Source: Treponema sp. (lineage in GTDB: Bacteria > Spirochaetota > Spirochaetia > Treponematales > Breznakiellaceae). From it: a stretch of 64,000 bases of DNA. Shown here in pieces: positions 1 to 64,000 of this stretch; positions within the stretch are counted from its first letter, which is position 1, and each line of letters opens with the position of its first letter. The stretch lies in the NCBI GenBank assembly GCA_031268385.1, contig JAIRXH010000036.1, positions 3,584 through 67,583 of the forward strand, written 5' to 3'. The notes under the pieces were generated by a model. The model ran no database searches. It saw nothing but the letters and a program-made list of their open reading frames with translations, and was not told where the DNA came from. A program made the position numbers and the translations under genes.

Positions 1-1075
1 CTTCTCCGGGAAGATCTGCCAGGCCCATCGCGTGGTCATACGCGGGTGAAACCATCATCGCCGCCGGGATATTCGCCTGCGCCAGTATGATGGCCCAGAG
101 CATGGCTCTGCTGTCGCAGTCTCCCCGGCCTTCGGCCGCGGCGCTGACAAGATTGACGAAGTCACTGCCCGCAAGATCCCGTTCATAGGTGAACGACTGA
201 ACCCATTTCAGCGCCTTTTCGGCGAAAGCCGCCGGCGGCAGGGAAGACGGACCGCCGTCCCCGGGAACGTTCCAGTACCGCTCCAGTTTGAAGGCGGCGT
301 CGGCAAGCCGTTCCCAGGAATCACGGTAGACGGCCCGGTAGAAGCGGACGCGGGCCGCCTCCAGAAGGGGAGAACCGGCGTAACGGCGAAGCACGGCGAA
401 TTCCCTGTCGACAAGGGCCTGCGCGCCTTCCGCGTCGTGTTCGGCGACAAGAACGCTCTGCCCCTCAATGAACTCAAGCTGAATTTCCCGCATTTCGCCC
501 CCTGGATAACTGAACGCGGTAACAGGTCCGCTTGCCCGCCGTTCGGCCTCCGAGGGCGCTATGGAATCCAGAACGGAAAGATGAAGGATATCGGGAATAT
601 TTCCGCCGCCATAGGCCAGCGCGAGAAGCAGGGGAATCCTCCCGGCGGCGTTCCCGGAAGGCGTTCCCAGTTCCACACAGAGCCCCCATCCCCCGCGTGC
701 GTTTCCTCCGATGGCAAAATCCAGTTCCATGAGGCAGGCTTTCCTGCCCCGGTAATCGAAATAACTCATGTCGCCCGTATTGCCGATACGGCGGCCCGCG
801 TCCGCCGCCATGGCCTCTATCGAGGCGTAGGTCCCGTTGTACACGACAAGATCCAGCGCGGCTCCCTGCGGAGAGACAAAAGAAAAGCGTTCGCGGCCGT
901 CTCCGCCCGAGTATTCGTATTCTTCAGGCAGATCGATGCGAAAACCCCATCCGGGGGAATAAAACGGCGAGGAAGACGCCCGGCCGGCGCACAGTACAAG
1001 GAGCAGCGGAACGAGGCGCGGGAAGAAAGATGGCGGACGGCGGGCTTCCGTACATGCCGGGAATATTACTCTCAT
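1..1075 (-). CDS. secreted hypothetical protein, 3' end beyond the left window edge; possible transglutaminase-like Cys-His core
   Basis: This gene is absent from the supplied ORF track because it is open to the window edge. My translation of the minus strand from ATG at 1075 gives MRVIFPACTEARRPPSFFPRLVPLLLVLCAGRASSSPFYSPGWGFRIDLPEEYEY... and stays open for ~358 codons to position 1. The N-terminus is hydrophobic and signal-like. The later GRGDCDSRAMLWAIILA...YDHAMG resembles a Cys...His cysteine-peptidase/transglutaminase arrangement, but only weakly. Confidence 0.6.
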   Translation of the reverse strand, partial: MRVIFPACTEARRPPSFFPRLVPLLLVLCAGRASSSPFYSPGWGFRIDLPEEYEYSGGDGRERFSFVSPQGAALDLVVYNGTYASIEAMAADAGRRIGNTGDMSYFDYRGRKACLMELDFAIGGNARGGWGLCVELGTPSGNAAGRIPLLLALAYGGGNIPDILHLSVLDSIAPSEAERRASGPVTAFSYPGGEMREIQLEFIEGQSVLVAEHDAEGAQALVDREFAVLRRYAGSPLLEAARVRFYRAVYRDSWERLADAAFKLERYWNVPGDGGPSSLPPAAFAEKALKWVQSFTYERDLAGSDFVNLVSAAAEGRGDCDSRAMLWAIILAQANIPAAMMVSPAYDHAMGLADLPGE

Positions 1076-1132
1076 GGTATTTATAGTATACTCTTCTCAC
1101 GGGTTCATTCCCAGACATTCCGGGGGTGCTGT

Positions 1133-1876
1133 TTGAAGCGGATTACCGTCGTTTTTGAAAATGAATGGCTTCTTGTCCTTGACAAGCCCGCGGGGCTTGC
1201 CGTGCAGGGCGGGGAAGGGGTAAAGGTTTCCCTTGATGAGCTTCTCGCGGGGGAATATTCACCGCGGCCCCTTCTGGTTCACCGGCTTGACCGGGACACG
1301 TCGGGGCTTGTTCTTGTCGCCAAAAACAGGGAGGCCGCCGGGGTCCTTGCCCCCCTTTTTTCGGGAAAGGGCGGGGAAAAGAGGATACGGAAGCGGTACG
1401 CCGCCGTCTGCGCCGGTGTTTTCGCCCGCAAAAAAGGGGACATACGGGAAAGGCTTGTTGTCCGGGGAAGCGAAAGGGACGCTCTGACTTCATACACCGT
1501 CATGGAGGAAAACGGGAAATTTTCCCTGGCCGGACTGGAGCCTGGAACAGGCAGGATGCATCAAATACGACGCCATCTTGCCCGGCTGGGGAATCCTGTC
1601 CTGGGGGACGACAAATACGGGGATTTTTCCCTCAACAAACGGCTGGGAAAAACCGCGGGGCTGCGCCGTCTCCTCCTTCACGCCGCCGGACTTGGCATAC
1701 CGCCGCTTCCCCTGTTCGGCATTTCCCGGCCCCTCGACCTGGAGGCCCCGCTTCCCGGCTATTTCGCGGAATTTTGCGAAGCGGAATTCCCCGGTTGTTC
1801 CGGGGTCCGGTTTCCATCCGCGCCGTCACAGCCGCCCTGGCCGGAACAAAGCGAAGCTTCGTTTCGCTACCGTTGA
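1133..1876 (+). CDS. RluA-family pseudouridine synthase
   Basis: This is the 3' part of track ORF 437-1876. Motifs are VVFENEWLLVLDKPAGLAV and HRLDRDTSGLVLVAK (the RluA-family catalytic Asp motif). The upstream 230 codons of the track ORF are the shadow of the minus-strand gene at 1-1075. The only in-frame start after 1075 is TTG at 1133, giving MKRITVVFENEW. Confidence 0.8.
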   Translation: MKRITVVFENEWLLVLDKPAGLAVQGGEGVKVSLDELLAGEYSPRPLLVHRLDRDTSGLVLVAKNREAAGVLAPLFSGKGGEKRIRKRYAAVCAGVFARKKGDIRERLVVRGSERDALTSYTVMEENGKFSLAGLEPGTGRMHQIRRHLARLGNPVLGDDKYGDFSLNKRLGKTAGLRRLLLHAAGLGIPPLPLFGISRPLDLEAPLPGYFAEFCEAEFPGCSGVRFPSAPSQPPWPEQSEASFRYR

Positions 1877-1910
1877 CAAGGGAACCCCTTTTTCCCATGA
1901 TTATCCGGGT

Positions 1911-2573
1911 ATGGACGATATCCGGCTGACAAGGCCCTGTCTGGAACGGTTGAGTACCGATGAACTCGTCAAGCTGGCGGATCATTACGCGATATATATT
2001 CCCCCGGATCTGGAACGGATCTTTGTCATAGAGGAACTGCTTGAGGCTGATTTTCCGGGAGACGGGCAGAGGGACGGTGAACGGTTCGGGGGACAGGCGG
2101 ATATACGCGAACCTGTGCCCCTTCCAAAGCAGTACAACATCACCTATCTGGAGTATCTTGTCAGGGATCCGCTGTGGATATTTGTCTTTTGGGAGATCAA
2201 AAGTCACGACAGGGATCTGTATGAAAAATCGCCTGATTTTGAGGGATATTTTCTCAAGGTACGGAATCTTGAAAGGGGGGAGCATATTTTTACCGTCGCC
2301 GTTGGCATGAACGACACCGCCTGGTACCTGGGTTTTCCCCCGGACAGCGGCCGCTGCCGCGTGGAACTCTGCGTACTGCGGGGCGATGGTGAAACCACGC
2401 TGGCGTTCTCCCGTCCCTTTACCCTTCCCGGACTCTTGGAGCCTCTCCCTTCCGGAGTGCCGGAAACCCTCGCGCGGCTTTCGGGCGCCGGGGATTTTCC
2501 GGTGATCCGCAACGCGGACCGCCTGTCAAGGCCCAGGGACAGGCGCGCTTTTCAAAATTCCCGGAACGATTAG
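1911..2573 (+). CDS. DUF4912-like protein (Rho-N/SAP-like N-terminus), GH57-associated
   Basis: An in-frame ATG at 1911 (MDDIRLTRPCLERLSTDELVKLADHYAIYIP) follows the RluA stop at 1876. The 1578 start in the track would overlap the RluA gene. The gene lies immediately upstream of the GH57 gene. Confidence 0.7.
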   Translation: MDDIRLTRPCLERLSTDELVKLADHYAIYIPPDLERIFVIEELLEADFPGDGQRDGERFGGQADIREPVPLPKQYNITYLEYLVRDPLWIFVFWEIKSHDRDLYEKSPDFEGYFLKVRNLERGEHIFTVAVGMNDTAWYLGFPPDSGRCRVELCVLRGDGETTLAFSRPFTLPGLLEPLPSGVPETLARLSGAGDFPVIRNADRLSRPRDRRAFQNSRND

Positions 2574-2582
2574 CCGGACAAT

Positions 2583-4157
2583 ATGGAAAAACGGAACGCT
2601 ATTTCGATAGTCCTCAACGCCCATCTGCCCTTTATACAGCATGACGAGGGTCCGTACTGGTCACGGGAAGAACAGATCTTTTTTGACGCTCTTTCCGAAA
2701 CCTATCTTCCCCTTCTCGATGTCCTCGCGCGTCTGGACAGGGATAATGTCCCCTTCAGGCTGGGAATATCCCTTTCCCCGGTGCTCTGTCATCTCTTTTC
2801 CGACGAGAAGCTCATAAAAAAGTACCTTGACTATACGAACAGGCAGATAGAATTCGGCTGGCAGGAAGAGGACAGGACAAAGGGGGAAGACGGGCTTCAC
2901 TCGCTGGCAAAATACTATGTGGATCTGGCGGGGGAAAGGCGGCTTTCCCTTATGGAGCGGCACGGGGGGGACATTCTCAAGTCGCTGGATCACTACCAGA
3001 GGAAGGGCAGGGTAGAGATCCTTGCCACCGCCGCTACCGGCGCGTTTCTGCCCTTCCTGTGTTCCTCCCCGGAGGCCGTCCAGGCCCAGCTTGAGGCGGG
3101 ACTTGCCTCGTACCGTCTCAATTTCGGCAAATATCCCCTGGGTTTCTGGCTTCCCGAACTTGGCTGGACGGCCGCGCTTGACGAACATTTGAGGGCCAAC
3201 AATCTGGGCTACACCATCGTGGAATCCCATTCCCTTGTTTTCGGGAATCCCCCGGCGGAAAAAGGGACTTTTTATCCGGCAAAGACCCCGGCGGGAATTT
3301 TCGTCCTGGGCAGGGATTTCAGCCCGGCCGGGAAATTCCGCGCCGCAAGCCCTCTCTACCGGGACAACGGCAAGGACGCGGGCTACGATCTGCCGGCCGG
3401 TATGGTGGAATCTTTTCTCTCCGCCAACGGGGAACGTTCAGGGACAGGGTACAAGTATTACGGCGGGCTTGACGGGAAGGACCAAAGGCTTTTTTACGAT
3501 CCCGATGCGGCGCGGAAGCAGGCGGCCGGCGACGCCCGCCGTTTTCTTGACGCGAGCGCCGCCCGGCTGGGCGCGGCCGCCGCGATGATGAAGGAAAGGC
3601 CGGTGAGCCTGTGCGTCTTTGACGCCGACGATCTCGGCCGCCTCTGGTACGAAGGGCCGGTTTTTATTGAAACCCTGTTCAGGGAAGGCGCGAAGCGGGA
3701 TGATCTGCAGTTCACAAATCCGGCTGAATTCCTCTACAGGCAGGAATCCTCCTTCCAGACCGTGACTCCCGAATTTTCATCGGGGGGGATCAACGGTTAC
3801 GCTCAAACCTGGCTTGACGCGTCAAACGACTGGATATACCGGCATCTCTTCAGGGCCGCCGAAAGAATGACGGAAATGGCGGAGCGCTTTTCGGACGATT
3901 CGGGACTCAGGGAACGGGCCCTTAACCAGGCGGCAAGAGAACTTCTGCTCGCGGAAGCCGCCGACTGGCCCAAAATGATGTACGAAGGCGATTCCGCGTT
4001 CGCCAGGGGCAGAATTGAGGAACATTTGAGAAATTTCACCACGATTTACGAAACGCTGGGAAGCAACTACATAAGCACCGAATGGCTGACCGGCCTTGAA
4101 AAACGGCACAGCATTTTTCCCGGCATCAATTACCGCATTTTCAGGAAGAAGCGCTAA
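2583..4157 (+). CDS. glycoside hydrolase family 57 alpha-glucan branching enzyme-like (DUF1957 type)
   Basis: 524 aa. The N-terminus ISIVLNAHLPFIQHDEGPYWSREEQIFFDALSETYLPLLDVL is typical of GH57 branching enzymes, and the ORF is long and clean. Confidence 0.85.
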   Translation: MEKRNAISIVLNAHLPFIQHDEGPYWSREEQIFFDALSETYLPLLDVLARLDRDNVPFRLGISLSPVLCHLFSDEKLIKKYLDYTNRQIEFGWQEEDRTKGEDGLHSLAKYYVDLAGERRLSLMERHGGDILKSLDHYQRKGRVEILATAATGAFLPFLCSSPEAVQAQLEAGLASYRLNFGKYPLGFWLPELGWTAALDEHLRANNLGYTIVESHSLVFGNPPAEKGTFYPAKTPAGIFVLGRDFSPAGKFRAASPLYRDNGKDAGYDLPAGMVESFLSANGERSGTGYKYYGGLDGKDQRLFYDPDAARKQAAGDARRFLDASAARLGAAAAMMKERPVSLCVFDADDLGRLWYEGPVFIETLFREGAKRDDLQFTNPAEFLYRQESSFQTVTPEFSSGGINGYAQTWLDASNDWIYRHLFRAAERMTEMAERFSDDSGLRERALNQAARELLLAEAADWPKMMYEGDSAFARGRIEEHLRNFTTIYETLGSNYISTEWLTGLEKRHSIFPGINYRIFRKKR

Positions 4158-4160
4158 CAG

Positions 4161-4182
4161 GCTGTTGAAACAGCGGATTTTT
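4161..4182 (+). terminator. weak intrinsic terminator candidate after the GH57 gene
   Basis: GCTGT-tgaa-ACAGC stem-loop followed by GGATTTTT, 4 nt after the stop codon. The stem is only 5 bp. Confidence 0.3.
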
Positions 4183-4211
4183 GCCTGTCTTGTCAGGCCG
4201 CTTCCCGTTTT

Positions 4212-5489
4212 TCAGAAATCAAGCCGCTGCATGGCGTCTATTTGCCGCTCGACTTCAAGCGCGCGGGTAAGGACGGCAAGGTTTTCACGGGCGGGCTCGA
4301 ATTTGGGGTTAAGCCTCAGCGCCTCGTTCCAGCAGGATTCCGCCTCGCTGTAGTTTCCCCCCGCGTAGGCGTCAAGGCCGGCAAGGTACAGTTCGTCGAC
4401 CTTCGCGGCAACGGCTCCCCTTCCCTGATCCCCCAGATCAAAACGGACCCCCACGCTGACCCGGTTAAGGGGCTGCAGCTGGGTCAACAGATCCAGCGTG
4501 TAATTCACGTCCACGGCGATGGATTTAAGGGTTATGGCGCTGCCAAAGGCCACCCGCACATTTCCGTGTTTCGCCAGAAAACCCGCCCGCATTGAAAGAA
4601 AATTCGTGACATTGACGGAAACACCGGTAGACCAGTAGGGTTTTTCGGACAACTGCGGATCCTGAAGGTTGAGCGGAACGGAAAAATCAAAGGCGAAGAG
4701 CAGCGGCCGCATGGGCTGATAGGACAGGGCGGCGGTCATAACCGTGGGAAGGGGATCGCTTTTGGCCGGCGGCCCCAGATTCCGTATCACAAAGGCCAGG
4801 GATGTATTCCGGTCCCGCGACTGGTACGGCTTCAGAAAGTCGAAACGGGTCAACACCCCCAGATCCCCCATAACCATGGCCGCCGACTGGGATTTCCCCG
4901 AACCGGCTATGATATTGTCCTCGTTGTCGGTGTAATCAGGCACAAAACGGAAGGCGCCCTTGAGGTTGACCCCCACCGAAACGCCCGAAAAGTAATAGCC
5001 CGACAAGAAATTGTAGGAGGCGTTGAGAATGGCGATCACCTCCGAGTAATACCCCTTGGACACCCGTTCGCCAAAGAAGTTGTATTCGGTAAAGGGGGTA
5101 AAAAGCCATTTTCCCCCCGCGGCAAAACCGAGGTTTTTGTAACGGGAAGCGAAGGCCGCCCCCTCTATCTTGGTGTCCGCTATCCAGTTGTTGTGAAAAA
5201 AGGCCAATTCCGTTTTTTTGAGCATGGAAGAACCGGCCGGATTGAACTCGATGAAGGAAATATCGTCGGCAACCGCGCTGAAAGACCCCGCCATGCCTTC
5301 GGAACGGCCCCCCATGGGTATATTCAGAACGGGGAAGGCCGTAAGGCCGGCATTGTCGTCGGGACCGTATATTTTGTCCAGATATTCGGAAATCGAGTAA
5401 TACCCGTCAGGATTGAAATTGGCGGCCCCGGCGGCGGCGGCAAGCGTGAAAACAATAAAACCGGAAAAGAGGAGCCGTTTTCTGTTCAT
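4212..5489 (-). CDS. UPF0164 / FadL-like outer-membrane beta-barrel protein with C-terminal TPR-like helix pair
   Basis: Signal peptide MNRKRLLFSGFIVFTLAAAAGA. The motif PMGGRSEGMAGSFSAVADDISFIEFNPAG is typical of the Treponema UPF0164 family. The body has alternating beta-strand-like sequence. The C-terminal ~70 aa (YLAGLDAYAGGNYSEAESCWNEALRLNPKFEPAREN) is TPR-like. Confidence 0.8.
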   Translation of the reverse strand: MNRKRLLFSGFIVFTLAAAAGAANFNPDGYYSISEYLDKIYGPDDNAGLTAFPVLNIPMGGRSEGMAGSFSAVADDISFIEFNPAGSSMLKKTELAFFHNNWIADTKIEGAAFASRYKNLGFAAGGKWLFTPFTEYNFFGERVSKGYYSEVIAILNASYNFLSGYYFSGVSVGVNLKGAFRFVPDYTDNEDNIIAGSGKSQSAAMVMGDLGVLTRFDFLKPYQSRDRNTSLAFVIRNLGPPAKSDPLPTVMTAALSYQPMRPLLFAFDFSVPLNLQDPQLSEKPYWSTGVSVNVTNFLSMRAGFLAKHGNVRVAFGSAITLKSIAVDVNYTLDLLTQLQPLNRVSVGVRFDLGDQGRGAVAAKVDELYLAGLDAYAGGNYSEAESCWNEALRLNPKFEPARENLAVLTRALEVERQIDAMQRLDF

Positions 5490-5572
5490 TTATCCTTACT
5501 ATACCCTATCTTACAATATATATCGGAAAAAATAATATTTCTATGATATTATAATATACTGTAGAAGGCTCT

Positions 5573-8500
5573 TTGAAACCGGAGTTTCGAAAGAAAGCCT
5601 TGGAATTAACGGGGAATTTCCGGGCCTTTGCTACAGGGATTTTCCGGGAATTCCGATATAGAGGACAGGTATACCTTGCAATGAATGCGCAGAGCCCTCC
5701 GGGGGGCGTCCGCCTCACGGGGCGGATTTTCGGGTTGTTGGCGGTCTGCTGGTCTCTGGCAGCGGCGGTTTCCCCGCTTTACGCGGGGGGAAGGATGGAT
5801 GGGGATCTGTCCCGCGCCGACCGCCTCATCGCGGAAAAACAGTACGACGAAGCCATAAGGGTCCTGTCCGAATACATCAGAAACAACCCCGATGACTTTG
5901 AAACCGCCCGGAAAAGGCTGAAGCGGATAGAGGCGTTCAGGGATGAATACAACGCTGTCGCCAGCGAGCTTTTGACGACGGTATCCTCGGATCCGGGAAA
6001 CGCCTCGAAGATCCTCTCCCTTATCCAGCGGCTTCAGAGCATAGAATCCCCCAACAACCCCAATGTTCAGGCCTTCATCGGCCGCATCCAGGCCATAGCC
6101 CTGTTCACCTACAACCGGAACAGGCTGGAGCAGATCCTTTCGGCCGGGCGCGAGGAACTGGCCAGGGCCAATTTTGAGGGGGCCCTTGCCCTCTACGCCG
6201 GGGGCATGGATATTTACCGCGATGAATTTTTCAGCGCCGGATACGGGGAGGAAACGGAAAACCGGGTGCGGGCGGGCATAGCGGATATAAACGCCGAAAC
6301 GGGTGGATTCCCCGCCATTGTCCGTTCCCTTGAACAGAACGCGGCGGAAATGGAGCAGTCGGGAACCGGAAACACGTCCCTTGTCCGTCTGGAAGAAATC
6401 TACGGCCGCCTTATCCCCGGACTCGACAATCTGACCCGTTCCCGTAATGTGCTGCTCGATGCCGGAAATTATTTTGACGAAGAACTTGCCCGGCTGCAGG
6501 CCGATAATCCCGAAATTGGGGACCGCTCCTTCCTTTCGTTCGCATCCCGTCTTGTTCACGGCCCTGCCCGCGCCGAATTTCCCGAAGGAATGCTCGGCGC
6601 GGTGGAAGGTTACTGGAACAGTGTAATGTCCCGCGCGGAAAGAGCGGCGCTGAATATTGCCGAACGGAATTACACGGCGGGCCTGACCGGTCTTTCAAAC
6701 GGGGAGTACGCCGCCGCCGCTTCCTCCTGTGAAAACGCCCGGCCGTATCTCGATTTTCTCCTTTCACTTTCCGGGAAATGGAACGAATTCATGCACGATT
6801 CGCCGTCGTTTACCCTTTTCGGCGTTTCCGTACCCAGGGAGAAATTCGGCGATTTTCTCATGTATCAGGCTTTGGACGACGCCCTTTCGTATTTTGTCGA
6901 CGGAGCGGATCTGGGCCGGCGTTTTGCCGGGGCGCCGGGCGGCGATTCCGGCGCGATCTCCCTGTGGCAGAGCGGTTCCCTCGATTCGGCGGAAGCGGAA
7001 CGGCGCGAAGGGCAGTACCGGGAGGGATTCACCGTTCTTTACACCGAGGCCGAAACGCTGATCCTGGAAATGGGCGGGCGTGAGGACGAATTCCGCGCGG
7101 AAATGGCCGCGGGCCCCGGTCCGGACGGGGAAAGTCCCGCCGGAAAGGATCCGCTTTCCCCCCTGGAGGAAGCCCGGAACTTTATCGTGAGCCTCCAGGC
7201 CCGCATAGGGGAAGAAGAATACGGCGCCGCGGTACGGCAGTACACCATAGCCAACGGGGAATTCGAAAGGCGGGTAAACGGGCGCCGGAGCGAAATGGAC
7301 CAGGGAATCCGCTTCATCGAGGGAACGACCGAAGACGGCCATGTTGTCTATTATCCGGCCGAAGGGCTTGCCATATTCGAGGGCATGAACGCGGCCGTGT
7401 CGGCGGACATCGAGGCCGGAGACATTCTCCTTGAAAGGTACGCCGCGGAGCGGGCCGACATACTGGGCAAAGGGGAAGTGTCCTCCCTTTACGCCTCCGC
7501 GCGGGAAATGGCGGCGTCCCTCGCTTCGCTTGGAAGCAGGGGGGAAAGCCTCATGTCCGCGGCCAGGGCCCAGTCCGACAGGGCCCAAACCTACAGGCAG
7601 GAAGGGGACCGGCTCTTCAGGGAAGCCCAGACCGCTTTGGCCCAAAACAACTTCGACACGGCGCGGGACAGGGTTCGCCAGTCCACCGAGCGGTACAATA
7701 TGTCCCTGGAACTGCAGGAATCCGCTTCCCTCAGGGCCGAATGGGGCAGGCTTGTCGCCCTGGGGAACGAGATCAACCGTGTGGAAAACGAATTCGTGAT
7801 ACGGGATGTCAGGAACTACGTGACCGGCGCCCGGACGAACTATTACGCGGGCAATTTTGAACAGGCCGAAGAACTCCTGGTACGGGCCCAGAACCGCTGG
7901 CGGCGCACCAATGTCGGCGACGACGAGGAAGTGCTCTACTGGCTCAGTCTGGTCCGTAACGCCATGTCGCTGCGTTCAGGCAGGATCATTCCCGCCACCG
8001 CTCCCCTTTACGCGGAGATGAGCCAGCTTTTAAGCGAGGCCAAAAAAAACTACGAAGAGGGCGTGCGTTACTTCAACTCGGGCCGGAGGGGAGACGGAAC
8101 GGTCAAATTTACCGAAGCCCGGCAGAAGACACGGGAAGTAAAGATCATGTTCCCGCTGAACGAGGACGCGGGACTTCTCGAACTGCGCATGGATCAGGTG
8201 GTGGACCCCCGAGCCTTTGAACAGTCCTTCGAGCAGCGCATGCGGGACGCGATAGCCGGGACCAGGCGGAAGTCGATGGAGGCTTTCGCCGATCTGCAGA
8301 ATCTCGCGAAGATCAACCCCCGGTATCCGGGCATGGCCGGCATCATTACCCAGGCGGAAATAGACATGGGCTTCAGGCCCCCGCCGCCCAATCCCGCGGA
8401 TCTTGCCCGGTCCGCCGAGCTTACCGCCGACGCGCGGAGGGTTATCGAGGGGAATCTTTCCGGTCAGTACGAAGCGTCTCTCGTCTGGCTCGATCAGGCG

Positions 8501-8749
8501 CTGCGGCTTAACCCCAACAACACGGAAGCCACCCGGCAAAAGGACATACTCCTTACCCGTATAAGCGGACGCGGGGTTGTCGTGTTTGACAGAAAAACCG
8601 AAGATGAATACCAGCGGGCCGTCAGGGAGTATCAGCAGGGTAATTACCTTGGGGCCTTCGCCAGAATAGAGCAGCTGCTTCAGGATCCCAGAAACCGGAA
8701 TTCCACCCTGATTCTGGAACTTCACCGGAGGCTCCAGTCCCTCTTATGA
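5573..8749 (+). CDS. large periplasmic TPR/helical-repeat protein
   Basis: 1058-aa ORF. The track start is TTG at 5573, preceded by GAAGG. An alternative start is ATG at 5681 (MNAQSPPGGVRLTGRIFGLLAVCWSLAAAVSPLYAGG, signal-like). TPR-like segments occur throughout, for example AEKQYDEAIRVLSEYIRNNPDD and YEASLVWLDQALRLNPNNTEA. The stop overlaps the next start (ATGA). Confidence 0.8.
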   Translation: MKPEFRKKALELTGNFRAFATGIFREFRYRGQVYLAMNAQSPPGGVRLTGRIFGLLAVCWSLAAAVSPLYAGGRMDGDLSRADRLIAEKQYDEAIRVLSEYIRNNPDDFETARKRLKRIEAFRDEYNAVASELLTTVSSDPGNASKILSLIQRLQSIESPNNPNVQAFIGRIQAIALFTYNRNRLEQILSAGREELARANFEGALALYAGGMDIYRDEFFSAGYGEETENRVRAGIADINAETGGFPAIVRSLEQNAAEMEQSGTGNTSLVRLEEIYGRLIPGLDNLTRSRNVLLDAGNYFDEELARLQADNPEIGDRSFLSFASRLVHGPARAEFPEGMLGAVEGYWNSVMSRAERAALNIAERNYTAGLTGLSNGEYAAAASSCENARPYLDFLLSLSGKWNEFMHDSPSFTLFGVSVPREKFGDFLMYQALDDALSYFVDGADLGRRFAGAPGGDSGAISLWQSGSLDSAEAERREGQYREGFTVLYTEAETLILEMGGREDEFRAEMAAGPGPDGESPAGKDPLSPLEEARNFIVSLQARIGEEEYGAAVRQYTIANGEFERRVNGRRSEMDQGIRFIEGTTEDGHVVYYPAEGLAIFEGMNAAVSADIEAGDILLERYAAERADILGKGEVSSLYASAREMAASLASLGSRGESLMSAARAQSDRAQTYRQEGDRLFREAQTALAQNNFDTARDRVRQSTERYNMSLELQESASLRAEWGRLVALGNEINRVENEFVIRDVRNYVTGARTNYYAGNFEQAEELLVRAQNRWRRTNVGDDEEVLYWLSLVRNAMSLRSGRIIPATAPLYAEMSQLLSEAKKNYEEGVRYFNSGRRGDGTVKFTEARQKTREVKIMFPLNEDAGLLELRMDQVVDPRAFEQSFEQRMRDAIAGTRRKSMEAFADLQNLAKINPRYPGMAGIITQAEIDMGFRPPPPNPADLARSAELTADARRVIEGNLSGQYEASLVWLDQALRLNPNNTEATRQKDILLTRISGRGVVVFDRKTEDEYQRAVREYQQGNYLGAFARIEQLLQDPRNRNSTLILELHRRLQSLL

Positions 8750-11700
8750 TTTTTTTAACACGCTTTGCACCGGGAAACCTTGTCTCTTCGAGGTTCAGGA
8801 CCCTTTTTCAGGTTCTCCTCCTTTTCATCGTATGCGCGTACGGGGAAGCGCAGACGGCTTTTTACTGGGAACAGCCGAACCGCTTTTCCCCCGGCGAGGG
8901 CCGTTTTCCAGTTTCCGGCTTTAACGGAGAGCTTTCCGTCATCGTCTGGCAGGAAACTTCGCCCAACAGCCGCGCCAATACTGTCGGCGAGTCGGAGATA
9001 CACGTCTCCCTCGGGGTAAAGTCCGCCGGGGAAGACTGGAAGATATACCGGAACGTGGGGGGCCCCTATTACTATTCGGGGGAAGAACCCGCAATCCTCA
9101 ATGTCAGCGTCGACAACCGGAACAGGATCATCATAGCCGCCGCGGCTTCCGTAACCGAAACGGAGATCCTCATATCGTCCGACAGGGGGGAAAGCTTTTC
9201 CCGCAGCAGGCTCGACAGCGGTTCGGAAAGTTCCATAGCGCCCCGCGTCGCCGTCCGCGCCGACGGGGGGTATCTGCTTTTTATCACCCGCGGATACGAA
9301 CAGTCGCTTTCACTCTACTATTCCCGTTCGGACGACGGGATCACCTGGAGCCCCTTCAGTCCCTTTGTGCAGGGTGGCTACGGGCTCAATCTCAACTTTC
9401 TTCCCACCCACGCCGTACTGGGCTCCACCGATTATGTGATCTTTCAATCCTTTGTCGGCGGCGCCGACGTAATCCCCGCCTTTCAGCTTTACCTGCAGAC
9501 CAGTACGGATAGGGGCCTTACCTGGAGCCCGCCCCGGCGCGTAACCGATTTTCGAGATCCCCTCATGAACACCGGTTCCGACCCGGATCGTTTCGACAAC
9601 CAGCGGCCCCATCTTTCGGTATACGGGAACAGCCTGTTCCTCGTGTGGGAACGGCGTTTCGGCACGGGGTCTCCCCAGATCTACGGGGCCCTTCTCAATT
9701 CCCGGGGAACGGCAAGCGATGTGGAACGGGTGAATACCGAAGAGGCGTACTGTAACAACCCGGTGGGCTTTGTGTACAGGGGAACCCGTACGGCGGTGTG
9801 GTTCGACAACCGCAGGGGGGGAAGCCGCGTCTTCCTTGGACAGCGGGATTCCCTCTCCTGGTCGAATTACGATCTTTCAGGCGGATCGGGGGACGCTTCT
9901 TTCGGAAGGCCCGTCATAGACGGGGACGATCTGCTGGTCCTCTGGCAGATCGTTATCCGGGACGCGGGGTACATCTACACGGTTCTTCCCGATACAACCG
10001 TTACACCGCCGCGTATTGCCGCGCTCAATTTTTCCCCCTCGCGCCGTACACGGGGAGACCGGGCGCGGGTTGCCTGGAGTCCGCCCTTCGATACTTCCGG
10101 TATTGAAGGCTACTCCTGGCTCTGGTCCAGGTCGCCCCTGGAGGAGCCGCTCCGGGAAGTTTTGCTTTATCCGGGGGCAAACGTTTCCCCGTCCATGGAT
10201 CTTGCCGCGGAGGAAGACGGTTCCTGGTATTTCAGCGTCATCGCCCTGGATTACGCGGGAAACTGGTCCCTTCCGTCCCGTGTTGAATTCATACGGGATA
10301 CCACCCCGCCTCCCCTGGTGTCCGTCATTCCTCCCGATCTGGACGAAAACGGGTACCTCGTGTCGAATACCTTTTCCGTGCTGTGGGACCCGCCGGACGC
10401 CCCGGACGTTGCCGGCTACACCTGGAATCTCGAATATATGGGAGGCGCGGATCGCGGCGAGGATTACGAAACCTTCGCCGCGTCCGCCGAAGAGCACGGA
10501 ACGGGAACCGTTCCCGCGGGCGCCGCGGCTCCCGGGAATCAGGTGGAGTATGTCAACCAGGACGACGGAACATGGCGTTTTACCGTCGCGGCCGTGGACG
10601 AGGTGGGAAATGTCGGGCCCCCGTCGAGTATTTTCTTCAGAACAGACAAATACATTCCCCATACCTACGTTACCTATGTGGATTCAGGCCAGGATGAACA
10701 GGGGCTTGTCTCCATACGTGTCATAGGCCGGGGCTTTTCCGTCGGGGGAAATGTGTACCGGATCTTCCTGGACCGGGACGGGGAAGCCCCCTACGACAGG
10801 GAATACACGCTTTCAAACGGGGATTTCCGCATTCTTTCCGACAGGGAAATCACGGGACTGCGGGCGGAAGACATGGAAGAGGGAATCTACAGACTGGGGA
10901 TCTTCCATCCGTCAAGGGGACTGTACGTCACTTCTCCCGCGATAACGGTGAACAAAACGGGAACGGTCAAATTCGGCGACTTCTCAAGTATCTGGGAGCC
11001 TTCCTGGCTCAGGCGGGAAACGCGCCGCGTTGTCGATCCGTCCCTGCTTCTCATTGTCGTTGTCTTCATATTCTGTCTCTTCGGCTTTGCCGCCTCCGTC
11101 AGGGGAATAGGAAACGCCGTCGCCGAAAGCGTCGCGATACGGGTGGAAGCGGCCGCGCTTATAACAGGAGATTTTATGCCTTCGGAAAAGAAAAAACACG
11201 CAGCAAGAATCAGGCGGAGGGGGGGAGGTCTGCGGCTCAAGCTGGCTTCTTTCACCATCGCGATAGTGCTTACCGTGGTCGCCATGGTGTCCCTGCCCTT
11301 GGCCTATGTGATGACCAATACCCAGCGGCAGACCCTGCTCCGGGGACTTTGGGACCGTTCTTCCGTTCTTCTTGAAGGACTGGCGTCAAGCGCCCGTGCG
11401 TACCTTCCGGCGAACAACATTCTGGAACTCGGTTTCCTCCCCGCCCAGACCGTGGCCATACCGGAAGCGCGCTATGTGACCATTACCGGCTACAACGCCC
11501 AGGCCTCGTCATACGGGGATCTGGTGTGGGCCACCAACGATCCTGAAATTCTCGCCAAAATAGATACCGCCGAACTGCAGCCGGGAATATCGCGTCTTGC
11601 CGATGTGCTGAGTCCCCGGCTTGAACAGATCAGCCGGGAACTGAACGAGAGGGCCCGCGCCGAGGTGGGAAGCCTTTCGCGGAGCATAGCCGAACTCAAC

Positions 11701-13371
11701 CAGGAAGGAGTTGCCCTCGCGTCCCGCAATGACGCCGAAAGCAGGCAGCGTTTTCAGGATATACAGGTAACTACAAGCCAGTTAACCGCGCGGTTTACCG
11801 AAGGACTTGCCTCGATAGCCCGCGACATCGGTTCGGAGCCCTCCTTCTCCACCGAGGAGCTTCCCCGCGACGGGGCTGGAACCTACATATTCTTCAAGCC
11901 CGTCATGTACCGGCAGGGGAACGAGGATGTCTACTTCAGGGGCCTTATCCGCCTTGAAGTGACCATAGATTCGATACTCGCCAAAATCGCCGAGGATCAG
12001 CGGGGTCTTGTCAGGCTCATTTTTATCATCGCCTTTATCGCCGTCGCCATAGGAACCATGGGCGCGCTGGTCCTTTCCACCCTTATCATCAGGCCCATAC
12101 GGAAACTGGTGCGGCATGTCGAGCAGATCAGGGACACCGACGACAAGACAAAACTCGCGGGGGTGGACATTCACATCAAGAGCAGGGACGAGATTGCCGT
12201 TCTGGGAAACACCATCAATGACATGACCCACGGTCTTGTCAAGGCGGCGCTGGCGGCTTCGGATCTGTCCATAGGAAAGGAAATACAGAAGAAGTTTATT
12301 CCCCTGGAAATGGACCGGGAAGGAAACAAACTCAGTTCAGGCTACAAGGACACCAAAAACGCCAGCTTCTTCGGCTACTACGAAGGGGCCAAGGGCGTAT
12401 CCGGGGACTACTTCGATTATCAGGATCTTGACGGCCGCTACTACGCGATCATCAAATGCGACGTGGCCGGCAAGGGAATACCGGCGGCCCTCATCATGAT
12501 ACAGGTGGCCACGATGTTCCTCAACTATTTCAAGGCCTGGAAACCCACCGCCAAAGGCATGCACATAGAGGAAGTGGTCTACCAGATCAACGACTTCATC
12601 GAAACCCTGGGCTTCAAGGGACGTTTCGCCGCCTTTACCCTCTGTCTCTTCGATTCCCAGACGGGGGTGGTGCGCTTCTGCAACGCCGGCGACAACATCA
12701 TACATCTCTTTGACGCCTCCGAGGGCCGTATCAAGACCCTTACCCTGCCGGAGACGCCCGCCACCGGGGTGCTTCCGAACTTCCTTGTGGAATCCAAGGG
12801 CGGTTATACCGTGCAGACCATGACCGTCGATCACGGCGACATTCTGTTCCTCTTTACCGACGGTATAGAAGAGGCAAAGCGGAAATTCAGGGACGGGGAT
12901 TTCAGGGAAATCATCTGTACCGAAGGCGGCGCCCCCAACGACACCCCGCACGAAAACCACGTGGTAGGGCAGGGCGATGAGGAAATGGGACCGGACCGGG
13001 TCCAGGCCATTATTAACGCCGTCATGAACAGGGATGTCTATACCCTGCACAAGTGGCACAACCCCGAAGGAAACACCGATCTTTCCTTCGATTTTTCAAA
13101 CTGCGAAGGCAAAGTCGAGGAAGTGATCATGGCGCTGGTGTCGGTGGAAAAGATGTTCCGCTGCTGCAAGGATCCCGGCGCCGGCGAGGATTCCCGCGTA
13201 CTTGTGGACAGGAAGGTGGACGCCTTCCTCAAGGAGCACTTCCTCCAGTACCGTACCTACTGTTCCTACACACGGGAAAACCCTGGCAACGACGCGTATA
13301 TGTATTATACTCACGTTATTGAAGATGATCAGTACGACGATCTTACCATTTTGGGGATCAAGAGAAAGTGA
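8746..13371 (+). CDS. multidomain membrane sensor phosphatase: BNR/sialidase-like propeller + 2 FN3-like + second periplasmic module + HAMP + SpoIIE/PP2C
   Basis: ATG at 8746 overlaps the upstream TGA. Asp-box motifs are SSDRGESFS, SRSDDGITWSP and TSTDRGLTWSP. FN3-like segments read ARVAWSPPFDTSGIEGYSWLW and FSVLWDPPDAPDVAGYTWNL. Hydrophobic spans lie at nt 11044-11103, 11242-11313 and 12016-12090. The HAMP-like segment is RPIRKLVRHVEQIRD...IAVLGNTINDMTHGL. PP2C motifs are GVSGDYFDY, FTDGIEEA and DDLTILG. Confidence 0.9.
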   Translation: MIFLTRFAPGNLVSSRFRTLFQVLLLFIVCAYGEAQTAFYWEQPNRFSPGEGRFPVSGFNGELSVIVWQETSPNSRANTVGESEIHVSLGVKSAGEDWKIYRNVGGPYYYSGEEPAILNVSVDNRNRIIIAAAASVTETEILISSDRGESFSRSRLDSGSESSIAPRVAVRADGGYLLFITRGYEQSLSLYYSRSDDGITWSPFSPFVQGGYGLNLNFLPTHAVLGSTDYVIFQSFVGGADVIPAFQLYLQTSTDRGLTWSPPRRVTDFRDPLMNTGSDPDRFDNQRPHLSVYGNSLFLVWERRFGTGSPQIYGALLNSRGTASDVERVNTEEAYCNNPVGFVYRGTRTAVWFDNRRGGSRVFLGQRDSLSWSNYDLSGGSGDASFGRPVIDGDDLLVLWQIVIRDAGYIYTVLPDTTVTPPRIAALNFSPSRRTRGDRARVAWSPPFDTSGIEGYSWLWSRSPLEEPLREVLLYPGANVSPSMDLAAEEDGSWYFSVIALDYAGNWSLPSRVEFIRDTTPPPLVSVIPPDLDENGYLVSNTFSVLWDPPDAPDVAGYTWNLEYMGGADRGEDYETFAASAEEHGTGTVPAGAAAPGNQVEYVNQDDGTWRFTVAAVDEVGNVGPPSSIFFRTDKYIPHTYVTYVDSGQDEQGLVSIRVIGRGFSVGGNVYRIFLDRDGEAPYDREYTLSNGDFRILSDREITGLRAEDMEEGIYRLGIFHPSRGLYVTSPAITVNKTGTVKFGDFSSIWEPSWLRRETRRVVDPSLLLIVVVFIFCLFGFAASVRGIGNAVAESVAIRVEAAALITGDFMPSEKKKHAARIRRRGGGLRLKLASFTIAIVLTVVAMVSLPLAYVMTNTQRQTLLRGLWDRSSVLLEGLASSARAYLPANNILELGFLPAQTVAIPEARYVTITGYNAQASSYGDLVWATNDPEILAKIDTAELQPGISRLADVLSPRLEQISRELNERARAEVGSLSRSIAELNQEGVALASRNDAESRQRFQDIQVTTSQLTARFTEGLASIARDIGSEPSFSTEELPRDGAGTYIFFKPVMYRQGNEDVYFRGLIRLEVTIDSILAKIAEDQRGLVRLIFIIAFIAVAIGTMGALVLSTLIIRPIRKLVRHVEQIRDTDDKTKLAGVDIHIKSRDEIAVLGNTINDMTHGLVKAALAASDLSIGKEIQKKFIPLEMDREGNKLSSGYKDTKNASFFGYYEGAKGVSGDYFDYQDLDGRYYAIIKCDVAGKGIPAALIMIQVATMFLNYFKAWKPTAKGMHIEEVVYQINDFIETLGFKGRFAAFTLCLFDSQTGVVRFCNAGDNIIHLFDASEGRIKTLTLPETPATGVLPNFLVESKGGYTVQTMTVDHGDILFLFTDGIEEAKRKFRDGDFREIICTEGGAPNDTPHENHVVGQGDEEMGPDRVQAIINAVMNRDVYTLHKWHNPEGNTDLSFDFSNCEGKVEEVIMALVSVEKMFRCCKDPGAGEDSRVLVDRKVDAFLKEHFLQYRTYCSYTRENPGNDAYMYYTHVIEDDQYDDLTILGIKRK

Positions 13372-13403
13372 ACAGGACTTCCGGTGTAACAGGGGGGTTA
13401 ACC

Positions 13404-13721
13404 ATGACATTCGGAGAACGGATGAAGGAAATTGTTGAACAGGGCATTTCGGTTTCAAAGGATCTTGCTGTAAAAGCGGGGGCAAAGGCCCAGGATCTGG
13501 GAGAGCGGGGCGTTCTCATGCTGGAAGTCAGGCAGCTTGAAGGCCAGGCCCAGAAACTTGTCGGCCGTCTGGGAGCCGAGGCGTACGAGGCCTTTGCCGA
13601 ACGGGGCGTCAAGACCCTGGCGGCGGACACCCACGCCGTCAGGATCCTGCTCGCGGAACTTGCCCAGATCCGCGAATCCATCGAAAAAAAGAACACGGAA
13701 CTCCAGTCCCGGAAAAAGTGA
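13404..13721 (+). CDS. small coiled-coil hypothetical protein (105 aa)
   Basis: ATG at 13404 is preceded by AGGGGGG at 13391-13397. The sequence MTFGERMKEIVEQGISVSKDLAVKAGAKAQDLGERG...ELAQIRESIEKKNTELQSRKK is helical and charged. The track start GTG at 13368 overlaps the upstream stop and is an alternative. Confidence 0.6.
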   Translation: MTFGERMKEIVEQGISVSKDLAVKAGAKAQDLGERGVLMLEVRQLEGQAQKLVGRLGAEAYEAFAERGVKTLAADTHAVRILLAELAQIRESIEKKNTELQSRKK

Positions 13722-14830
13722 ATTCAGGGGAAGTCCTCCCCGAAGCCGTCGTGGAACGTTTTGCCATTTACGGCGAACTGGAAACCGTCTGTCCTTTCGG
13801 TTCGGGGCACATCAACACAACCTTTGTTTCACGGTGGAACCAGGCCGGCCTTCGCGTGCGTTATCTGCATCAGCTGATAAACGATCGCGTTTTTCTCCGG
13901 CCCGGCGGGGTCATGGAGAACATAGACCGGGTCACGCGGCACATCGCGTCCATTCTCCGTGAAAAAGGAGAAGAGGATGTCAGCCGCAAAACCCTGACGG
14001 TGGTTCCGTCGCGGGACGGCCGGCTCTTTGTCCGCGATGACGGCGGCGGCTGGTGGCGGACATATTTGTTTATCGAGCGGACGCACACGCTGGACCTGGT
14101 TTCCACCTCCGGCGAGGCCCATTTTCTGGGGAAGGCCATCGGACGTTTTCAAAAACAGCTTGCGGACTTTGACGGAAAGCGGCTTGACGAAACCATCCCC
14201 GATTTTCACAACATGGAAAGCCGTTACCGCTCTTTCCGTAACGCGGTAAACAGGGACCCCCTTGACCGGGCCGGAACGGCCGGCGCCGAAATTGACTTCA
14301 TGCTTGAAAACGAGGAACGGGGCGCCGTTCTCCTCCGCGCCCTGCGTGAGGGGCGCATCCCCGAGCGCGTCTGCCACAACGACGCCAAGATAAACAACAT
14401 ACTCATTGACGACGGGGACAACAGGGCCCTGTGCGTCGTAGATCTTGACACCGTGATGCCCGGAACCTGTCTTTTTGATTCAGGCGATCTGATACGCACC
14501 GTCGCGGCGCGGGCAAAGGAAGACGAGCGGGATCTTTCGCGGGTTGAATTTGATTTCCCTTTTTTCGCGGCCCTTCTCGAAGGTTACCTTTCCGAGGCTT
14601 CCTCCTTCCTTACGACGGGGGAAAAAGAACTGCTTGCCGAATCGGGACGGAACATTACCCATATCATGGCCCTGCGTTTTCTTACCGACTACCTTGAGGG
14701 GGACACGTATTACCATACTTCACGGCCCGGTCATAACCTTGACAGGGCCAGAAACCAGATTGCCCTTGTCCGTTCCATGGACAGACACTGGGAGAGTATA
14801 ACGCGCTTCCTGCGGGAACGGGTGCTTTAG
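13718..14830 (+). CDS. APH-fold phosphotransferase, N-acetylhexosamine-1-kinase (NahK)-like
   Basis: GTG start overlaps the upstream TGA (GTGA). Motifs are FGSGHINTTF, HNDAKINNILID (Brenner-type HxDxxxxN) and VVDLDTVMPG (DxD). Confidence 0.85.
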   Translation: MNSGEVLPEAVVERFAIYGELETVCPFGSGHINTTFVSRWNQAGLRVRYLHQLINDRVFLRPGGVMENIDRVTRHIASILREKGEEDVSRKTLTVVPSRDGRLFVRDDGGGWWRTYLFIERTHTLDLVSTSGEAHFLGKAIGRFQKQLADFDGKRLDETIPDFHNMESRYRSFRNAVNRDPLDRAGTAGAEIDFMLENEERGAVLLRALREGRIPERVCHNDAKINNILIDDGDNRALCVVDLDTVMPGTCLFDSGDLIRTVAARAKEDERDLSRVEFDFPFFAALLEGYLSEASSFLTTGEKELLAESGRNITHIMALRFLTDYLEGDTYYHTSRPGHNLDRARNQIALVRSMDRHWESITRFLRERVL

Positions 14831-14877
14831 CCGCACTTGAAAAAACGGGGTTTTTATTGTAAAAGTGCTGAAGTGTT

Positions 14878-15342
14878 ATGACAAAGGAACCCTTTTACCG
14901 GGACGGACTTCGTTTTTCATGCCGCCGCTGTTCTTCCTGCTGCCGTTACGAGAGCGGTTTTGTTTTTCTCTCCGAAAAAGACGTATGTGTCCTGTCGGCG
15001 GCCCGCAAAATGGAGTATACTGATTTTGTAAAGACATGGTGCCGCTGGGTTCCTTCCGAAGGCGGCCGGGACCGTCTTTCACTAAGGGAAAAGACCGATT
15101 ATGATTGTATCTTCTGGAAGGACGGCTGTACGGTCTACGGGGCGCGGCCCCTGCAGTGCAGAACCTTTCCTTTCTGGTCTTCTGTTGTCGGTTCCCGCGA
15201 AGCGTGGAATATGGCAAAAACAGGCTGTCCGGGCATGGATTCAGGCGCGGCGCACAGCCGGGAAGAAATAGAAACCTGTCTTGCCATGAGGAGGGCGGAG
15301 CCGCTTGTCATGAGAATATCACCTGGCGTAAGGGGGTTGTAG
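14878..15342 (+). CDS. YkgJ-family (UPF0153) cysteine-cluster protein
   Basis: The sequence FSCRRCSSCCRYESGFVFL...DCIFWKDGCTVYGARPLQCRTFPFW matches the CxxCxxCC plus C-rich pattern of the family. Confidence 0.85.
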   Translation: MTKEPFYRDGLRFSCRRCSSCCRYESGFVFLSEKDVCVLSAARKMEYTDFVKTWCRWVPSEGGRDRLSLREKTDYDCIFWKDGCTVYGARPLQCRTFPFWSSVVGSREAWNMAKTGCPGMDSGAAHSREEIETCLAMRRAEPLVMRISPGVRGL

Positions 15343-16283
15343 TGCTGGTTCATTTTTGGGGCGTCCGGGGTTCCCTGCCGTCTCCGCAGCTTCCTTCGCA
15401 GATAAAAAGCAAGATTTCCGCCATTCTGGAGCGGCTTACCCCCGCGGATATAGAAAACACGGAGAACCGCGAACGCTTTCTGGCGGGACTGCCCCCCTGG
15501 CTCTTCGGTACGGTGGGCGGAAATACCCCCTGTGTCAGCCTCGGTTTCGACAATTCCCGCGAACTTGTCGTGTTTGACTGCGGATCGGGGATCCGGGAGC
15601 TGGGTATTGCCATTGGCAGGCAGAAACCGAAGCCGTCCCAGTACCGGGTGTTTTTTTCCCATTTTCACTGGGATCACCTTCAGGGGCTCCCTTTTTTCAA
15701 TCCCGCCTATGATCCTTCGATAACCATGGATTTTTATTCTCCCATGAAAGACCTGGAAGCCGCCCTTTACGGGCAGATGACTTTCCCGTATTTTCCCGTT
15801 CACATGGAATCGATGGGGTGCAAGAAGAATTTTCACTTCATGGACGGCAGGCTGGACATTGACGGCGTCACCATTTCCTGCAAAAAAATGAACCATCCCG
15901 GAGATTCCTATTCGTATATGGTCAACGACGGCAGACGCCGTTTCATTTACGCGACCGATACGGAGCTTTCGGCGGCCGATTTTATCAAAAACGACGAAAA
16001 CACCGAATTTTTCCAGAACGCCGACCTTATTGTCATAGACTGCCAGTACACGCTGGGGGAGGCTATCGAAAAATACAACTGGGGGCACAGCGCGTTCAGC
16101 TTGGCGGTCGATTTTGCCGCCAACTGGGGCATCAGGCACATGGTGCTGTTCCACCACGATCCTACCTACAACGACCGGAAACTTTTCAACATACTCCAGT
16201 CCGCGCGCTGGTATACCGAACGCATGAATATCAAGGGAATCGAGCTGTCGCTTGCCGTGGAAGGGTTGGAAATCAAACTGTAG
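15342..16283 (+). CDS. MBL-fold metallo-hydrolase
   Basis: The in-frame GTG at 15342 shares its G with the upstream TAG and is preceded by AAGGGGG. The N-terminus (M)LVHFWGVRGSLPSP is typical for this MBL subgroup. Other motifs are FFSHFHWDHLQGLPFF (HxHxDH) and VLFHHDP. Confidence 0.85.
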   Translation: MLVHFWGVRGSLPSPQLPSQIKSKISAILERLTPADIENTENRERFLAGLPPWLFGTVGGNTPCVSLGFDNSRELVVFDCGSGIRELGIAIGRQKPKPSQYRVFFSHFHWDHLQGLPFFNPAYDPSITMDFYSPMKDLEAALYGQMTFPYFPVHMESMGCKKNFHFMDGRLDIDGVTISCKKMNHPGDSYSYMVNDGRRRFIYATDTELSAADFIKNDENTEFFQNADLIVIDCQYTLGEAIEKYNWGHSAFSLAVDFAANWGIRHMVLFHHDPTYNDRKLFNILQSARWYTERMNIKGIELSLAVEGLEIKL

Positions 16284-16286
16284 TTT

Positions 16287-17489
16287 ATGAAAATGAACAA
16301 GCCCGGCAGGCCAAAGGTATCGGACGGCGGCAAGTACAATAGACATGACGACAGAATGTCACAAAACAATGGTACGCGAAAAAAAGACAAAGCGCCGAAA
16401 GCCGGAGCCGAACCGCGCAAACCGGGATTTTTCAGGAAATTTGTTTTTTTTCTGATTTTTCTTACCGGAACGGCGATTTTTTTCCTTGTGACAATCCTTG
16501 GAGGGCTCATATATTTTAACGGGGCGCCGACCGCCGCTCCCCGCTCCCTCCCCGACAATTCCCTTCGTGTGGAAGGGGATAGTGTCCTTTACCTTGAAGT
16601 GCGAAAGGGCGAAAGCGCCTGGTCGGTGGGCAGACGCCTTGAGGAGGCGGGGATCATACGGAACAGGTATTTTTGGCAGCTTGTTTCCCGCCTGGGCAGG
16701 GAGTACATCAAAAGCGGCGTCTACCGCCTGGACATTCCCCTGGGACAGCTGGAAATATACCGGATTCTGGTTGAAGGCGCCCAGATGCTGAGCCGGGTCA
16801 CCTTTCCCGAGGGGGCGACGCTGAAAAAATACGCCCGTATCCTTGAAGAGGCCGGAATATGCGGCCAGGCGGAATTCCTTGCCGCCGCCTCCGATCCCGC
16901 CGTCAGGGCCGAATATCATGTCCCCGGCGAAACCATGGAAGGGTATCTGTACCCCGACACCTACTTTTTTCCCCTGAACTATCCGGCCGCCATGGCGGTA
17001 CGGACCATGGCCGGCACCTTTTTCGGCCGGCTTGAGGAAATTGACCCGGACGCGCTGGAACTGTCCGCCGCCGAACTTGAGCGCAGGGTGATCGTCGCCT
17101 CCATTGTGGAACGGGAATACCGTGTCGACGAGGAGGCGCCTCTCATGGCGGGGGTGTTCTACAACCGGCTTGAAACAGGCATGGCGCTCCAGTCCTGCGC
17201 CACCGTGGAGTATGTGATCACCGAAATACAGGGAAGGCCCCATCCGGAGGTACTGTACACCAAGGATACGGAGATACGCGATCCCTACAACACCTACCTG
17301 ACGCCGGGACTTCCCCCCGGTCCCATTTCGGCGCCGGGCAGGGTGGCCCTCGACGCGGCCTTTCACCCTGCCGAAAGCGATTATCTCTATTTTCGCCTGG
17401 TCGATCCCCAGGCCGGCCGGCACTATTTTGCCCGCACGCTGGACGACCATATCCGCGCGGGAGTGCTGTATGTCAAGGGAAGGGGCTAG
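16287..17489 (+). CDS. mltG: endolytic murein transglycosylase MltG (YceG-like)
   Basis: Basic N-terminus plus a TM segment (FFLIFLTGTAIFFLVTILGG). YceG motifs are EGYLYPDTYFF, ASIVEREY, LQSCATVEY, YNTYLTPGLPPGPISAPG and YLYF. Confidence 0.9.
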   Translation: MKMNKPGRPKVSDGGKYNRHDDRMSQNNGTRKKDKAPKAGAEPRKPGFFRKFVFFLIFLTGTAIFFLVTILGGLIYFNGAPTAAPRSLPDNSLRVEGDSVLYLEVRKGESAWSVGRRLEEAGIIRNRYFWQLVSRLGREYIKSGVYRLDIPLGQLEIYRILVEGAQMLSRVTFPEGATLKKYARILEEAGICGQAEFLAAASDPAVRAEYHVPGETMEGYLYPDTYFFPLNYPAAMAVRTMAGTFFGRLEEIDPDALELSAAELERRVIVASIVEREYRVDEEAPLMAGVFYNRLETGMALQSCATVEYVITEIQGRPHPEVLYTKDTEIRDPYNTYLTPGLPPGPISAPGRVALDAAFHPAESDYLYFRLVDPQAGRHYFARTLDDHIRAGVLYVKGRG

Positions 17490-19381
17490 TGGCTTTTATT
17501 TCCAAAACAACCATACAGGAGGTAAACGACAGGCTCGACGCCCTGGCCGTGGTGGGCGATTATGTACGCCTTGAAAAAAGGGGCGGCCGCTACTGGGGGC
17601 TCTGTCCCTTTCACAACGAGAAGACCCCGTCTTTTACCGTCGATCCCGACAGAAAAATGTACCACTGTTTTGGCTGCGGTCAGGGCGGGGGAATCATCAC
17701 CTTCATCATGGAAATGGACAAACTCACCTTTCCCGAAGCGGTTGAAACCCTGGCCAGGCGCTTCGGGATAGAGATTGTCTACGAACACGGCGGATACGAG
17801 CTTCCCGCCGAAGACGGCGGCAAAAAAAGGGCGGAGGAAACGGCCGAATTGTACCGCCGGGTAACGGTAAGTTTTCATCACATGCTTGTCGAAAGACCTG
17901 AAGGAAAAAGGGCGCTGGAATATGTCGAGTCCCGCAAAATAAGCCGGGAAACCGTGGACCGTTTCAGACTGGGTTTTTCCCCGGCGGATCGTCACTGGCT
18001 CTTTCATTTTCTTGTAAAAAAGGGATATTCGGAGGAATTTCTGGCCGTTTCAGGCCTCTTTTCCGAACGCTACCCCCGGCTCGGCTTCTTTTCGGGACGG
18101 CTCATGTTCCCCATAGCCGACAGGCACGGCAATACCGTCGCTTTCGGGGGCCGCGTCGTCCCCGCGTCCCCGGGGGAACCCGCGGTTCCACAGGAACACG
18201 ATCCCCCGGAGGATCCGGCGGCCCGGCAGGAACCAAAGTACATCAATTCCCGGGAATCCGGCTGGTATAAAAAAAGGGAAACCCTTTTTGCCATCGACCT
18301 TGCCCTTCCTGAAATACGGAAAACAAGGGAAGTGTATCTCTGCGAAGGCTATATGGATGTCATTGCCCTTCACGAAGCGGGTATATGCAACGCCGCGGCC
18401 CCTCTTGGAACCGCGTTTACCGATGAACAGGCAAAGCTCCTCCGCCGCTGGGCCGAAAGGCTCAATCTGGTCTTCGACTCCGACGAAGCGGGCCGGACCG
18501 CCGCGGTAAAGGCCATTTTGACGGCCAGACGGAACGGTCTTCCCTGTTTTGTGGTTGCCCCCGAAAACCTTGAGGATCCCGGCGCGGACCGGCCGGCTCC
18601 GAAGGACCCGGCGGATATTTTGCAACTTTTTGGGCCGGAGACATTGCAAAAATGTATGAAATGTTTTATAAATGATTTTGAGTATCTTTTGGCGCGGGGC
18701 GGGAGCATTTTCGACGTATCGAATCCTGAAGGCAAAGCCAGAGCCGTGGCTTTCCTTTTTCCCTATCTGGAAGCCCTGGATTCCGACGTATCGCGGGACG
18801 ACTGTTTTACCGCGGCGGCGGAGGCTTTTGGGGCCGAAAAGGCCGCGGTGCAGAGGGACTACGAAAGGAGACGTTCTGATACACCCCGGCGTGGACAGGA
18901 CGAAACCCCTCATGGAGAGGGGGGGCAAAACGAAAAGCCGGTCGTCATGAACGATGAGCTTTTTTTGCTTGCCGTCGTGGCGTTTAATTTCAACTGGTAT
19001 CCGGAATTCCGCGCGGCCCTTTCCATCAGGGAAATAGAAGATCCCGCCGCGAAGGAACTTTTTGTCGCCATGGAGGAGTGTTTTGTCAACGAGGAATCAG
19101 GCATTGATACGCTCCTTGCGCGAATATCCTCCGCCGTCCTGCGCAATTTCATTGCCGAAAAGGGCGTGTCGGGGGAATTTACCCTTAACACCGAAAGACT
19201 CATAGCCGACGGAATACGCCGCGTAAAGGCAAGGCGGCTTCACCGCAGGCTGAACGAAATTGTCGCCGGAATAAGGAGGCTACGGCATGAGGAACGGGAA
19301 AGTCCCGGAAACAGGCTGGATGATCTTTTGGCCGAAAAAATACAGATAGACAATGAATTACGGCAATTGGAAGGAAAATAA
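17489..19381 (+). CDS. dnaG: DNA primase
   Basis: GTG start shares a base with the mltG TAG. The zinc finger is CPFHNEKTPSFTVDPDRKMYHCFGCGQGG, and the TOPRIM motif is EGYMDVIALHEAG. Confidence 0.95.
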   Translation: MAFISKTTIQEVNDRLDALAVVGDYVRLEKRGGRYWGLCPFHNEKTPSFTVDPDRKMYHCFGCGQGGGIITFIMEMDKLTFPEAVETLARRFGIEIVYEHGGYELPAEDGGKKRAEETAELYRRVTVSFHHMLVERPEGKRALEYVESRKISRETVDRFRLGFSPADRHWLFHFLVKKGYSEEFLAVSGLFSERYPRLGFFSGRLMFPIADRHGNTVAFGGRVVPASPGEPAVPQEHDPPEDPAARQEPKYINSRESGWYKKRETLFAIDLALPEIRKTREVYLCEGYMDVIALHEAGICNAAAPLGTAFTDEQAKLLRRWAERLNLVFDSDEAGRTAAVKAILTARRNGLPCFVVAPENLEDPGADRPAPKDPADILQLFGPETLQKCMKCFINDFEYLLARGGSIFDVSNPEGKARAVAFLFPYLEALDSDVSRDDCFTAAAEAFGAEKAAVQRDYERRRSDTPRRGQDETPHGEGGQNEKPVVMNDELFLLAVVAFNFNWYPEFRAALSIREIEDPAAKELFVAMEECFVNEESGIDTLLARISSAVLRNFIAEKGVSGEFTLNTERLIADGIRRVKARRLHRRLNEIVAGIRRLRHEERESPGNRLDDLLAEKIQIDNELRQLEGK

Positions 19382-19384
19382 GGA

Positions 19385-21139
19385 ATGACGGATTTACGAA
19401 CGTCCGGCGTGGCGCTTGATCCCGCCGTAATAAAATTGGTTGAATACGCGAAGGAAAAGAAAGTCCTTTCGTATGAGGAACTTTCGGATTACCTTCCCGA
19501 ACACATCGCCAATTCCGACAAAATCGAGGAAGTTCTGGCGCTGCTGGAAGCGAATAATGTCCAGCTTACCGAAGAAGAAGGGGCGGGCGACGACGAGGGA
19601 GAAAGCGGGAACAGGAAGAGTCCGGAGGCCGAAAAAAAACGGCTCGTATACAGCGAGAAGGAATCATCGGTAGACGATCCCATACGGCTTTACCTCAGGG
19701 AAATAGGCCGGGAAAGCCTCCTTACGGCGGAACAGGAAATAGAGCTTTCCAGGCAGATGGAAGAAGGCGAGAACATCATCAAGGGGGTGATAAAAAAATC
19801 GGGTATGATAATTCCCGAATTTTATCACATTGCCCAGAAGGCTTTTTCCAAACGGGATCTGCGGGAACTTAACCTGTCCAAAAAAGAGATCACCGAACAC
19901 ATGACGGAGCGGCGGCGGCTCAACCAGTTTTACAAGGAGACCCTCCGTGTAATTCTTGGGGATCTCAGAAATTACATCGAGATAAAACGCCGCATTATCA
20001 GCCGGGGCGGCGACTTCCTTGAAGACGGGGAATTGTGTGAAATACGGAACCGTATCATGGAAGTGATACTGGGCGCCGAAATACATCCCGATGAAATTGC
20101 CGGTTTTTCCGACAAATTCATCCAGGCTTCCAAAAAAATAAAACGTTACAAAAAGGAACAGGAGCGGATAGAAAAGCATCTTCGGGTAGCTTCCCTCAAG
20201 GAACTGCGCATTCTGGGCCGCGGGCTTACCGTCAAAGAGGAGCGCGAACGGCTGGAGGAAGATCTGGGCCTCAGTTCCGATGAAATAAAAGAGAAAATAC
20301 GGCTTATACAGGTAACGGAAAAAAAACTCAGGCAGATGGAGGCGGAATTCGAGGAGTCAATCGAAAGCATCAACCAGATGGCCAGGGAAATAAGCCACGG
20401 TCAGGTGATGATGCGGAACGCCAAGGACAGGCTCATCAAGGCGAATCTGCGCCTGGTGGTTTCCATCGCCAAGAAATACACCAACAGGGGGCTTCACTTC
20501 TTCGATCTGGTGCAGGAAGGCAACATAGGGCTCATCAAGGCCGTGGAAAAATTTGAATATCAGAAGGGTTTCAAATTTTCCACTTACGCGACCTGGTGGA
20601 TCAGGCAGGCCATTACCCGTTCCATTTCCGATCAGGCCAGAACCATACGGGTGCCTGTACACATGATAGAGCAGATCAACAAGGTGGTAAGGGAATCCAG
20701 ACAGCTCATGCAGTCCCTGGGAAGGGAGCCTTCCGACGACGAGATAGCCGAGAGACTTGGCTGGACCGCCCAGCGGGTAAAATCGGTCAAGAATGTGGCC
20801 CGCGAACCCATATCCCTTGAAACCCCCATCGGGGAAGAGGAAGATTCCCTTTTGGGCGACTTCATCGAAGACAAGGATGTGGAAAACCCGGCAAACCAGA
20901 CCGCCTTTACCCTGCTCCAGGAACAGCTTACCGGCGTGCTTGCCACGCTCCCCACGCGGGAGCAGGAAGTGCTCAAGATGCGGTTCGGACTGGACGACGG
21001 TTATTCGCTCACACTGGAAGAAGTGGGGCTTTGTTTTAATGTTACCCGCGAAAGAATACGGCAGATAGAGGCCAAGGCGCTTCGCCGCCTGCGGCATCCC
21101 AAGCGGAGCCGCCGCCTGAAAGATTATCTGGATCATTAA
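19385..21139 (+). CDS. rpoD: RNA polymerase sigma-70 factor RpoD
   Basis: Region 2 reads [39 protein letters not shown]. Region 4 reads [30 protein letters not shown]. Confidence 0.95.
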
Positions 21140-21143
21140 AAAC

Positions 21144-21163
21144 GCGGGCCTTGGGAGGCCCGC
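21144..21163 (+). promoter_or_regulatory. GC-rich hairpin between rpoD and the Zn-ribbon gene (no U-tract)
   Basis: GCGGGCC-ttggga-GGCCCGC is a perfect 7-bp stem 5 nt after the rpoD stop. It is followed by AGGAG and ATG at 21177. It is not a canonical terminator. Confidence 0.3.
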
Positions 21164-21176
21164 TACAGGAGCACAC

Positions 21177-22019
21177 ATGGCAATGGATGAGGTTTTCGTC
21201 AAACTGCGTACACTGCAGGATATTTTATCCGGAAAATTCAAGCTGGAACAGGAAATAGAGGAAATTCCCAAGGATCTTCTTACCCAGGAAGAACTCCTCA
21301 CCAGGCTGAAAAAGACCTTTATCGAAAAAAACCAGGAGTACGAGCGCGCCAGGGTCGCGGAAAGTGAATTCAGAAACCTCCTTGTGGAAGCCGAAAGCAA
21401 CCGCGAAAAGGCCGAAAAAAACATGGATGTCATAAGCACCCAGCGGGAATACGAGGCGCTTGACAAGGAAATACGCGACGCTTCGGAAAAGGAACAGCAG
21501 TACCGCAAGGAGCTCCAGCGCGAAGAGAGGGTCATCGCGGAACTTGACGAACAGATAAAGCAGAATACGGCCCTCATTGAACAGCAGGAGGCGGAGCTGG
21601 AACAGCGCCGCAGGGGAATAGAAACCCTCATAGCCGAAAAAAAAGAGAAAACCGAAAGCCTTGCGGAAGAAGAAAAAAACCTGACCCCGGATCTTGATCC
21701 CGAAGTGCTCTTCAAATTCGAGCGGATCATCAAAAACAAGGGAGGAAAGGGAATCGTCGCCATAAGAAGCGGCGTCTGCATGGGCTGTCACATGATACTT
21801 CCCGTCCAGTTTGCCAACGATGTCCGCACGGGAGAGGAAATAGTCTTCTGTCCCTATTGTTCCCGTATCCTGTTTTACGAGGAATCGGAAGACGGCGAGG
21901 AGGATTTCTTCAATATCGAGGATGCCGGAAGCCTTTCCGATCTTGACGACATGGAAGACGAAGAATACGATGACGACGAAGAGGAAGAAGAAAAGGCCGA
22001 CGCGGATTACGAGGAATAA
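21177..22019 (+). CDS. C4-type zinc-ribbon coiled-coil protein (COG1579/DUF164-like) with polyacidic tail
   Basis: A long coiled coil is followed by CMGCHMILPVQFAN...FCPYCSRILFY (CxxC...CxxC). The C-terminal ~47 aa are almost entirely D/E. Confidence 0.85.
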   Translation: MAMDEVFVKLRTLQDILSGKFKLEQEIEEIPKDLLTQEELLTRLKKTFIEKNQEYERARVAESEFRNLLVEAESNREKAEKNMDVISTQREYEALDKEIRDASEKEQQYRKELQREERVIAELDEQIKQNTALIEQQEAELEQRRRGIETLIAEKKEKTESLAEEEKNLTPDLDPEVLFKFERIIKNKGGKGIVAIRSGVCMGCHMILPVQFANDVRTGEEIVFCPYCSRILFYEESEDGEEDFFNIEDAGSLSDLDDMEDEEYDDDEEEEEKADADYEE

Positions 22020-22023
22020 TCAG

Positions 22024-22590
22024 GCGATGAACCTGGCCGCCGCGCTATATAAACAACACTGTTTGTGTATCGAGGAAAGTCCGGGCTCCGCAGGGCATGA
22101 TGCCGGGTAACGCCCGGGCGGAAAGTCTGTGCCGGGGGAGCGATCCCCCGGTCCGGGTCTTCCGACAGAAAGCGCAACAGAAAGTATACCGCCGAAAGGA
22201 TGCCGTTACGGCATCCCCGGAGGACCTCTGGTTTTCCGGAAAGGCGCAAAGAGGCGGGCTCGATGGAGCCAGGCTTTTTGCGCCCGGTAAGGGTGAAACG
22301 GCGGGGCAAGAGCCCGCCTCGGCCGCGGTAACGCGGCCGGAAACGGCAAGCCTCATCAGGAGCAAAGTCAAGCGGCGTGCGAAGGGGAGTATCCCGTTCG
22401 CGGGTAAAGGGCGGGGCCTTACGGTTCCGGTTCTTTGCCACGGAACTGCCCGTTCCGGTTAAACGCGGGTAGACTGCTGTTGACGCCGCCGGTGACGGCG
22501 GCGCGAGACAGATGGCGGTTTTTCCGTTTTCCGGAGACATCTGTTTCCGGGAAACGGGGAATACACAGAACCCGGCTTACGGTTCATCGC
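22024..22590 (+). ncRNA. rnpB: RNase P RNA, bacterial type A, expanded (~567 nt)
   Basis: Universally conserved blocks are GAGGAAAGTCCGGGCTCC (22071-22088), GGGTAACGCCCGG, CAACAGAAAG, GGTAAGGGTGAAA, GGGTAGACTGCT and ACAGAACCCGGCTTAC (22565-22580). The terminal P1 is a perfect 10-bp pairing of GCGATGAACC (22024-22033) with GGTTCATCGC (22581-22590). Confidence 0.9.
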
Positions 22591-22604
22591 TTTTTTTATT
22601 CAAA

Positions 22605-22632
22605 GGCGGGTTTAATGCCCCGCCGTATTTTT
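22605..22632 (+). terminator. intrinsic terminator after rnpB
   Basis: GGCGGG-tttaatgc-CCCGCC stem-loop followed by GTATTTTT. Confidence 0.6.
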
Positions 22633-22693
22633 CAGGTCTCTTTTCGGGTTTGGGATGTTGAATCCGGAATTGCCGGCGCGCTGTTCAACATAA

Positions 22694-22723
22694 TTGACTT
22701 TATGTGATGCCTTATGCTATATA
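22694..22723 (+). promoter_or_regulatory. sigma70-like promoter for the TPR-mreBCD-mrdA-rodA cluster
   Basis: TTGACT (22694-22699), an 18-nt spacer, then TATATA (22718-22723). The ATG at 22731 lies 7 nt downstream of the -10 element. Confidence 0.4.
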
Positions 22724-22730
22724 TATATGG

Positions 22731-23669
22731 ATGTTTGACAGTAAAAAAAGATCCGGTTACGGAACGCGCGTTCATCGTAAAAAAAATTTTCATGCCGCCG
22801 CTATAATCATTTTGGTTTCAGCCGCCGTTCTTGTTCTGTGCGCGTTTTTTTTCGACCTGAAAAACAGGCGGGGAAACGACCGGAGGGAACTGCTTTCACT
22901 CTGGGAAAACGGACATTACCGTGAAGCCTATGAATTGAGCGGAGCGGAACTTCAAAAGAGGCCTCTGGATTTTTTTCTGCTGACCCTGCGTGGTTTTTCG
23001 GCCTATCAGATCGGCATTTCCCAGATTAACGCCTTTGACACGCTCTCTTACATCGACGACTGCGTTCTTGCCCTGCGAAAGGCCCTTCTCCTTGAGAATA
23101 CCGCCAACATCGAAAGGATCTATTATATTTTGGGAAAGGCGTATTATATTAAGGGGCAGGGGTACGCGGATCTTGCGGTAAAATATCTTGAGATGGCCAG
23201 GAACTCGGGCTACGAGGCGGGGGACATACCCAAATACCTCGGGCTTGCCTATGTGGCGGTGCGGGATTACCGGGCCAGCGTGGCGGTTTTTACCCTCGCT
23301 CTGGAAGCCGGTTCGGTTTCCGATGAACTGCTTCTTTCCATAGCCAAATCTTATATGGAGATGGAAGAACATGACGCCGCCAGGGCCTATTTGATGCGCT
23401 GCATTGAAACCTCGCGGGATTCCGTCGCCCGTGTTACGGCGCGCCTTTATCTGGGTGAAATTCTGGGAGAGGAAGGGGACGGCGAGAAGGCCGAAGCCCA
23501 ATACGCCGCCGTGCTGGAAGAGGCGGGGGAAAACGCCGAGGCGCGTTTCCGGCTTGGGGAGTTGTACCAGGCCAGGGGAGATGCCACAAGGGCAAGGTGG
23601 GAATGGCGGCGGGCGCTGCGGGCCAATCCCGTCCACGAAGGCGCCCGCAGACGGCTTAACGTTTTGTAA
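22731..23669 (+). CDS. membrane-anchored TPR protein
   Basis: The sequence begins [41 protein letters not shown] (TM anchor), followed by TPR repeats ([54 protein letters not shown]). The track start GTG at 22704 and ATG at 22707 fall inside the putative promoter spacer, so the start is uncertain. Confidence 0.75.
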
Positions 23670-23688
23670 TCGGGGTACGGGAGGGAAT

Positions 23689-24717
23689 ATGTTTGGAAGA
23701 AATTCGTCGGATCTTGGCATTGATTTGGGGACCTGCAATACTCTTATTTACATACGGGGAAAGGGCATTGTACTGAACGAGCCTTCGGTGGTGGCCGTTG
23801 AACGGGGTACCAAGAAGGTTATGGCCGTCGGAGTGGAGGCCAAGCGCATGCTCTGGAAAACCCCGGAGAATATCATCGCCATAAGGCCCATGCAGGACGG
23901 AGTTATCGCCGATCTTGAATCCACCGAAAAGATGATACGCTACTTTATTTCCAAAGTGCTGCCCCGTTACCGTTTCATCAAACCCCGCATGGTCATCGGC
24001 ATTCCTTCCTGTATCACCGAGGTGGAACGCCGGGCGGTGGAAGAATGCGCCTACAAGGGAGGCGCCAGGGAGGTTGTCGTTATCGAGGAAAGCCGCGCCG
24101 CGGCCATAGGCGCCGATATTCCCATCTGGGAGCCCGCCGGTCACATGATCTGCGACATTGGAGGGGGCACCACGGAAATTTCGGTCATTTCCCTTGGCGG
24201 CATGGTGGTTACCAACGCCATACGCCTTGGGGGCGATGAATTTGACGAAGCCATTATCAAGTACGTGCGTAACGCCCATAACCTTATCATAGGGGAGCAG
24301 ACCGCCGAGCGTTTGAAGATTGAAATAGGCAACGCGTCGCCCGACAAGACCATAGAAAAGGTTGAAATAAAGGGAACGGACGCCATCACGGGTCTTCCCC
24401 GGCGGCTTGAAATAGATTCCGTCGAGGTCCGGGAGGCCCTGAAGGATCCCATTACCCAGATCATCGACGAAATAAAGGCCACGCTGGGGCAGACCCCGCC
24501 GGAACTGGCGGCGGATATTGTGGAACGGGGCATTGTCATGACGGGCGGCGGTTCGCTGCTCAAGGGCCTTGGCAAACTCATCTCAAACGAAACGGGAGTT
24601 CCGGTGATCCTCGCCGAAAGGCCCCTTGACTGCGTCGCGCTGGGAGCGGGAAAGTATTTTGAGTACACCAGGGGCCTTGACAATTCCAAAAGCATTTATG
24701 ACAGCCTGAACGGTTAA
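23689..24717 (+). CDS. mreB: rod shape-determining protein MreB
   Basis: ATG at 23689 follows GGGAGGG. Motifs are [21 protein letters not shown] and [16 protein letters not shown]. Confidence 0.95.
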
Positions 24718-24721
24718 GGGT

Positions 24722-25627
24722 ATGGTGACAGGGAAGGGCAGAAACCCCCGGAGCCGGATTAATCCTTCTTCGTATGTATTCGCCGCTCTTATGCTTGTTT
24801 CTTTTGCCGCGCTTTTCTTTTCGACCCGCAGTTTTATCGTGGATTTCAAGAGTATGGGACTTTCTCTTTTTTCGGGTGTACGGGGAAGCGTCAACGAGGT
24901 TTCATCGCTGATTTCCCGTACGGCGCTTTCCGTCCGTGAACTTGCCAGCCTCCGCGAGGAATACGCGGAGCTTTCGGACCGTGTTACCCGGTATGAACAG
25001 CTTGAACGGAGCGCCGCCGAAATAGGCCAGGAGAACATACGCCTGCGGGAACAGCTCGGTTTTTCCCGTACCCTGCGTTACCGCCATATACCCGCGGAAC
25101 TCATAGGCCGTGATCCGGACAATCTTTTTTCGGCCTTTGTGATAAACAGGGGAAAAAAAGACGGCGTTGCCTACAACATGCCGGTTATCGCCTTTCAGAA
25201 TGGGACGCAGGCGCTGGCGGGCAAAGTGGTTCAGGCGGGCCGCTCGGAAAGTCTTGTCATGCCCCTCTATGACCTCAGTTCATCGGTTCCCGCCCGGCTT
25301 TCCGTATCGCGGTTTGAGGGGCTTGCCGAAGGGCAGGGGAACCCCGATGTTCCCCTCCTCATGCGGCTTATCAACAAGCGCGCCCGGGAGGAGATCAGCT
25401 ACGGCGACATGGTAATTTCAAGCGGAACAGGAAGGGTATATCCGGCCGGGATCAACATAGGCAGGGTAAGCAGGATCATCTACCACGAAGACGATATTTC
25501 CATGGAGGCCGAACTTGAGCCCGTGGTGGATTTTTCCCGGCTTGAGTATGTCTTTGTCATTGAGGCCCTTGGATCTTCCTCTGGAGAAGACAGCGTGCCT
25601 GGCGCCGGGGAGGGTTCCGGTGGTTAG
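24722..25627 (+). CDS. mreC: rod shape-determining protein MreC
   Basis: TM anchor, then coiled coil (ELASLREEYAELSDRVTRYEQLE), then a beta domain (VISSGTGRVYPAGINIGRV). It lies directly after mreB. Confidence 0.9.
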   Translation: MVTGKGRNPRSRINPSSYVFAALMLVSFAALFFSTRSFIVDFKSMGLSLFSGVRGSVNEVSSLISRTALSVRELASLREEYAELSDRVTRYEQLERSAAEIGQENIRLREQLGFSRTLRYRHIPAELIGRDPDNLFSAFVINRGKKDGVAYNMPVIAFQNGTQALAGKVVQAGRSESLVMPLYDLSSSVPARLSVSRFEGLAEGQGNPDVPLLMRLINKRAREEISYGDMVISSGTGRVYPAGINIGRVSRIIYHEDDISMEAELEPVVDFSRLEYVFVIEALGSSSGEDSVPGAGEGSGG

Positions 25628-26135
25628 AAATGTCATCTGGACGGTGATCTTTTCCTTTGTGGCCGCCGTACTCCAGTCGACCCTGCTCCGTCATCTTGCC
25701 ATTTTCCGGGTTGTTCCCGATCTTGCCCTGTGCGTCGTCGTCTATTCCGCCTATGTTAACGGCGCCATGACGGGCCAGCTTTCGGGCTTCTTTTCGGGTG
25801 TCCTCATCGATTTTATTTCGGCTTCTCCCCCGGGACTCAATTCCCTCATACGCACGCTTGCGGGCGCCCTTGCCGGACTCATGAAGGGGACCTTTTTCCT
25901 TGGCGCCGTTTTTCTCCCCATGATTCTCTGCGCCGCCGCCACCATTCTCAAGGCCGCCGTCCTCTTTGTCCTCCATCTGTTTTTCGCGGACGCGGTGCCT
26001 GTGTACCCCCTCGTGTCTCCGCTTCTGTGGATAGAACTGCTCCTCAACGCCCTCCTGGCGCCCTTTCTCTTCTTTTTCCTGAAACGTTTTACGCCCCTTC
26101 TTTCGGGGCGGAGGATCTACAATGCCGCCCCTTAA
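25620..26135 (+). CDS. mreD: rod shape-determining protein MreD
   Basis: The in-frame GTG at 25620 follows GGGGAGGG and overlaps the mreC stop by 8 nt. The product is polytopic and hydrophobic, beginning (M)VRNVIWTVIFSFVAAVLQSTLL. The track start at 25515 would lie deep inside mreC. Confidence 0.8.
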   Translation: MVRNVIWTVIFSFVAAVLQSTLLRHLAIFRVVPDLALCVVVYSAYVNGAMTGQLSGFFSGVLIDFISASPPGLNSLIRTLAGALAGLMKGTFFLGAVFLPMILCAAATILKAAVLFVLHLFFADAVPVYPLVSPLLWIELLLNALLAPFLFFFLKRFTPLLSGRRIYNAAP

Positions 26136-27999
26136 CCACCTTTCCTCCGACGATGAAACGCCCGAACAGCGCATACGTGTTCTTGGCGTGTTTTTTGTTA
26201 TTGTCTTTGTCGTGTACGCGGCAAGGCTCTTTAACATGCAGATCCTCCAGGGCGATGTGTACCGGCAGGAGGCCCAGGACATAGCCCGGAGAACCACGGT
26301 GATTCCCCCGCAGCGCGGTGAAATTTTCGACCGGAATTTCAACAGTCCCCTCGCGCTCAATACCGATTCCTATGCGGTAAACATTACCCCTGCGGAAGTG
26401 CCCAGGGGGGAAATGTCCGCCCTGCTTGAAAGGGTTGGCGCCATCATCGGCATATCCCGCTCCGATCTGGAAAAAAAGCTGCCCGCGCAGTCAAATTCAT
26501 CCTACCAGCCGCTGGAACTCGCGGTAAACGTTCCCTATGCCGCCATCGCCGTGCTTGCCGAAAACGCCGACACCCTGCGGGGGATCTCCTGGCAGAGTAA
26601 GCCCCTTCGCACCTACGCGGACGCGGGAAGCCTTTCCCACATTCTCGGTTATGTCGGGGACATTACCAGGGATGAACTTACCATGCTGTACAACAGGGGC
26701 TATCAGGCGGGGGACGTGATAGGCAAGGCGGGAATAGAGAGACAGTACGATGAAATTCTGCGGGGAAAGGAAGGCAGGGAGGTTCGTACCGTGGATGTCC
26801 GGGGACGGCGTGTTTCCAGCGAGGAACAGAACCTGAGGACTCCCCCCGAAATGGGAAAGAACCTCGTGCTGACCATAGACCGGGACATACAGACGCTTGC
26901 CGAAAAGGCGCTGGGGGCGCGTATGGGATCGGTTGTGGTGATGCGCCCGTCGGGCGAGATCCTCGCCATGGTATCCTATCCCTGGTACGATCCCAACCTT
27001 TTCAACCGCGGCGGCATGTCCGCCGAATACCAGTCGCTGATAAGCGATCCCAACAAGCCTTTCCTCAACAGGGCCATACAGTCCAATTATCCCCCGGCCT
27101 CTACCTTCAAGATCGTCATGACTACGGGCATACTGGCGGAAAATGTCTTTTCCCCCGAACAGGCCGTCAACTGCCAGGGGGAATTTTCCTACGGGGAAAG
27201 GCTCTGGCGCTGTCATATACGAAGGCCCGGCCACGGCCGCCTTAACCTTCACCAGGCCATGGCCCAGTCCTGCGACATCTACTACTGGATAGTGGGGCGG
27301 GATTATCTGGGGGTGGATCGCATCATTTCCTACGCAAGGGAATACGGCCTTGGTGAAAATACCGGCATCGATCTTCCCGGTGAAATATCCGGCTTTATCC
27401 CCTCGCCCGAATGGAAAGACGCGCGTTTCCATGAACGGTGGCTGGGAGGAGACACCATGAACATGGCAATAGGCCAGGGGTACACCCTCGTTACCCCCAT
27501 ACAGATGGCGTGCATGGTGGGCATGGTGCTGAACAACGGAACAATGTACAAGCCCCACATTCTCAAGGAAGTGCGGGATCCCGTTTCAGGGGCGGTGGAA
27601 CGGAGCGTACAGCCCGAGGTGCTCCGCACGAGCGATGTGGACAGCGCCGTGTTTGAACAGGTAAAGCGGGACATGCGGGGAGTCATCGGCGAGGGAACCG
27701 CCCAGTTTCCCCTTAACATCAAAACGGTGCGGATAGCCGGAAAAACGGGAACCGGGGAAGTGGGTGTCCAGGACCGCTGGCATTCCTGGTTTACCGCCTA
27801 TGCTCCCTACGATACCGGCAATCCCGAAGATCAGGTCATTGTTTCGGTCATCGTGGAAGCGGCGAACAGATGGGAATGGTGGGCGCCCTACGCCTCGGCG
27901 ATTATTTTTCAGGGTATCTTCGCGGGGCAAAGTTACGAGGAGGCGGTACAGACCCTCGGTTTCCAGTACCTTATGACGGTACAGGGGAGAAGGGAATGA
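26122..27999 (+). CDS. mrdA: penicillin-binding protein 2 (elongasome transpeptidase)
   Basis: N-terminal TM segment, then QRGEIFDRN, the SxxK motif as ASTFK, and KTGTGE. Confidence 0.9.
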   Translation: MPPLNHLSSDDETPEQRIRVLGVFFVIVFVVYAARLFNMQILQGDVYRQEAQDIARRTTVIPPQRGEIFDRNFNSPLALNTDSYAVNITPAEVPRGEMSALLERVGAIIGISRSDLEKKLPAQSNSSYQPLELAVNVPYAAIAVLAENADTLRGISWQSKPLRTYADAGSLSHILGYVGDITRDELTMLYNRGYQAGDVIGKAGIERQYDEILRGKEGREVRTVDVRGRRVSSEEQNLRTPPEMGKNLVLTIDRDIQTLAEKALGARMGSVVVMRPSGEILAMVSYPWYDPNLFNRGGMSAEYQSLISDPNKPFLNRAIQSNYPPASTFKIVMTTGILAENVFSPEQAVNCQGEFSYGERLWRCHIRRPGHGRLNLHQAMAQSCDIYYWIVGRDYLGVDRIISYAREYGLGENTGIDLPGEISGFIPSPEWKDARFHERWLGGDTMNMAIGQGYTLVTPIQMACMVGMVLNNGTMYKPHILKEVRDPVSGAVERSVQPEVLRTSDVDSAVFEQVKRDMRGVIGEGTAQFPLNIKTVRIAGKTGTGEVGVQDRWHSWFTAYAPYDTGNPEDQVIVSVIVEAANRWEWWAPYASAIIFQGIFAGQSYEEAVQTLGFQYLMTVQGRRE

Positions 28000-29306
28000 G
28001 GGCGCGGGATCTTCTGGACATTGATTTTCCGCTTGTCTTCGCGGCGGTTATTCTTTCCATATTCGGCATACTGTTCATCTATTCGTCGGGCATTACTTCC
28101 ACGGGCCTTCTTGTGTCAAACGAGTACAAAAGGCAGATCATCTGGGCTTCAGGAGGGCTTGTCATTGCCCTTGCCGCGGCGTTGATAGACTACAAACGCC
28201 TCGTGAATATTTCCTTTTATTTGTATCTGGGAATCATCGCCCTTCTTGTCTATACCTGCGTTTTCGGGCGTCTTGTAAAAGGCGCGCGGGCCTGGATAGG
28301 GCTTGGGGGTTTCGGCGTGCAGCCGTCCGAATTTGCCAAGATCGCCGTTATCCTTTTTCTTTCAAAATACCTGGGCGACACCAGGCGTTCGGCCGGGGTC
28401 TTTTCCCGTTTTGTCGTCTCCTGCCTTATCGTGTTTATTCCCATGGGCGTCATCATTCTGCAGCCTGATTTCGGGACTTCCCTTGTGTTTATTCCCATAC
28501 TCTTTGTCATGACCTTTGTCGCCGGAATCTCCGCCAAGTATATCTTTTTTCTGGGCGCCTGCATAGCCCTTACGGGTTTTTTGATAATTCTTCCCCTCTG
28601 GCAGAGTTATATCCTGGGGAATTCCCTGCCGGCCCTGACGGTGATCGCCGACAGCCGTTTCATACTGGCCGCGGCGCTGGGCATAGGCGCCGCGGGGGCG
28701 GTCGCCTTCTTTGGTTTTGTCCGCTACAAAAAGCGCTACTTTTTCTGGATGGTGTATACGGCGGGAATTCTCGTCTTTTCCCTTGCCGCTTCCGCCGCCG
28801 CCCGGAAGGTGCTCAAGGAATATATGCTCATGCGGCTTATCGTTTTCCTTGATCCCGGCGTGGATCCCCGCGGGGCCGGCTGGCACATCATACAGTCCAT
28901 GACCGCCATCGGTTCTGGCGGACTTGCGGGAAAGGGCTACCTTCAGGGGACCCAGAGTCATTACCGCTTCCTTCCCGAGCAGAGTACGGATTTTATCTTC
29001 TCCATCTTTACCGAGGAATGGGGCTTTTTCGGAGGACTTCTGGTTTTCGCCCTCTTTCTTATCATCTCCCTGAGGCTCATCCGTACCATGAAGATTACCC
29101 TTGACCATTCGGGCCGTTATATCTGCGCCGGACTTTCGGCCATGTACATCTTTCATTTTCTCGTCAATGTGGGAATGACTATGGGGATCATGCCCATTAC
29201 GGGAATTCCCCTTCATTTCATGTCCTATGGGGGATCCTCTGTCCTTTCCGCCATGATGGGAATAGGCCTTGCCCAGAGTGTTCATGTCCGAAGGTACAGC
29301 CGCTAG
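27996..29306 (+). CDS. rodA: peptidoglycan glycosyltransferase RodA (SEDS family)
   Basis: ATG at 27996 overlaps the mrdA TGA (ATGA). The product begins MRARDLLDIDFPLVFAAVILSIFGILFIYSS. SEDS motifs are VQPSEFAKIAVILFL, PDFGTSLVF and PEQSTDFIFS. Confidence 0.9.
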   Translation: MRARDLLDIDFPLVFAAVILSIFGILFIYSSGITSTGLLVSNEYKRQIIWASGGLVIALAAALIDYKRLVNISFYLYLGIIALLVYTCVFGRLVKGARAWIGLGGFGVQPSEFAKIAVILFLSKYLGDTRRSAGVFSRFVVSCLIVFIPMGVIILQPDFGTSLVFIPILFVMTFVAGISAKYIFFLGACIALTGFLIILPLWQSYILGNSLPALTVIADSRFILAAALGIGAAGAVAFFGFVRYKKRYFFWMVYTAGILVFSLAASAAARKVLKEYMLMRLIVFLDPGVDPRGAGWHIIQSMTAIGSGGLAGKGYLQGTQSHYRFLPEQSTDFIFSIFTEEWGFFGGLLVFALFLIISLRLIRTMKITLDHSGRYICAGLSAMYIFHFLVNVGMTMGIMPITGIPLHFMSYGGSSVLSAMMGIGLAQSVHVRRYSR

Positions 29307-31745
29307 GTGATCCGGTATGTAGATCCTCTTGCCGACATCGGAGAGGCGCTGCTTTCCGTGGAAAAACCGGCCCGCTATTCGGGCGGGGAGTACGGAAGGC
29401 TCGCGAAAAAAGACGCCGTACTCCGCATGCTCATCGCCTTTCCGGATCTTTATGAAATAGGCATGTCCAACCAGGCGTTCCGCATCCTCTACAACCGCCT
29501 CAACGGTATGCCGGGCATTTCCTGTGACAGGGCCTTTGCCCCCGCCGCCGATTTTGAACGGCTGCTCAGGGAAAAAGGACTGCCCCTTTACGGCCTTGAC
29601 ACCGGAATAAGCGCCGGCCATACCCACGTTCTCATGTTTACCCTGGGCTATGAGTTGGGGATTACCGAAGTTCTTGCCATGCTGGATGTTTCCTCCATTC
29701 CCGTTCACGCCGAAAAAAGGGGAGAGGAAGATCCCCTGGTGATCATGGGAGGCTGCTGTGTTTCAAACCCGCTTCCCTACGCGGCTTTTGCCGACGCGTT
29801 CTGGATAGGCGAGGCGGAGGCGGGTTTTTTTGAACTGGCCTCGGAACTGCTTGAATTGAAAAAAAGGGGAGGGGGAAGGGGAGCCCTTCTTGAAAAAATC
29901 GCCTGTCATCCTTCGGTCTGGGTAAAGGGAAAGAAAAAGGCCGTCCGCGCCGTTGACACGGCCTTTGCCTCCCGGCCGCCCCTTCCCGCCGTCTTTCCCG
30001 TGCCCGGCATGAGGGTGGTGCAGCAGCACGGCGCGGTGGAAATCATGCGGGGATGTCCGAACGGATGCCGCTTCTGTCACGCGGGGTTCTGGTACCGGCC
30101 CATGCGGCAGAAGCCGCTTGATGTTGTAGTAAAAGAGGCGGAGGCTTTTATAGAGCAGGGCGGATACCGCGAGATCAGTCTTTATTCCCTTTCAAGCGGG
30201 GATTACCGGCATATAGACGCGCTGGCCGCCTGCCTTGACCGGCGCTTTTCCGGCCGTCATATTTCCTTTCAGCTTCCCTCGCTCAAAATTTCGGGGTTTT
30301 CCCTTTCCCTTCTGGAAAAAATTTCCAGGGTGCGAAAAGGCGGCCTTACCTTTGCCGTTGAAACCCCCCTGGACGAATGGCAGCTTTCGATCAACAAACG
30401 GGTTCCGCTTGACGATGTAAGCGCCATTCTTTTGGAGGCGAAAAAACACGGCTGGCGCGGGGCGAAATTTTACTTTATGGTGGGTCTTCCCCCGGCCGGG
30501 GCCGGCGAGGCGTCCCTGATAGTTGACTTTATCGCCGGAATAGGCCGCCGCACCGGAACTCACTGTACCGTTTCTCTGGGGATCTTCATCCCCAAGCCCC
30601 ACACCCCCTATCAATGGGCAGTCCAGATTGATCCCGAAGAAGCCCGCCGCCGCTGCGAGTACATACGGGCGCGCCTTTTGCCTCTGGGGCACAAGGTGAA
30701 CATGCCCGATCCCCTGACTTCCGTCATCGAGGGGATTATCAGCCGGGGAGACGCCGGCGCGGGGGTACTGATTGAAGAGGCGTTTCGCGCGGGCTGCCGT
30801 TTTGACGCCTGGAGTGAACATCTGCGGAAGGACATCTGGACGGACATAATCGGCCGCCATGAGGAGGGCGTGCGCGCCTGGCTCGTTCCGCCGGAGGAAG
30901 GCGAAGGCGACAGCGGACCGGAACAGGGACTGACGGAAAGGGCCTGGAGCTGTATCGACCCGCTCGTTCCCCCGGGCTATTTGAGGGCAGAGTATTCAAG
31001 ATCCGGAAGCGGAGAATTAACCTCGCCATGTATGAATAATTGCTCACATCCCTGCGGGATATGCGACAAAGAACAGGGGATTGTCGAAAATATCATACAA
31101 GTCGATACTTTTTCTCATGACGAAACGCCGGCGCCGGAATTGCCGACTGTACCGGCGCGGGCCGCCGGGCCGGACGGGAAGGGCGGTTCCGGCACATCAA
31201 GGATAGTTTTTGTATATGAAAAAACCGGAACCGCCGTTTTTCATTCGCACCTTGACATGGTAGAGATCTTTTCAATGGCCCTTATCAGGGCCCGCGTTCC
31301 CGTTGTATTTACGGGAGGATTCAATCCCATTCAGAAAATAGAATTTGTCGCGCCGCTTTCGGTCGGCATAGCGGCCCTTAACGAAACCGCCTCGATTGAT
31401 ACGGAATGTTTTTGCCGGGCCGGGGATTTTGCCGCGGATATGAACGCCGTTCTGCCCGCCGGCATACGGATAGGCGCGGCGCGGAACTACCTTATACGGA
31501 ACGGTGAAAAAAAACATTCCCTTTCCTCTCTCCACTGGGGCGGCGCCTACCGGAAGAAAGGACGCGCCCGGGAGGATGAGGTAAAAATCGCCGATGAAAA
31601 GGCGTACCGTACAAACGCCGTACAGGAAGGTCTTACCAATCTTGACATTGTCCGTACGGCGGTATTTGCCCGCGATATTCACGGCGAAAAGGCCCCGTAT
31701 TTCGACGTGTACGGCGCGCTGTACGGGGAGGCGCCCGTACAGTAA
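29307..31745 (+). CDS. radical SAM protein fused to a DUF2344-type domain (TIGR03960 + TIGR03936-like)
   Basis: GTG lies immediately after the rodA TAG. The CxxxCxxC motif reads CPNGCRFCHAGFWYRP. The C-terminal segment RIVFVYEKTGTAVFHSHLDMVEIFSMALIRARVPVVFTGGFNPIQKIEF looks DUF2344-like. Confidence 0.9.
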   Translation: MIRYVDPLADIGEALLSVEKPARYSGGEYGRLAKKDAVLRMLIAFPDLYEIGMSNQAFRILYNRLNGMPGISCDRAFAPAADFERLLREKGLPLYGLDTGISAGHTHVLMFTLGYELGITEVLAMLDVSSIPVHAEKRGEEDPLVIMGGCCVSNPLPYAAFADAFWIGEAEAGFFELASELLELKKRGGGRGALLEKIACHPSVWVKGKKKAVRAVDTAFASRPPLPAVFPVPGMRVVQQHGAVEIMRGCPNGCRFCHAGFWYRPMRQKPLDVVVKEAEAFIEQGGYREISLYSLSSGDYRHIDALAACLDRRFSGRHISFQLPSLKISGFSLSLLEKISRVRKGGLTFAVETPLDEWQLSINKRVPLDDVSAILLEAKKHGWRGAKFYFMVGLPPAGAGEASLIVDFIAGIGRRTGTHCTVSLGIFIPKPHTPYQWAVQIDPEEARRRCEYIRARLLPLGHKVNMPDPLTSVIEGIISRGDAGAGVLIEEAFRAGCRFDAWSEHLRKDIWTDIIGRHEEGVRAWLVPPEEGEGDSGPEQGLTERAWSCIDPLVPPGYLRAEYSRSGSGELTSPCMNNCSHPCGICDKEQGIVENIIQVDTFSHDETPAPELPTVPARAAGPDGKGGSGTSRIVFVYEKTGTAVFHSHLDMVEIFSMALIRARVPVVFTGGFNPIQKIEFVAPLSVGIAALNETASIDTECFCRAGDFAADMNAVLPAGIRIGAARNYLIRNGEKKHSLSSLHWGGAYRKKGRAREDEVKIADEKAYRTNAVQEGLTNLDIVRTAVFARDIHGEKAPYFDVYGALYGEAPVQ

Positions 31746-31825
31746 TTCCGTGCCGGGATGTTTACCGCCGGTGCGGACACCGGGCGGCCAGTTGTAATTC
31801 ATTTGTTTTGGTGGTAGGAATGGGT

Positions 31826-32908
31826 ATGGACAAAACGCTGAAATACGGCGTCATAGGCTGCGGCGGCATCGCCAACGCCAAACATCTGCCGTCGTTGAAG
31901 AAGATTCCCGGCGTTGAAACGGTCGCTTTCTGCGACATCGTCCGGGAACGGGCCGAAAAGGCGAACAGGGAATACGGGGGCGGAAGGGGAAAAGTCTTCG
32001 GCTCCTGGCGGGAACTTCTTGAGGAAGACCTTGACGCGGTCTGCGTGCTTACGCCGAACAATACCCACGCCGAAATCTCCATCGCCGCGCTCAGGGCGGG
32101 AAAGCACGTGATGTGCGAAAAACCGATGGCAAAAACATACAGGGAAGCGCTGGACATGCTTTCCGCCCGCGACGCGGCCGGAAAACTCCTTACCATAGGG
32201 TACCAGAACCGTTTCAGGCCCGACAGCCTCTTTCTCAAAGCCGAATGCAAAAAGGGAACTCTGGGTGAAATCTACTTCGCCAGGGCCGTCGCCCTGAGGC
32301 ACAGGGCCGTTCCCACCTGGGGCGTATTCCTCGACGGGGAGAAACAGGGCGGCGGCCCCCTTATCGACATCGGGACCCATTCGCTGGATCTTGCCCTGTT
32401 TATGATGAATAACTACGAACCGCTTTACGCGGCCGGAACCGTTTACCATAAACTCAACAAAGACAGGAATACCGGCAATGTATGGGGCGACTGGGACACG
32501 AAAAAATTCACCGTCGAGGATTCCGCCTTCGGTTTCATCGTCATGAAAAACGGCGCCACGATCATGCTGCAGTCAAGCTGGGCCCTCAATACCGCCGAGG
32601 TAAGGGAAGGGGTTGTCTCCATTTGCGGCGTCAAAGGCGGCGCGGACATGCCCCGGCAGGGAGAACTTGTCATCAACGGCGTAAAGAATAACCGCCAGTA
32701 CACGCTGATCCCCTCGCTCAAGGCCGGAGGTGTCGATTTTTACGGCGGCAGCAATGAATCGGAAAGCGATCTTGAGGCGCGGTGTTTTGCGAAGGCCATA
32801 CGGGGCAGGGGTGAACTCTGCGTGCGGCCCGAGGAAGCGGCGGCAGTAACCATGATCCTGGAGGGCATCTACCGTTCCGCCGGAACGGGAAAACCCTATT
32901 TTTTTTAG
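31826..32908 (+). CDS. Gfo/Idh/MocA-family oxidoreductase
   Basis: ATG at 31826 lies 6 nt after AGGA. The Rossmann fold reads MDKTLKYGVIGCGGIANAKH, with a later EKPMA motif. Confidence 0.85.
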   Translation: MDKTLKYGVIGCGGIANAKHLPSLKKIPGVETVAFCDIVRERAEKANREYGGGRGKVFGSWRELLEEDLDAVCVLTPNNTHAEISIAALRAGKHVMCEKPMAKTYREALDMLSARDAAGKLLTIGYQNRFRPDSLFLKAECKKGTLGEIYFARAVALRHRAVPTWGVFLDGEKQGGGPLIDIGTHSLDLALFMMNNYEPLYAAGTVYHKLNKDRNTGNVWGDWDTKKFTVEDSAFGFIVMKNGATIMLQSSWALNTAEVREGVVSICGVKGGADMPRQGELVINGVKNNRQYTLIPSLKAGGVDFYGGSNESESDLEARCFAKAIRGRGELCVRPEEAAAVTMILEGIYRSAGTGKPYFF

Positions 32909-32959
32909 CATAGAGGCCTTCGAAACTCCGGTTTTGAAACAGGCTTGGGGGAGGACACT

Positions 32960-33700
32960 ATGAGAGACGGTACAATCAGGGTAAGGGTCTGGAACGAATA
33001 TCTTGACGAGCAGAAACGGCCCGAAGTCGCTTCCGTGTATCCACAGGGGCTTCACAGAACCATCGCGGATTTTCTTGACAGGGAAGAGGGGATCACCGCG
33101 GAGGTATCGCTCATCACCGATCCCGAACAGGGCCTTTCGGAAAAACAGCTTGAGGCCACGGATGTCCTTGTGTGGTGGGGCCACGTACATCACGGGGAAG
33201 TGGAAGACAGGTTCGCCTGGCGGGTCGTCGAAAGGGTCCAGCGGGGCATGGGGATTATCTTTCTCCATTCGGCCCACAAATCAAAACCTTTCATGTCCCT
33301 TCTGGGCGCTTCGGGCCGCCTTTCCTGGCGTGAAGCGGACGAACGCTGCCGGGTCTGGACCGCTTCTCCCTCGCATCCCGTCGCCGCCGGAATCCCCGAA
33401 AATTTTGTCCTTGAACGGGAAGAAATGTACGGTGAACCCTTCGGAATTCCCCGGCCGGAAGACACGGTTTTCATAAGCTGGTTTGAGGGAGGCAATGTCT
33501 TCCGGAGCGGCGTAACCTTCAGGCGCGAATACGGCAAAATCTTTTATTTTCAGCCGGGACATGAAACCTACCCGGTCTACCACGATGAAAATGTCAGGCG
33601 CGTAATCATAAACGCGGTCAGATGGGCAAATCCCGCCATAATCGCCGGCAAATTCGACTGTCCGAATGTAGAGGCGCTGGAGAAAATAGGGGCTGATTAA
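32960..33700 (+). CDS. ThuA-domain (trehalose-utilisation-like) protein
   Basis: ATG at 32960 follows GGGGGAGGA. ThuA-like segments are RVRVWNEYLDE, DVLVWWGHVHHGEV and IFLHSAHKSKPF. Confidence 0.85.
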   Translation: MRDGTIRVRVWNEYLDEQKRPEVASVYPQGLHRTIADFLDREEGITAEVSLITDPEQGLSEKQLEATDVLVWWGHVHHGEVEDRFAWRVVERVQRGMGIIFLHSAHKSKPFMSLLGASGRLSWREADERCRVWTASPSHPVAAGIPENFVLEREEMYGEPFGIPRPEDTVFISWFEGGNVFRSGVTFRREYGKIFYFQPGHETYPVYHDENVRRVIINAVRWANPAIIAGKFDCPNVEALEKIGAD

Positions 33701-33868
33701 GTCAGTCGCAAGTCAATCGGCAACTCACGTGTAATCTGGTTTTTTTCGTCATAATTTTCTTCCGGCATTATAGTAGACAGAATATACATTATGAATAGTA
33801 ATATACACGCACAAAATTCCATCCCCTTTCAAAGGGAACCGCTTTTCAGGGATGTTTAAACTGCCGGT

Positions 33869-34606
33869 TTATCTGCTTTTCAGACGGAACAATCCAAGCC
33901 AAGTGGGATTGCTGTATATCATGTTTAAATTCTGCTGGTCCTGTCCCGCCGCCACAATGTACAAGGAAACATAACGGTGCGGATTGACGCCGCCTGAAAC
34001 GTCGGGGTTTATATTGATGTTGGCCTGCGCGATCAGGTTAACGTCGTCGTTGAAAAAACGGTCCGGCTGATGGGTAAACGTATTTGAGCGAAGTATTATG
34101 TCGGAATAACTTGCCAGCGTCGGGGAAATTATTGTCAGACTTGGTATACCGGGATCGGGAAAATCAATGACAAGCCGGGAACCGCCGTTTAAAACCAGAT
34201 CTATATCCGCGTTTTGAAGTTCAAGGGTATAATACCGGTAGTTCCTGAATATGGAATCAATCGAAATTCCGGAAATGGAATCGCTTGATGTATAGGGCCT
34301 GATGCTGTTGTAATGGCTCTGCAGTTCACCGCTGATGAAAGAAAAATTGTAGCCTTCGGTAATTGTCGACAGTTCCAGATAGGAGCTTGTGTAGATGTGA
34401 TAGTATATTGAAAAATTGGTAAAATACCCTACGGAAGAATAATTTGGAAGGTACACTTCCACCGTATTGGCCAGACTGCGAAAAACATTTCCGACGGGTA
34501 TCGTTTCAAGGTAATAATAATCTTCAATGCCGCAGGCCGATATTGCGAAGGCAATCAGCGCGGCGGCAAAGGGACGGACGGCGCCCGGACGGCTTTTTGG
34601 TTTCAT
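33869..34606 (-). CDS. Tyr/Ser/Asn-rich lipoprotein, hypothetical
   Basis: The sequence begins MKPKSRPGAVRPFAAALIAFAISAC, a lipobox-like signal ending in Cys. The ATG overlaps the upstream TAA (TAATG). The gene is visibly more AT-rich than its surroundings. Confidence 0.7.
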   Translation of the reverse strand: MKPKSRPGAVRPFAAALIAFAISACGIEDYYYLETIPVGNVFRSLANTVEVYLPNYSSVGYFTNFSIYYHIYTSSYLELSTITEGYNFSFISGELQSHYNSIRPYTSSDSISGISIDSIFRNYRYYTLELQNADIDLVLNGGSRLVIDFPDPGIPSLTIISPTLASYSDIILRSNTFTHQPDRFFNDDVNLIAQANININPDVSGGVNPHRYVSLYIVAAGQDQQNLNMIYSNPTWLGLFRLKSR

Positions 34607-35277
34607 TATTTGTTTAATTGTAATACAATGATCCTGGTTCTTGCCATGTTTATCCAGGTTGTCTCAAAGGGAAATTTGCTGACAAGGGTGCGGTACGCTT
34701 CAAGGGCGGCTTCGGTGTTGTTTTTCTTCTCCTCCAGCCGGCCGACGGAAAACTGGGCCCTGGCGGCCGAGGGAAAGGAAAACGACGCGCTTTTGGCGTA
34801 ATGGGTTATGGCGGCGTCAATATTTCCCTGCTCTTCCGCGGCCCTGCCGGCATGAAAAAATACAATGGGTTCAAAATAGGTTTTTGAGGCGCTTTCGGCC
34901 GCCTTGATCCACGCCTGTTCCGCTTCCACCCATTCCTTTTTATCCGCGTACACGGAGGCTGTAAGGGCCCAGGCCCTGCCGCCCGCAAGCCCCCTGTTTT
35001 TCCGCGCGAAGGCGCCGAGATCTTCAAGGAGGACGTTGACTTCTTCCTCTTTTGACCCGTCGCTTATGTTAAAGCGCAGCGCCTCGTATCTTCCGTCAAG
35101 CTCCTCGACGGCGGCCAGGGCGTTTTTGCGCAGAACGCCCGTAATGCCCAGCGCCGCGACGACACACACGGCGGCAAGCACGATGACGCCGAAACACAGA
35201 ACAAGCGGCTTCCGCCTGTTTTGGATAAAAACGGCGATTCTCTCGCTCAGTCCGTATTTTTCAGCCGTGGTTGACAT
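34606..35277 (-). CDS. membrane-anchored TPR-like protein (YfgM-like architecture)
   Basis: One TM segment (PLVLCFGVIVLAAVCVVAALGITGV) is followed by helical repeats (WVEAEQAWIKAAESASK, NIDAAITHYAKSA). The start lies 6 nt after the stop of the EBP gene. Confidence 0.7.
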   Translation of the reverse strand: MSTTAEKYGLSERIAVFIQNRRKPLVLCFGVIVLAAVCVVAALGITGVLRKNALAAVEELDGRYEALRFNISDGSKEEEVNVLLEDLGAFARKNRGLAGGRAWALTASVYADKKEWVEAEQAWIKAAESASKTYFEPIVFFHAGRAAEEQGNIDAAITHYAKSASFSFPSAARAQFSVGRLEEKKNNTEAALEAYRTLVSKFPFETTWINMARTRIIVLQLNK

Positions 35278-35283
35278 TGTCTT

Positions 35284-36792
35284 TTACTCCTTGGGATTGA
35301 TATCCATTTCTTTTATCAGCCGCGATAAATAGGTTCTCTGTATGTCAAGAACCCTGGCTGTTTCCGTCTGGTTCCAGTTGTTCTGTTCAAGCACTCTTCT
35401 GATGAAGTGGATCTTGAACGTGTTGATGGCCGTCTTGAGGCTCCGGTCCCCTTCCTGTTCCGCCGTGCCGGAAGGGTACTTGAAAAAAAGATCCTCCCGG
35501 CTTATCCATTTGTTCCTGCCTATGACGCAGGCCCGTTCCACGCAGTTTTCAAGTTCCCGTATATTGCCAGGCCAGGAATAGGACAGCATGGCCTTCATGG
35601 CCTCGTCCGAGAATCCCTCAAACTGTTTTTTGGTTTCCCTGGTAAATTTTTTGAGAAAAAAAGACGCGAGTTCGGGAATATCCTCGGGACGCTGCCTCAG
35701 GGGGGGAATATAGATGGGAAGTACGTTGAGCCTGTAGTACAAATCGCTTCTGAACTCTCCCCTCTCCACAAGGGCCTCAATATCCTTGTTGGTCGCCGCC
35801 AGTATGCGCACGTTTACCGTTATGGAATTGTCGGACCCCACCTTCTCAAAAGTTTTTTCCTGTATCACCCTGAGCAGTTTTGACTGGAGTGAAAGCGAGA
35901 GATCTCCTATTTCATCAAGGAAGATCGTTCCCCCGTCGGCCATTTCAAAACGGCCCTGCCTGTTGGCGATGGCGTTGGTAAAGGCCCCTTTGACATGACC
36001 GAAGAGTTCGCTTTCAAGAAGCCCCTCCGGCAGCGCGGCGCAGTTCACCCGTACAAAAGGATCGTTCTTGCGGTTGCTGCGCAGGTGTATCTGCTCGGCG
36101 AAGATCTCTTTTCCTACCCCGCTTTCGCCGAGGATCAGCACCGAAGAATCGGTCTTGGCCACCCTGTCTATGATCTCGATTTTTTCAAGGATGATGGGGC
36201 TCTTTGCCACCAGCGTATGATATCCCTGATCGGTTTTAAGCTGATCCTGAAGGATCTGAATTTCATTCCACGCCTTTTCTATGCTTTTCGCGTTGGTGAT
36301 GGCCAGCGCCGCCTGGTTGGCGAAAATTTCAAGCCACTCCAGATCTTCCTGAACAAAATCTTTTTCATCTTTTTTGTTGAGCAGTTCTATGACCCCTATG
36401 CATTCATCCTTGATCCGCATGGGAACGGCCATCATGGTTTTCGAGGGATAGTTGATGTGGTTGGAAATGGCGCGCAGATGCCGTTTGTCGCTTGGCACGT
36501 CGTTAATGATGATGGACTTGTTGTGCCGGGCAACCCAGCCGGCTATGCCTTCACCCAGCTTCACGGTGAACTGCTTGACATCGGGCCCCTTGTTTCCAAG
36601 GGCGACCTCAAAGTACAGCTCCTGGTTTTCCTTGTCCACAAGCAGCATGCTCGACGCCTCTCCCCCGCACAGCCGCGTTGCCGAATCAAGAATCTGGGTA
36701 AGAAGGGCGTGAACATCCTGATAATTCGAGTTGATGAGAGTATTAATCTCAATGAGAGTATTGAATTTCTGAACGTCGATTTTTGACAGCAT
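35284..36792 (-). CDS. sigma-54-dependent transcriptional activator (GAF - AAA+ - Fis-type HTH)
   Basis: GAF domain (LLVDKENQELYFEVALG), Walker A (GESGVGKE), Walker B (TIFLDEIG), an L1 loop reading GAFTNA, and an HTH (NQTETARVLDIQRTYLSRLIKE). Confidence 0.9.
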   Translation of the reverse strand: MLSKIDVQKFNTLIEINTLINSNYQDVHALLTQILDSATRLCGGEASSMLLVDKENQELYFEVALGNKGPDVKQFTVKLGEGIAGWVARHNKSIIINDVPSDKRHLRAISNHINYPSKTMMAVPMRIKDECIGVIELLNKKDEKDFVQEDLEWLEIFANQAALAITNAKSIEKAWNEIQILQDQLKTDQGYHTLVAKSPIILEKIEIIDRVAKTDSSVLILGESGVGKEIFAEQIHLRSNRKNDPFVRVNCAALPEGLLESELFGHVKGAFTNAIANRQGRFEMADGGTIFLDEIGDLSLSLQSKLLRVIQEKTFEKVGSDNSITVNVRILAATNKDIEALVERGEFRSDLYYRLNVLPIYIPPLRQRPEDIPELASFFLKKFTRETKKQFEGFSDEAMKAMLSYSWPGNIRELENCVERACVIGRNKWISREDLFFKYPSGTAEQEGDRSLKTAINTFKIHFIRRVLEQNNWNQTETARVLDIQRTYLSRLIKEMDINPKE

Positions 36793-36821
36793 ACCATACC
36801 ATTAGTCCAACGCCCCCGGTT

Positions 36822-39227
36822 TCAGTCAGTATCGGAACTGCCCTTTGATTTCAGGAAATCCCCCAGGGTAAAGGTGGAACCGTCAGACTCCTCAGCCGCC
36901 ATATAGCGGGAAATTTCTTCCCGCTGTACCTTCTTGCGGTAATCCCGTATCGAGAAAGCTACCTTCTGTTTGTCGGGCTGTATCTCCAAAACCACCGCCT
37001 TGACCTTGTCTCCCGGCTGGAACTTTTTGAGGGCTTCTTCCGGATCTTCGTCGCGGTTTTCAGAAAGATTGGTTTTGTGAATGAGCCCCTCAATGCCGCC
37101 GGGAACACGGACAAAGATGCCGAACTCGGTGACGGACGCGACCTCCCCTTCCACAGGGGTACCCGGTTTGTAGGTTTCGGCGAAGCTCCTCCAGGGATCT
37201 TCGGAAAGCTGTTTGATGCCAAGCCGTATGCCGTGGTTTTCGCGGTCAATGCCTGTTACCATGACCTCAATTTCCTGCCCCGTTTCAAGTTCGCTTCCCG
37301 GATGTTTTACCTTCCTTGTCCACGACATATCGTCCCCGTGGAGGAAACCGTCTATCCCCTCCTCCAGTTCCACAAAGGCCCCGGCATTGGTGATCTTGAC
37401 TACCTTGCGGGTAAGCCTCGTTCCCACGGGGTATTTTTCTTCAATGCCGTCCCATGGATTGGCGGTTACCTGTTTGAGACCCAGCGACACCCTCCCCGCC
37501 TGCAGATCATAGCCGAGGATCATACATTCCACGATGTCGTTGGATTTGAGCACCTCTCCGGGTTTCTGGACCTTCTTCACCCAGGAAAACTCGGAAATGT
37601 GGGCCAGCCCCTCTATTCCCTCTTCCAGTTCAATAAAGGCGCCGAAATCGGTGAGTTTGGTCACTTTACCCTTTACAACATCGTTAACGTGGTATTTGTC
37701 TTCAAAGTGCACCCACGGATCGTCGGTAAAATGCTTGAGGGAAAGGTTGATGCGCTTTTCCTCGGGATCTATGCGTATGACCTTGAGCTGTATCTCCTGC
37801 CCCTTTTTGACAAAGTCTTTGGGACGCGTCACGTGCCCCCAACTCATGTCGTTAATATGGAGCAGGCCGTCAAAGCCTCCAAGGTCGATAAACGCGCCGA
37901 ACGAGGTAAAGCTCTTGACCGTTCCGGTAACGTCCGTACCTATGGGGGTATTCTTGAGGAATTCGTTCCGCTTCCGCTCTATTTCCTCTTCCATCCATTT
38001 GCGGCGGTTGACGACGATGTTTACTTTGCCGTCCGAATAGAGGCGCTCAACATAGAAACTGCTTTTGAGGCCGAGGAATTTTTCCGGCTTGTCCACCTTC
38101 TGCGCGTCCGACTGGCTGATGGGAAGGAATGCCTTTGCCCCCGCGCCAAGGTTGATGTCAAAACCGCCCTTGACGATCTTCTCGAAAGTTCCCTCGATGG
38201 TAGTGTGATCCTGGAAAGCCTGACGAAGGTTTTTCCAGAAGATCTTGACATCGGCTTTCTGTTTGGAGACTATCACCTCTCCATGCTTGTTTTCCTTCAT
38301 GACCAGAATGACCTGAACGGCGTCGCCCACGGCGGGCAGTTCGGCAAATTCGGAAATGGGAATCTTGCCTTCGGATTTGTAACCGACGTCGACAAACACC
38401 TGATCCGCCGTCACCTGAATGACGACGCCTTCAATGAGCTGGCCTTCTTCAAGCTGTTCCAGGGATTTTAGATATTCTTCCTGCAGCTGCGTCTGGATGC
38501 TGCCGGCGGAATCTTTCGCCGCGTCCATCGGACCAGTGCCCGATTCCACTTCCGTCTGAGTCATTACTGTTCCTTTTCCTTTATCCGTTATCTTCTGTAC
38601 CAATGTGGCATAAACTTGTTCAATGGTCAAGTCCGACGTATCAATATAATCAACTCCGGGGGCTATTGCAAGGCTCCCCTCCTCCTTGTGCCTGTCTATT
38701 TCGTCCCGTTCCAGTATGGACCTGAGTATTTCTTCCAGACTGAGGGCGGAAACCCCCTGATCGAAGCGCCGTTTCGCCCTGGAATCCGCCGAGGCGTCAA
38801 GGTAAAACCTGTGTTCCGCCCGCGGGAATACGACGGTGGTCATGTCCCGTCCTTCCACCACCGCGTTACGGTCCTGGGCGATGCGCCTGATATGCCCGTT
38901 TACCACATGTCTCAGCGGCACTATGGCCGAAAACGGCGCCGACAGACGGTCGATTTCGTCGGTGTAGAGGCCGGCGGATACATCTTCCCCGTCAAGGATC
39001 ACCTTTCCGTCACGGTATTCAAGGGACGCCTTTTCGGCGTATTCAACGGCTCTGTCCGGTTCGTCAAGTCCTATTCCCCTTTTCAGACAGCCTGATGCAA
39101 GGGCCCGGTAAAGGCTTCCCGAATTGATGTAGGTAAATCCCCCGCCTTCGCATTTCAGCCGTTCGGCCAAAAGCCGGGCTATGGTACTTTTTCCAGATCC
39201 AGCCGGTCCGTCTATGGCAATTACCAC
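36822..39227 (-). CDS. cmk-rpsA: fused cytidylate kinase / 30S ribosomal protein S1
   Basis: GTG start follows AAGGAG. The N-terminal (M)VIAIDGPAGSGKSTIARLLAERL is the Cmk P-loop. After residue ~230 there are six S1 repeats (GxVxxVxxxGAFVDLG-type motifs, for example TGTVKSFTSFGAFIDLG and KGKVTKLTDFGAFIELE). Confidence 0.9.
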   Translation of the reverse strand: MVIAIDGPAGSGKSTIARLLAERLKCEGGGFTYINSGSLYRALASGCLKRGIGLDEPDRAVEYAEKASLEYRDGKVILDGEDVSAGLYTDEIDRLSAPFSAIVPLRHVVNGHIRRIAQDRNAVVEGRDMTTVVFPRAEHRFYLDASADSRAKRRFDQGVSALSLEEILRSILERDEIDRHKEEGSLAIAPGVDYIDTSDLTIEQVYATLVQKITDKGKGTVMTQTEVESGTGPMDAAKDSAGSIQTQLQEEYLKSLEQLEEGQLIEGVVIQVTADQVFVDVGYKSEGKIPISEFAELPAVGDAVQVILVMKENKHGEVIVSKQKADVKIFWKNLRQAFQDHTTIEGTFEKIVKGGFDINLGAGAKAFLPISQSDAQKVDKPEKFLGLKSSFYVERLYSDGKVNIVVNRRKWMEEEIERKRNEFLKNTPIGTDVTGTVKSFTSFGAFIDLGGFDGLLHINDMSWGHVTRPKDFVKKGQEIQLKVIRIDPEEKRINLSLKHFTDDPWVHFEDKYHVNDVVKGKVTKLTDFGAFIELEEGIEGLAHISEFSWVKKVQKPGEVLKSNDIVECMILGYDLQAGRVSLGLKQVTANPWDGIEEKYPVGTRLTRKVVKITNAGAFVELEEGIDGFLHGDDMSWTRKVKHPGSELETGQEIEVMVTGIDRENHGIRLGIKQLSEDPWRSFAETYKPGTPVEGEVASVTEFGIFVRVPGGIEGLIHKTNLSENRDEDPEEALKKFQPGDKVKAVVLEIQPDKQKVAFSIRDYRKKVQREEISRYMAAEESDGSTFTLGDFLKSKGSSDTD

Positions 39228-40015
39228 GATCCGCTCCTTTTATCCAAATTCCGATTATCCAAACGCCGAATGCCGCGTTTTGCGTTGTTTTCCGCCGCTC
39301 CGTCCAGTCCGGTCAATTCGGCCCCGGAAAGCGGCCTGCTTTTTCCTTCCTCGAGGTTTCCCAGCGGCACGATCCCGATGCGGATACGGCGAAGGAGAAC
39401 GGGATGAAGATGAAAATGGGAAAAAACACGGCGTATTTCCCGGTTTTTCCCTTCAACAAGACGGATGGAGACCGATTTCCGGCCTTTCCTTTCAATCCCA
39501 ATCGCCCGGTAATCGACCCCTTCCACCGTTATGCCGGTGGAAAAAGCCTCGCAGAGCACATCAGGAATGGGACCGGAGGTTTCCACAAAGTATTCCTTCT
39601 CTATTCCCGCCCCCGGATGAGACAGGCGGGCGGCAAAGTCCCCGTCGTTGGTAAAGATGATGAGTCCCGAGGAAAGGTAGTCAAGGCGTCCGACACTGTA
39701 AAGCCGTTCCCGCATGCCGGAAGGCAGAAGATCCAGGGCCAGGGGACGGTTCTCCGGATCGCGGGATGTGCACATATACCCCGGAGGCTTGTTGAGGGCA
39801 AGGTAGCGGAGGCGGGTTTCCATGGTCAATTCCCGGCCGTCAAGGCTTACCCTGTCGTCCGGGAGAACTTTGGTCCCCGGAACGCGCACAATTTCCCCGT
39901 TAACGGAGACCCTGCCTTCGGCGATGAGAAGTTCCGAAGAACGGCGGGAGGCTATTCCGGCGCGGGCAAGAAAGACCTGAAGCCGCGGGGATTTTTCGAT
40001 CTTAGCGCTCTCCAT
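39221..40015 (-). CDS. rluB: RsuA/RluB-family pseudouridine synthase with S4 domain
   Basis: ATG at 40015 gives MESAKIEKSPRLQVFLARAGIASRRSSELLIAEGRVSVNG (S4 domain). The catalytic motif is GRLDYLSSGLIIFTNDG. The track start TTG at 40048 would overlap scpB by 47 nt. Confidence 0.85.
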   Translation of the reverse strand: MESAKIEKSPRLQVFLARAGIASRRSSELLIAEGRVSVNGEIVRVPGTKVLPDDRVSLDGRELTMETRLRYLALNKPPGYMCTSRDPENRPLALDLLPSGMRERLYSVGRLDYLSSGLIIFTNDGDFAARLSHPGAGIEKEYFVETSGPIPDVLCEAFSTGITVEGVDYRAIGIERKGRKSVSIRLVEGKNREIRRVFSHFHLHPVLLRRIRIGIVPLGNLEEGKSRPLSGAELTGLDGAAENNAKRGIRRLDNRNLDKRSGSW

Positions 40016-40541
40016 CAAGTTCAAATCTGTCCGCCTCGCTTTCGCCAAGTTTTGGAAGTTCCGCTATGCTGTTAAGGCGGAAGAGCTTGAGAAACTCCCG
40101 CGTGGTTCCGTATTGAACAGGCTTGCCGGGAATGTCCTTCTTCCCCACCTCGCGGACGAGGAGTTTTTCAAGGAGTATGTGCACCATGTTGTCCGATTCC
40201 ACGCCCCGTATCGCCTTGATTTCGGCCCGGGTCACCGGCTGTTTATACGCGATAATCGTAAGAGTTTCCATGGCCGCCCTTGAAAGCCGGGATTCGTTCC
40301 GCTTTCCGTACCGTTCCTTGAGCTGTTCCCAATATTCCTTTTTGGGAGAAATCATGATTCCCCCTCCAATGCGGGACAGCTCCAGACCCGAATCTTCCCG
40401 GCCGTATTTTGCCTCGAGTTCCGCGAGGGCCGCGTCCACCGTTTCCTTTGAAAGGCCGGATATGCCGCAGAGGTTTCCCCTGTCCAGGGGATCCGCCTCC
40501 AGGTACAGTATGGCCTCAAGCAGCGCCGCTTCTTTTTCCAT
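40002..40541 (-). CDS. scpB: segregation and condensation protein B
   Basis: Matching segments are LLEAILYLEADPL and LSRAAMETLTIIAYKQPVTRAEIKAIRGV. Confidence 0.9.
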   Translation of the reverse strand: MEKEAALLEAILYLEADPLDRGNLCGISGLSKETVDAALAELEAKYGREDSGLELSRIGGGIMISPKKEYWEQLKERYGKRNESRLSRAAMETLTIIAYKQPVTRAEIKAIRGVESDNMVHILLEKLLVREVGKKDIPGKPVQYGTTREFLKLFRLNSIAELPKLGESEADRFELDGER

Positions 40542-41269
40542 TACGCCGCGGTCCTGAACGGCCTTATCAGAATATCCCCGAACATGCGGTTCTGAAAGAT
40601 AACCGCCGTGCGTATCTTTACCGCCTCAAGCATAGCGAGAAATGCGCATACTTTATCCATGCCGGATCCGTTTCGAACGACAAGATCGGTAAAGGTGCAT
40701 TCGCCCCTGGTTTCAAGCAGTTCGGCCAGAAGGGTGATTTTTTCGTTTACCGAAATTTCCTCGTACAGATCGATGATGCGCTCCCCCGAAATATCGCGCA
40801 TGAGGGTGGAAAAGGTCTTCAAAAGATCCCATACGTCTACCTGCTCCCAGAGATCTTCATCCGTAAACGGCAGGGTCCTCTGGAGTTTTTTCCGCTCTAT
40901 TACCCATTCGGCCTCCCTTTCCTTTTCTTCCATAAGTTCCGAAAGCTTTCTGATTTTCTGATATTCGACAAGCTGTTCCACCAGTTCCCGGCGGGGATCG
41001 TCCGCGTCATTCTCGTAACTTTTGCCGGGAAGGAGGGAAACCGATTTGATATACAGAAGCCTGGCCGTCATCACATGGAATTCCGATGCCTCGTCAAGAT
41101 CGAAAACATCGGCCTGGGCTATATAGTCGAGGTACTGTTCCGTTATGCGGGCAATAAAAGTATCGTAGATGTTAATTTCGTTTTTGTTGATTAAAAAAAG
41201 AAGCAGATCCAAGGGTCCTTCAAATTCATTCAATTTGAAATGACGGGAAATTTTTTCGGTGCTTTCCAT
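40541..41269 (-). CDS. scpA: segregation and condensation protein A (kleisin)
   Basis: The motif FKLNEFEGPLDLLLFLINKNEINIYD is present. The stop overlaps the scpB start. Confidence 0.9.
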   Translation of the reverse strand: MESTEKISRHFKLNEFEGPLDLLLFLINKNEINIYDTFIARITEQYLDYIAQADVFDLDEASEFHVMTARLLYIKSVSLLPGKSYENDADDPRRELVEQLVEYQKIRKLSELMEEKEREAEWVIERKKLQRTLPFTDEDLWEQVDVWDLLKTFSTLMRDISGERIIDLYEEISVNEKITLLAELLETRGECTFTDLVVRNGSGMDKVCAFLAMLEAVKIRTAVIFQNRMFGDILIRPFRTAA

Positions 41270-41278
41270 CTTCTGGTA

Positions 41279-41785
41279 TTATACGTCCGTCAGACGGATC
41301 TTTTCAAGTACGTCCCGGAGGTACCCGCCGCCCGCGGGATCCCGTGCGGCGGGAAAAAGTTCAAGAAGCGGTTCCAGGGCAAAGGCCCGCTCTTTGAGGC
41401 GCGGATGGGGAATGACAAGGCCGTCTTCGGCGATAACCATATCGCCGAAAAGGAGTATGTCTATATCAAGCGTCCGTTCTCCCCAGCGCCGCTCGCGGCT
41501 CCGGTCCCGGCCGTACTCGGCTTCAACCGCGTTGACGGCGCACAGGAGATCGCGGGGGCTTCCCCGATAAAAACCCGCCACAGCGGTATTGAGAAAGGCC
41601 GGCTGATCGGTAACATGGACAGGTCTGGTTTTGCGGACGGAGGCCGCCCTTACTCCATCGAGAATACCGGCAAGATCCCCCACAGCCGCCCCGATAATAA
41701 GGCGGGGGCTTCTTCCGTCCGCGCCGGCCCTGTTGGAGCCGAGGCCAAGAACAACCTCGACCGGGGGCCGGATTTCCGGCGTCAA
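41279..41785 (-). CDS. folK: 2-amino-4-hydroxy-6-hydroxymethyldihydropteridine diphosphokinase (HPPK)
   Basis: Motifs are VVLGLGSN, RWGERTLDIDILLFG and IPHPRLKERAFALEPL. The only available start is TTG at 41785. Confidence 0.85.
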   Translation of the reverse strand: MTPEIRPPVEVVLGLGSNRAGADGRSPRLIIGAAVGDLAGILDGVRAASVRKTRPVHVTDQPAFLNTAVAGFYRGSPRDLLCAVNAVEAEYGRDRSRERRWGERTLDIDILLFGDMVIAEDGLVIPHPRLKERAFALEPLLELFPAARDPAGGGYLRDVLEKIRLTDV

Positions 41786-41856
41786 GGTCCCTTCGGGCCG
41801 GTTATGAAGCGGCCACCGGAAAAATGGCCGCGGCCCGCCGTTTCCGGCGGCTGTTT

Positions 41857-43314
41857 TCAGAACAGCCCGTCCTCAGGCGCCTCCGAAAGCGGATTTTTCC
41901 GGGGTCTTCCGGGACCACGGCGCACCGGCGCGGCCGAAGCGAGCTGTTCCCCCGCCCCGGCGGCCTCCGGATACGGAGCGGCCGGTTCCCCGACTGCGAA
42001 ACCCGAAGCCTGGCGCGGCGCGGCGCCGGCCAGGGCGGGATTCCTCCCCGCCGGTCCCGGTCTCGCGGCTTCGGACGGAACCGCGTGAAGCCCGGCGGGC
42101 CTGAAAGCGGTGTCAGGCGCGGCCGGCGGCGGAACCATGTTCAACAGCGAAGCCGCCTCCGGCAGCGGGGCCGCGTCCATGTCCGGCATGGCGCCGGCGG
42201 ACAGGGGCGGATTGGCAGGGACCGCCGCGGCAGGTTTCGCGGGAGCGCTGAAATCCCTGCCGGGGAACATGATCTTGCGGAGCTTTATTTCCACTTCCCT
42301 GGTAAATTCCGGGTGCTGCTCCAGATATTCCTTGGCGCCGTCCCTGCCTTGGGCGATTTTTTCCTCGCCGTAGGAATACCAGGACCCCTTCTTGTCAATA
42401 ATATTGTGTTTCGCGGCGGCGTCAAGGATGCTTCCTGTCGCGGAGATCCCCTTGCCGAACATAAGCTCAAGTTCCGCGCGGCGGAACGGGGGGGCCACCT
42501 TGTTCTTTACCACTTTGACGCGGACCCTGTTGCCGACAGCATCGTCTTCCCCCTTCTCTATGGTTTCGGTTTTACGGACTTCAACGCGGACGGAAGAGTA
42601 GAATTTGAGGGCGTTTCCACCCGTCGTGGTTTCGGGGTTGCCGAAGAAAACCCCTATCTTCATGCGTATCTGGTTGATGAAAACAATAATGGTACGGGAT
42701 TTTCCCAGTATGGCGGTCAGTTTCCGCATGGCCTGGCTCATAAGCCGGGCCTGAAGCCCCATCTGGGCATCCCCCATTTCACCGTTGATTTCCGCCTGGG
42801 GGGTAAGGGCCGCCACGGAATCCACCACGATAACATCCACCGCGCCGGAACGGACCAAGCTTTCGGTAATTTCAAGCGCCTGTTCCCCGGAATCGGGCTG
42901 GGATATCCACAGATCGTCTATGTTGACCCCGAGGTTTTTGGCGTATATCGGATCCAGCGCGTGTTCGGCGTCAACAAAGGCCGCTATGCCGCCCAATTTC
43001 TGGGCTTCCGCTATGGCGTGAAGGGCCAGCGTTGTTTTGCCCGAAGATTCGGGGCCGTAGATTTCGATAATACGCCCCCTGGGATACCCCCCTATGCCAA
43101 GGGCTTCATCCAGCAGTATGGAACCTGAAGGGATGATTTCTATCCCCGCCGCGTTGATGTGGGATCCCAGCTTCATGAGCAGGCCGGACCCGTACTGTTT
43201 TTCAATCTGCAGACGGGCCGCTTCAAGGGCCTTTTCTTTTTCCTCGGCGGAAACCAGAGGACTCCTGTTCCTGTCGGGGATCTTTGATTTTTCCGAATCG
43301 TTTGTCTTTGCCAT
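41857..43314 (-). CDS. recA: recombinase RecA with a long Pro/Ala-rich C-terminal extension
   Basis: ATG at 43314 is preceded by GGGGGAGGG. Motifs are [16 protein letters not shown] (Walker A), IVVDSVAAL and [28 protein letters not shown]. The core ends near residue 349, and 136 further residues follow before the stop. Confidence 0.95.
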
Positions 43315-43397
43315 GTTTTTTCCCTCCCCCTTTATATGGCATCTATCTACGCCACGCTTCAATGATTTTCCAAAAAATATCACAAATCGCCGGTAAA

Positions 43398-43426
43398 ATA
43401 ATACTATACAGATGTTTATATGTCAA
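43398..43426 (-). promoter_or_regulatory. sigma70-type recA promoter
   Basis: On the minus strand: TTGACA (43426-43421), a 17-nt spacer, then TATTAT (43403-43398). This gives a ~75-nt 5' UTR ending in a strong SD. Confidence 0.5.
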
Positions 43427-43481
43427 TCGAATATATGAAAACATTCCCCGAGATGCCTCATTTTAAAATACTACTGAAACC

Positions 43482-43582
43482 GGAGTTTTGCGGTTCTTCG
43501 GCCCTTGGCGCGGTCTGCCTGAATTCCCGCAGCCACCAAAGTCCACATGGTACGAAGCATACACGCCATGCCGCAAAACTCC
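43482..43582 (+). promoter_or_regulatory. candidate structured leader (aptamer-like three-helix element) upstream of prs
   Basis: A perfect 12-bp closing helix pairs GGAGTTTTGCGG (43482-43493) with CCGCAAAACTCC (43571-43582). It encloses two hairpins at about 43505-43539 and 43546-43570. Confidence 0.4.
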
Positions 43583-43585
43583 CCA

Positions 43586-43636
43586 GCCGAAGCCAAAGCG
43601 CAGCTTCGGCTTCGGCCGCTCCCTGTACTTTTTTTT
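43586..43636 (+). terminator. hairpin plus T8 tract (possible attenuator/expression platform) before prs
   Basis: GCCGAAGC-caaagcgca-GCTTCGGC, then a second CTTCGGC copy, then TTTTTTTT at 43629-43636. The prs ATG is at 43662. The U-tract is not flush with the stem. Confidence 0.35.
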
Positions 43637-43661
43637 CCGCTTCATGTAAACTGTCTGCAGG

Positions 43662-44783
43662 ATGAATGATTTTGTCGTCGCCGCTACCCGTTCGATGACG
43701 GACTATGCCTCCCGTGTGGTGGATCATCTTTTGAAATTTCCCAGCTTCGCTCCCATGGCCGATACCGTCAACGGGGTTGACCTTTTGAAGATTGACTGTT
43801 TTGCCGACGGTGAAATGGAAGCGGTTGTTACCCGTTCCATACGCGGCCATGCGGTTGTTCTGTTTACCAGTTCCGCGAGGAACAGGGAAGGCATAGGGGT
43901 TGAGACAGCCAAAATCGAGTTGTACCACGCTGTTGACGCCCTGAAGCGTTCACAGGCGGAAAAAATAATCATCTTTGAACCCTTTGTTTCCTGTTCGCGT
44001 TCGGACAGAACTACCCGCCGCAGTTCGGTGGGATTGTGGGTACACATCAAGATCCTCGCGTCCCTTGGCGCCGGTCATTTCGTGACCTATCAGCTCCATT
44101 CAGATAAATCGAGATCCATGGTTGATCCTACCATCTGCCTCGTGGACGATATTCCCGCCCTTACCCTTCTTAAAAAGTACCTGTGCGACGTGTATATACG
44201 GAACACGGAAACGCTTGAAAACGTGGTCAGATCCCGGTGGGCCTTCTGTTCCGTTGACGCTGGAGGCGAAAAACTGGCCAGGGGCTTCGCCAACGCGTTC
44301 GGCGCTCCGCTTGTGGTGGCGCACAAACAGCGGGACTATTCAAAGTCCAACACCATTGAGTCCATCAACATACTTTCGGCCGAACCGCTTGAGAACAAGG
44401 TGTTGTGGATAGTGGACGACATGGTCGATACGGCGGGTTCCGTGGAAAGCCTTATACGAACCCTGAGTTCGCACCGGCCGGCGGAGATCAACGTGCTTGC
44501 CGTTCACGCGATATTTTCGCCGCCCGCGGCAAGCCGGCTTGCCCGTCTTTCGGCGGAAGGGCTTCTTAACCGCATCATTGTAAGCGATACGGTATGCTGC
44601 CCCCAAAGCTGTGCTTTCGCGGACGCTTCTTCCGAAAAAATTCCCAATCTTGAAGTGGTTCCTTCGGCGGAACTGTCCGCCCGCATCGTGCGAACCATCG
44701 TGACCAACGCGTCGCTCAGCAAACTCATGCGGCCTTTCGACGCGGGCATTTATCTCAAGTCGCCCAATCTTTTCAATCAGTAA
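43662..44783 (+). CDS. prs: ribose-phosphate diphosphokinase (PRPP synthetase)
   Basis: Matching segments are DGEMEAVVTRSIRGHAVVLF, KIIIFEPFVSCSRSDR, the PRPP loop VLWIVDDMVDTAGSV, and the overall length. Confidence 0.9.
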   Translation: MNDFVVAATRSMTDYASRVVDHLLKFPSFAPMADTVNGVDLLKIDCFADGEMEAVVTRSIRGHAVVLFTSSARNREGIGVETAKIELYHAVDALKRSQAEKIIIFEPFVSCSRSDRTTRRSSVGLWVHIKILASLGAGHFVTYQLHSDKSRSMVDPTICLVDDIPALTLLKKYLCDVYIRNTETLENVVRSRWAFCSVDAGGEKLARGFANAFGAPLVVAHKQRDYSKSNTIESINILSAEPLENKVLWIVDDMVDTAGSVESLIRTLSSHRPAEINVLAVHAIFSPPAASRLARLSAEGLLNRIIVSDTVCCPQSCAFADASSEKIPNLEVVPSAELSARIVRTIVTNASLSKLMRPFDAGIYLKSPNLFNQ

Positions 44784-44784
44784 C

Positions 44785-45255
44785 TCATGACGGTTCTTTC
44801 AAACGCGAATCAATCAGTATTGTTACAGGACCGTCGTTGGTGCAGGTCACGTCCATGCGGGCTTGAAAAATCCCCGTTTCGCAGGCAACGCCCTCTTCAC
44901 GGATTTTTTCGGTAAAGTATTCGTAGAGGATTTTCGCGTCTTCGCTTCCGGCGGCGGCGCCGTAAAAGGGACGCCGTCCCCTTTCGGTGTCGGCAAGCAG
45001 GGTGAACTGGGAGACGGCAAGAACACCGGCGGAGGCGCCGGCGCGGACAATATCCTTTAATGAAAGATTCATCCTGCCTTGTTCATCGTCAAAGATACGG
45101 AGGTTGACTGTCTTTTCGGCAAGCCGGCCGGCGTCTTCGGGAATGTCCCCCCGGGCGACTCCCAGGTAGACCAAAAGACCCGCCGCGATGCTTCCCGCCG
45201 TACGGCCGCCCGACAGAACCGACGCGCCGCGTACCCGCTGAACGACGGCTTTCAC
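44785..45255 (-). CDS. dtd: D-aminoacyl-tRNA deacylase
   Basis: MKAVVQRV, SQFTLLADTERGRRPF and NDGPVTILIDS are present. Confidence 0.9.
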   Translation of the reverse strand: MKAVVQRVRGASVLSGGRTAGSIAAGLLVYLGVARGDIPEDAGRLAEKTVNLRIFDDEQGRMNLSLKDIVRAGASAGVLAVSQFTLLADTERGRRPFYGAAAGSEDAKILYEYFTEKIREEGVACETGIFQARMDVTCTNDGPVTILIDSRLKEPS

Positions 45256-46409
45256 GGAACGGGAGCGCCCCGCGAAGGCCCGCCCGCAGTGTCTTCCGCC
45301 GGAAGACCGGACTGGTGTATCGCCGCGCCTTCAAGCCTTATGGTCATGCCGCCGGTGACAGGCACAATACGGCCCAGCACTTCCAGGGGCCGTTCCGGGT
45401 TGATGGAAAGGGCCCGGTCAAATACCACCGAAACGATGCCTTCCATTGATTTTCGCGTATCGTAACCCACCAGAAAATCAAAGGCGGTAAGTCCGGAGAG
45501 CACTTCCACGTTGGTGGCCATGCCGTTCCAGATCACGTAACAATCCCTGTAAAGAAGGGGTTCTTCCGAGGCGGCGGTGTAGGAAATATTGTCCTTCCGC
45601 ACAAAGGTATCGAAACCGGGAACTTCCATATAGGAAAGGAGTATCCTTGCCTTGTTCTTGATCGGGGGAGCGGCGTTTGATTCCAGAATGCGGTTAATGT
45701 TTACCCTTGCCGCCTGGTCGCGATATTCGGTAAAAAGGGAAAGGGCCCTTTCGTAGACCTCAAGCACCTGGGATCTGGTAAGTATGTACGCGTAGCTGCC
45801 CCCCGTCTCGACCGGCTGTTCCCTGTCCGCCCGGTCAAGAAGGCTTTCGGCGGCAATGGTTCTGTTTCCCGGCCTGAAATTCGGGCCGGGTATTACGGCG
45901 AACCGGACAAGAAGTCCGTAGCAGCCAAGGGCAAGAACGGCGGCGGCGGCCGCGGGAACGAGTACGCGATCCGCCGTCAGGGGAAGGCGGGGCAGCGGTG
46001 GAAAGAGGCGGGACAATTTTCCCGAATCAGTCCAGGCCGAAAGATTGTCGCTTCCGGCGTATTTTCTGATGATCCGCAGGGCCCTGCGGGCCGCGCCGTT
46101 TTTTTCATCCTGTTCCTGCACTTCAAGGTAATAGTCAACAGCCTTGTCCGTTTCCCCGCGGCGAAGATAGAGGACGGCAAGACCAAGAAGTACGCCGGTG
46201 TCGCGTATCCTCAGCTCCCGCGCCCGCTTGAAGTTGGTAAGGGCGCCGCCGAAATCGCCCGCGTGAAGAAAGGAGACGGCGAGGAGATAATAATAGCGGA
46301 AGGAACCGAGATAACGGTTTGCCTCCGATTCGAGCGCCTTGATGGCGGGGTAAAATTTGCCCCTGCGGGCAAGCCGCGTTGCTTTGGTCAGAACGGGATC
46401 AAGTTTCAT
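45252..46409 (-). CDS. TPR protein with a central TM segment and an uncharacterised C-terminal domain
   Basis: TPR repeats (YYYLLAVSFLHAGDFGGALTNFKRARELRIRD, LLGLAVLYLRRGETDKAVDYYLE) and a hydrophobic segment (VLVPAAAAAVLALGCYGLLV). The stop overlaps the dtd ATG (ATGA). Confidence 0.75.
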   Translation of the reverse strand: MKLDPVLTKATRLARRGKFYPAIKALESEANRYLGSFRYYYLLAVSFLHAGDFGGALTNFKRARELRIRDTGVLLGLAVLYLRRGETDKAVDYYLEVQEQDEKNGAARRALRIIRKYAGSDNLSAWTDSGKLSRLFPPLPRLPLTADRVLVPAAAAAVLALGCYGLLVRFAVIPGPNFRPGNRTIAAESLLDRADREQPVETGGSYAYILTRSQVLEVYERALSLFTEYRDQAARVNINRILESNAAPPIKNKARILLSYMEVPGFDTFVRKDNISYTAASEEPLLYRDCYVIWNGMATNVEVLSGLTAFDFLVGYDTRKSMEGIVSVVFDRALSINPERPLEVLGRIVPVTGGMTIRLEGAAIHQSGLPAEDTAGGPSRGAPVP

Positions 46410-46416
46410 CGCTGCG

Positions 46417-47568
46417 TCAGGGCAGATTGTACCGCGCCCTGATCCGGGCGATCTGGGCTTCCATCGCGGTCAGTTCATCGTCGGCGACGGACAGTGTTCC
46501 GGCAAGACAGGCGTCTATCCGGCCAATGAGTTCCCGCAAGAGGACAAGATCCTGTTCCGGGGTATTCGCCAAGGCTCCCGTTCCGCTTTCTACCGGTGAA
46601 GATGAAGATGAAGACGAAGGCGGAGATGAAGATGAAGACGGTTGTGACGGCGGTACAAACAAAGGCCGCGTTTCACCGGCCCCCTCCGCCAGATCCGCCG
46701 CTTCCTGGGGAAGCCCTGAGGGAGCGGATGAACCGCTTCGCCAGGCGGTAAAGCCCGCGCCGTCTTCGGCGGCAAGGAGCAGCGAGCAGGAACGCTCCTG
46801 TCCCCTCGACAGAAGAACCGGATCAAAATAGTACGAAACAGCGGAATCCCCTATGGAATAGGGCAGGTAGTTGAAATTTCTTCCCGGTGTATAGTTTATT
46901 TTCCATGGCGCCTCGTTGAGCCGTTTCCAGTTGGCAAAGTGAACAAGATCGGGCGTTTTTTCAACCCCCTCGCTTATGCTTCCCATGAACGAAAGCCTGT
47001 CGTTCCTTGAAATCCACCGCTTTTCCGTTCCCCGCTCTATGGCCGTTTCGGAGCCGATGGACCCCTGGTCGGTAATAAAGGGTATCCCGGCGGATCCTTC
47101 CCCCAGGCTGGTATCCAGCAGCATCCTCAACCCCACAAGCGCTTCCCGCGGATTCAGATTTACCGCCCGTATGGTTATCCGAATCCCGTTCGTCACGGCG
47201 GATCCCGATGTCCTGATGAAGGAAAATTCCCCGGTTACCGTGAGGAAGGACGATTCGAAGATCAGGGCGGGGTTCGCCTCCGTTCCTCCCGCGCGGAAAC
47301 GAAACGACGCGGAATCTCCCAGCTTGTAGGTCGCGTCGTTATACATGACGGCAAGAAAGCTGGTACGGGGATCCTGATCGACAAAGAACGGCTCGTATTT
47401 CCCGCTGGCAAAATCGGAAAGATAATACAGGGAAAAACGGCCCGTCGTTTCGTGGAGAACAAGTTTGATTCTGCCGTCCCGGTACTCGGCCCCGAAAACG
47501 CCCGCGGAAAAAAGGACGGCAAACGCGCAGCACAGGAACACGCGCGTATTGTTGGAACGGGTATTCAC
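46417..47568 (-). CDS. secreted hypothetical protein with a Ser/Pro-rich linker
   Basis: GTG start overlaps the upstream TGA. The signal peptide is (M)NTRSNNTRVFLCCAFAVLFSAGVFGA. An internal segment reads PPSQPSSSSSPPSSSSSSSPVES. Confidence 0.7.
   Translation of the reverse strand: MNTRSNNTRVFLCCAFAVLFSAGVFGAEYRDGRIKLVLHETTGRFSLYYLSDFASGKYEPFFVDQDPRTSFLAVMYNDATYKLGDSASFRFRAGGTEANPALIFESSFLTVTGEFSFIRTSGSAVTNGIRITIRAVNLNPREALVGLRMLLDTSLGEGSAGIPFITDQGSIGSETAIERGTEKRWISRNDRLSFMGSISEGVEKTPDLVHFANWKRLNEAPWKINYTPGRNFNYLPYSIGDSAVSYYFDPVLLSRGQERSCSLLLAAEDGAGFTAWRSGSSAPSGLPQEAADLAEGAGETRPLFVPPSQPSSSSSPPSSSSSSSPVESGTGALANTPEQDLVLLRELIGRIDACLAGTLSVADDELTAMEAQIARIRARYNLP
46596..46653. repeat. imperfect GAAGAT/GAAGAC hexamer tract (encodes poly-Ser/Pro on the minus strand)
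   Basis: The sequence ggtGAAGATGAAGATGAAGACGAAGGCGGAGATGAAGATGAAGACGGTTGTGACGGCGG lies within the 46417-47568 CDS. Confidence 0.5.
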
Positions 47569-48473
47569 AGTCCGCCTCCCCCGCCGCTCCGGCCCGACCG
47601 CAGAATATCGTCTTCCGCCCGTTCGGCCTGGTTTCTCAATTCGCGGAGCCTTTGCAGCCTGTCCGTTTCGTTCGTCTCCAGGCCCGCCTCCCTGAGCATG
47701 GCTTCAAGTTCGGCTATGCGCGCCTGGGCGGCGGCAAGCTGTCTCCGGTATTCCCCGTCCGGGGAGGCGGGACCTTCCTTCATCATCTCGGCCAGCCGTT
47801 TCTGGTAGGCGACAAGCGCCTGATCGTATGAACGTTCCCGGCGCCGGTAATCTTCCACGGTATTAAGGGATTCCTCATGACTCCATTTAAGCAGTTCCAG
47901 CAGTTCCGACTCCTTCTTCTTCTGGTTGATAAGGGCAAGACGGTAAGCCGAAGCCTCGTATTTGGCGCTCTGGGGGTATTGTTCGGTAATCAGGGTAAAA
48001 AGATCCCGCGCCTCCTCAAGGCGGCCCAGGGAAAAAAGACACTCCCCCATCCAGTACAGGGCCGCGGCTTTTTTTACCCCCCCCTCACGGTCGGCGTATT
48101 CCCTGAGGAGGATGACAGCCTCGTCATAACGGCCCAGATAATAAAGAACACGGCCTTTGTGGTACACGGTTTCCCCTGAATATCCCGGAAATATCCGTTC
48201 CAGTTCTTCCATATCCGTGAGGGCCGCCTCGTATTCACCGGCGGAAAGTTCCGCGAGGCCCGTCCAGTACAGGGCGTCCGCCCTCCCCTTTTCGTCACGG
48301 GCTTCCGCCCCGGCCCGGCGCAGTTCAATAACCGCCTCCCGCCAGCGGGATTCCCCATAGAGGGCGATTCCCCGGTCAAGGAGGGACCCCTTGGAAGTCT
48401 GGGAAAAAACCGGGGTTCCGGACAGGAGGATTATAAACACGCACAGCGCTGTGCGTGAGGCCTTTTTACTCAT
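47565..48473 (-). CDS. secreted TPR protein with a C-terminal coiled coil
   Basis: ATG at 48473 gives MSKKASRTALCVFIILLSGTPVFSQ (signal peptide). TPR repeats include ALYWTGLAELSAGEYEAALTDMEE and VLYYLGRYDEAVILLREY. The track start at 48602 would overlap rpe. Confidence 0.75.
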   Translation of the reverse strand: MSKKASRTALCVFIILLSGTPVFSQTSKGSLLDRGIALYGESRWREAVIELRRAGAEARDEKGRADALYWTGLAELSAGEYEAALTDMEELERIFPGYSGETVYHKGRVLYYLGRYDEAVILLREYADREGGVKKAAALYWMGECLFSLGRLEEARDLFTLITEQYPQSAKYEASAYRLALINQKKKESELLELLKWSHEESLNTVEDYRRRERSYDQALVAYQKRLAEMMKEGPASPDGEYRRQLAAAQARIAELEAMLREAGLETNETDRLQRLRELRNQAERAEDDILRSGRSGGGGGL

Positions 48474-48546
48474 CCATGGCGCTCCTGTATCGATTTTCGG
48501 CAGGAAATACCCTTCATATAAACAAACAATACGGAACGAACGCTTT

Positions 48547-49227
48547 TTAGAGGCCCTCTCCCCCGAGCTTCCGCACCAGGCCCGCCTTGTCCTTTGCGCC
48601 AAAGAAAGCCGACCCGGCGACCATTACGTCGGCGCCCGCTTCCCGCGCCATTGGGGCGGTCGTTTCGTTAATTCCCCCGTCCACGGAAACAAGATAGCCG
48701 TATCCCCGCTCTTTCCGTATGTCCACAAGTCTTTTGACCTTTTCAAGGCACCGGGGGATGATCTCCTGTCCGCCGAAACCGGGATTCACCGTCATGACAA
48801 GGACCAGATCGGCAAAGGGAAGCAGTTCCTCAATCCGTGAAACCGGCGTGGACGGTACAATGCTTATTCCCCCTTTCCTGCCCGCGGCCTGTATGAGCGA
48901 AAGGGTCCTGTGCGAATGGATTACCGCCTCCGTATGAAAGGTGATGTAGTCCGCCCCCGCCCCGGCAAAACCGGGAACAAGGGAATCCGGATCGCCTGTC
49001 ATAAGATGAACGTCGAACACCGCCTTTGAATGGGGCCGCAAATCCGCGGCGGCCTTGGGACCGAAGGTAAGATTGGGAACAAAGCGGCCGTCCATCACGT
49101 CGAAATGCAGCCACTGCGCCCCGGAAGCGTCTATTTCACGGGCGGCGCCGGCCAGATTGGAGAAATCGGCGCTGAGTATGGACGGCGCGATGATGATTTT
49201 TTCCGTTCCACTGTTCCCTTCCCGCAT
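48547..49227 (-). CDS. rpe: ribulose-phosphate 3-epimerase
   Basis: ATG at 49227 gives MREGNSGTEKIIIAPSILSADFSNL. Other motifs are HFDVMDGRFVPNLTFG, VMTVNPGFGGQ and VDGGI. The track TTG at 49263 lies within a -35 element. Confidence 0.9.
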   Translation of the reverse strand: MREGNSGTEKIIIAPSILSADFSNLAGAAREIDASGAQWLHFDVMDGRFVPNLTFGPKAAADLRPHSKAVFDVHLMTGDPDSLVPGFAGAGADYITFHTEAVIHSHRTLSLIQAAGRKGGISIVPSTPVSRIEELLPFADLVLVMTVNPGFGGQEIIPRCLEKVKRLVDIRKERGYGYLVSVDGGINETTAPMAREAGADVMVAGSAFFGAKDKAGLVRKLGGEGL

Positions 49228-49234
49228 ACTTATG

Positions 49235-49263
49235 ATGATACGCGCCGAAAGACTGCTTGTCAA
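49235..49263 (-). promoter_or_regulatory. sigma70-type promoter of rpe (geometry suggests a leaderless transcript)
   Basis: On the minus strand: TTGACA (49263-49258), a 17-nt spacer, then TATCAT (49240-49235). Seven nt then separate the -10 from the ATG at 49227. There is no SD. Confidence 0.45.
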
Positions 49264-49284
49264 AGCCCCAAAAAATGTTATACT
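49257..49284 (+). promoter_or_regulatory. sigma70-type promoter (extended -10) of the 49309 gene and greA
   Basis: TTGTCA (49257-49262), a 16-nt spacer ending in TGT, then TATACT (49279-49284). Its -35 overlaps the minus-strand -35 of rpe within the palindromic TTGTCAA. Confidence 0.45.
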
Positions 49285-49308
49285 TTACAGGATACAGTTT
49301 TTACCAGA

Positions 49309-50262
49309 ATGTTTGAAGCAGATCAAGCCATGAATACAGAAGTTTCGATTGAGGGGCTTATTCAGAAGGCCTATACTATGCTGAAAGCCTCAGACGTTGC
49401 TTCGGCCCGGAAGACGCTGGAGGAGGCTCTTGAATTTGATTTCGATCATCTTGAGGTAAAATACGGACTTAAATGTCTTAACTGGTGGACTCAGCAGATG
49501 CGGCGTGTGCCGGAATTGCGGGACCCGTACGACAAGGGGGGGTATATTCTGTCACAATGGAAGCCGTATTACAGTTATCTGGAGCATTTTCCCGAAAGCT
49601 ACGACCGCTGCCAGTACGCAATCAGGATCTTCGTGTATTCCGCCGCCCTCGGTTTTTTTGAGGGACTGCTGGAGGAAAGAAAGGACGATCCCGGTCTCCT
49701 TCTCCAGATGGGCCGCTGCCGCAAGGGAACGGGCAACTATGAGGAGGCTCTGGCTTTTCTTGAGGACGCGGCCCGTTTCGCGCGGGAAGACAGCGAAACC
49801 CTGGCGGAACTGGCCGATGTCAACGCCCTCCTTTCGGAGCACCGGGCGGCCAAGGCCCTTTTCAGGGAAGCCTTCTTTTTCGATCCCCAAAAAATAGAAC
49901 TGGGATCCATGGAATCGGAGATGATCGTGCGCCTTCGGGACAAGGTGGGGGAAATGGGATACTCCGGGGCGCTTCTCGCGGAATGGCTGCCCGTGTACGG
50001 CTGCCTTTTCGGGGTGTTTTCGGTAAAAAGGGAACTGAAACAGGCGGAATTGGGGAAGCTGAAACAATCCATCTTCTCCCTGGAAAGCGATATCCGCTCG
50101 GGCGGCAGGACAAACGGCTTTCTCAAGCCCCGGTTGATAAACCGGTATTTCTGGCTCATCGATCATTACGAGAATATCCGGGAAGATCCGGAACTCATCG
50201 AGGAAATCATGCTGAAAATCAAACTAATCGAGCCGGCTGTTTACGAGCGGTATACCAGGTAA
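49309..50262 (+). CDS. hypothetical helical (TPR-like) protein
   Basis: ATG at 49309 is the first in-frame ATG after the divergent rpe start, with an alternative ATG at 49330. The sequence begins MFEADQAMNTEVSIEGLIQKAYTMLKASDVASARKTLEEALEFD and later contains GRCRKGTGNYEEALAFLEDAARFA. Confidence 0.7.
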   Translation: MFEADQAMNTEVSIEGLIQKAYTMLKASDVASARKTLEEALEFDFDHLEVKYGLKCLNWWTQQMRRVPELRDPYDKGGYILSQWKPYYSYLEHFPESYDRCQYAIRIFVYSAALGFFEGLLEERKDDPGLLLQMGRCRKGTGNYEEALAFLEDAARFAREDSETLAELADVNALLSEHRAAKALFREAFFFDPQKIELGSMESEMIVRLRDKVGEMGYSGALLAEWLPVYGCLFGVFSVKRELKQAELGKLKQSIFSLESDIRSGGRTNGFLKPRLINRYFWLIDHYENIREDPELIEEIMLKIKLIEPAVYERYTR

Positions 50263-50273
50263 GGAGTTGCGAG

Positions 50274-52958
50274 ATGTCTGAATCTCTCCCGAAGAATGTG
50301 CAGGAAATGCTGAATGAGGAAAAATGGACCAGGGCCGCCCTCAGCAATTATTCAACCAGTCAGTTCAAGGAGCTTGATCTTGTCCTCAAGGAAGTCCGTG
50401 AAAAGCGGCTGGACGATGAACTGAAAAAAACCTGCGACGAGCATCTGCTTCACACCAAGAACAGCATCATTGCCCTGTATCTTTCGGGGATGATAGCCCT
50501 TTCCCGCCAGCTTATCGATGATTCGGCCATGATGAATCTGGTAACCATCTTTGTGGACAACCACAAGTGGAATATCGTCAAGTACCTTTGCGACGGGATT
50601 CTTGAATACGGCGAGTCGAAATTCGCCCTGAGGACCCTGGCGGAATACTACAAAAACGACAACGCCGAAGAACCTGTCTATGAAATCTGGGAACGGCTTG
50701 TCAAGGTGGATTATGAAGAGGCGGATCTGGCCAAATCGCTGGCGGAGCATTATGAAAAAGAGGGAAACATCGGCGCGGCGGTAGACTACTACAAAAAGGC
50801 CCTTCACCGCTACATCAACAAGTCGCTTTTTACCAACGTGCGGGAAATCTGGGAAAAGCTCCTTGTCTACTGTCCCGACGACATCGATTTTTTTCTCCAT
50901 GTCCAGAAACGCATAGCCAAGAACATCAGCGAGGAAAAAGCTGTTCTCCTTTTGCAGGATGTATACGCCGCCCTCAAGGACAGGGATGTCAACACCGCCA
51001 TCGGCATTCTCAAACTCATACTTCAGTACGACGAAAAGGACGCCCAGGCCAGAAAGGAAATTGTCGAGTGTTTCAGGAAAAAACACGCGGGCCACAGCCA
51101 GCTTGAGGAATACATCCGCGTATCAAACCTTACCCAGAGCTACCGGAACGTCCACGAGGCCGTAACGGATTTTGAAAAGCACATCGCCTTTGACAGGGGG
51201 AATTTTGTCTATCACCGCACCTGGGGAGTCGGCCGTATCGCCAGCTTCCGGGGGGACGAGATCGTCATTGATTTCGCGAAAAAGCGGGATCATTCCATGT
51301 CCCTTAAAATGGCGGTCAACGCCCTGCAGACCCTCTCGAAAAATCACATCTGGGTGCTCAAGGCCACCTGGAAAAAGGAAAAACTCCACGAGAAGGTCAA
51401 GAATGATTATGTATGGGCCCTGCAGACGGTGATCAAGAGCTTCGGCAATTCCTGCGACATCAAACGGATCAAGGCGGAACTGGTTCCTTCAGTGCTTTCG
51501 GCGGGGGAATGGACATCCTGGAGTTCACGGGCGCGGGAGATTCTTAAAACCGATCCCGGTTTCGGGGTCAGTCCCGACAACATAGACATCTTTACCGTCA
51601 GGGACCGGCCCATCAGCATAGAAGAAAAACTGTACAACGAATTCAAGGCGGAGCGGAATTTCTTTGAACGGGCCGCCACCGTGCGGAATTTTGTATCGAG
51701 AAAGGAAGCGGAGCCGGATTCCGAGTATTTCACCGAAATGTTCGCCTATTTTGCCGGTTATCTCCGTTCCCGCGGCCAGATAACCGAACAGGTGGTCGCT
51801 TCCTTTCTTTTGGTAAAAGATCTGGTCGCGCAGTATCCCCATCTGGGATCGGGCCTTTCCCTCAACTTCCTTGAAATCTTCGACGGTATAGAGGATGTAC
51901 CGGCGCTGTTTCAGGCACTCAAGGACAACAAATTCAGGGAAGATTTCCTGGTTCATGTCAAACTGTTTGTTCCCTCGTGGGCCGATATTTATGTCAGCCT
52001 CTTTCCCCGCGCCCTGTTTCCCTCCATTATTGACAGCCTGGTCAATGAAGGGTACGCCGGAAAGCTCACCGCCATGACATCGGACTGTTTTGGACATTTC
52101 AGGGAGAACCGCGAGGCGGTAATATGGCTTTTCAGGAACGGGGCAGAGACGGACTGGTACAAAAACGCGGGAATTCCTTTCGACAGGCAGCTTATCACCC
52201 TTATCCATATCCTCAATCTTACTTTCCGGGACATAGAAAACCACCGGGACACCACGGAAAACCGGAAGATAAACAGGCAGGTTTTCGCGATCCTTTTCAA
52301 GGAAGATACGCTGTATTCTTTCATGGACGGGGCGGATGATGACACCATCATACGGCTCTTTACGCTGATTAACGATGTCAAGGACCTTGATCCCGCGGAA
52401 AAACTGCAGCTCCGGGACCGCATCGCAAAGCAGCGTCCCTCGTTTAAATTCTTCGGTGACACGGAAAAGGCGGTTACGCCGCGCGGCCTTGTTGTCACAT
52501 CCGCCATGTACGGGGAAAAACAGCGGCAGCTGGTCCATATCATGGATGTCGAGGTTCCCGCCAACTCAAAGGAAATCGCCTTTGCCCTGTCCCTGGGGGA
52601 TCTGAGGGAGAACGCGGAGTACAAGGCGGCCAAGGAAAAACAGGAGCTGCTTAATTCCACGGCGGCCAGGCTCAAGGACGAGATTGACAGGGCCCAGCTT
52701 TTTGATCCGTCTACCGTCAACACGAAGCGGGTGTCGTTCGGGACCAGGGTAACGCTGAAAAACGGCGCCAGCGGGAAAAGCGAGGAATACACCATTCTGG
52801 GGCCCTGGGAATCGAACCCGGACAAAAACATTATTTCGTACCTTTCTCCCTTCGGCGGGACTATACTTAACAGAGAAGTGGGAGAACAGGTTGATTTTTC
52901 GATTAATGATGAAAAGGTATCCTATGTGGTGGAACGTATTTCGGCGGCGAATTTTTAA
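50274..52958 (+). CDS. greA: long-form transcription elongation factor GreA (894 aa)
   Basis: ATG at 50274 lies 7 nt after AAGGAG. The C-terminal ~150 aa are GreA-like: GDLRENAEYKAAKEKQELLNSTAARLKDEIDRAQLFD...VSFGTRVTLKN...YTILGPWESNPDKNIISYLSPFGGTILNREVGEQV. The ~740-aa N-terminal region is helical and uncharacterised. Confidence 0.85.
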   Translation: MSESLPKNVQEMLNEEKWTRAALSNYSTSQFKELDLVLKEVREKRLDDELKKTCDEHLLHTKNSIIALYLSGMIALSRQLIDDSAMMNLVTIFVDNHKWNIVKYLCDGILEYGESKFALRTLAEYYKNDNAEEPVYEIWERLVKVDYEEADLAKSLAEHYEKEGNIGAAVDYYKKALHRYINKSLFTNVREIWEKLLVYCPDDIDFFLHVQKRIAKNISEEKAVLLLQDVYAALKDRDVNTAIGILKLILQYDEKDAQARKEIVECFRKKHAGHSQLEEYIRVSNLTQSYRNVHEAVTDFEKHIAFDRGNFVYHRTWGVGRIASFRGDEIVIDFAKKRDHSMSLKMAVNALQTLSKNHIWVLKATWKKEKLHEKVKNDYVWALQTVIKSFGNSCDIKRIKAELVPSVLSAGEWTSWSSRAREILKTDPGFGVSPDNIDIFTVRDRPISIEEKLYNEFKAERNFFERAATVRNFVSRKEAEPDSEYFTEMFAYFAGYLRSRGQITEQVVASFLLVKDLVAQYPHLGSGLSLNFLEIFDGIEDVPALFQALKDNKFREDFLVHVKLFVPSWADIYVSLFPRALFPSIIDSLVNEGYAGKLTAMTSDCFGHFRENREAVIWLFRNGAETDWYKNAGIPFDRQLITLIHILNLTFRDIENHRDTTENRKINRQVFAILFKEDTLYSFMDGADDDTIIRLFTLINDVKDLDPAEKLQLRDRIAKQRPSFKFFGDTEKAVTPRGLVVTSAMYGEKQRQLVHIMDVEVPANSKEIAFALSLGDLRENAEYKAAKEKQELLNSTAARLKDEIDRAQLFDPSTVNTKRVSFGTRVTLKNGASGKSEEYTILGPWESNPDKNIISYLSPFGGTILNREVGEQVDFSINDEKVSYVVERISAANF

Positions 52959-53021
52959 TCACGGTAAATGCCGCATCCCGCGGGATTCGCCTCGGAATAC
53001 ATCCCCAAAAGCAGGTGCGGC

Positions 53022-54569
53022 ATGAAAAGAATGTTCTTTGTCATCGCGGCTCTTTTCGGCGCGGTTTTCTCCGCGTCCGGTCAGAACACGGGTCCTGTGG
53101 ATCTGATACTGGTACTGGATACGTCGTCCAGTATGAGCGGCTCCTACCGGGAGGTAAATGATTACCTTACCGGACCTTTCCTCAGGGAATTTCTCCGTAT
53201 AGGCGATACGTTCCACTTTATCCCTTTCGCGGGGGAGGCGTCCGTTGACATTTCCCGCCGCGTTGAGGGAGAGGGGGATGTCGGGACCATACTGGGCCGG
53301 ATACTTCTGGCCTACCCCATGGGACCCGAGTCAAATGTGGAAGGGGCCCTTTCCTTTGCCGGCCGGTATGCGGACACTCTGCCCGCCTCGAGGGGAAAGA
53401 AAATAGTTCTGGTAACCGACGGGGGAGGCGTCCCTTCTCTGGCTTCCCTTGTCGACGCGGCAAAAAGGCGCCTTGAACCGCGGGGAGTAAGCCTTGACGT
53501 TGTTTCCGTTCCCCTTGCCGCCCTCCCCTCCTCGGGCCGTCCCGCAGCGCACCGTCCCGAAACACGGCCGGCCGTAACAAGCCCGGCGGCTCCTCCTTCC
53601 GCGCCCGCGGTCCGCCCGGCTCAGGCGGACGCCCGTACCGCCGAAAGCGGGCCGCCTCCTCCTCTGGCCGCCGCCGAATCTCCAGGTGACGCCGGCGGGA
53701 CGCCCGGCGCCGCGCCGGGCGGTGACGGAGCTTCCGTTCCGGTTCCGGAAAGCGGCGCGGGTCCTGCCGTTCCGGCCGTTCAGGATACGGCGCCGACTGT
53801 CCCGGCTGTTCCCCAGGTTTCCGGGGTTCCCGAAGAAACCGCCGCGCCGGCCGTTCCCGCCTCTCCCCCCGCGGGATTCGCCTTTCCGGCTTTTTCCCTG
53901 GGCATGTTTCCCTATATCGCGGGTCTTGTGATCCTTGTTCTCCTCATCCTGGGGATCATTCTCTTTATCGCCGGGAAGGATCTGCATGGAAGCCCGAACC
54001 GGGCAATTTCCAGGGCCGCGTCGGGGCGTATATCAAAACCGGCGGAGCCTCCTCCCCCGAAGCAGCCGGCGCAGCAGCCGCAACCGCAGCAGCAATCGCC
54101 CGCCGACGGGAGCGCCGATCTTCTTACCAGCTACGCGGCAAGTCAGCGTCCCCGGGTAAGCCCTTATGCCCACCGTTACAAACCCCAGCCTGTTGAATAC
54201 GAGGGACCTCTCATGCTGAATCTGTTTGTGGAAGATCAGAATACCGCCATAGGGAAGCGGAACATACACGCCGTAAAGCAGGGGTATACCTTTACCGTAG
54301 GCGGGGGTAAATCTGATTTTCTCATCTTCCTTGTGCCCATACCTCCCCATATCGGGGAAATACGCTGTGACGGCGGAAGCTGTACCTTTATCCCGAAAAA
54401 GTCCAAATATTTCCCGGATACAGGAGCGCAGCAGATTTCCGACTGCATAGGAAAGATAATACGGGTTGTTTCCGACAAAAACTACGAACTCCACTTCAGG
54501 ATGGAGCGTTACGAAGATCCCCTGCGGGCGCTGAACCGCCTGCTGCGGTCGGTCAGCGTTCCGGGCTGA
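53022..54569 (+). CDS. VWA-domain membrane protein with a Pro/Ala-rich stalk, a TM segment and an FHA-like C-terminal domain
   Basis: ATG at 53022 gives MKRMFFVIAALFGAVFSASG (signal peptide). The MIDAS motif is DLILVLDTSSSMSG. A long P/A-rich region is followed by the TM segment MFPYIAGLVILVLLILGIILFIAG and a Q/P-rich linker. The C-terminal beta-rich domain contains YTFTVGGGKSDFLIFLVPIPPHIGEIRCDGGSCTFIP. Confidence 0.8.
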   Translation: MKRMFFVIAALFGAVFSASGQNTGPVDLILVLDTSSSMSGSYREVNDYLTGPFLREFLRIGDTFHFIPFAGEASVDISRRVEGEGDVGTILGRILLAYPMGPESNVEGALSFAGRYADTLPASRGKKIVLVTDGGGVPSLASLVDAAKRRLEPRGVSLDVVSVPLAALPSSGRPAAHRPETRPAVTSPAAPPSAPAVRPAQADARTAESGPPPPLAAAESPGDAGGTPGAAPGGDGASVPVPESGAGPAVPAVQDTAPTVPAVPQVSGVPEETAAPAVPASPPAGFAFPAFSLGMFPYIAGLVILVLLILGIILFIAGKDLHGSPNRAISRAASGRISKPAEPPPPKQPAQQPQPQQQSPADGSADLLTSYAASQRPRVSPYAHRYKPQPVEYEGPLMLNLFVEDQNTAIGKRNIHAVKQGYTFTVGGGKSDFLIFLVPIPPHIGEIRCDGGSCTFIPKKSKYFPDTGAQQISDCIGKIIRVVSDKNYELHFRMERYEDPLRALNRLLRSVSVPG

Positions 54570-56133
54570 CGGCGGGTGGGGCCAGGGCGGTAAGGATTTC
54601 GAGGGTACGCGCGGCCTTGCGCGCGATGCCCGCGTTTTTGTCCCCCTTCATGGCCTCCACTTCGGGGACAAGGCCGCGTAAACCGTTGTTCGCCGCCATG
54701 TCAAGCGCGTAGATTTTTTCCACAACGCTCCCGGAGGCGAAAAAACGGCGGGCTGTTTCTTCCAGACCGGGCGCCCGCGCCTCTCCTATTACTTTGAGAA
54801 AACCGTTGTAAAGGGCCGTCTGGTTCTTCCTTTTGGCTTCGTCAAGTTCGGCGACAAGCCCGGCGGCAAAGGCGGCGGGTTCATTTTTCATCAGCATTTC
54901 CGATGACAAGATACGTATCCTGTCCGAACCGCTCCTGTCCACAAAAAACTTTTCCAGTATGGCAATACATTCGGCGTTTCCGATGGCCCCAAGCGCCCTG
55001 AGCGCGGCGTCCTTTACCGCGGGAACATCGTCCCGTTCGGCCCTGAAGCGGAGGTAGGGGACGGCCGCCTCGAATTTACGCACCCTGCTCGCCTCGGCGG
55101 CGGCAATCCGGGTGCGGTAGAAAGAATCCCTGAAGGCTTCAAGTATTGCCCTGTCGACAGATTCCCCCGAAAACGCGCCCAGCGCGGCTACGGCGCTGGC
55201 CCTGACATTGGGGTCCCCGTCGTTTATGGCGGCGATTACCGCTTCCAGGCCCGCTTGGTCTCCTATTTTGCCCAGGCTGTCAAGCGCCGCGATGCGAAGG
55301 GGCATGCGTTCCTCGCTGTTTCCCGCTATACCCGCGAGAAATTCGACGGCCTTTTCCGAACCGCCTTCCCCCAGGGCGGTAATGATCTCCCGGCGGTTTT
55401 CATCTCCCGGATCGCGGTTGGTGTAGTAGTCAACAAGATACAGGGCCGCGTCGCCGGCGGATTCACTGTCGGCCGCCGAAGCCCGGCCCAGCGCCCTGAA
55501 AGCCGTATTCATGAAGCGGCGTTCTTCCGAATCGAGAATAGCCTTGAGGGACTTGAGGGCGACGGCGGCCTTGATCTTTCCCAGGTAATCAATGGCGGTA
55601 AGAACCGTTTCGCCCGATTCCTCGTCCCACTCCTCAAGGGCCCTTACCGCCCGCTCTTCAAGGCCCGGTTTTTGCCGGTCGCCGAAAAAGGAAAAGACCC
55701 CGGAAAGTATATTCCGGTTTCTGGTGTTTTGTACCAGCGCCGCAAGCTCATCGTCAAGATAGTCGGCGTTTTCGTTTTTAAGGGTCTGGATGAGGGAAGC
55801 GATTTCCGTCTCGGTGCCGTAGCGTATGGTCGCGTAACGGGCGGCCTCCACGGTATTCTCCGCGAATTTTTCAGGTTCAGGCGATCCCGGCAAGGCTCCG
55901 GCGGCGGAATCTTCCGCGGCCGGAACGGCCGGATTTTCCGCCGACGGAGGGGCTTCGGCGGCCATTTCTGTCTCTTCCGTGCTTTTCACATCTTCCTGTG
56001 CGCACATTCCCGTTGCCGTCATAAAAATCATACATACCGCGAAAAATTCTCCGGCAAAAAATGACGGCGGTTTCAATGCCGCCCTGTTTTCCGGGAATGT
56101 TGTGTGTTTTTTTGCTTTGACCGCTTTTATCAT
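54553..56133 (-). CDS. HEAT-repeat (PBS-lyase type) protein, secreted or anchored
   Basis: ATG at 56133 gives MIKAVKAKK...FFAVCMIFMTATGMCAQ. HEAT-like repeats include DPNVRASAVAALGAF, VKDAALRALGAIGNAE and RIAALDSLGKIGD. The track TTG at 56199 would overlap tgt by 53 nt. Confidence 0.75.
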   Translation of the reverse strand: MIKAVKAKKHTTFPENRAALKPPSFFAGEFFAVCMIFMTATGMCAQEDVKSTEETEMAAEAPPSAENPAVPAAEDSAAGALPGSPEPEKFAENTVEAARYATIRYGTETEIASLIQTLKNENADYLDDELAALVQNTRNRNILSGVFSFFGDRQKPGLEERAVRALEEWDEESGETVLTAIDYLGKIKAAVALKSLKAILDSEERRFMNTAFRALGRASAADSESAGDAALYLVDYYTNRDPGDENRREIITALGEGGSEKAVEFLAGIAGNSEERMPLRIAALDSLGKIGDQAGLEAVIAAINDGDPNVRASAVAALGAFSGESVDRAILEAFRDSFYRTRIAAAEASRVRKFEAAVPYLRFRAERDDVPAVKDAALRALGAIGNAECIAILEKFFVDRSGSDRIRILSSEMLMKNEPAAFAAGLVAELDEAKRKNQTALYNGFLKVIGEARAPGLEETARRFFASGSVVEKIYALDMAANNGLRGLVPEVEAMKGDKNAGIARKAARTLEILTALAPPAVSPER

Positions 56134-56146
56134 TCCGCAAACTCCG

Positions 56147-57289
56147 TTATTGTTCCCGTTCTTCAAAACGGGCAAGAAATTCCCTCTTGAAAGAAACAAA
56201 GCTGTCCCCGTCTATGGCCTTCGCGGCGTTCCGCACCAGATCATGCAAGAAATACAGGTTGTGGTAACTTGCCAGCATGGAACAGAGGATCTCCCCGGAT
56301 TTGAAGAGATGCCGAAGATAGGCACGGCTGTATTCCCGGCATACTTTGCATCCGCACTCTTCATCTATCGGCCTGAAATCAAGCCGGTTTTCGGCTTTTT
56401 TCAGGGAAAAAGGACCGTTCCGCGAAAAAACAAGACCGTTCCTGCCCGTCCGGGTCGGCAGGACACAGTCAAACATGTCTATCCCCTGTTCCACCGCCTC
56501 CAGTATGTAACGGGGGGTTCCTATACCCATCACATAACGGGGTTTATCCGGGGGAAGAAGGGAAGCGGTACGAGCCAGAAATTCGGCGAAAACCTCTTCC
56601 GGCTCGCCCACCGAAAGCCCCCCTATGGCGATGCCCGGCGTATCCGCCTCCGAGGCAATTGCCGCGCTCCGTTCCCGAAGATCCCCGAAAAAACCGCCCT
56701 GCACTATGGCAAAAAGGCTGCCCCCCCGGCCTTCCTTCCTCTTTTCTTCCCAGGCCTTTTTCGCGCGCGCAAGCCAGGCGGCGCTTACAGTGAGGGCCTC
56801 CTCCGTTTCTTTCCGTGAAGCGCCCCAGCCCGAGCATACATCAAGCTGCATCTGTATGTCGCTTCCAAGAATGGTCTGTATGTCCACCACCTTTTCGGGA
56901 TCAAGAAAATGCCGGGAGCCGTCAATATGGGACTGAAAGCTCACCCCTTCCTCCCGTATTTTCCTGAGACGGGCAAGGGAAAAGATCTGAAATCCCCCCG
57001 AATCGGTCAATATGTTCCCCGGCCACCCCATAAAACGGTGAAGCCCCCCCGCGGCGTCCAGGACATCCGTTCCGGGACGCAGGTACAGGTGATAGGTATT
57101 GGAAAGAATGATGTGAAATCCTATTTCCTCAAGATCGTTCCGGGTAAGGGCCTTGACGGTTCCGCAGGTTCCCACCGGCATGAACACGGGGGTGGATACG
57201 GTCCCGTGGGGCAGGAACAGGGCGCCTGTCCGCGCCCGCGACGAGGCGTCCCTGTGCCTTTCGGAAAAAATCATACCGGCGGCGTTCAT
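56147..57289 (-). CDS. tgt: tRNA-guanine transglycosylase (queuine tRNA-ribosyltransferase)
   Basis: Motifs are TPVFMPVGTCGTVK, ILSNTYHLYLRPG, LTDSGGFQ, GLSVGEP and the zinc site CxC...C...H (CGCKVCREYSRAYLRHL). The ATG overlaps the upstream TGA. Confidence 0.95.
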   Translation of the reverse strand: MNAAGMIFSERHRDASSRARTGALFLPHGTVSTPVFMPVGTCGTVKALTRNDLEEIGFHIILSNTYHLYLRPGTDVLDAAGGLHRFMGWPGNILTDSGGFQIFSLARLRKIREEGVSFQSHIDGSRHFLDPEKVVDIQTILGSDIQMQLDVCSGWGASRKETEEALTVSAAWLARAKKAWEEKRKEGRGGSLFAIVQGGFFGDLRERSAAIASEADTPGIAIGGLSVGEPEEVFAEFLARTASLLPPDKPRYVMGIGTPRYILEAVEQGIDMFDCVLPTRTGRNGLVFSRNGPFSLKKAENRLDFRPIDEECGCKVCREYSRAYLRHLFKSGEILCSMLASYHNLYFLHDLVRNAAKAIDGDSFVSFKREFLARFEEREQ

Positions 57290-58350
57290 GTTTTCGCGTT
57301 TCTCAAAAGGAGAAAGCCTATGAATACAAAGGACAATACCGGAAACCAGGCTCCCGCGAACGGCGGAATATAGCCGAGTTTTGCCATCATCATGCTGATC
57401 ATTTCCATGACATAATAAACAACCGCCGACACGAGGCTGGCAAGAAGGCTCATGAGGAGGATATTTTTTTTGAAACGGCCCCCCATGGAAATGGAAAGGA
57501 GCATTACCACGAGTGAAACGGCCGGAAAGGAAAAACGGTGGTAATAGTCCGCCAGCGCCTCGGTAAAGGGAAGCCCTGCCCCCCGCAGATCCTTTATAAG
57601 AAGCCCCGCGTCTCGCACGGGAAGCTCTTCGGCTTCCACCGCGTTCCGCCTGAACGCGCCTGGTTCTTCCCGGTACCTTTCCGTTCCGGTCATGGGCCGT
57701 ACAGCGAGCATTTCCCCTTCATACTCGTAGATTACCGCGCCTGAAAGATTCCAGTGTTCACCGTTCCAGAAAGCCTGGGGAGACCGGATCAGGGAAACAA
57801 ACCGTCCGTCTTCGTCAAGTTCCACAATACTAAGCCCGTTCAGCGCTTCCTCGACAAAATCGTAAAAATCAACCGAGTAAACAAGTTTTCCGCCTTCCGC
57901 CTTGATGACAATGTCGGAATTGTTTTCCGTCCGCTGCTGGTGAAGCAGCGCGCGGGAAAGTTCGTTCTTCATTCTGAGGGTGGGAATTACCACCAAATCG
58001 TCGAAAAAGAAAGAAAAACAGGAAGCGGAAAAGCCTATGACAAGGAGGGAAATACTGAAACGCCAAAACGGAACGCCCGAGGAAAAAATCGATGTCAGTT
58101 CGTTCTTGCCGTAAAAATCCCCCAGGGTATAGGCGGCGGCGAAGAGCAGGGAAATGGGAAGGGCGTAAGAAAGGCTCTTGGGAACATAGTACAGGCTTAC
58201 CCTGAAAATATCCGCCGCCGCCACTTCGTATTGAAGGTAGCGCCAGAGATTCGCGAAAAGTTCTATGAGGCCAAGGAGCATAACGAACATCGCCGTGGCA
58301 ATGAAGAAGATGGGAGAAAACTGCCGCACAAGATAACGGTCAAGTATCAT
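57286..58350 (-). CDS. LptF/LptG-family (YjgP/YjgQ) permease
   Basis: ATG at 58350 overlaps the upstream TGA (ATGA). The product begins MILDRYLVRQFSPIFFIATAMFVMLLGLIELF, which is typical of the family. The architecture is polytopic with a central periplasmic domain. Confidence 0.85.
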   Translation of the reverse strand: MILDRYLVRQFSPIFFIATAMFVMLLGLIELFANLWRYLQYEVAAADIFRVSLYYVPKSLSYALPISLLFAAAYTLGDFYGKNELTSIFSSGVPFWRFSISLLVIGFSASCFSFFFDDLVVIPTLRMKNELSRALLHQQRTENNSDIVIKAEGGKLVYSVDFYDFVEEALNGLSIVELDEDGRFVSLIRSPQAFWNGEHWNLSGAVIYEYEGEMLAVRPMTGTERYREEPGAFRRNAVEAEELPVRDAGLLIKDLRGAGLPFTEALADYYHRFSFPAVSLVVMLLSISMGGRFKKNILLMSLLASLVSAVVYYVMEMISMMMAKLGYIPPFAGAWFPVLSFVFIGFLLLRNAKT

Positions 58351-59630
58351 TTTTTTACCCGCAGAATGCACATGACAAGCCCGGCGGAAACGGCCAGCAT
58401 GTTGGGCAGCCACATGGTCCAGAACGGCGAATACCCCAGACGGAGCCCCATGGTCTGCCCGCTCAGAAGCAGCACCCAGTACACGACCGAAATGATAAGG
58501 CCGAAAATAAACCCCACCGTCTGCCCGCTTTTTTTCGCCAGAAAGCCAAGGGAAACCGAAAGGAACACAAAGGAAATGGCCCCAAAGGGAATGGAAAATT
58601 TTTTGTAGTATTCGAGCCGGTAAACAAGGAGGCCGCGGTCGTCCCTGGCCATTTTCGCGGATTCCTTTTCGCGGAGAAGGGAAAGGGCAAGATTTTCCCG
58701 GCTGTTCCAGGCCGCGCTTCCCGGTCCCCCGCGAAGGCTTTCCTCAAGCGCCAGCGCCGCCGAGGTGATCCTCATATTCCTTTCGTTGAGCCGTTCCATG
58801 AGGACTTCTTCCCTGGCGCGTATTTCCCGCCGCACATCGGTGGAACTCATTTCACGGGGACCAATGGCGGAAACCGCCTCTATAAGATCCTCCTGGGGAA
58901 CCCGGTAGCGGAGAAAACCGCTCGACGCGTAATCGTAATCACGGCGGGCCACTTCCCTGGAAGACTGGACAAAAGCCTCCTCCAGTTCCAGACTGAGCCC
59001 TTCCTTTCCCCCGTCCCTGAGTTCCGCGCTGGCGGCAAGGATAACCCGCCGTTCACCGTCGCTTGTCCTGTCCAGAATAAGCACATTCCCCACCCTGGCG
59101 CCCGACACGTCCCCGGTAACTATTACCGTATCCCTGAAACGCTTTACCGAATTGGCCTCCAGTTCCAGCGCCGGCGTGGAAACAAGAATGCGCCGGTACA
59201 GCCGGGTAAACTGGACGGTTCCCGCGGGAAGCAGCACGTCGTTGGCGACAAAGGAGATGAGGGAGATAACAAGCCCCACCGCGACGGCGGGCAGAAAGAT
59301 GTTCCTGTAGGAAAGGCCCGAAGAAAGCATTACCAGCACTTCATTGTCGCTTGTAAGCCGCCCTATCGTCATGAGGGTTCCCACAAGGGACGCGAAAGGG
59401 GCGGCCATGGCGATAATCGAGGGAAGGGCGTAAAGGACAAGCAGGGCCACCTGGCCCAGAGGCACCCGCTTGGTGAGGATCTCCTGCGCCATAAGGAGAA
59501 GCTGGTTTACAAAAAAGATGAAAAAGAAAAAGAGGAAGGATACAAAAAAAGAGAACATGGTTTCCGATACTATGTATCTGAAAATGATGGGTGAAAGGGA
59601 ACGTGCGGGCGGGACCGCGCTCTTTTCCAT
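58347..59630 (-). CDS. LptF/LptG-family (YjgP/YjgQ) permease
   Basis: ATG at 59630 gives MEKSAVPPARSLSPIIFRYIVSETMFSFFVSFLFFFFIFFVNQLL. The track start at 59738 would overlap dut. Confidence 0.85.
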   Translation of the reverse strand: MEKSAVPPARSLSPIIFRYIVSETMFSFFVSFLFFFFIFFVNQLLLMAQEILTKRVPLGQVALLVLYALPSIIAMAAPFASLVGTLMTIGRLTSDNEVLVMLSSGLSYRNIFLPAVAVGLVISLISFVANDVLLPAGTVQFTRLYRRILVSTPALELEANSVKRFRDTVIVTGDVSGARVGNVLILDRTSDGERRVILAASAELRDGGKEGLSLELEEAFVQSSREVARRDYDYASSGFLRYRVPQEDLIEAVSAIGPREMSSTDVRREIRAREEVLMERLNERNMRITSAALALEESLRGGPGSAAWNSRENLALSLLREKESAKMARDDRGLLVYRLEYYKKFSIPFGAISFVFLSVSLGFLAKKSGQTVGFIFGLIISVVYWVLLLSGQTMGLRLGYSPFWTMWLPNMLAVSAGLVMCILRVKK

Positions 59631-59646
59631 ACCGTGACGCTTCCCC

Positions 59647-60087
59647 CTACATTCCCGTCGAGCCGAAGCCGGAGGCGCCGCGCTCCGTTTTTCCAAGGCT
59701 TTCCGCTTCGGCGATACGGACGCGGCATACCGGAGCAACCACCATCTGGGCTATGCGGTCTCCGTTTTTCACCGTAAAAGGTTCGTTTCCAAGGTTTACC
59801 AGAAGAATTTCCAGCTCTCCCCGGTAATCGGCGTCTATGGTTCCCGGCGCGTTGAGCACCGTTACCCCGTACCTGAACGCCAGCCCCGACCTTGGACGTA
59901 TCTGCCCCTCAAAGCCCGGAGGAAGTTCAGGAAAAAGACCTGTGGGAATCTTTACCCGCGCCGAGGGCGGAATAACCCTGTCCTCCCTGACGTGGGCCTT
60001 CAAATCCATCCCCGCCGCTCCCCCGCTTTCATAACGGGGAAGGGACACATCCGGATCTTTTCGCGCGAATTTTACCACAGTTTCCAC
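59647..60087 (-). CDS. dut: dUTP diphosphatase
   Basis: The in-frame GTG at 60087 follows GGGGGA and gives a 146-aa product, (M)ETVVKFARKDPDVSLPRYESGGAAGMDL...GTIDADYRGEL...ERGASGFGSTG. The longer track ORF, starting at 60249, would overlap the pnp 3' end by >100 nt. Confidence 0.8.
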   Translation of the reverse strand: METVVKFARKDPDVSLPRYESGGAAGMDLKAHVREDRVIPPSARVKIPTGLFPELPPGFEGQIRPRSGLAFRYGVTVLNAPGTIDADYRGELEILLVNLGNEPFTVKNGDRIAQMVVAPVCRVRIAEAESLGKTERGASGFGSTGM

Positions 60088-60130
60088 AGATCCCCCGGAC
60101 GCCGCGGCCCTCGGGCCGTCCCGTCCCGCG

Positions 60131-62332
60131 TCAACGGCGGCCGCGATCCCTGGAACGGTCCCTGCCGCCGTTTCCCCGGCCCGAACCGCCGCCATACGAA
60201 CTTCCCTCGCCATAGGACGGCCGGCTTTCGGAAGCTCCGTCAGGATCAATGGCGTCTATGTAGGAAAGGTTGAGCCTTCCCATTTTGTCAATTTCAAGAA
60301 GTTTGACCTGAATCTCCTGTCCTTCCTTGACCACATCGGTAACGGAGTTGATGCGCTGGCGGGAAAGTCTTGAGATGTGGACAAGTCCTTCCTTGCCGGG
60401 AAGTATTTCCACAAAGGCGCCGAAATCCATGACGCGCTTTACAACCCCGTCGTACACACGGCCCACTTCGGGATCGGAAACTATCCCCATAACGGCGGCC
60501 TTTGCCTCTTCGGCGTTTTGGGCGGTTTTGCCGTAAATGGTAACCGTCCCGTCATTTTCGGTATTGATGGTTACCGAATACTGCTCGCAGATTGCCTTGA
60601 TGTTCTTCCCGCCGGGGCCTATAAGGGCGCCTATCTTGTCTATTTCTATACGGACGGTGATGATCTTGGGGGCGTACTCGCTGATTTCGCTGCTGGGCCT
60701 GTTTATTGTCCCGTTCATGATCGAAAGAATGTGAAGCCTGCCCCGTTTCGCCTGATCCATGGCGTTCCGCATGATTTCCGGACTCACGCCGGCGATCTTG
60801 ATGTCCATCTGGAAACCGGTGATCCCGTCTTCGGTACCCGCGACCTTGAAATCCATATCGCCCAGGTGATCTTCCTCACCCAGTATGTCCGAAAGGATGG
60901 CGTAACGGCTGTCCGGCCGGGTACTTTCGGTAATAAGCCCCATGGCAATGCCGGCGACCGGCTTCTTCATGGGCACCCCGGCGTGGAGCATGGAAAGGGT
61001 TCCCCCGCAAACCGACGCCATTGACGAGGAGCCGTTTGATTCCATGATCTCCGAAACCACCCGTACCGTGTAGGGAAATTCCTCCTTGGAGGGAACCATG
61101 GCCTTGAGGGCGCGGTGGGCAAGGTTTCCGTGCCCTATTTCCCGCCTGCCTGTGCCCATGCGTCCTACTTCCCCCACCGAATAAGGGGGGAAATTGTAGT
61201 GAAGGATGAAATTTTCCCGCTTGTCGCCTTCTATGTCGTCGTAGATCTGTTCGTCAAAAACCGTCCCCAGCGTGGTAACGGCGAGGGCCTGCGTTTCGCC
61301 CCGTGTAAAGAGGGCCGAACCGTGAGTACGGGGAAGAATACCCACCTCGCAGGTGATATTCCGTATGTCTTCGGTTCCCCGGCCGTCCACACGCCTTCCC
61401 TTTTCAAGGATGGAGGAACGGAGAATTTCGTACTGCATGTCTTCAAAGAGGGCGCCAAAGAGTTTTTTCTGGTTTTCATCTTCAAGCTGTGCGGCGTATT
61501 GGGACGCGGCGCCGGCCTTTACCTCGGCGATGCCGTTGTGGCGTTCGTGTTTGGTGGGGAGAAAACAGGCTTTTTCCAGCAGGGGCCAGGCGGCCTCGCG
61601 TATGGCGGCGGCGTTTTCAAGGCTGTGCGACGCCTGGGTAAGGGGAAGTTTTTCCTTTCCCGCAAGTTCCCGGAGCCTGTCCTGGAGGCCGCACAGTTCC
61701 CGTATTATCCCGCTGGCCTTTTCCAGCGCCTCCAGCATGAGATCCTCGCCAACTTCCCTGGCGCCCCCTTCCACCATAGTGATCCCGTCCTTTGTGCCCG
61801 CGACCACAATTTCAAGGGTCGAGCGTTCGATTTCGTCGTAGGCGGGATTGACGACAAGCTGGCCGTTTACCTGGCAGATACGCACACCGGCGACAGGCCC
61901 GTTAAAGGGAATGCCGGAAATGTGAACCGCCGCGGAAGACGCGATAATCGCCAGTATGTCGGGGGGATTGACCTGATCGGCCGACAGGGTGGTCGGCACC
62001 ACCTGAATTTCCCGACCGAAGCTCTTTTCGAACAGGGGCCGCATGGGCCTGTCTATCAGCCGGGAGACAAGAATTTCCTTGTCTTTGGGCCGCCCTTCCC
62101 GTTTGATAAACCCCCCGGGGATCTTTCCGGCGGCGTAGTATTTTTCATTGTAGTCGACCGTAAGGGGAACATAATCAAGACCTTCCACCGCGTCCTGCGA
62201 TGAACACGCCGTGGCGATAACCGCGGAACCCGCGTACCGGGCGAAAACCGCGCCGCCGGCCTGTTTTGCCATTCTGCCGGTTTCAAGGATCAATTCCTTG
62301 CCGGCTATTGTGTAACTAACCTGTTGAACCAT
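60131..62332 (-). CDS. pnp: polyribonucleotide nucleotidyltransferase (PNPase)
   Basis: Two RNase PH domains (GRREIGHG), a KH domain (IGPGGKNIK), an S1 domain (VYDGVVKRVMDFGAFVEILPGKEGLVHIS), and an RG-rich tail. Confidence 0.95.
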   Translation of the reverse strand: MVQQVSYTIAGKELILETGRMAKQAGGAVFARYAGSAVIATACSSQDAVEGLDYVPLTVDYNEKYYAAGKIPGGFIKREGRPKDKEILVSRLIDRPMRPLFEKSFGREIQVVPTTLSADQVNPPDILAIIASSAAVHISGIPFNGPVAGVRICQVNGQLVVNPAYDEIERSTLEIVVAGTKDGITMVEGGAREVGEDLMLEALEKASGIIRELCGLQDRLRELAGKEKLPLTQASHSLENAAAIREAAWPLLEKACFLPTKHERHNGIAEVKAGAASQYAAQLEDENQKKLFGALFEDMQYEILRSSILEKGRRVDGRGTEDIRNITCEVGILPRTHGSALFTRGETQALAVTTLGTVFDEQIYDDIEGDKRENFILHYNFPPYSVGEVGRMGTGRREIGHGNLAHRALKAMVPSKEEFPYTVRVVSEIMESNGSSSMASVCGGTLSMLHAGVPMKKPVAGIAMGLITESTRPDSRYAILSDILGEEDHLGDMDFKVAGTEDGITGFQMDIKIAGVSPEIMRNAMDQAKRGRLHILSIMNGTINRPSSEISEYAPKIITVRIEIDKIGALIGPGGKNIKAICEQYSVTINTENDGTVTIYGKTAQNAEEAKAAVMGIVSDPEVGRVYDGVVKRVMDFGAFVEILPGKEGLVHISRLSRQRINSVTDVVKEGQEIQVKLLEIDKMGRLNLSYIDAIDPDGASESRPSYGEGSSYGGGSGRGNGGRDRSRDRGRR

Positions 62333-62361
62333 TTTTTCCTTGTGATTGAAGTGTTAGACCC

Positions 62362-62631
62362 TTACTTGCGGAGGCCTAATTCCTGAATGATGGAACGGTA
62401 TTTTTCAAGGTTGACGCGCTGAATGTACTTCAGCATGCGCCGCCGCTTGCCGACCAGGATTAAAAGGCCCCGCTGGCTTGATTTATCCTTCTTGAACTGT
62501 TTGCAGTGCTCCGTAAGCTGATTGATACGCTTGGTGAGCAGGGCAATCTGGACCTCCGACGCGCCCGTGTCCTTTTCGTTTTTTCCGAATTTGAGCACCG
62601 TCGAAGTCACTTCTTCCTTGCTTAATGCCAT
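62362..62631 (-). CDS. rpsO: 30S ribosomal protein S15
   Basis: ATG at 62631 follows AAGGAG. The 89-aa product reads MALSKEEVTSTVLKFGKNEKDTGASEVQIALLTKRINQLTEH...GLLILVGKRRRMLKY. Confidence 0.95.
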   Translation of the reverse strand: MALSKEEVTSTVLKFGKNEKDTGASEVQIALLTKRINQLTEHCKQFKKDKSSQRGLLILVGKRRRMLKYIQRVNLEKYRSIIQELGLRK

Positions 62632-62693
62632 ATATACTACACTCCTTGAAAACCTTATGGAGGCGAATCGCACGGAAACGCCTGTGCGGACCG

Positions 62694-63512
62694 TTATATA
62701 AACAGCAGCCTTTCAAAAATTCCCCCGCGTTTTTCCTCCGCCGCAAGGGGAATGACAATTTTTCCGTTCTCGACGGAGACCTCCGCCTGGACGCCCCCGC
62801 CGCCTTTTGCGGTAAAAACCAGCGCCCGCCTGGAACCCGGAGGAGGCGCTATTCTGCGGGCTTCCGGGAGGTCAAAGATCCTCCGTCCGCCTTCGGTGTA
62901 CGACGGAAGGCCGGAAAGATCGATCCCGAAGGGCCTGCCCAAAAGCAGCGCGGCATTTTCAAGATCGCCTGAAGCCACAGCCGCCCTGATCCTGCTTGAA
63001 CTTACCGGATGCCGGCCTTCCATTACCGGCGGAACAATCTCCGTTCTTATACCCGCCCTCTCCGTCATGCTTCGCAGGGCGGCGGCGTCGGTATCCAGAT
63101 GGTGACCGCAGTGGAAATTCGCGCCCACAGCCAGAAAAGCCAGTTCGCGCCGGTTTTTCAGGAGATTGATAAAATCCCTTCCCTGCATTTTACTGAAATT
63201 TCCCGAAAAGTCAATGAGTACCGTCATGGATACGCCGCATTCCCCGAAAACGGCGAGCTTCTGCCGCAGGCTGTACAAATCACCTTTGAAGGAAGACGGG
63301 TTGAGAATGGATTTGGGATTCTCCCTGAACGTGATGACAACGGAAATTCCACGGGCGCGTGTCCGTTCGATGAGGGCCAGGTGGCCCCGGTGTACCCCGT
63401 CAAAAACCCCGATAGTCGCGGCGAGCTTTCCGCCGGCGTCCGGCTCCCGGGACGGCCCGGAAAGGGGGTTTCCGTCCCCGCGTACAAAATCCTCCCATTC
63501 AACGATACACAT
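62694..63512 (-). CDS. ribF: FAD synthetase / riboflavin kinase-like RibF (C-terminal domain atypical)
   Basis: ATG at 63512 overlaps the truB stop by 14 nt. FMN adenylyltransferase motifs are IGVFDGVHRGHLALI and ANFHCGH. The C-terminal ~85 aa lack an obvious GxPTAN motif. Confidence 0.85.
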   Translation of the reverse strand: MCIVEWEDFVRGDGNPLSGPSREPDAGGKLAATIGVFDGVHRGHLALIERTRARGISVVITFRENPKSILNPSSFKGDLYSLRQKLAVFGECGVSMTVLIDFSGNFSKMQGRDFINLLKNRRELAFLAVGANFHCGHHLDTDAAALRSMTERAGIRTEIVPPVMEGRHPVSSSRIRAAVASGDLENAALLLGRPFGIDLSGLPSYTEGGRRIFDLPEARRIAPPPGSRRALVFTAKGGGGVQAEVSVENGKIVIPLAAEEKRGGIFERLLFI

Positions 63513-64000
63513 AACCGTACTTCCAGATTCCGTCCCTTTTTTCAACCATGGCGATAAAGGAAGCGTCCGAAAAAACCGCGGCGGAATCTCCCGTTCCGTG
63601 CGGCGCCGCGCCTTCCAGCACAGGTTCAAGCGGCTGTCCATGTATTATTTTTTGTACATCATGAGAATTAATCTCAAACCACGGAAGGCCGAGGGCTTCG
63701 ATGACGGTTATGTCTATGGGTCTGAAAAAAAGCCCCCCGGCGTCCGAAAGGTGAAAACCCGCGACGCGTGTCCGCGTCAAGGCGGCAAGATGACCACGGG
63801 AACCCGCGGCAAGGGCAAGGTCGCGGGCCAGGGAACGGACATAGGTTCCGCTTGAACAGGAAAGCCGTATCCCGGCAAGCGGCGGCTCCCAGGAGGTGAG
63901 TTCCAGACTGTAGATGAAAACAGGACGCCGTTTCATTTCGGGGGCTTTTCCCGCCCTGGCAAGCTCCGACGCGCGCTTTCCCCCGACATGAACGGCCGAA
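63499..64000 (-). CDS. truB: tRNA pseudouridine(55) synthase TruB, 5' end beyond the right window edge
   Basis: The frame stays open upstream of the track ORF to the window edge (SAVHVGGKRASELARAGKAPEMKRRPVFIYSLEL...SCSSGTYVRSLARDLA). This matches the TruB core and C-terminus. Confidence 0.9.
   Translation of the reverse strand, partial: SAVHVGGKRASELARAGKAPEMKRRPVFIYSLELTSWEPPLAGIRLSCSSGTYVRSLARDLALAAGSRGHLAALTRTRVAGFHLSDAGGLFFRPIDITVIEALGLPWFEINSHDVQKIIHGQPLEPVLEGAAPHGTGDSAAVFSDASFIAMVEKRDGIWKYGYVYR

Follow-up and report, generated by a model that had tools for sequence, protein, structure and literature searches.

A conserved, probable envelope-signalling module of spirochaetes and its recently attached N-acetylhexosamine 1-kinase gene

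Background

Phosphatases of the PPM (PP2C) type that are linked to a HAMP domain are linker-controlled dimers (PMC12143880), and Chlamydia has a transmembrane HAMP-PP2C protein of this kind, RsbU (PMC4552016). The UPF0164 paralogues of Treponema pallidum have been modelled as FadL-like outer-membrane proteins (OMPs), some of which carry a periplasmic TPR tail (PMC8407342). One of the T. pallidum UPF0164 genes, TP0856, is adjacent to TP0855 (1127 aa) and TP0854 (a SpoIIE family phosphatase, 1533 aa). In the papers found on them, the members of this trio are handled separately, as an OMP candidate, an antigen and a proteome entry, and no function is given to them as a unit.

Here we describe a related locus in a 64-kb stretch of Treponema DNA, which is referred to throughout as the window. 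Its homologies, domain architecture, synteny pattern, junction geometry and purifying selection, all observed in the sequences, suggest that it is probably a conserved, uncharacterised envelope-signalling module to which a salvage kinase has recently become attached.

Organization of the locus

The ORF list of the window contains four consecutive ORFs on the + strand, which are numbered here as genes 1 to 4, and an OMP gene that diverges from them.

4212–5489, − strand: UPF0164/FadL-like (PorV-like) outer-membrane beta-barrel protein with a C-terminal periplasmic TPR (Pfam UPF0164, E=8.5e-55)
5490–5680, no strand: divergent intergenic/promoter region, 191 bp, 63% AT
5490–5572, no strand: AT-rich core of this region, 83 bp, 76% AT
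5681–8749, + strand: gene 1, TP_0855-family periplasmic all-helical protein with signal peptide, 1022 aa (ORF open from TTG 5573)
8746–8749, + strand: start/stop overlap of the TP0855-like and sensor genes, ATGA, read from the sequence
8746–13371, + strand: gene 2, membrane sensor phosphatase, 1541 aa (Pfam SpoIIE 1.1e-25, HAMP 1.1e-8; BNR below cutoff)
13372–13403, + strand: spacer from the sensor stop to the small-gene ATG, 32 nt, SD GGGGGG at 13392–13397
13404–13721, + strand: gene 3, cytoplasmic helical (coiled-coil) protein, 105 aa, no known family
13718–13721, + strand: start/stop overlap of the small gene and NahK, GTGA, read from the sequence
13718–14830, + strand: gene 4, N-acetylhexosamine 1-kinase (NahK/LnpB) homologue, APH fold (Pfam APH; PDB 4OCU/4WH1/4OCJ)

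A preliminary description of this DNA had listed four ORFs with tight junctions (ATGA, a 32-nt gap with an SD, and GTGA), divergent from a UPF0164/FadL-like OMP gene, and direct reading bears out both the junctions and the OMP gene at 4212–5489 on the minus strand. The most likely start of gene 1, judged from the sequence, is ATG 5681 and not TTG 5573; from there the protein begins with a signal peptide that lines up with the N-termini (~30 residues) of homologues. The helical scaffold, given earlier as 1058 aa, is most likely 1022 aa long. With this start the divergent intergenic region becomes 191 bp, and the 83 bp formerly assigned to it are its AT-rich core.

The small gene had been given an alternative start at GTG 13368, which is unsupported: homology in 76 related loci begins at an ATG with its own GGAGG-type SD, and in these loci the gap after the sensor gene can be as short as 1–10 nt. 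The sensor stop codon of the window occupies 13369–13371, the small-gene ATG lies at 13404, and the SD is G-rich (aGGGGGGt, 13391–13398); in relatives the gap has a median of 19 nt, the start is always ATG and the SD is of GGAGG type. For NahK, GTG 13718 is a plausible start on sequence grounds. It leaves 14 residues ahead of the conserved FAIYGE motif, matching the ATG starts of NahK orthologues. Promoter-like hexamers for the minus-strand gene, which are consensus matches only, were located at 5577–5548 and 5543–5515, and a terminator consensus scan of the region gave matches at chance level. All of the genes are under purifying selection (dN/dS 0.09–0.27; 0.23 for NahK compared with relative L001).

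Predicted properties of the encoded proteins

The product of gene 1 (window protein P0121) has precomputed Pfam assignments to PF27421 (TP_0855_helical), PF27427 (TP_0855_C) and TPR_14, and TPR matches were found in a domain search. Its AF2 model consists entirely of helices (pLDDT 85), which favours the periplasmic helical scaffold proposed earlier, and comparison with the PDB returned generic TPR scaffolds only. The divergently encoded UPF0164 protein carries TPR_2 at residues 366–396 (Pfam) and matches the NCBIfam PorV/PorQ models below cutoff.

The architecture of the sensor was drawn from Pfam, the AF2 model, Foldseek, Asp-boxes, TM segments and motifs, and is as follows.

8788–8850, + strand: signal/anchor
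8863–9990, + strand: BNR beta-propeller
10003–10950, + strand: three Ig-like sandwiches
11041–11109, + strand: TM1, followed by a basic cytoplasmic loop
11245–11316, + strand: TM2
11353–12000, + strand: second periplasmic alpha/beta domain
12007–12081, + strand: TM3
12073–12237, + strand: HAMP
12394–13368, + strand: PP2C/SpoIIE

Foldseek matched the sensor to GH145 BT3686 (TMt 0.65), sialidases, PL24/42 lyases and the BT4663 sensor domain, and these matches agree with the AF2 model in predicting a PP2C sensor that bears a sialidase-like BNR propeller, as had been proposed from the sequence. Asp-boxes are present, as are the PP2C motifs GDYFD, DVAGKG, FTDGI and DDLTI, and the metal-binding motifs are intact in 29–30 of 30 orthologues. 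The sensor has >120 full-length orthologues and 272 clusters at 50% identity (E<1e-30). Strict conservation of HAMP and of all PP2C catalytic motifs speaks in favour of genuine signalling as the output. Within the 64-kb window, no gene for a STAS/RsbW-type partner was found.

An alignment of 74 unique homologues of the small protein revealed a conserved N-terminal half with the motif KAGAKAQDLGERG and an invariant Ser/Thr at position 18. The protein has no Pfam or PDB match, and neither a TM segment nor a signal peptide is predicted. By homology the window kinase is a genuine anomeric kinase of the NahK type, for GlcNAc/GalNAc: it aligns with PDB entries 4OCU, 4WH1 and 4OCJ over residues 5–359 (E=2e-77 to 4e-77), and the GHINTT, HNDxKxNN and DLDT motifs line up. 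The earlier label of NahK-like kinase is upheld by this match, which to B. longum NahK is full-length (E=2e-77).

Conservation across spirochaetes

The TP0855-like gene lies immediately 5′ of the sensor gene in 44 of 45 termite-gut loci, and the pair recurs in all five distant loci, including that of Spirochaeta cellobiosiphila (sensor identity 30–40%). Start and stop overlap in 37 of 40 loci (ATGA in 32, TAATG in five), a recurrence beyond chance, and also in S. cellobiosiphila, L166 and L167; because the two genes overlap in this way, their products are probably made together. UPF0164 is the divergent neighbour in 41/41 termite-gut loci and resides beside the core pair in four of the five distant ones, being missing there in L166. 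In T. pallidum, the TM helices of TP0854 occupy positions matching those of the window sensor, and its N-terminus is 28% identical (E=6e-47) and collinear with the sensor, with Asp-boxes common to both. A TP0855 fragment from this organism aligns with the family profile (hhalign prob 97.9, E=3.8e-13), and both TP0854 and TP0855 have been detected there by MS. Across Spirochaetia, genes 1 and 2 and the OMP gene that diverges from them show strong synteny. This core is an ancient spirochaete module, found in the syphilis bacterium too; the four genes are not one ancient unit.

The small gene is directly 3′ of the sensor gene in 76 of 79 termite-gut loci, and L165, a distant Treponema locus, encodes a homologue (E=4e-19). 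In T. primitia it sits 3.3 kb further downstream, and beside the sensor gene it is absent in S. cellobiosiphila, L163, L166, L167 and T. pallidum. Its synteny is mainly within Treponema, and its absence beside the sensor in several lineages indicates that it is not an obligatory core part. At the 3′ end of the module, T. primitia carries an inserted amino-acid ABC/DDAH cluster, L. azotonutricia a Wzi-like gene and L082 DUF1848.

The arrangement with NahK after the small gene is restricted to a shallow sub-clade, made up of the window and three relatives whose sensors are at least 79% identical (L001, L168 and L169). It was found at this position in none of 45 other termite-gut loci, in none of five distant spirochaete loci, and in neither T. 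primitia nor T. pallidum. Of 12 other treponeme loci with NahK, eight have an ABC sugar-transporter cluster (SBP-perm-perm) 3′ of it, to which DUF5107 also belongs where the contig reaches; this SBP-perm-perm(-DUF5107) cluster is absent from the window. The GTGA overlap is shared with L001, and L168 and L169 have an 18-nt gap, a TTG start and an AAAGAGG SD in its place. The genes 3′ of NahK vary among the window and its three relatives (CxxC; MatE then CxxC; GH127-like), and retention of the small-gene/NahK junction in four lineages despite this change could reflect selection for co-expression and not neutral hitch-hiking. The attachment of NahK to the 3′ end of the operon is recent and lineage-specific, being confined to a few termite-gut treponemes. 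The preliminary description had suggested that the four genes act in one functional module and had proposed a synteny check: genes 1, 2 and the OMP gene keep together across Spirochaetia and the small gene mainly in Treponema, but the kinase keeps its place only in the three close relatives, and a single pathway of all four genes is not supported.

Proposed mechanism and alternatives

The core of the proposed module would comprise the FadL-like UPF0164 barrel, the ~1000-aa periplasmic TP_0855-family helical protein and the ~1540-aa inner-membrane sensor, perhaps as a physical complex. The sensor is predicted to expose a BNR propeller, three Ig-like domains and a second alpha/beta domain to the periplasm, and to signal through three TM helices and HAMP to a cytoplasmic PP2C (SpoIIE/RsbU-type) Ser/Thr phosphatase with intact motifs. 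A periplasmic or outer-membrane cue, perhaps read with the aid of the helical protein and the OMP's TPR tail, would change the conformation of the HAMP/coiled-coil linker. This change would switch the dimeric PP2C, leading to dephosphorylation of a cytoplasmic phosphoprotein, which we infer to be of partner-switching type. The 105-aa protein of Treponema lineages could have an accessory or regulatory role, or might be a substrate (invariant Ser/Thr 18). The ancestral treponeme setting of NahK is probably a sugar-uptake locus (NahK, SBP, two permeases, DUF5107). The window organism and its three known relatives share a recent ancestor in which the gene probably moved to the 3′ end of the signalling operon, where co-transcription is probable and translational coupling possible.

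An amino-sugar or host-glycan sensing and salvage module, in which the propeller senses, PP2C tunes metabolism and NahK salvages, was the earlier reading of the four genes. It draws on the resemblance of the BNR propeller and Ig-like domains to glycan-active enzymes and the BT4663 glycan-sensor ectodomain, on NahK being a real enzyme under selection, on a start/stop overlap that suggests coupled expression, and on a small-gene/NahK junction that outlasted downstream turnover in four lineages. We nevertheless regard it as quite unlikely, given the absence of NahK from this spot in all of the other loci counted above, its conserved partnership elsewhere with the ABC transporter/DUF5107 cluster, the lack of a transporter, GH112, GalT, GalE or GlmU gene in the window, the retention of the sensor module in organisms without NahK nearby, and the unrelated metabolic genes at the same spot in other lineages. 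The signal itself may be a glycan, considering the propeller and the likeness of the sensor to the HTCS glycan sensors of Bacteroides. It is similarly improbable that NahK serves the cell-wall/housekeeping block downstream in an AmgK-like role, providing GlcNAc-1-P for UDP-GlcNAc and peptidoglycan, with its contact to the sensor operon incidental. GlcNAc-1-P is the substrate of the GlmU uridylyltransferase, and the window has a long co-directional run of genes as far as RodA. The block (CxxCxxCC, MBL hydrolase, MltG, DnaG, RpoD, then MreBCD-PBP2-RodA) is set off from NahK by a 47-nt spacer before the CxxC gene. NahK adjoins CxxC-MBL-MltG-DnaG in the window, L001 and L168 (MatE between), and divergently in L002, L008 and L009. 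However, in the last three the block is transcribed away from NahK, L169 has a GH127-like gene after NahK, L006, L010 and L013 are without such a block nearby, no MurU-like gene was seen, and the kinase is far closer to NahK (E=2e-77) than to other PDB entries, AmgK being outside this comparison.

The core might also be mainly a trans-envelope uptake device, whose barrel imports a hydrophobic or scarce nutrient that the TP0855-like protein ferries or docks, with the PP2C protein doing no more than tune this uptake, or serving as a scaffold with enzymatic output of secondary importance. FadL-like OMPs import hydrophobic compounds, and periplasmic TPR tails such as that of the window UPF0164 protein have been proposed to dock periplasmic partners (PMC8407342); moreover, the locus is kept and expressed by T. 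pallidum, whose genome is minimal and which is auxotrophic for nutrients. We consider this unlikely in view of the strictly conserved HAMP and PP2C catalytic motifs, the missing UPF0164 gene beside the pair in L166, and the absence of an inner-membrane permease from the module. Genome compaction alone, with four genes transcribed and acting independently and no module at all, is very improbable. Four-base overlaps are common in bacteria, none of the public runs searched holds this sequence, and the promoter and terminator scans are uninformative, but genes 1 and 2 remain neighbours, in most cases overlapping, in organisms as far apart as termite treponemes, Spirochaeta and T. pallidum, and the small gene stays in place in nearly all termite-gut loci.

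Comparison with known systems

The T. pallidum TP0856-TP0855-TP0854 locus carries the three gene families in the window order, the comparison being of gene order and not of strands. TP0854 is similar to the window sensor in size and TM positions, and the Pfam helical family of gene 1 is named after TP_0855. Where the window encodes the small helical protein, T. pallidum has TP0853, of the MinD/ParA family, as the next gene, and NahK is missing. With RsbU/SpoIIE-type phosphatases such as Chlamydia trachomatis RsbU, the window sensor shares a PP2C domain with all metal-binding motifs and a HAMP linker between membrane and phosphatase, and by analogy a linker-controlled dimer mechanism would be expected for it too (PMC12143880; PMC4552016). 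It differs in its far larger periplasmic part (~1050 residues) with three TM helices, a ~100-residue conserved insertion in PP2C, obligate coupling to the gene for a 1000-aa periplasmic partner, and the lack of STAS or RsbW genes nearby in the window.

Bacteroides HTCS proteins (BT4663) likewise place a periplasmic beta-propeller and Ig-like (Y_Y_Y-type) ectodomain on an inner-membrane signalling protein. The Foldseek match of the window sensor to BT4663 has E ~3e-10, yet TM-scores are low (about 0.1), and one sensor orthologue has a faint Y_Y_Y Pfam match. In contrast to BT4663, the window sensor has a single BNR-type propeller and a PP2C phosphatase output in place of histidine kinase, receiver and AraC domains, and its locus is without PUL context. 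The kinase has full-length homology to NahK (LnpB) of the Bifidobacterium longum GNB/LNB pathway, with GHINTT, HNDxKxNN, DLDT and downstream motifs conserved. In most treponemes NahK is found beside an ABC sugar transporter, as in bifidobacteria (PMC8106489), although no GH112 phosphorylase, GalT or GalE gene was seen as its partner. The window copy lies apart from the transporter, joined to the end of a signalling operon.

Operon layout and start codons

Four ORFs, whose limits were read directly from the sequence, share one strand and are divergent from a gene for a UPF0164 (FadL-like) outer-membrane protein (OMP):

4212-5489, opposite strand to the four ORFs, UPF0164 gene
5573/5681-8749, + strand, TP0855-like gene (gene 1)
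8746-13371, + strand, sensor phosphatase gene (gene 2)
13368/13404-13721, + strand, small gene (gene 3)
13718-14830, + strand, NahK gene (gene 4)

All three junctions read as the preliminary description had given them: genes 1 and 2 overlap at ATGA (8746-8749), a 32-nt spacer with a G-rich Shine-Dalgarno-type (SD) site leads to the ATG at 13404, and genes 3 and 4 overlap at GTGA (13718-13721). Both here and in relatives, the genes lie on the same strand and are joined by stop/start overlaps or very short gaps carrying an SD site, the geometry expected of a translationally coupled operon. Among 40 loci compared, genes 1 and 2 share an ATGA in 32 and a TAATG in 5. A scan for promoters and terminators found no site between the genes, terminator-like sites being present at chance level (29 found versus 23 expected), and a search of public sequencing runs with window positions 8000-15500 matched no run.

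For gene 1, we rejected the TTG at 5573 in favour of the ATG at 5681, the most likely start, which gives a predicted signal peptide aligning with the ~30-residue N-termini of homologues. Because gene 1 would start at this ATG, the divergent intergenic region spans 191 bp; the 83-bp AT-rich region described earlier does exist as a stretch of 76% AT, but it is only the core of this interval. The GTG at 13368 was likewise rejected as the start of the small gene. This gene begins at an ATG with its own GGAGG-type SD in 76 related loci, and gaps after the sensor gene can be as short as 1-10 nt in relatives (median 19 nt), so the GTG is unsupported. For NahK, the GTG at 13718 is a credible start; it places 14 residues before the FAIYGE motif, the same number as do the ATG starts of NahK orthologues.

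The 47-nt spacer between NahK and the following CxxCxxCC gene (14831-14877) contains an inverted repeat, GCACTT (14833-14838) and AAGTGC (14863-14868), with an inner A6C-GGG-GT5 hairpin, and is overlapped by a promoter-like site on the minus strand. NahK also heads a long co-directional run (13718-29306) that continues with CxxCxxCC, an MBL-fold (RNase Z-like) hydrolase, MltG, DnaG, RpoD, a Zn-ribbon protein, RNase P RNA (22024-22594), a TPR protein, MreB, MreC, MreD, PBP2 and RodA. Elsewhere in the window, the GreA/GreB N- and C-terminal domains of a 991-aa ORF (49983-52958) are confined to its final ~155 residues, which makes the protein a GreA whose N-terminus is greatly extended.

NahK is a recent arrival behind the operon

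The kinase is NahK-like, as had been proposed. Residues 5-359 of 370 match the Bifidobacterium longum NahK structures 4OCU, 4WH1 and 4OCJ in the PDB (phmmer, E=2e-77 to 4e-77), and the Pfam APH model matches at E=3e-10. The APH motifs of the window and B. longum proteins align at the nucleotide loop (GHINTT in both), the catalytic loop HxDxxxxN (HNDAKINNIL and HNDTKLNNIL) and the Mg-binding Asp of DLD (VVDLDT and IIDLDT). Judged by sequence, the enzyme most likely phosphorylates GlcNAc/GalNAc at C1 for salvage. An exact-sequence look-up of the protein returned no record.

The preliminary description had read the four genes as one glycan-sensing and salvage pathway, and gene order in relatives bears directly on this reading. 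A NahK-anchored search of 185,579 species genomes yielded 13 treponeme loci, followed by Bacteroidota at ~40% identity. Only one of the 13 has the four-gene arrangement, namely L001 from the MAG Gx481_bin162, the nearest relative of the window (84-94% protein identity). In eight of the 12 others the gene after NahK encodes an ABC sugar-binding protein, with two permeases next where the contig continues and, in five of these loci, a DUF5107 protein after the permeases. This cluster of binding protein, permeases and DUF5107 is absent from the window. It runs from 11169 to 16408 in the treponeme locus L002 (NahK, SBP_bac_1, two permeases and a ~700-aa DUF5107 protein) and recurs in L006, L008, L009 and L010; DUF5107 may be a glycan-processing partner of NahK in these five.

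Metagenomes searched with the 3′ end of the sensor gene as anchor gave 80 termite-gut loci, which were counted only where long enough to be informative.

Genes neighbouring the sensor gene in informative termite-gut loci
Small gene immediately 3′ of the sensor: 76 of 79
TP0855-like gene immediately 5′ of the sensor: 44 of 45
Divergent UPF0164 gene: 41 of 41
NahK up to 10 kb downstream: 0 of 45

Synteny thus fails for NahK, which is found in 0 of 45 other termite-gut loci. The two next-closest sensor orthologues (L168 and L169, 79-80% identity) do carry NahK after the small gene, 18 nt away, starting at TTG and preceded by an SD of its own; beyond it, L168 has MatE ahead of CxxC-MBL-MltG-DnaG-RpoD, whereas L169 has a GH127-like gene. 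Given these counts, attachment of NahK is confined to a shallow sub-clade of four known lineages (the window, L001, L168 and L169) and is not a general feature of the operon.

The operon has repeatedly gained unrelated genes at its 3′ end, as is evident from two other treponemes. Treponema primitia has a 3.3-kb insert between the sensor and small genes (L170, 12606-15943) that encodes an amino-acid ABC transporter (SBP_bac_3, permease and ATPase) and a DDAH/ADI-like protein, and the small gene persists beyond it at 15944-16327; in Leadbettera azotonutricia a Wzi-like gene follows the small gene. What follows the small gene is otherwise variable. The commonest neighbour is PTS-EIIA-2, often followed by a GH5-like gene and always more than 250 nt away, a gap that suggests a separate transcription unit. 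Of 45 loci, 22 have this 148-aa PtsN-like gene among the first three after the small gene, 250-750 nt away in the termite-gut locus L094 and ~20 others, and a ~620-aa GH5-family gene comes after it in about half of the 22. One further locus (L129, ~2085-3195) has, 89 nt after the small gene, an MltG-like gene that shares only 28% identity with MltG of the window.

Comparison of the window with L001 gives dS of 0.27-0.38 and, for every gene, dN/dS of 0.09-0.27. The value for NahK is 0.23; the relocated gene is thus functional, and in the sub-clade it is probably expressed from the transcript of the signalling operon. Window NahK is 68-69% identical to its counterparts in L168 and L169, versus 69-71% to those of much more distant treponemes, whereas DnaG gives 75% and 49% in the same comparisons. 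This discordance suggests that NahK changed faster after its relocation. Horizontal transfer was considered and rejected: the GC content of the gene is unremarkable and its closest relatives are treponemal. We conclude that the gene encodes an ordinary NahK and came to lie behind a signalling operon only recently. No new glycan-sensing or salvage pathway is therefore indicated, and the four genes are not supported as a unit. The four-gene claim is largely explained away, and the core module of UPF0164, TP0855-like and sensor genes offers a testable hypothesis for uncharacterized proteins of T. pallidum.

The core module is ancient and spirochaete-wide

For every gene of the operon, the closest relatives are in termite-gut Treponema/Breznakiellaceae genomes and MAGs. 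To follow the sensor further, we used its residues 1-1200 as the query of an exhaustive HMMER search, which gave 272 clusters (50% identity) at E<1e-30. These are mostly of proteins of 1500-1600 aa that match end to end, down to 30% identity, and the named members include Spirochaeta cellobiosiphila, Treponemataceae and Treponema. Look-ups of 30 distant representatives named only S. cellobiosiphila, Treponemataceae, Treponema sp. and Spirochaetia MAGs. Distant TP0855-like proteins, used as a profile query, drew two matches only.

Five distant contexts, with sensor identities of 30-40%, were compared. The TP0855-like gene is immediately upstream of the sensor gene in all five, overlapping it in three, and the divergent UPF0164 gene is present in four. 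The small helical protein is encoded in one, a Treponema MAG (hmmsearch E=4e-19); downstream of the sensor in the others are unrelated secreted proteins, DZR or DUF192. Across all of these comparisons, the TP0855-like gene adjoins the sensor gene almost always, usually with overlapping start and stop codons.

The link to Treponema pallidum was made through proteome-paper supplements. There TP0854 is a SpoIIE family protein phosphatase (1533 aa, 173 kDa; predicted transmembrane (TM) helices 753-775, 816-838, 858-877 and 1085-1107), TP0855 a hypothetical protein of 1127 aa, TP0856 a UPF0164 protein and TP0853 a MinD/ParA protein; both TP0854 and TP0855 were found by mass spectrometry. The N-terminal 399 residues of TP0854 are collinear with the window sensor (28% identity, E=6e-47), and those of TP0855 match the family alignment with an hhalign probability of 97.9% (E=3.8e-13). 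The distant loci and the T. pallidum matches together make the core spirochaete-wide, kept even in a 1.1-Mb pathogen genome. Its arrangement extends from free-living Spirochaeta through termite-gut treponemes to minimal-genome T. pallidum.

Proteins of the module

Precomputed Pfam assignments place TP_0855_helical (PF27421), TP_0855_C (PF27427) and TPR_14 on the window's own gene 1 product (P0121), a periplasmic protein of about 1000 aa, and the two TP_0855 domains on all listed homologues. The helical scaffold proposed for this protein is borne out by an AlphaFold2 model (pLDDT 85) that is entirely helical after the signal peptide, with helices of up to 57 residues; Foldseek with this model against the PDB returned generic TPR scaffolds only (TM <0.2). 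The divergent gene matches UPF0164 across 277 residues (E=8.5e-55), and the predicted FadL-like OMP has a signal-like N-terminus and a periplasmic TPR tail. In T. pallidum, tails of this kind on FadL-like OMPs have been suggested to act as docking sites for partner proteins in the periplasm (PMC8407342).

According to Pfam, its AlphaFold2 model and its motifs and TM segments, the sensor is a 1541-aa membrane protein. A signal/anchor is followed by a propeller (~40-415), three Ig-like sandwiches (~420-735), TM1 (759-790), a strongly basic and hence, by the positive-inside rule, cytoplasmic loop, TM2 (828-858), a second periplasmic alpha/beta domain (~870-1085), TM3 (1084-1116), HAMP and PP2C/SpoIIE. 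The earlier term 'sialidase-like propeller' is correct for the fold alone. Residues 40-415 form an all-beta model (pLDDT 80-93) with Asp-boxes SSDRGESF (144) and STDRGLTW (253) and a variant, SDDGITW. The best Foldseek matches are GH145 BT3686 (TM 0.65), GH33 sialidases and PL24/42 lyases; Pfam BNR_2 and BNR fall below their cutoffs.

The PP2C domain matches Pfam SpoIIE at E=1.1e-25 and has GDYFD (1220), DVAGKG (1239), FTDGI (1370) and DDLTI (1531), with metal-binding motifs kept in 29-30 of 30 orthologues. The HAMP-PP2C output is intact, and the protein that carries it has two large regions in the periplasm; we rate the sensor as of the transmembrane HAMP-PP2C type. An exact-sequence look-up of the Breznakiella homolactica sensor returned no record. 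The stretch from TDG to DDLT spans ~160 residues (window 12868-13335; sensor residues ~1375-1530), where typical RsbU-type phosphatases have about 100 fewer. Cys and His are abundant in this insert (PHENH, CEG, RCCK, YCSY), which hardly varies among orthologues.

Gene 3 encodes a 105-aa helical protein with neither signal peptide nor TM segment. Searches of Pfam, NCBIfam and PDB profiles found no relatives beyond noise, and the protein is not a STAS domain. Its N-terminal half is highly conserved, and each of the 74 unique sequences has either Ser or Thr at position 18; speculatively, the protein is a candidate accessory factor or phosphatase substrate in Treponema. Versions of 119-127 aa (L082, L124, L131, L141, L142 and T. 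primitia L170) contain an internal duplication of ~21 residues covering the A-K-A-G-x-K-x-Q-x-x-G-x-x-G repeat. After the sensor in non-Treponema lineages are conserved secreted proteins, among them some of 176/177 aa (distant loci L163, 12616-13146, and L164, 13752-14285; 32% identical to each other) and others of 300/327 aa (27% identical), as well as DUF192 and a DZR zinc-ribbon protein. These may replace the small helical protein as lineage-specific accessory factors.

A model for envelope signalling

We infer that the UPF0164 OMP, the TP0855-like protein and the sensor would act jointly across the envelope. A cue from the periplasm or outer membrane would travel through the HAMP/coiled-coil linker and switch a dimeric PP2C, which would then act on a cytoplasmic phosphoprotein. 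We give little credence to a more elaborate scheme in which the UPF0164 barrel (through its TPR tail), the TP0855-family protein and the sensor would form a spirochaete-only trans-envelope complex that signals the state of the outer membrane or periplasm (lipid, glycan or cargo flux) to a Ser/Thr phospho-switch in the cytoplasm, with the small protein as direct phospho-substrate and NahK coupling co-opting the switch for amino-sugar salvage in the sub-clade.

Linker-switched dimeric PP2C domains are known from RsbU-type phosphatases, HAMP-linked ones included (PMC12143880), and the transmembrane PP2C RsbU of Chlamydia trachomatis is an analogue for the proposed switch (PMC4552016). Partner switching would have a STAS protein and an RsbW-type kinase encoded with the phosphatase; neither STAS nor HATPase anti-sigma (RsbW-type) genes are among the scanned ORFs of the 64-kb window. 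One distant lineage (L166, bioreactor metagenome, 13416-17328) encodes a STAS protein and two further SpoIIE phosphatases ~2 kb past the sensor gene and on the strand opposite to it; these could make up a partner-switching set close to the module.

Comparison with known systems

TP0855 and FadL-like OMPs have been studied as syphilis antigens and vaccine candidates, with no cellular role assigned to them. Literature searches gave no function for TP0855 or TP0854 and found nothing on PP2C/HAMP in Treponema. Tying these proteins to a PP2C signalling protein offers a testable hypothesis for spirochaete envelope sensing, for which L. azotonutricia, T. primitia and B. homolactica are cultivable relatives.

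Components of the LNB pathway (lnpABCD-type cluster), namely GH112, GalT, GalE and the GL-BP transporter, were not found within the 64-kb window. Unlike in the bifidobacterial GNB/LNB cluster, NahK in treponeme relatives is adjoined only by a binding protein, two permeases and DUF5107. The ectodomain of the Bacteroides glycan sensor BT4663 is a weaker Foldseek match to the window propeller than those named for it. Each part of the region is from a known family (NahK, PPM/PP2C with HAMP, BNR propeller, TP_0855 and UPF0164), and the feature that seems undescribed is that TP0855-family genes are kept together with this giant sensor phosphatase and a gene for a FadL-like OMP.

Follow-up and report, generated by a model that had tools for sequence, protein, structure and literature searches.

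Genomic context of the phosphatase gene

The window, the 64-kb stretch of Treponema DNA that was analysed as a whole, contains on its positive strand an ORF with an ATG start that encodes 1541 aa (Table 1), as recorded in a preliminary description of the DNA. The gene is real, and its product is a large inner-membrane sensor that combines two periplasmic modules with a cytoplasmic Ser/Thr phosphatase. Its start overlaps by 4 nt the stop of the upstream gene encoding an exported TPR protein, the likely start of which is the ATG at 5681; a signal peptide was found in 56 orthologues of this protein. In essentially all related loci, to 39% phosphatase identity, the gene directly upstream encodes the TPR protein, and the divergently oriented UPF0164 barrel gene is conserved to the same level. 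The trio UPF0164 (-), exported TPR (+) and phosphatase (+) occurs in nearly all loci whose flanks are long enough. The barrel also matches the PorV/PorQ family (E 1.2e-20), under that family's cut-off. The small helical protein encoded downstream is conserved in the closer clade only (15 loci) and matched no known family by HMM.

No STAS, RsbW-like kinase, anti-sigma or alternative sigma gene was found among the scanned ORFs of the window, in agreement with the preliminary description, and in 39 related loci the 9 kb downstream contain no gene for a STAS protein, an RsbW-like kinase or an alternative sigma factor.

Table 1. Features of the phosphatase gene and its neighbours (positions in the window; AF2, AlphaFold2; TM directions are predicted).
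Feature	Position	Strand	Extent	Basis or remark
UPF0164 outer-membrane beta-barrel, FadL/PorV-like	4212..5489	-		Pfam UPF0164 E 8.5e-55; C-terminal TPR
Exported TPR protein, largely helical	5573..8749	+	1058-aa ORF	TPR matches
Phosphatase ORF	8746..13371	+	1541 aa	ATG start
Signal peptide, SPI-type	8746..8850	+	aa 1-35	N-termini of 45 orthologues
Asp-box (BNR) beta-propeller, periplasmic	8851..9990	+	aa 36-415	AF2, Foldseek
Two Ig-like beta-sandwiches	9991..10650	+	aa 416-520, 521-635	AF2 strands
Third beta-sandwich, membrane-proximal	10651..10980	+	aa 636-745	AF2
TM1, out to in	11041..11106	+	aa 766-787	Kyte-Doolittle peak 3.0; AF2 helix
Cytoplasmic basic loop	11107..11241	+	aa 788-832	Contains KKKHAARIRRRGGG
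TM2, in to out	11242..11316	+	aa 833-857	Kyte-Doolittle peak 2.4
Second periplasmic module	11317..12009	+	aa 858-1088, ~230 aa	AF2 pLDDT 85-92
TM3, out to in	12010..12081	+	aa 1089-1112	Kyte-Doolittle peak 2.7
HAMP	12073..12237	+	aa 1110-1164	Pfam PF00672 E 1.1e-8, 35.7 bits (cut-off 25)
Helical linker / PP2C start	12238..12390	+	aa 1165-1215	Helix aa 1149-1183 in model
SpoIIE-type PP2C core, N-terminal part	12391..12885	+	aa 1216-1380	
Alpha/beta insert in PP2C, family-specific	12886..13305	+	aa 1381-1520	AF2 pLDDT above 90
Last PP2C strand and stop codon	13306..13371	+	aa 1521-1541	Metal-binding motif DDLTILG
Small helical protein	13404..13721	+	~105 aa	Immediately 3' of the phosphatase gene

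Periplasmic modules

The protein consists of a signal peptide, an Asp-box propeller, three Ig-like beta-sandwiches, TM1, a basic loop and TM2, followed by an alpha/beta periplasmic module, TM3, HAMP and a SpoIIE-type PP2C domain with a folded insert. Pfam was run on the whole protein and then on isolated pieces; in the whole-protein scan SpoIIE and HAMP passed their thresholds, and BNR_2, BNR and Big_13 all fell under the cut-offs. In all 45 orthologue N-termini FYWE is preceded by a basic n-region, a hydrophobic core and an AxA-like site, and the mature protein begins near the conserved FYWExP. This cleavable signal peptide adds to the preliminary description; a lipoprotein reading was rejected because Cys30 is not conserved in orthologues.

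The AlphaFold2 model of aa 36-765 (pLDDT 88.8) is all-beta, with a propeller (pLDDT about 90) followed by three beta-sandwiches. Foldseek searches with this model returned propeller glycoside hydrolases, lyases and sialidases (E 1e-9 to 1e-12), the best matches of the propeller being GH145 BT3686 (TMt 0.66), BACOVA_03493, PL42, PL24/25 and sialidases. The modelled propeller is probably seven-bladed, judging by DSSP strand order. Its three Asp-boxes, SSDRGESF (aa 144, nt 9175), SRSDDGITW (aa 193-201, nt 9322) and STDRGLTW (aa 253, nt 9502), lie where they had been placed previously. As an isolated piece the propeller scored just under threshold with BNR (25.8 bits, cut-off 27) and under it with BNR_2 (26 bits, cut-off 31.4), and PDB sialidases matched it weakly by sequence (E 4e-5). 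The proposed sialidase-like BNR propeller is thus borne out by AlphaFold2 and Foldseek, with the BNR HMM narrowly under its cut-off here and the propeller found by HMM in orthologues. Conservation was assessed in about 130 family representatives of at most 50% pairwise identity, in which conservation does not extend to the catalytic set of sialidases: the RIP-like Arg reaches only 46%, R287 and R303 are the only propeller Arg conserved at 85% or more, and no propeller Tyr or Asp reaches 85%. The term "glycan-binding-like" applied to this module thus describes a resemblance of fold.

Two beta-sandwiches are present where an FN3 pair had been proposed; they are Ig-like, carry a DxxGN motif of the Big_13 type and are not fn3 by HMM. 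The pair carries the invariant motifs D502-x-AGNWS and D618-xxGN; the isolated piece gave 22.6 bits with Big_13 (cut-off 27) and E = 0.11 with fn3, and the chitinase A1 FnIII domain 1k85 matched the family profile at E 0.027. The third beta-sandwich, absent from the preliminary description, has conserved positions GRGF..G, Y715, H721 and R724, and as an isolated piece matched no Pfam family or other HMM.

The module expected between the second and third hydrophobic spans was modelled as an alpha/beta fold in which a sheet of five strands accompanies one long helix and a helical hairpin is inserted at aa ~956-1024. A PDC/Cache-like topology is suggested by the order of the secondary-structure elements and by weak matches, among them a weak NCBIfam match (E 2e-7) to the WalK sensor-TM-HAMP region and a Foldseek match to the WalK-YycH model 9a5d. 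The isolated module had no Pfam family or HMM match. It occupies the same place as the sensor of histidine kinases.

Membrane topology

The three hydrophobic spans match those previously noted at nt 11044-11103, 11242-11313 and 12016-12090, and the basic loop sits between the first two as described. Averaged over 130 family members, the net charge of the TM1-TM2 loop is +6.2 (sd 1.8), the flanks of the TM2-TM3 module are approximately neutral (-0.5 and -0.3), and the segment after TM3 carries +1.4. Together with the signal peptide that begins every orthologue and the HAMP domain that directly follows TM3, this analysis of hydropathy and charge supports the predicted out-in-out-in topology, and because of it also the earlier proposal that two different periplasmic modules are joined to one cytoplasmic SpoIIE-type PP2C. 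In the model, TM2 runs on into the second periplasmic module as one helix (aa 814-886), and the TM3 helix is continuous with HAMP.

Catalytic domain and insert

The HAMP-like linker of the preliminary description passes the Pfam threshold and is followed by a linker with the invariant motif GKEIQKxFIPL, in which Q1181 and L1187 are both 100% conserved. Pfam SpoIIE matches aa 1230-1385 (E 1.1e-25, 91 bits, cut-off 25), so the HMM scan recovers the PP2C domain, which contains GVSGDYFDY, FTDGIEEA and DDLTILG as reported. Core motifs are SGD1221, CD1239VAGKG and TD1372G; D1221, D1239, D1372 and D1532 are 100% conserved and D1531 99% in the about 130 representatives. These aspartates correspond to the metal-ligand motifs of SpoIIE, in which the ligands are Asp610/628/746/795 (PMC3517971), and the conserved residues indicate that the PP2C metal site is intact. 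PP2C structures matched in Foldseek included the RssB PP2C domain, the best match (TMt 0.71), and RsbX (TMt 0.82), as well as Rv1364c, SpoIIE and SiaA (6k4e).

The Pfam SpoIIE match covers the profile to position 142 of 192, at aa 1385, and the last motif follows at aa 1531, which leaves about 105-140 inserted residues. AlphaFold2 models the insert as a confident alpha/beta subdomain; as an isolated piece it had no Pfam or NCBIfam family and no HMM match. A "Cys/His-containing insertion" had been described here: a folded insert exists, but its Cys and His residues are not conserved in the family (about 0.01 to 0.66), whereas R1382, E1412, R1418, D1449, R1472 and D1488 are conserved at 95% or more.

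Distribution of the family

Full-length orthologues number 114 (58-89% identity), and an ectodomain-only search returned 201 clusters at the 50% identity level (E < 1e-30), nearly all of 1500-1650 aa. All 80 full-length loci belong to Spirochaetota, with one copy per genome barring one duplicated contig pair; genomes of at least 80 spirochaete species contain the gene, and the family occurs in termite gut, rumen, hot spring and sediment. The database annotation "SpoIIE family protein phosphatase" already exists for the family. Across more than 100 orthologues the fused form prevails. Odd length and a mixture of domains are all that would favour a mis-assembly or frameshift joining two or three genes, a reading given virtually no credence: over 100 independent assemblies share the identical full-length architecture, among them the complete genomes of Leadbettera azotonutricia and Breznakiella homolactica, and shorter database entries show no recurrent split point, ending instead at scattered positions as is typical of contig ends. 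An assembly fusion is thereby refuted, and the label "chimera" is misleading for a member of a conserved, single-copy spirochaete family.

Published tables and synteny indicate that the family member of T. pallidum, the syphilis agent, appears to be TP0854. TPANIC_0854 has 1533 aa, against 1541 aa here, and has been detected by mass spectrometry; its sialidase-like and PP2C halves, tabulated in 2018, comprise sialidase templates at 22-499 (Phyre2 confidence 99%) and a PP2C template (RssB) at 1158-1371, an arrangement like that of the protein studied. TPANIC_0855 (1127 aa) has a TPR-like region at 946-1072, and the model of TPANIC_0856 used TbuX, a FadL-family protein. TP0854, TP0855 and TP0856 form the same trio as in the window.

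Proposed function

The protein is proposed, with moderate confidence, to be an envelope-state sensor phosphatase of a TP0854-type spirochaete family that feeds a partner-switching pathway. On the predicted topology, the signal peptide exports a ~730-aa module, the propeller carried by a stalk of three Ig-like domains, which TM1 anchors in the membrane, and the basic loop brings the chain back to the cytoplasm. TM2 and TM3 bracket the probably PDC/Cache-like module, and TM3 leads straight to HAMP, the conserved helical linker and the PP2C domain. The protein may act as a dimer in which periplasmic input alters the HAMP and linker helices to turn the phosphatase on or off, a switch modelled by analogy on RsbU, the sensor phosphatase in chlamydial partner switching, and on other PPM phosphatases linked to HAMP, PAS or GAF domains; crossing helical linkers have been described in HAMP-PPM dimers (PMC12143880). 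The TM2-TM3 module may be the direct transmitter and the propeller-Ig arm a co-sensor reaching into the periplasm. Output would be dephosphorylation, at a phospho-Ser/Thr, of a partner-switching protein of the STAS type whose gene lies at another site in the genome. The input could be a feature of the cell's own envelope, such as a wall or membrane glycan or the TPR/barrel partner proteins. On a purely comparative argument this is more likely than a niche nutrient glycan, since single-copy orthologues occur in very different habitats and the TPR/barrel partners are conserved.

Sensing of a nutrient or host glycan, in which the propeller would bind an exogenous acidic oligosaccharide and the phosphatase control glycan-utilisation genes, is considered rather unlikely. 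The ligand might then be, for example, a uronic- or sialic-acid-containing glycan of the termite gut or host, and the propeller would serve in a manner comparable to the periplasmic propellers of Bacteroides hybrid two-component sensors. The Asp-boxes and the best propeller neighbours, all carbohydrate-active enzymes or lectins (GH145, PL42, PL24/25, GH33 sialidases and a PLL3 lectin), fit such a role, as does the frequent presence of a GH57 branching enzyme and DUF4912 near phosphatase loci. However, no transporter or glycoside-hydrolase operon is conserved beside the phosphatase in related loci, BNR propellers are known also in proteins without glycan binding, and the occurrence of single-copy orthologues in spirochaetes of the termite gut, rumen, hot springs and sediment and, according to the literature, in an obligate pathogen fits a niche-specific nutrient sensor poorly.

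An enzymatically active propeller, working in the periplasm or at the surface as a sialidase or another glycosidase, with the phosphatase as a separate activity, is highly improbable: the Phyre2 templates for TPANIC_0854 and the Foldseek and weak PDB sialidase matches point that way, but the catalytic set, including the RIP-like Arg, is not conserved, BNR_2 is under its cut-off, identity to structural templates is only 11-16%, seven-bladed GH145 and PL families match better than six-bladed GH33, and the propeller is tethered to the inner membrane and not surface-exposed. Equally little weight is given to a pseudo-phosphatase, with the PP2C domain a binding adaptor like E. coli RssB in an envelope-spanning complex. 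RssB PP2C-like domains are among the top Foldseek and profile matches, the RssB family includes non-catalytic adaptors, the large conserved insert could be a docking surface, and no kinase or STAS partner lies nearby; conservation of all four metal-binding motifs at 99-100% across such divergent representatives is not expected of a pseudo-enzyme.

Comparison with known systems

The sensor phosphatase proposed here resembles RsbU of Chlamydia trachomatis in its inner-membrane location, periplasmic sensor between two TMs and PP2C output. That RsbU, kept in a reduced genome, acts on a STAS anti-anti-sigma factor, its partners being RsbV and RsbW, but it lacks the propeller-Ig arm and the 140-aa PP2C insert and has two TM helices instead of a signal peptide plus three. 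SiaA of the Pseudomonas aeruginosa SiaABCD module shares the order of membrane anchor, HAMP and SpoIIE-type PP2C, and a faint NCBIfam SiaA match covers the TM-HAMP region; unlike the spirochaete protein, it has no large periplasmic propeller, and one operon encodes it together with its substrate SiaC and kinase SiaB, whereas here the exported TPR protein and the outer-membrane barrel are the conserved neighbours. B. subtilis RsbU, RsbP and SpoIIE and M. tuberculosis Rv1364c share the catalytic fold, metal-ligand motifs and the upstream helical linker of the general dimer-switch model, but are soluble or polytopic, without periplasmic sensors or an insert between the TDG and DD motifs.

GH145 BT3686 and PL42 FoRham1 align to aa 36-415 at TMt 0.60-0.67, GH33 sialidases lower; these two seven-bladed CAZymes, the likewise seven-bladed PL24/25 ulvan lyases and GH33 have the fold and Asp-box motifs in common with the propeller, which in contrast to these enzymes belongs to a signalling protein as a tethered module. 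The hybrid two-component sensors of Bacteroides likewise place periplasmic propellers and an Ig-like domain on a membrane signalling protein, and the idea of a propeller and Ig-like sensor arm is common to both; theirs are Reg_prop propellers with histidine-kinase/response-regulator output, in many paralogues per genome linked to polysaccharide-utilisation loci.

Published papers view TP0854 as a candidate sialidase or virulence factor rather than a sensor phosphatase. The gene studied represents a termite-gut Treponema in a sensor-phosphatase family that is found across spirochaetes in single copy and is of an already familiar type.

Architecture and distribution of the phosphatase family

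The phosphatase, a predicted product of 1541 codons read from an ATG start, belongs to a spirochaete family that is large and already annotated, though uncharacterised. The preliminary description had treated the protein as a chimera, joining a sialidase-like propeller and a fibronectin type III (FN3) pair through three membrane passes to a HAMP-linked PP2C phosphatase. The same architecture is present in 114 full-length orthologues (1490-1600 aa, 58-89% identity), and an identical protein in a Treponema metagenome-assembled genome (MAG) already carries the annotation 'SpoIIE family protein phosphatase'; part of the architecture is also already tabulated for Treponema pallidum. The observation itself was confirmed and its interpretation is essentially right, with the framing changed from a unique chimera to a family. 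HMM scans recovered both cytoplasmic domains well above their cut-offs, and the three Asp-boxes and three hydrophobic spans reported previously were found where they had been placed, with the basic loop KKKHAARIRRRGGG between the first two spans (table).

Coordinates of features in the phosphatase (aa) and in the window (nt)
Feature	Position	Strand	Basis or remark
Propeller	aa 36-415		AF2 model
Three beta-sandwiches after the propeller	about aa 416-520, 521-635, 636-745		AF2 model
Asp-box SSDRGESF	aa 144 (nt 9175)	+
Asp-box SRSDDGITW	aa 193-201 (nt 9322)	+
Asp-box STDRGLTW	aa 253 (nt 9502)	+
Hydrophobic span, TM1	aa 766-787		Kyte-Doolittle peak 3.0
Hydrophobic span, TM2	aa 833-857		Kyte-Doolittle peak 2.4
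Hydrophobic span, TM3	aa 1089-1112		Kyte-Doolittle peak 2.7
HAMP	aa 1110-1164		PF00672, E 1.1e-8, 35.7 bits (cut-off 25)
SpoIIE/PP2C	aa 1230-1385		Pfam PF07228, E 1.1e-25, 91.1 bits (cut-off 25)
PP2C insert	aa 1381-1520		AF2 model
DUF4912, then GH57 glucan-branching enzyme	1578-4157	+	Upstream of the trio in most related loci
UPF0164 protein	4212-5489	-	C-terminal TPR
TPR protein	5573-8749	+	1058 aa
Phosphatase	8746-13371	+	1541 aa
Small all-helical protein, ~105 aa	13404-13721	+	No Pfam/NCBIfam family
APH-fold phosphotransferase, kinase-like	13718-14830	+	E 3e-10; two genes after the phosphatase
CxxCxxCC ORF	14878-15342	+
Metallo-beta-lactamase-fold ORF	15105-16283	+	As listed
245-aa ORF	33869-34606	-	No Pfam family
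801-aa fusion protein	36822-39227	-	Cytidylate kinase (aa 3-214) + multi-S1-domain ribosomal protein S1
156-aa ORF	43458-43928	-	No Pfam family
383-aa ORF	46417-47568	-	No Pfam family; between two TPR proteins
991-aa protein	49983-52958	+	Last ~150 residues a complete GreA/GreB transcript-cleavage factor; N-terminal ~830 aa without assigned family

The orthologues are found in termite-gut treponemes and in three complete genomes, those of Leadbettera azotonutricia, Breznakiella homolactica and Treponema primitia. Searching with the ectodomain only, against one representative per 50%-identity cluster, returned 789 matches, 201 of them below 1e-30; nearly all of the matches listed, which go down to 28% identity, measure 1500-1650 aa. 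When one genome per GTDB species was scanned, at least 537 loci with a relative were located, and the best 80 of these are all full-length and all from Spirochaetota (Treponema, Breznakiella, Gracilinema caldarium, Sediminispirochaeta, Spirochaeta and further MAGs whose samples came from gut, rumen, sediment and hot springs), with one family gene per genome save for one duplicated contig pair. A homologue search from the distant member P0269 gave 5 proteins, and the cluster names of 10 distant representatives are almost all empty. The fused form is the rule in this survey of fused and split orthologues; shorter entries end at scattered positions, as expected of contig truncation, and a recurrent split point is absent; the gene is not an assembly fusion, a possibility raised previously. 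Some members are longer than the norm by 150-330 aa (P0131 and P0290, 1866-1867 aa; P0262, 1725 aa; P0266, 1705 aa; P0248, 1694 aa) and even so align with the query over the full length, and must therefore carry extra inserted segments.

The catalytic domain and its insert

The aspartates of the PP2C metal motifs, D1221 (SGD), D1239 (CDVAGKG), D1372 (TDG) and D1531/D1532 (DDLT), are 99-100% conserved across about 130 representatives that are pairwise no more than 50% identical, and the module is very probably active, presumably as a Mn2+/Mg2+-dependent phospho-Ser/Thr phosphatase. Matched by motif rather than by a printed alignment, these residues correspond to the SpoIIE metal ligands Asp610, Asp628, Asp746 and Asp795 (PMC3517971). 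The AlphaFold2 (AF2) model has the alpha-beta-beta-alpha PP2C fold (pLDDT 85), for which Foldseek returned RsbX (3w40, TMt 0.82) and Pseudomonas aeruginosa RssB (3f79, TMt 0.71), along with the RsbU domain of Rv1364c, SpoIIE (5ucg) and SiaA (6k4e). By sequence, a family profile was needed to reach Rv1364c (E 6e-5), RssB and SpoIIE (5mqh), as single-sequence phmmer against the PDB gave only weak sialidase matches and none for the PP2C domain. The most conserved non-catalytic part of the protein is the helical stretch GKEIQKxFIPL between HAMP and the catalytic core, in which Q1181 and L1187 are 100% conserved.

An insertion ahead of the last metal motif, noted in the preliminary description, is borne out by the SpoIIE match, which ends at profile position 142 of 192 while DDLTILG follows only at aa 1531, leaving roughly 105-140 inserted residues. 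The insert is modelled as a confidently folded alpha/beta subdomain, and HMM scans assigned it to no Pfam or NCBIfam family. Its Cys and His content, singled out at first as a feature of interest, is not conserved in the family (C1391 0.40, H1402 0.25, H1405 0.41, H1438 0.45, C1453 the highest at 0.66, C1473/C1474 about 0.01), and a Cys/His metal cluster is unlikely, an idea rejected on this basis. Taken as a whole the insert is conserved, with R1382, E1412, R1418, D1449, R1472 and D1488 all at 95% or more; as a guess, it might offer a docking or regulatory surface.

The propeller and Ig-like arm

Built from 48 family members, the AF2 model of aa 36-765 is all-beta, with a mean pLDDT of 88.8, and comprises a propeller followed by three beta-sandwiches. 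The sialidase-type (BNR) propeller proposed from the sequence holds in its fold and Asp-boxes, but the Pfam scores for isolated pieces fall just under the cut-offs (BNR 25.8 bits against 27; BNR_2 26 against 31.4); BNR, BNR_2 and Big_13 are likewise just sub-threshold in the whole-protein scan, and PF13088 matches are precomputed for a few orthologues. The proposed FN3 pair similarly stands as two Ig-like beta-sandwiches but not as a match to the fn3 HMM (PF00041; E 0.11, 13 bits, cut-off 25); Big_13 is a better match to the pair at 22.6 bits, still under its cut-off of 27, and the FnIII domain of chitinase A1 matches the family profile with an E of 0.027. The third sandwich was absent from the preliminary description, and no Pfam or NCBIfam family covers it in HMM scans.

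Foldseek against the PDB placed the propeller closest to the GH145 proteins BT3686, BACCELL_00856 and BACINT_00347 (TMt 0.66-0.67), with further matches to the 'putative neuraminidase' BACOVA_03493, a PL42 rhamnose-glucuronate lyase and PL24/25 ulvan lyases; GH33 sialidases and trans-sialidases matched with lower TM-scores. GH145, PL42 and PL24/25 families are seven-bladed propellers and GH33 sialidases are six-bladed. The DSSP strand order of the model gives about 28 strands, and seven inner strands each bear an 'xP' motif (at aa 55, 114, 166, 220, 288, 339 and 389), from which the propeller is read as probably seven-bladed.

Sialidase activity is unlikely on the conservation pattern. The GH33 catalytic set consists of the (F/Y)RIP arginine and two further arginines, a Tyr/Glu nucleophile pair and an Asp acid/base. 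Across the same sample of about 130 members this set is not conserved: the arginine that takes the RIP-like position, R53 in an RFP motif, is 46% conserved, R287 and R303 are the only propeller arginines at 85% or more, and among the Tyr and Asp residues of aa 36-415 none attains 85%. Blades 4-5 contain conserved polar residues (Q234, Q247, N285, Q286, R287, E302 and R303) that could form a candidate binding site.

Membrane topology and the second periplasmic module

A typical signal peptide opens every orthologue, and a conserved FYWExP motif comes next; a lipoprotein reading through Cys30 was rejected, since this residue is not conserved. Over 130 family members the mean net charge is +6.2 (sd 1.8) in the TM1-TM2 loop, -0.5 after TM2, -0.3 before TM3 and +1.4 after TM3. 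These values, and the HAMP domain directly after TM3, support the out-in-out-in topology suggested at first, to which the signal peptide is now added: the propeller-Ig arm would lie outside, the loop inside, the second module outside and HAMP-PP2C inside.

In the AF2 model of aa 760-1541 (pLDDT 85.4), TM1 is a helix followed by the disordered basic loop, and a single long helix leaves the cytoplasmic face, passes through TM2 and enters the second periplasmic module, which is composed of a five-stranded sheet and a two-helix hairpin (aa ~956-1024); TM3 is continuous with HAMP and then with a long linker helix. PDC/Cache domains lie between two TM helices and are recognised by a long helix at the N-terminus, an antiparallel sheet of five strands and a helix at the C-terminus that leads into the TM segment. 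The modelled module, which has a helical hairpin in addition, appears to follow this order and is to that extent PDC/Cache-like. Beyond a weak NCBIfam match to WalK, and a Foldseek match of the membrane-sensor-HAMP part to a WalK-YycH model, neither a Cache family nor any other Pfam or NCBIfam family matched the module.

Conserved neighbouring genes

The phosphatase gene is preceded on the same strand by that of the TPR protein, the stop of which overlaps the phosphatase start by 4 nt. The TPR protein is taken to be exported because its orthologues in 56 loci all have a signal peptide ending ...YA|GG. Divergent from these genes is a UPF0164 protein, UPF0164 being a FadL-like outer-membrane family of Treponema. 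In a tblastn search of 80 loci with the window neighbours, the trio of UPF0164 (-), TPR (+) and phosphatase (+) was found at essentially every locus with enough flank, and its synteny persists down to 39-40% phosphatase identity. The UPF0164 protein also matches the T9SS PorV/PorQ family (E 1.2e-20, under the 90-bit cut-off). PorV/PorQ barrels bind beta-sandwich domains of cargo proteins, and by analogy this likeness is a possible hint of how the UPF0164 barrel might meet the Ig-like arm.

Conservation downstream is weak (gene clustering, 39 loci). The small helical protein, encoded 33 nt past the phosphatase stop and overlapping the next gene by 4 nt, is found downstream in 15 related loci of the closer clade; another clade (8 loci) has in this position a zinc-ribbon protein of ~120 aa with a TM helix at its C-terminus (20971-21333 in locus L059, for instance). 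The APH-fold enzyme is probably unrelated to the phosphatase, as it is common only to the closest relatives, L001 and L025. The run continues in the window with CxxCxxCC, MBL, MltG, DnaG, RpoD, MreBCD, PBP2 and RodA genes, and a functional link to the cell-wall genes among them (MltG, MreBCD, PBP2, RodA) was rejected because this synteny is confined to the two closest relatives. The CxxCxxCC and metallo-beta-lactamase-fold (MBL) ORFs overlap by ~240 nt as listed, and the latter probably starts at a later codon. A promoter and terminator scan of 4000-17600 was uninformative: 15 sites matched the sigma-70-like consensus, where shuffles would give 5.1 (sd 1.8), and none was convincingly placed upstream of the TPR-phosphatase pair.

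The apparent Treponema pallidum member

Three adjacent T. pallidum genes, TPANIC_0854, TPANIC_0855 and TPANIC_0856, appear in the supplementary tables of Houston et al. 2018 (PMC5956850). TPANIC_0854 is a 1533-aa 'putative membrane protein' for which the templates were the RssB PP2C (residues 1158-1371) and sialidases (residues 22-342, 99-399 and 103-499), TPANIC_0855 has 1127 aa with a TPR-like region at 946-1072, and TPANIC_0856 was modelled on the FadL-family protein TbuX (PMC5956850). This is the same trio as in the window, with the same sizes and domain positions, and from the published tables and the synteny we infer that TP0854 is orthologous to the window protein. The group to which it would belong comprises more than 100 proteins of ~1500-1600 aa that share the layout (propeller, Ig-like domains, three TM helices, HAMP, PP2C with insert), with synteny to the exported TPR protein and the UPF0164 barrel in 80 genome loci. 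In later proteomics papers TPANIC_0854 bears the name 'SpoIIE family protein phosphatase', is flagged for a possible sialidase function and is among the proteins detected by mass spectrometry. Literature searches found no functional study of any family member, nor one on Treponema HAMP-SpoIIE phosphatases or spirochaete STAS partner switching; for TP0218, TP0219 and TP0233 they returned only a yeast two-hybrid mention, of TP0233.

Proposed signalling role

Work on RsbU describes PPM phosphatases, HAMP-linked ones included, as dimers switched through crossing helical linkers (PMC12143880). The phosphatase may be switched in the same way, with the path from TM2 through the second module, TM3 and HAMP as the transmitter. 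The input could be an endogenous envelope signal or the partner proteins themselves, the TPR protein and the UPF0164 barrel. This reading is favoured over a habitat-specific nutrient signal, for which the carbohydrate-active relatives of the propeller fold might be cited, because the gene is single-copy, orthologous across habitats and always accompanied by an exported TPR protein and an outer-membrane barrel.

The SpoIIE-type phosphatases that have been characterised have STAS or STAS-like substrates, and in the chlamydial RsbU system such a phosphatase acts on a STAS-type protein; from this knowledge of the family, the output would be action on a STAS or STAS-like protein. As the preliminary description had stated, neither a STAS nor an anti-sigma gene lies in the window: STAS domains, RsbW-type kinases and alternative sigma factors are absent from every ORF of these 64 kb, and also from the 9 kb downstream of the phosphatase in 39 related loci.

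It is possible, if doubtful, that the FadL/PorV-like UPF0164 barrel with its periplasmic TPR tail, the exported ~1050-aa TPR protein and the phosphatase form a spirochaete-specific envelope-spanning signalling complex, in which the propeller-Ig arm would extend across ~10-15 nm of periplasm and would be the route by which the state of the outer membrane or wall is reported to a cytoplasmic partner-switching cascade. The state reported might be hydrophobic-nutrient uptake or envelope integrity. In the syphilis agent, with its minimal genome, such a complex would count among the few environmental sensors retained.

Chlamydial RsbU and SiaA are examples of known PP2C sensor phosphatases that are bound to the membrane. 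We know of no described member that joins a tethered propeller-Ig arm, a second, seemingly Cache-like module, a conserved insert in the catalytic domain and an obligatory genetic linkage with genes for an exported TPR protein and an outer-membrane barrel, and the family is distinctive in its dual ectodomain, the insert in its catalytic domain and its conserved envelope partners. Signal transduction in spirochaetes is poorly understood, and T. pallidum has very few signalling proteins. Being single-copy across spirochaetes and apparently kept and expressed in T. pallidum, the family is plausibly a core sensor of envelope state in these bacteria. The practical gain is small though genuine: TP0854 has figured in lists as a possible virulence factor with sialidase function, whereas the present analysis argues for a sensor phosphatase and directs attention to STAS proteins and the two conserved partners.
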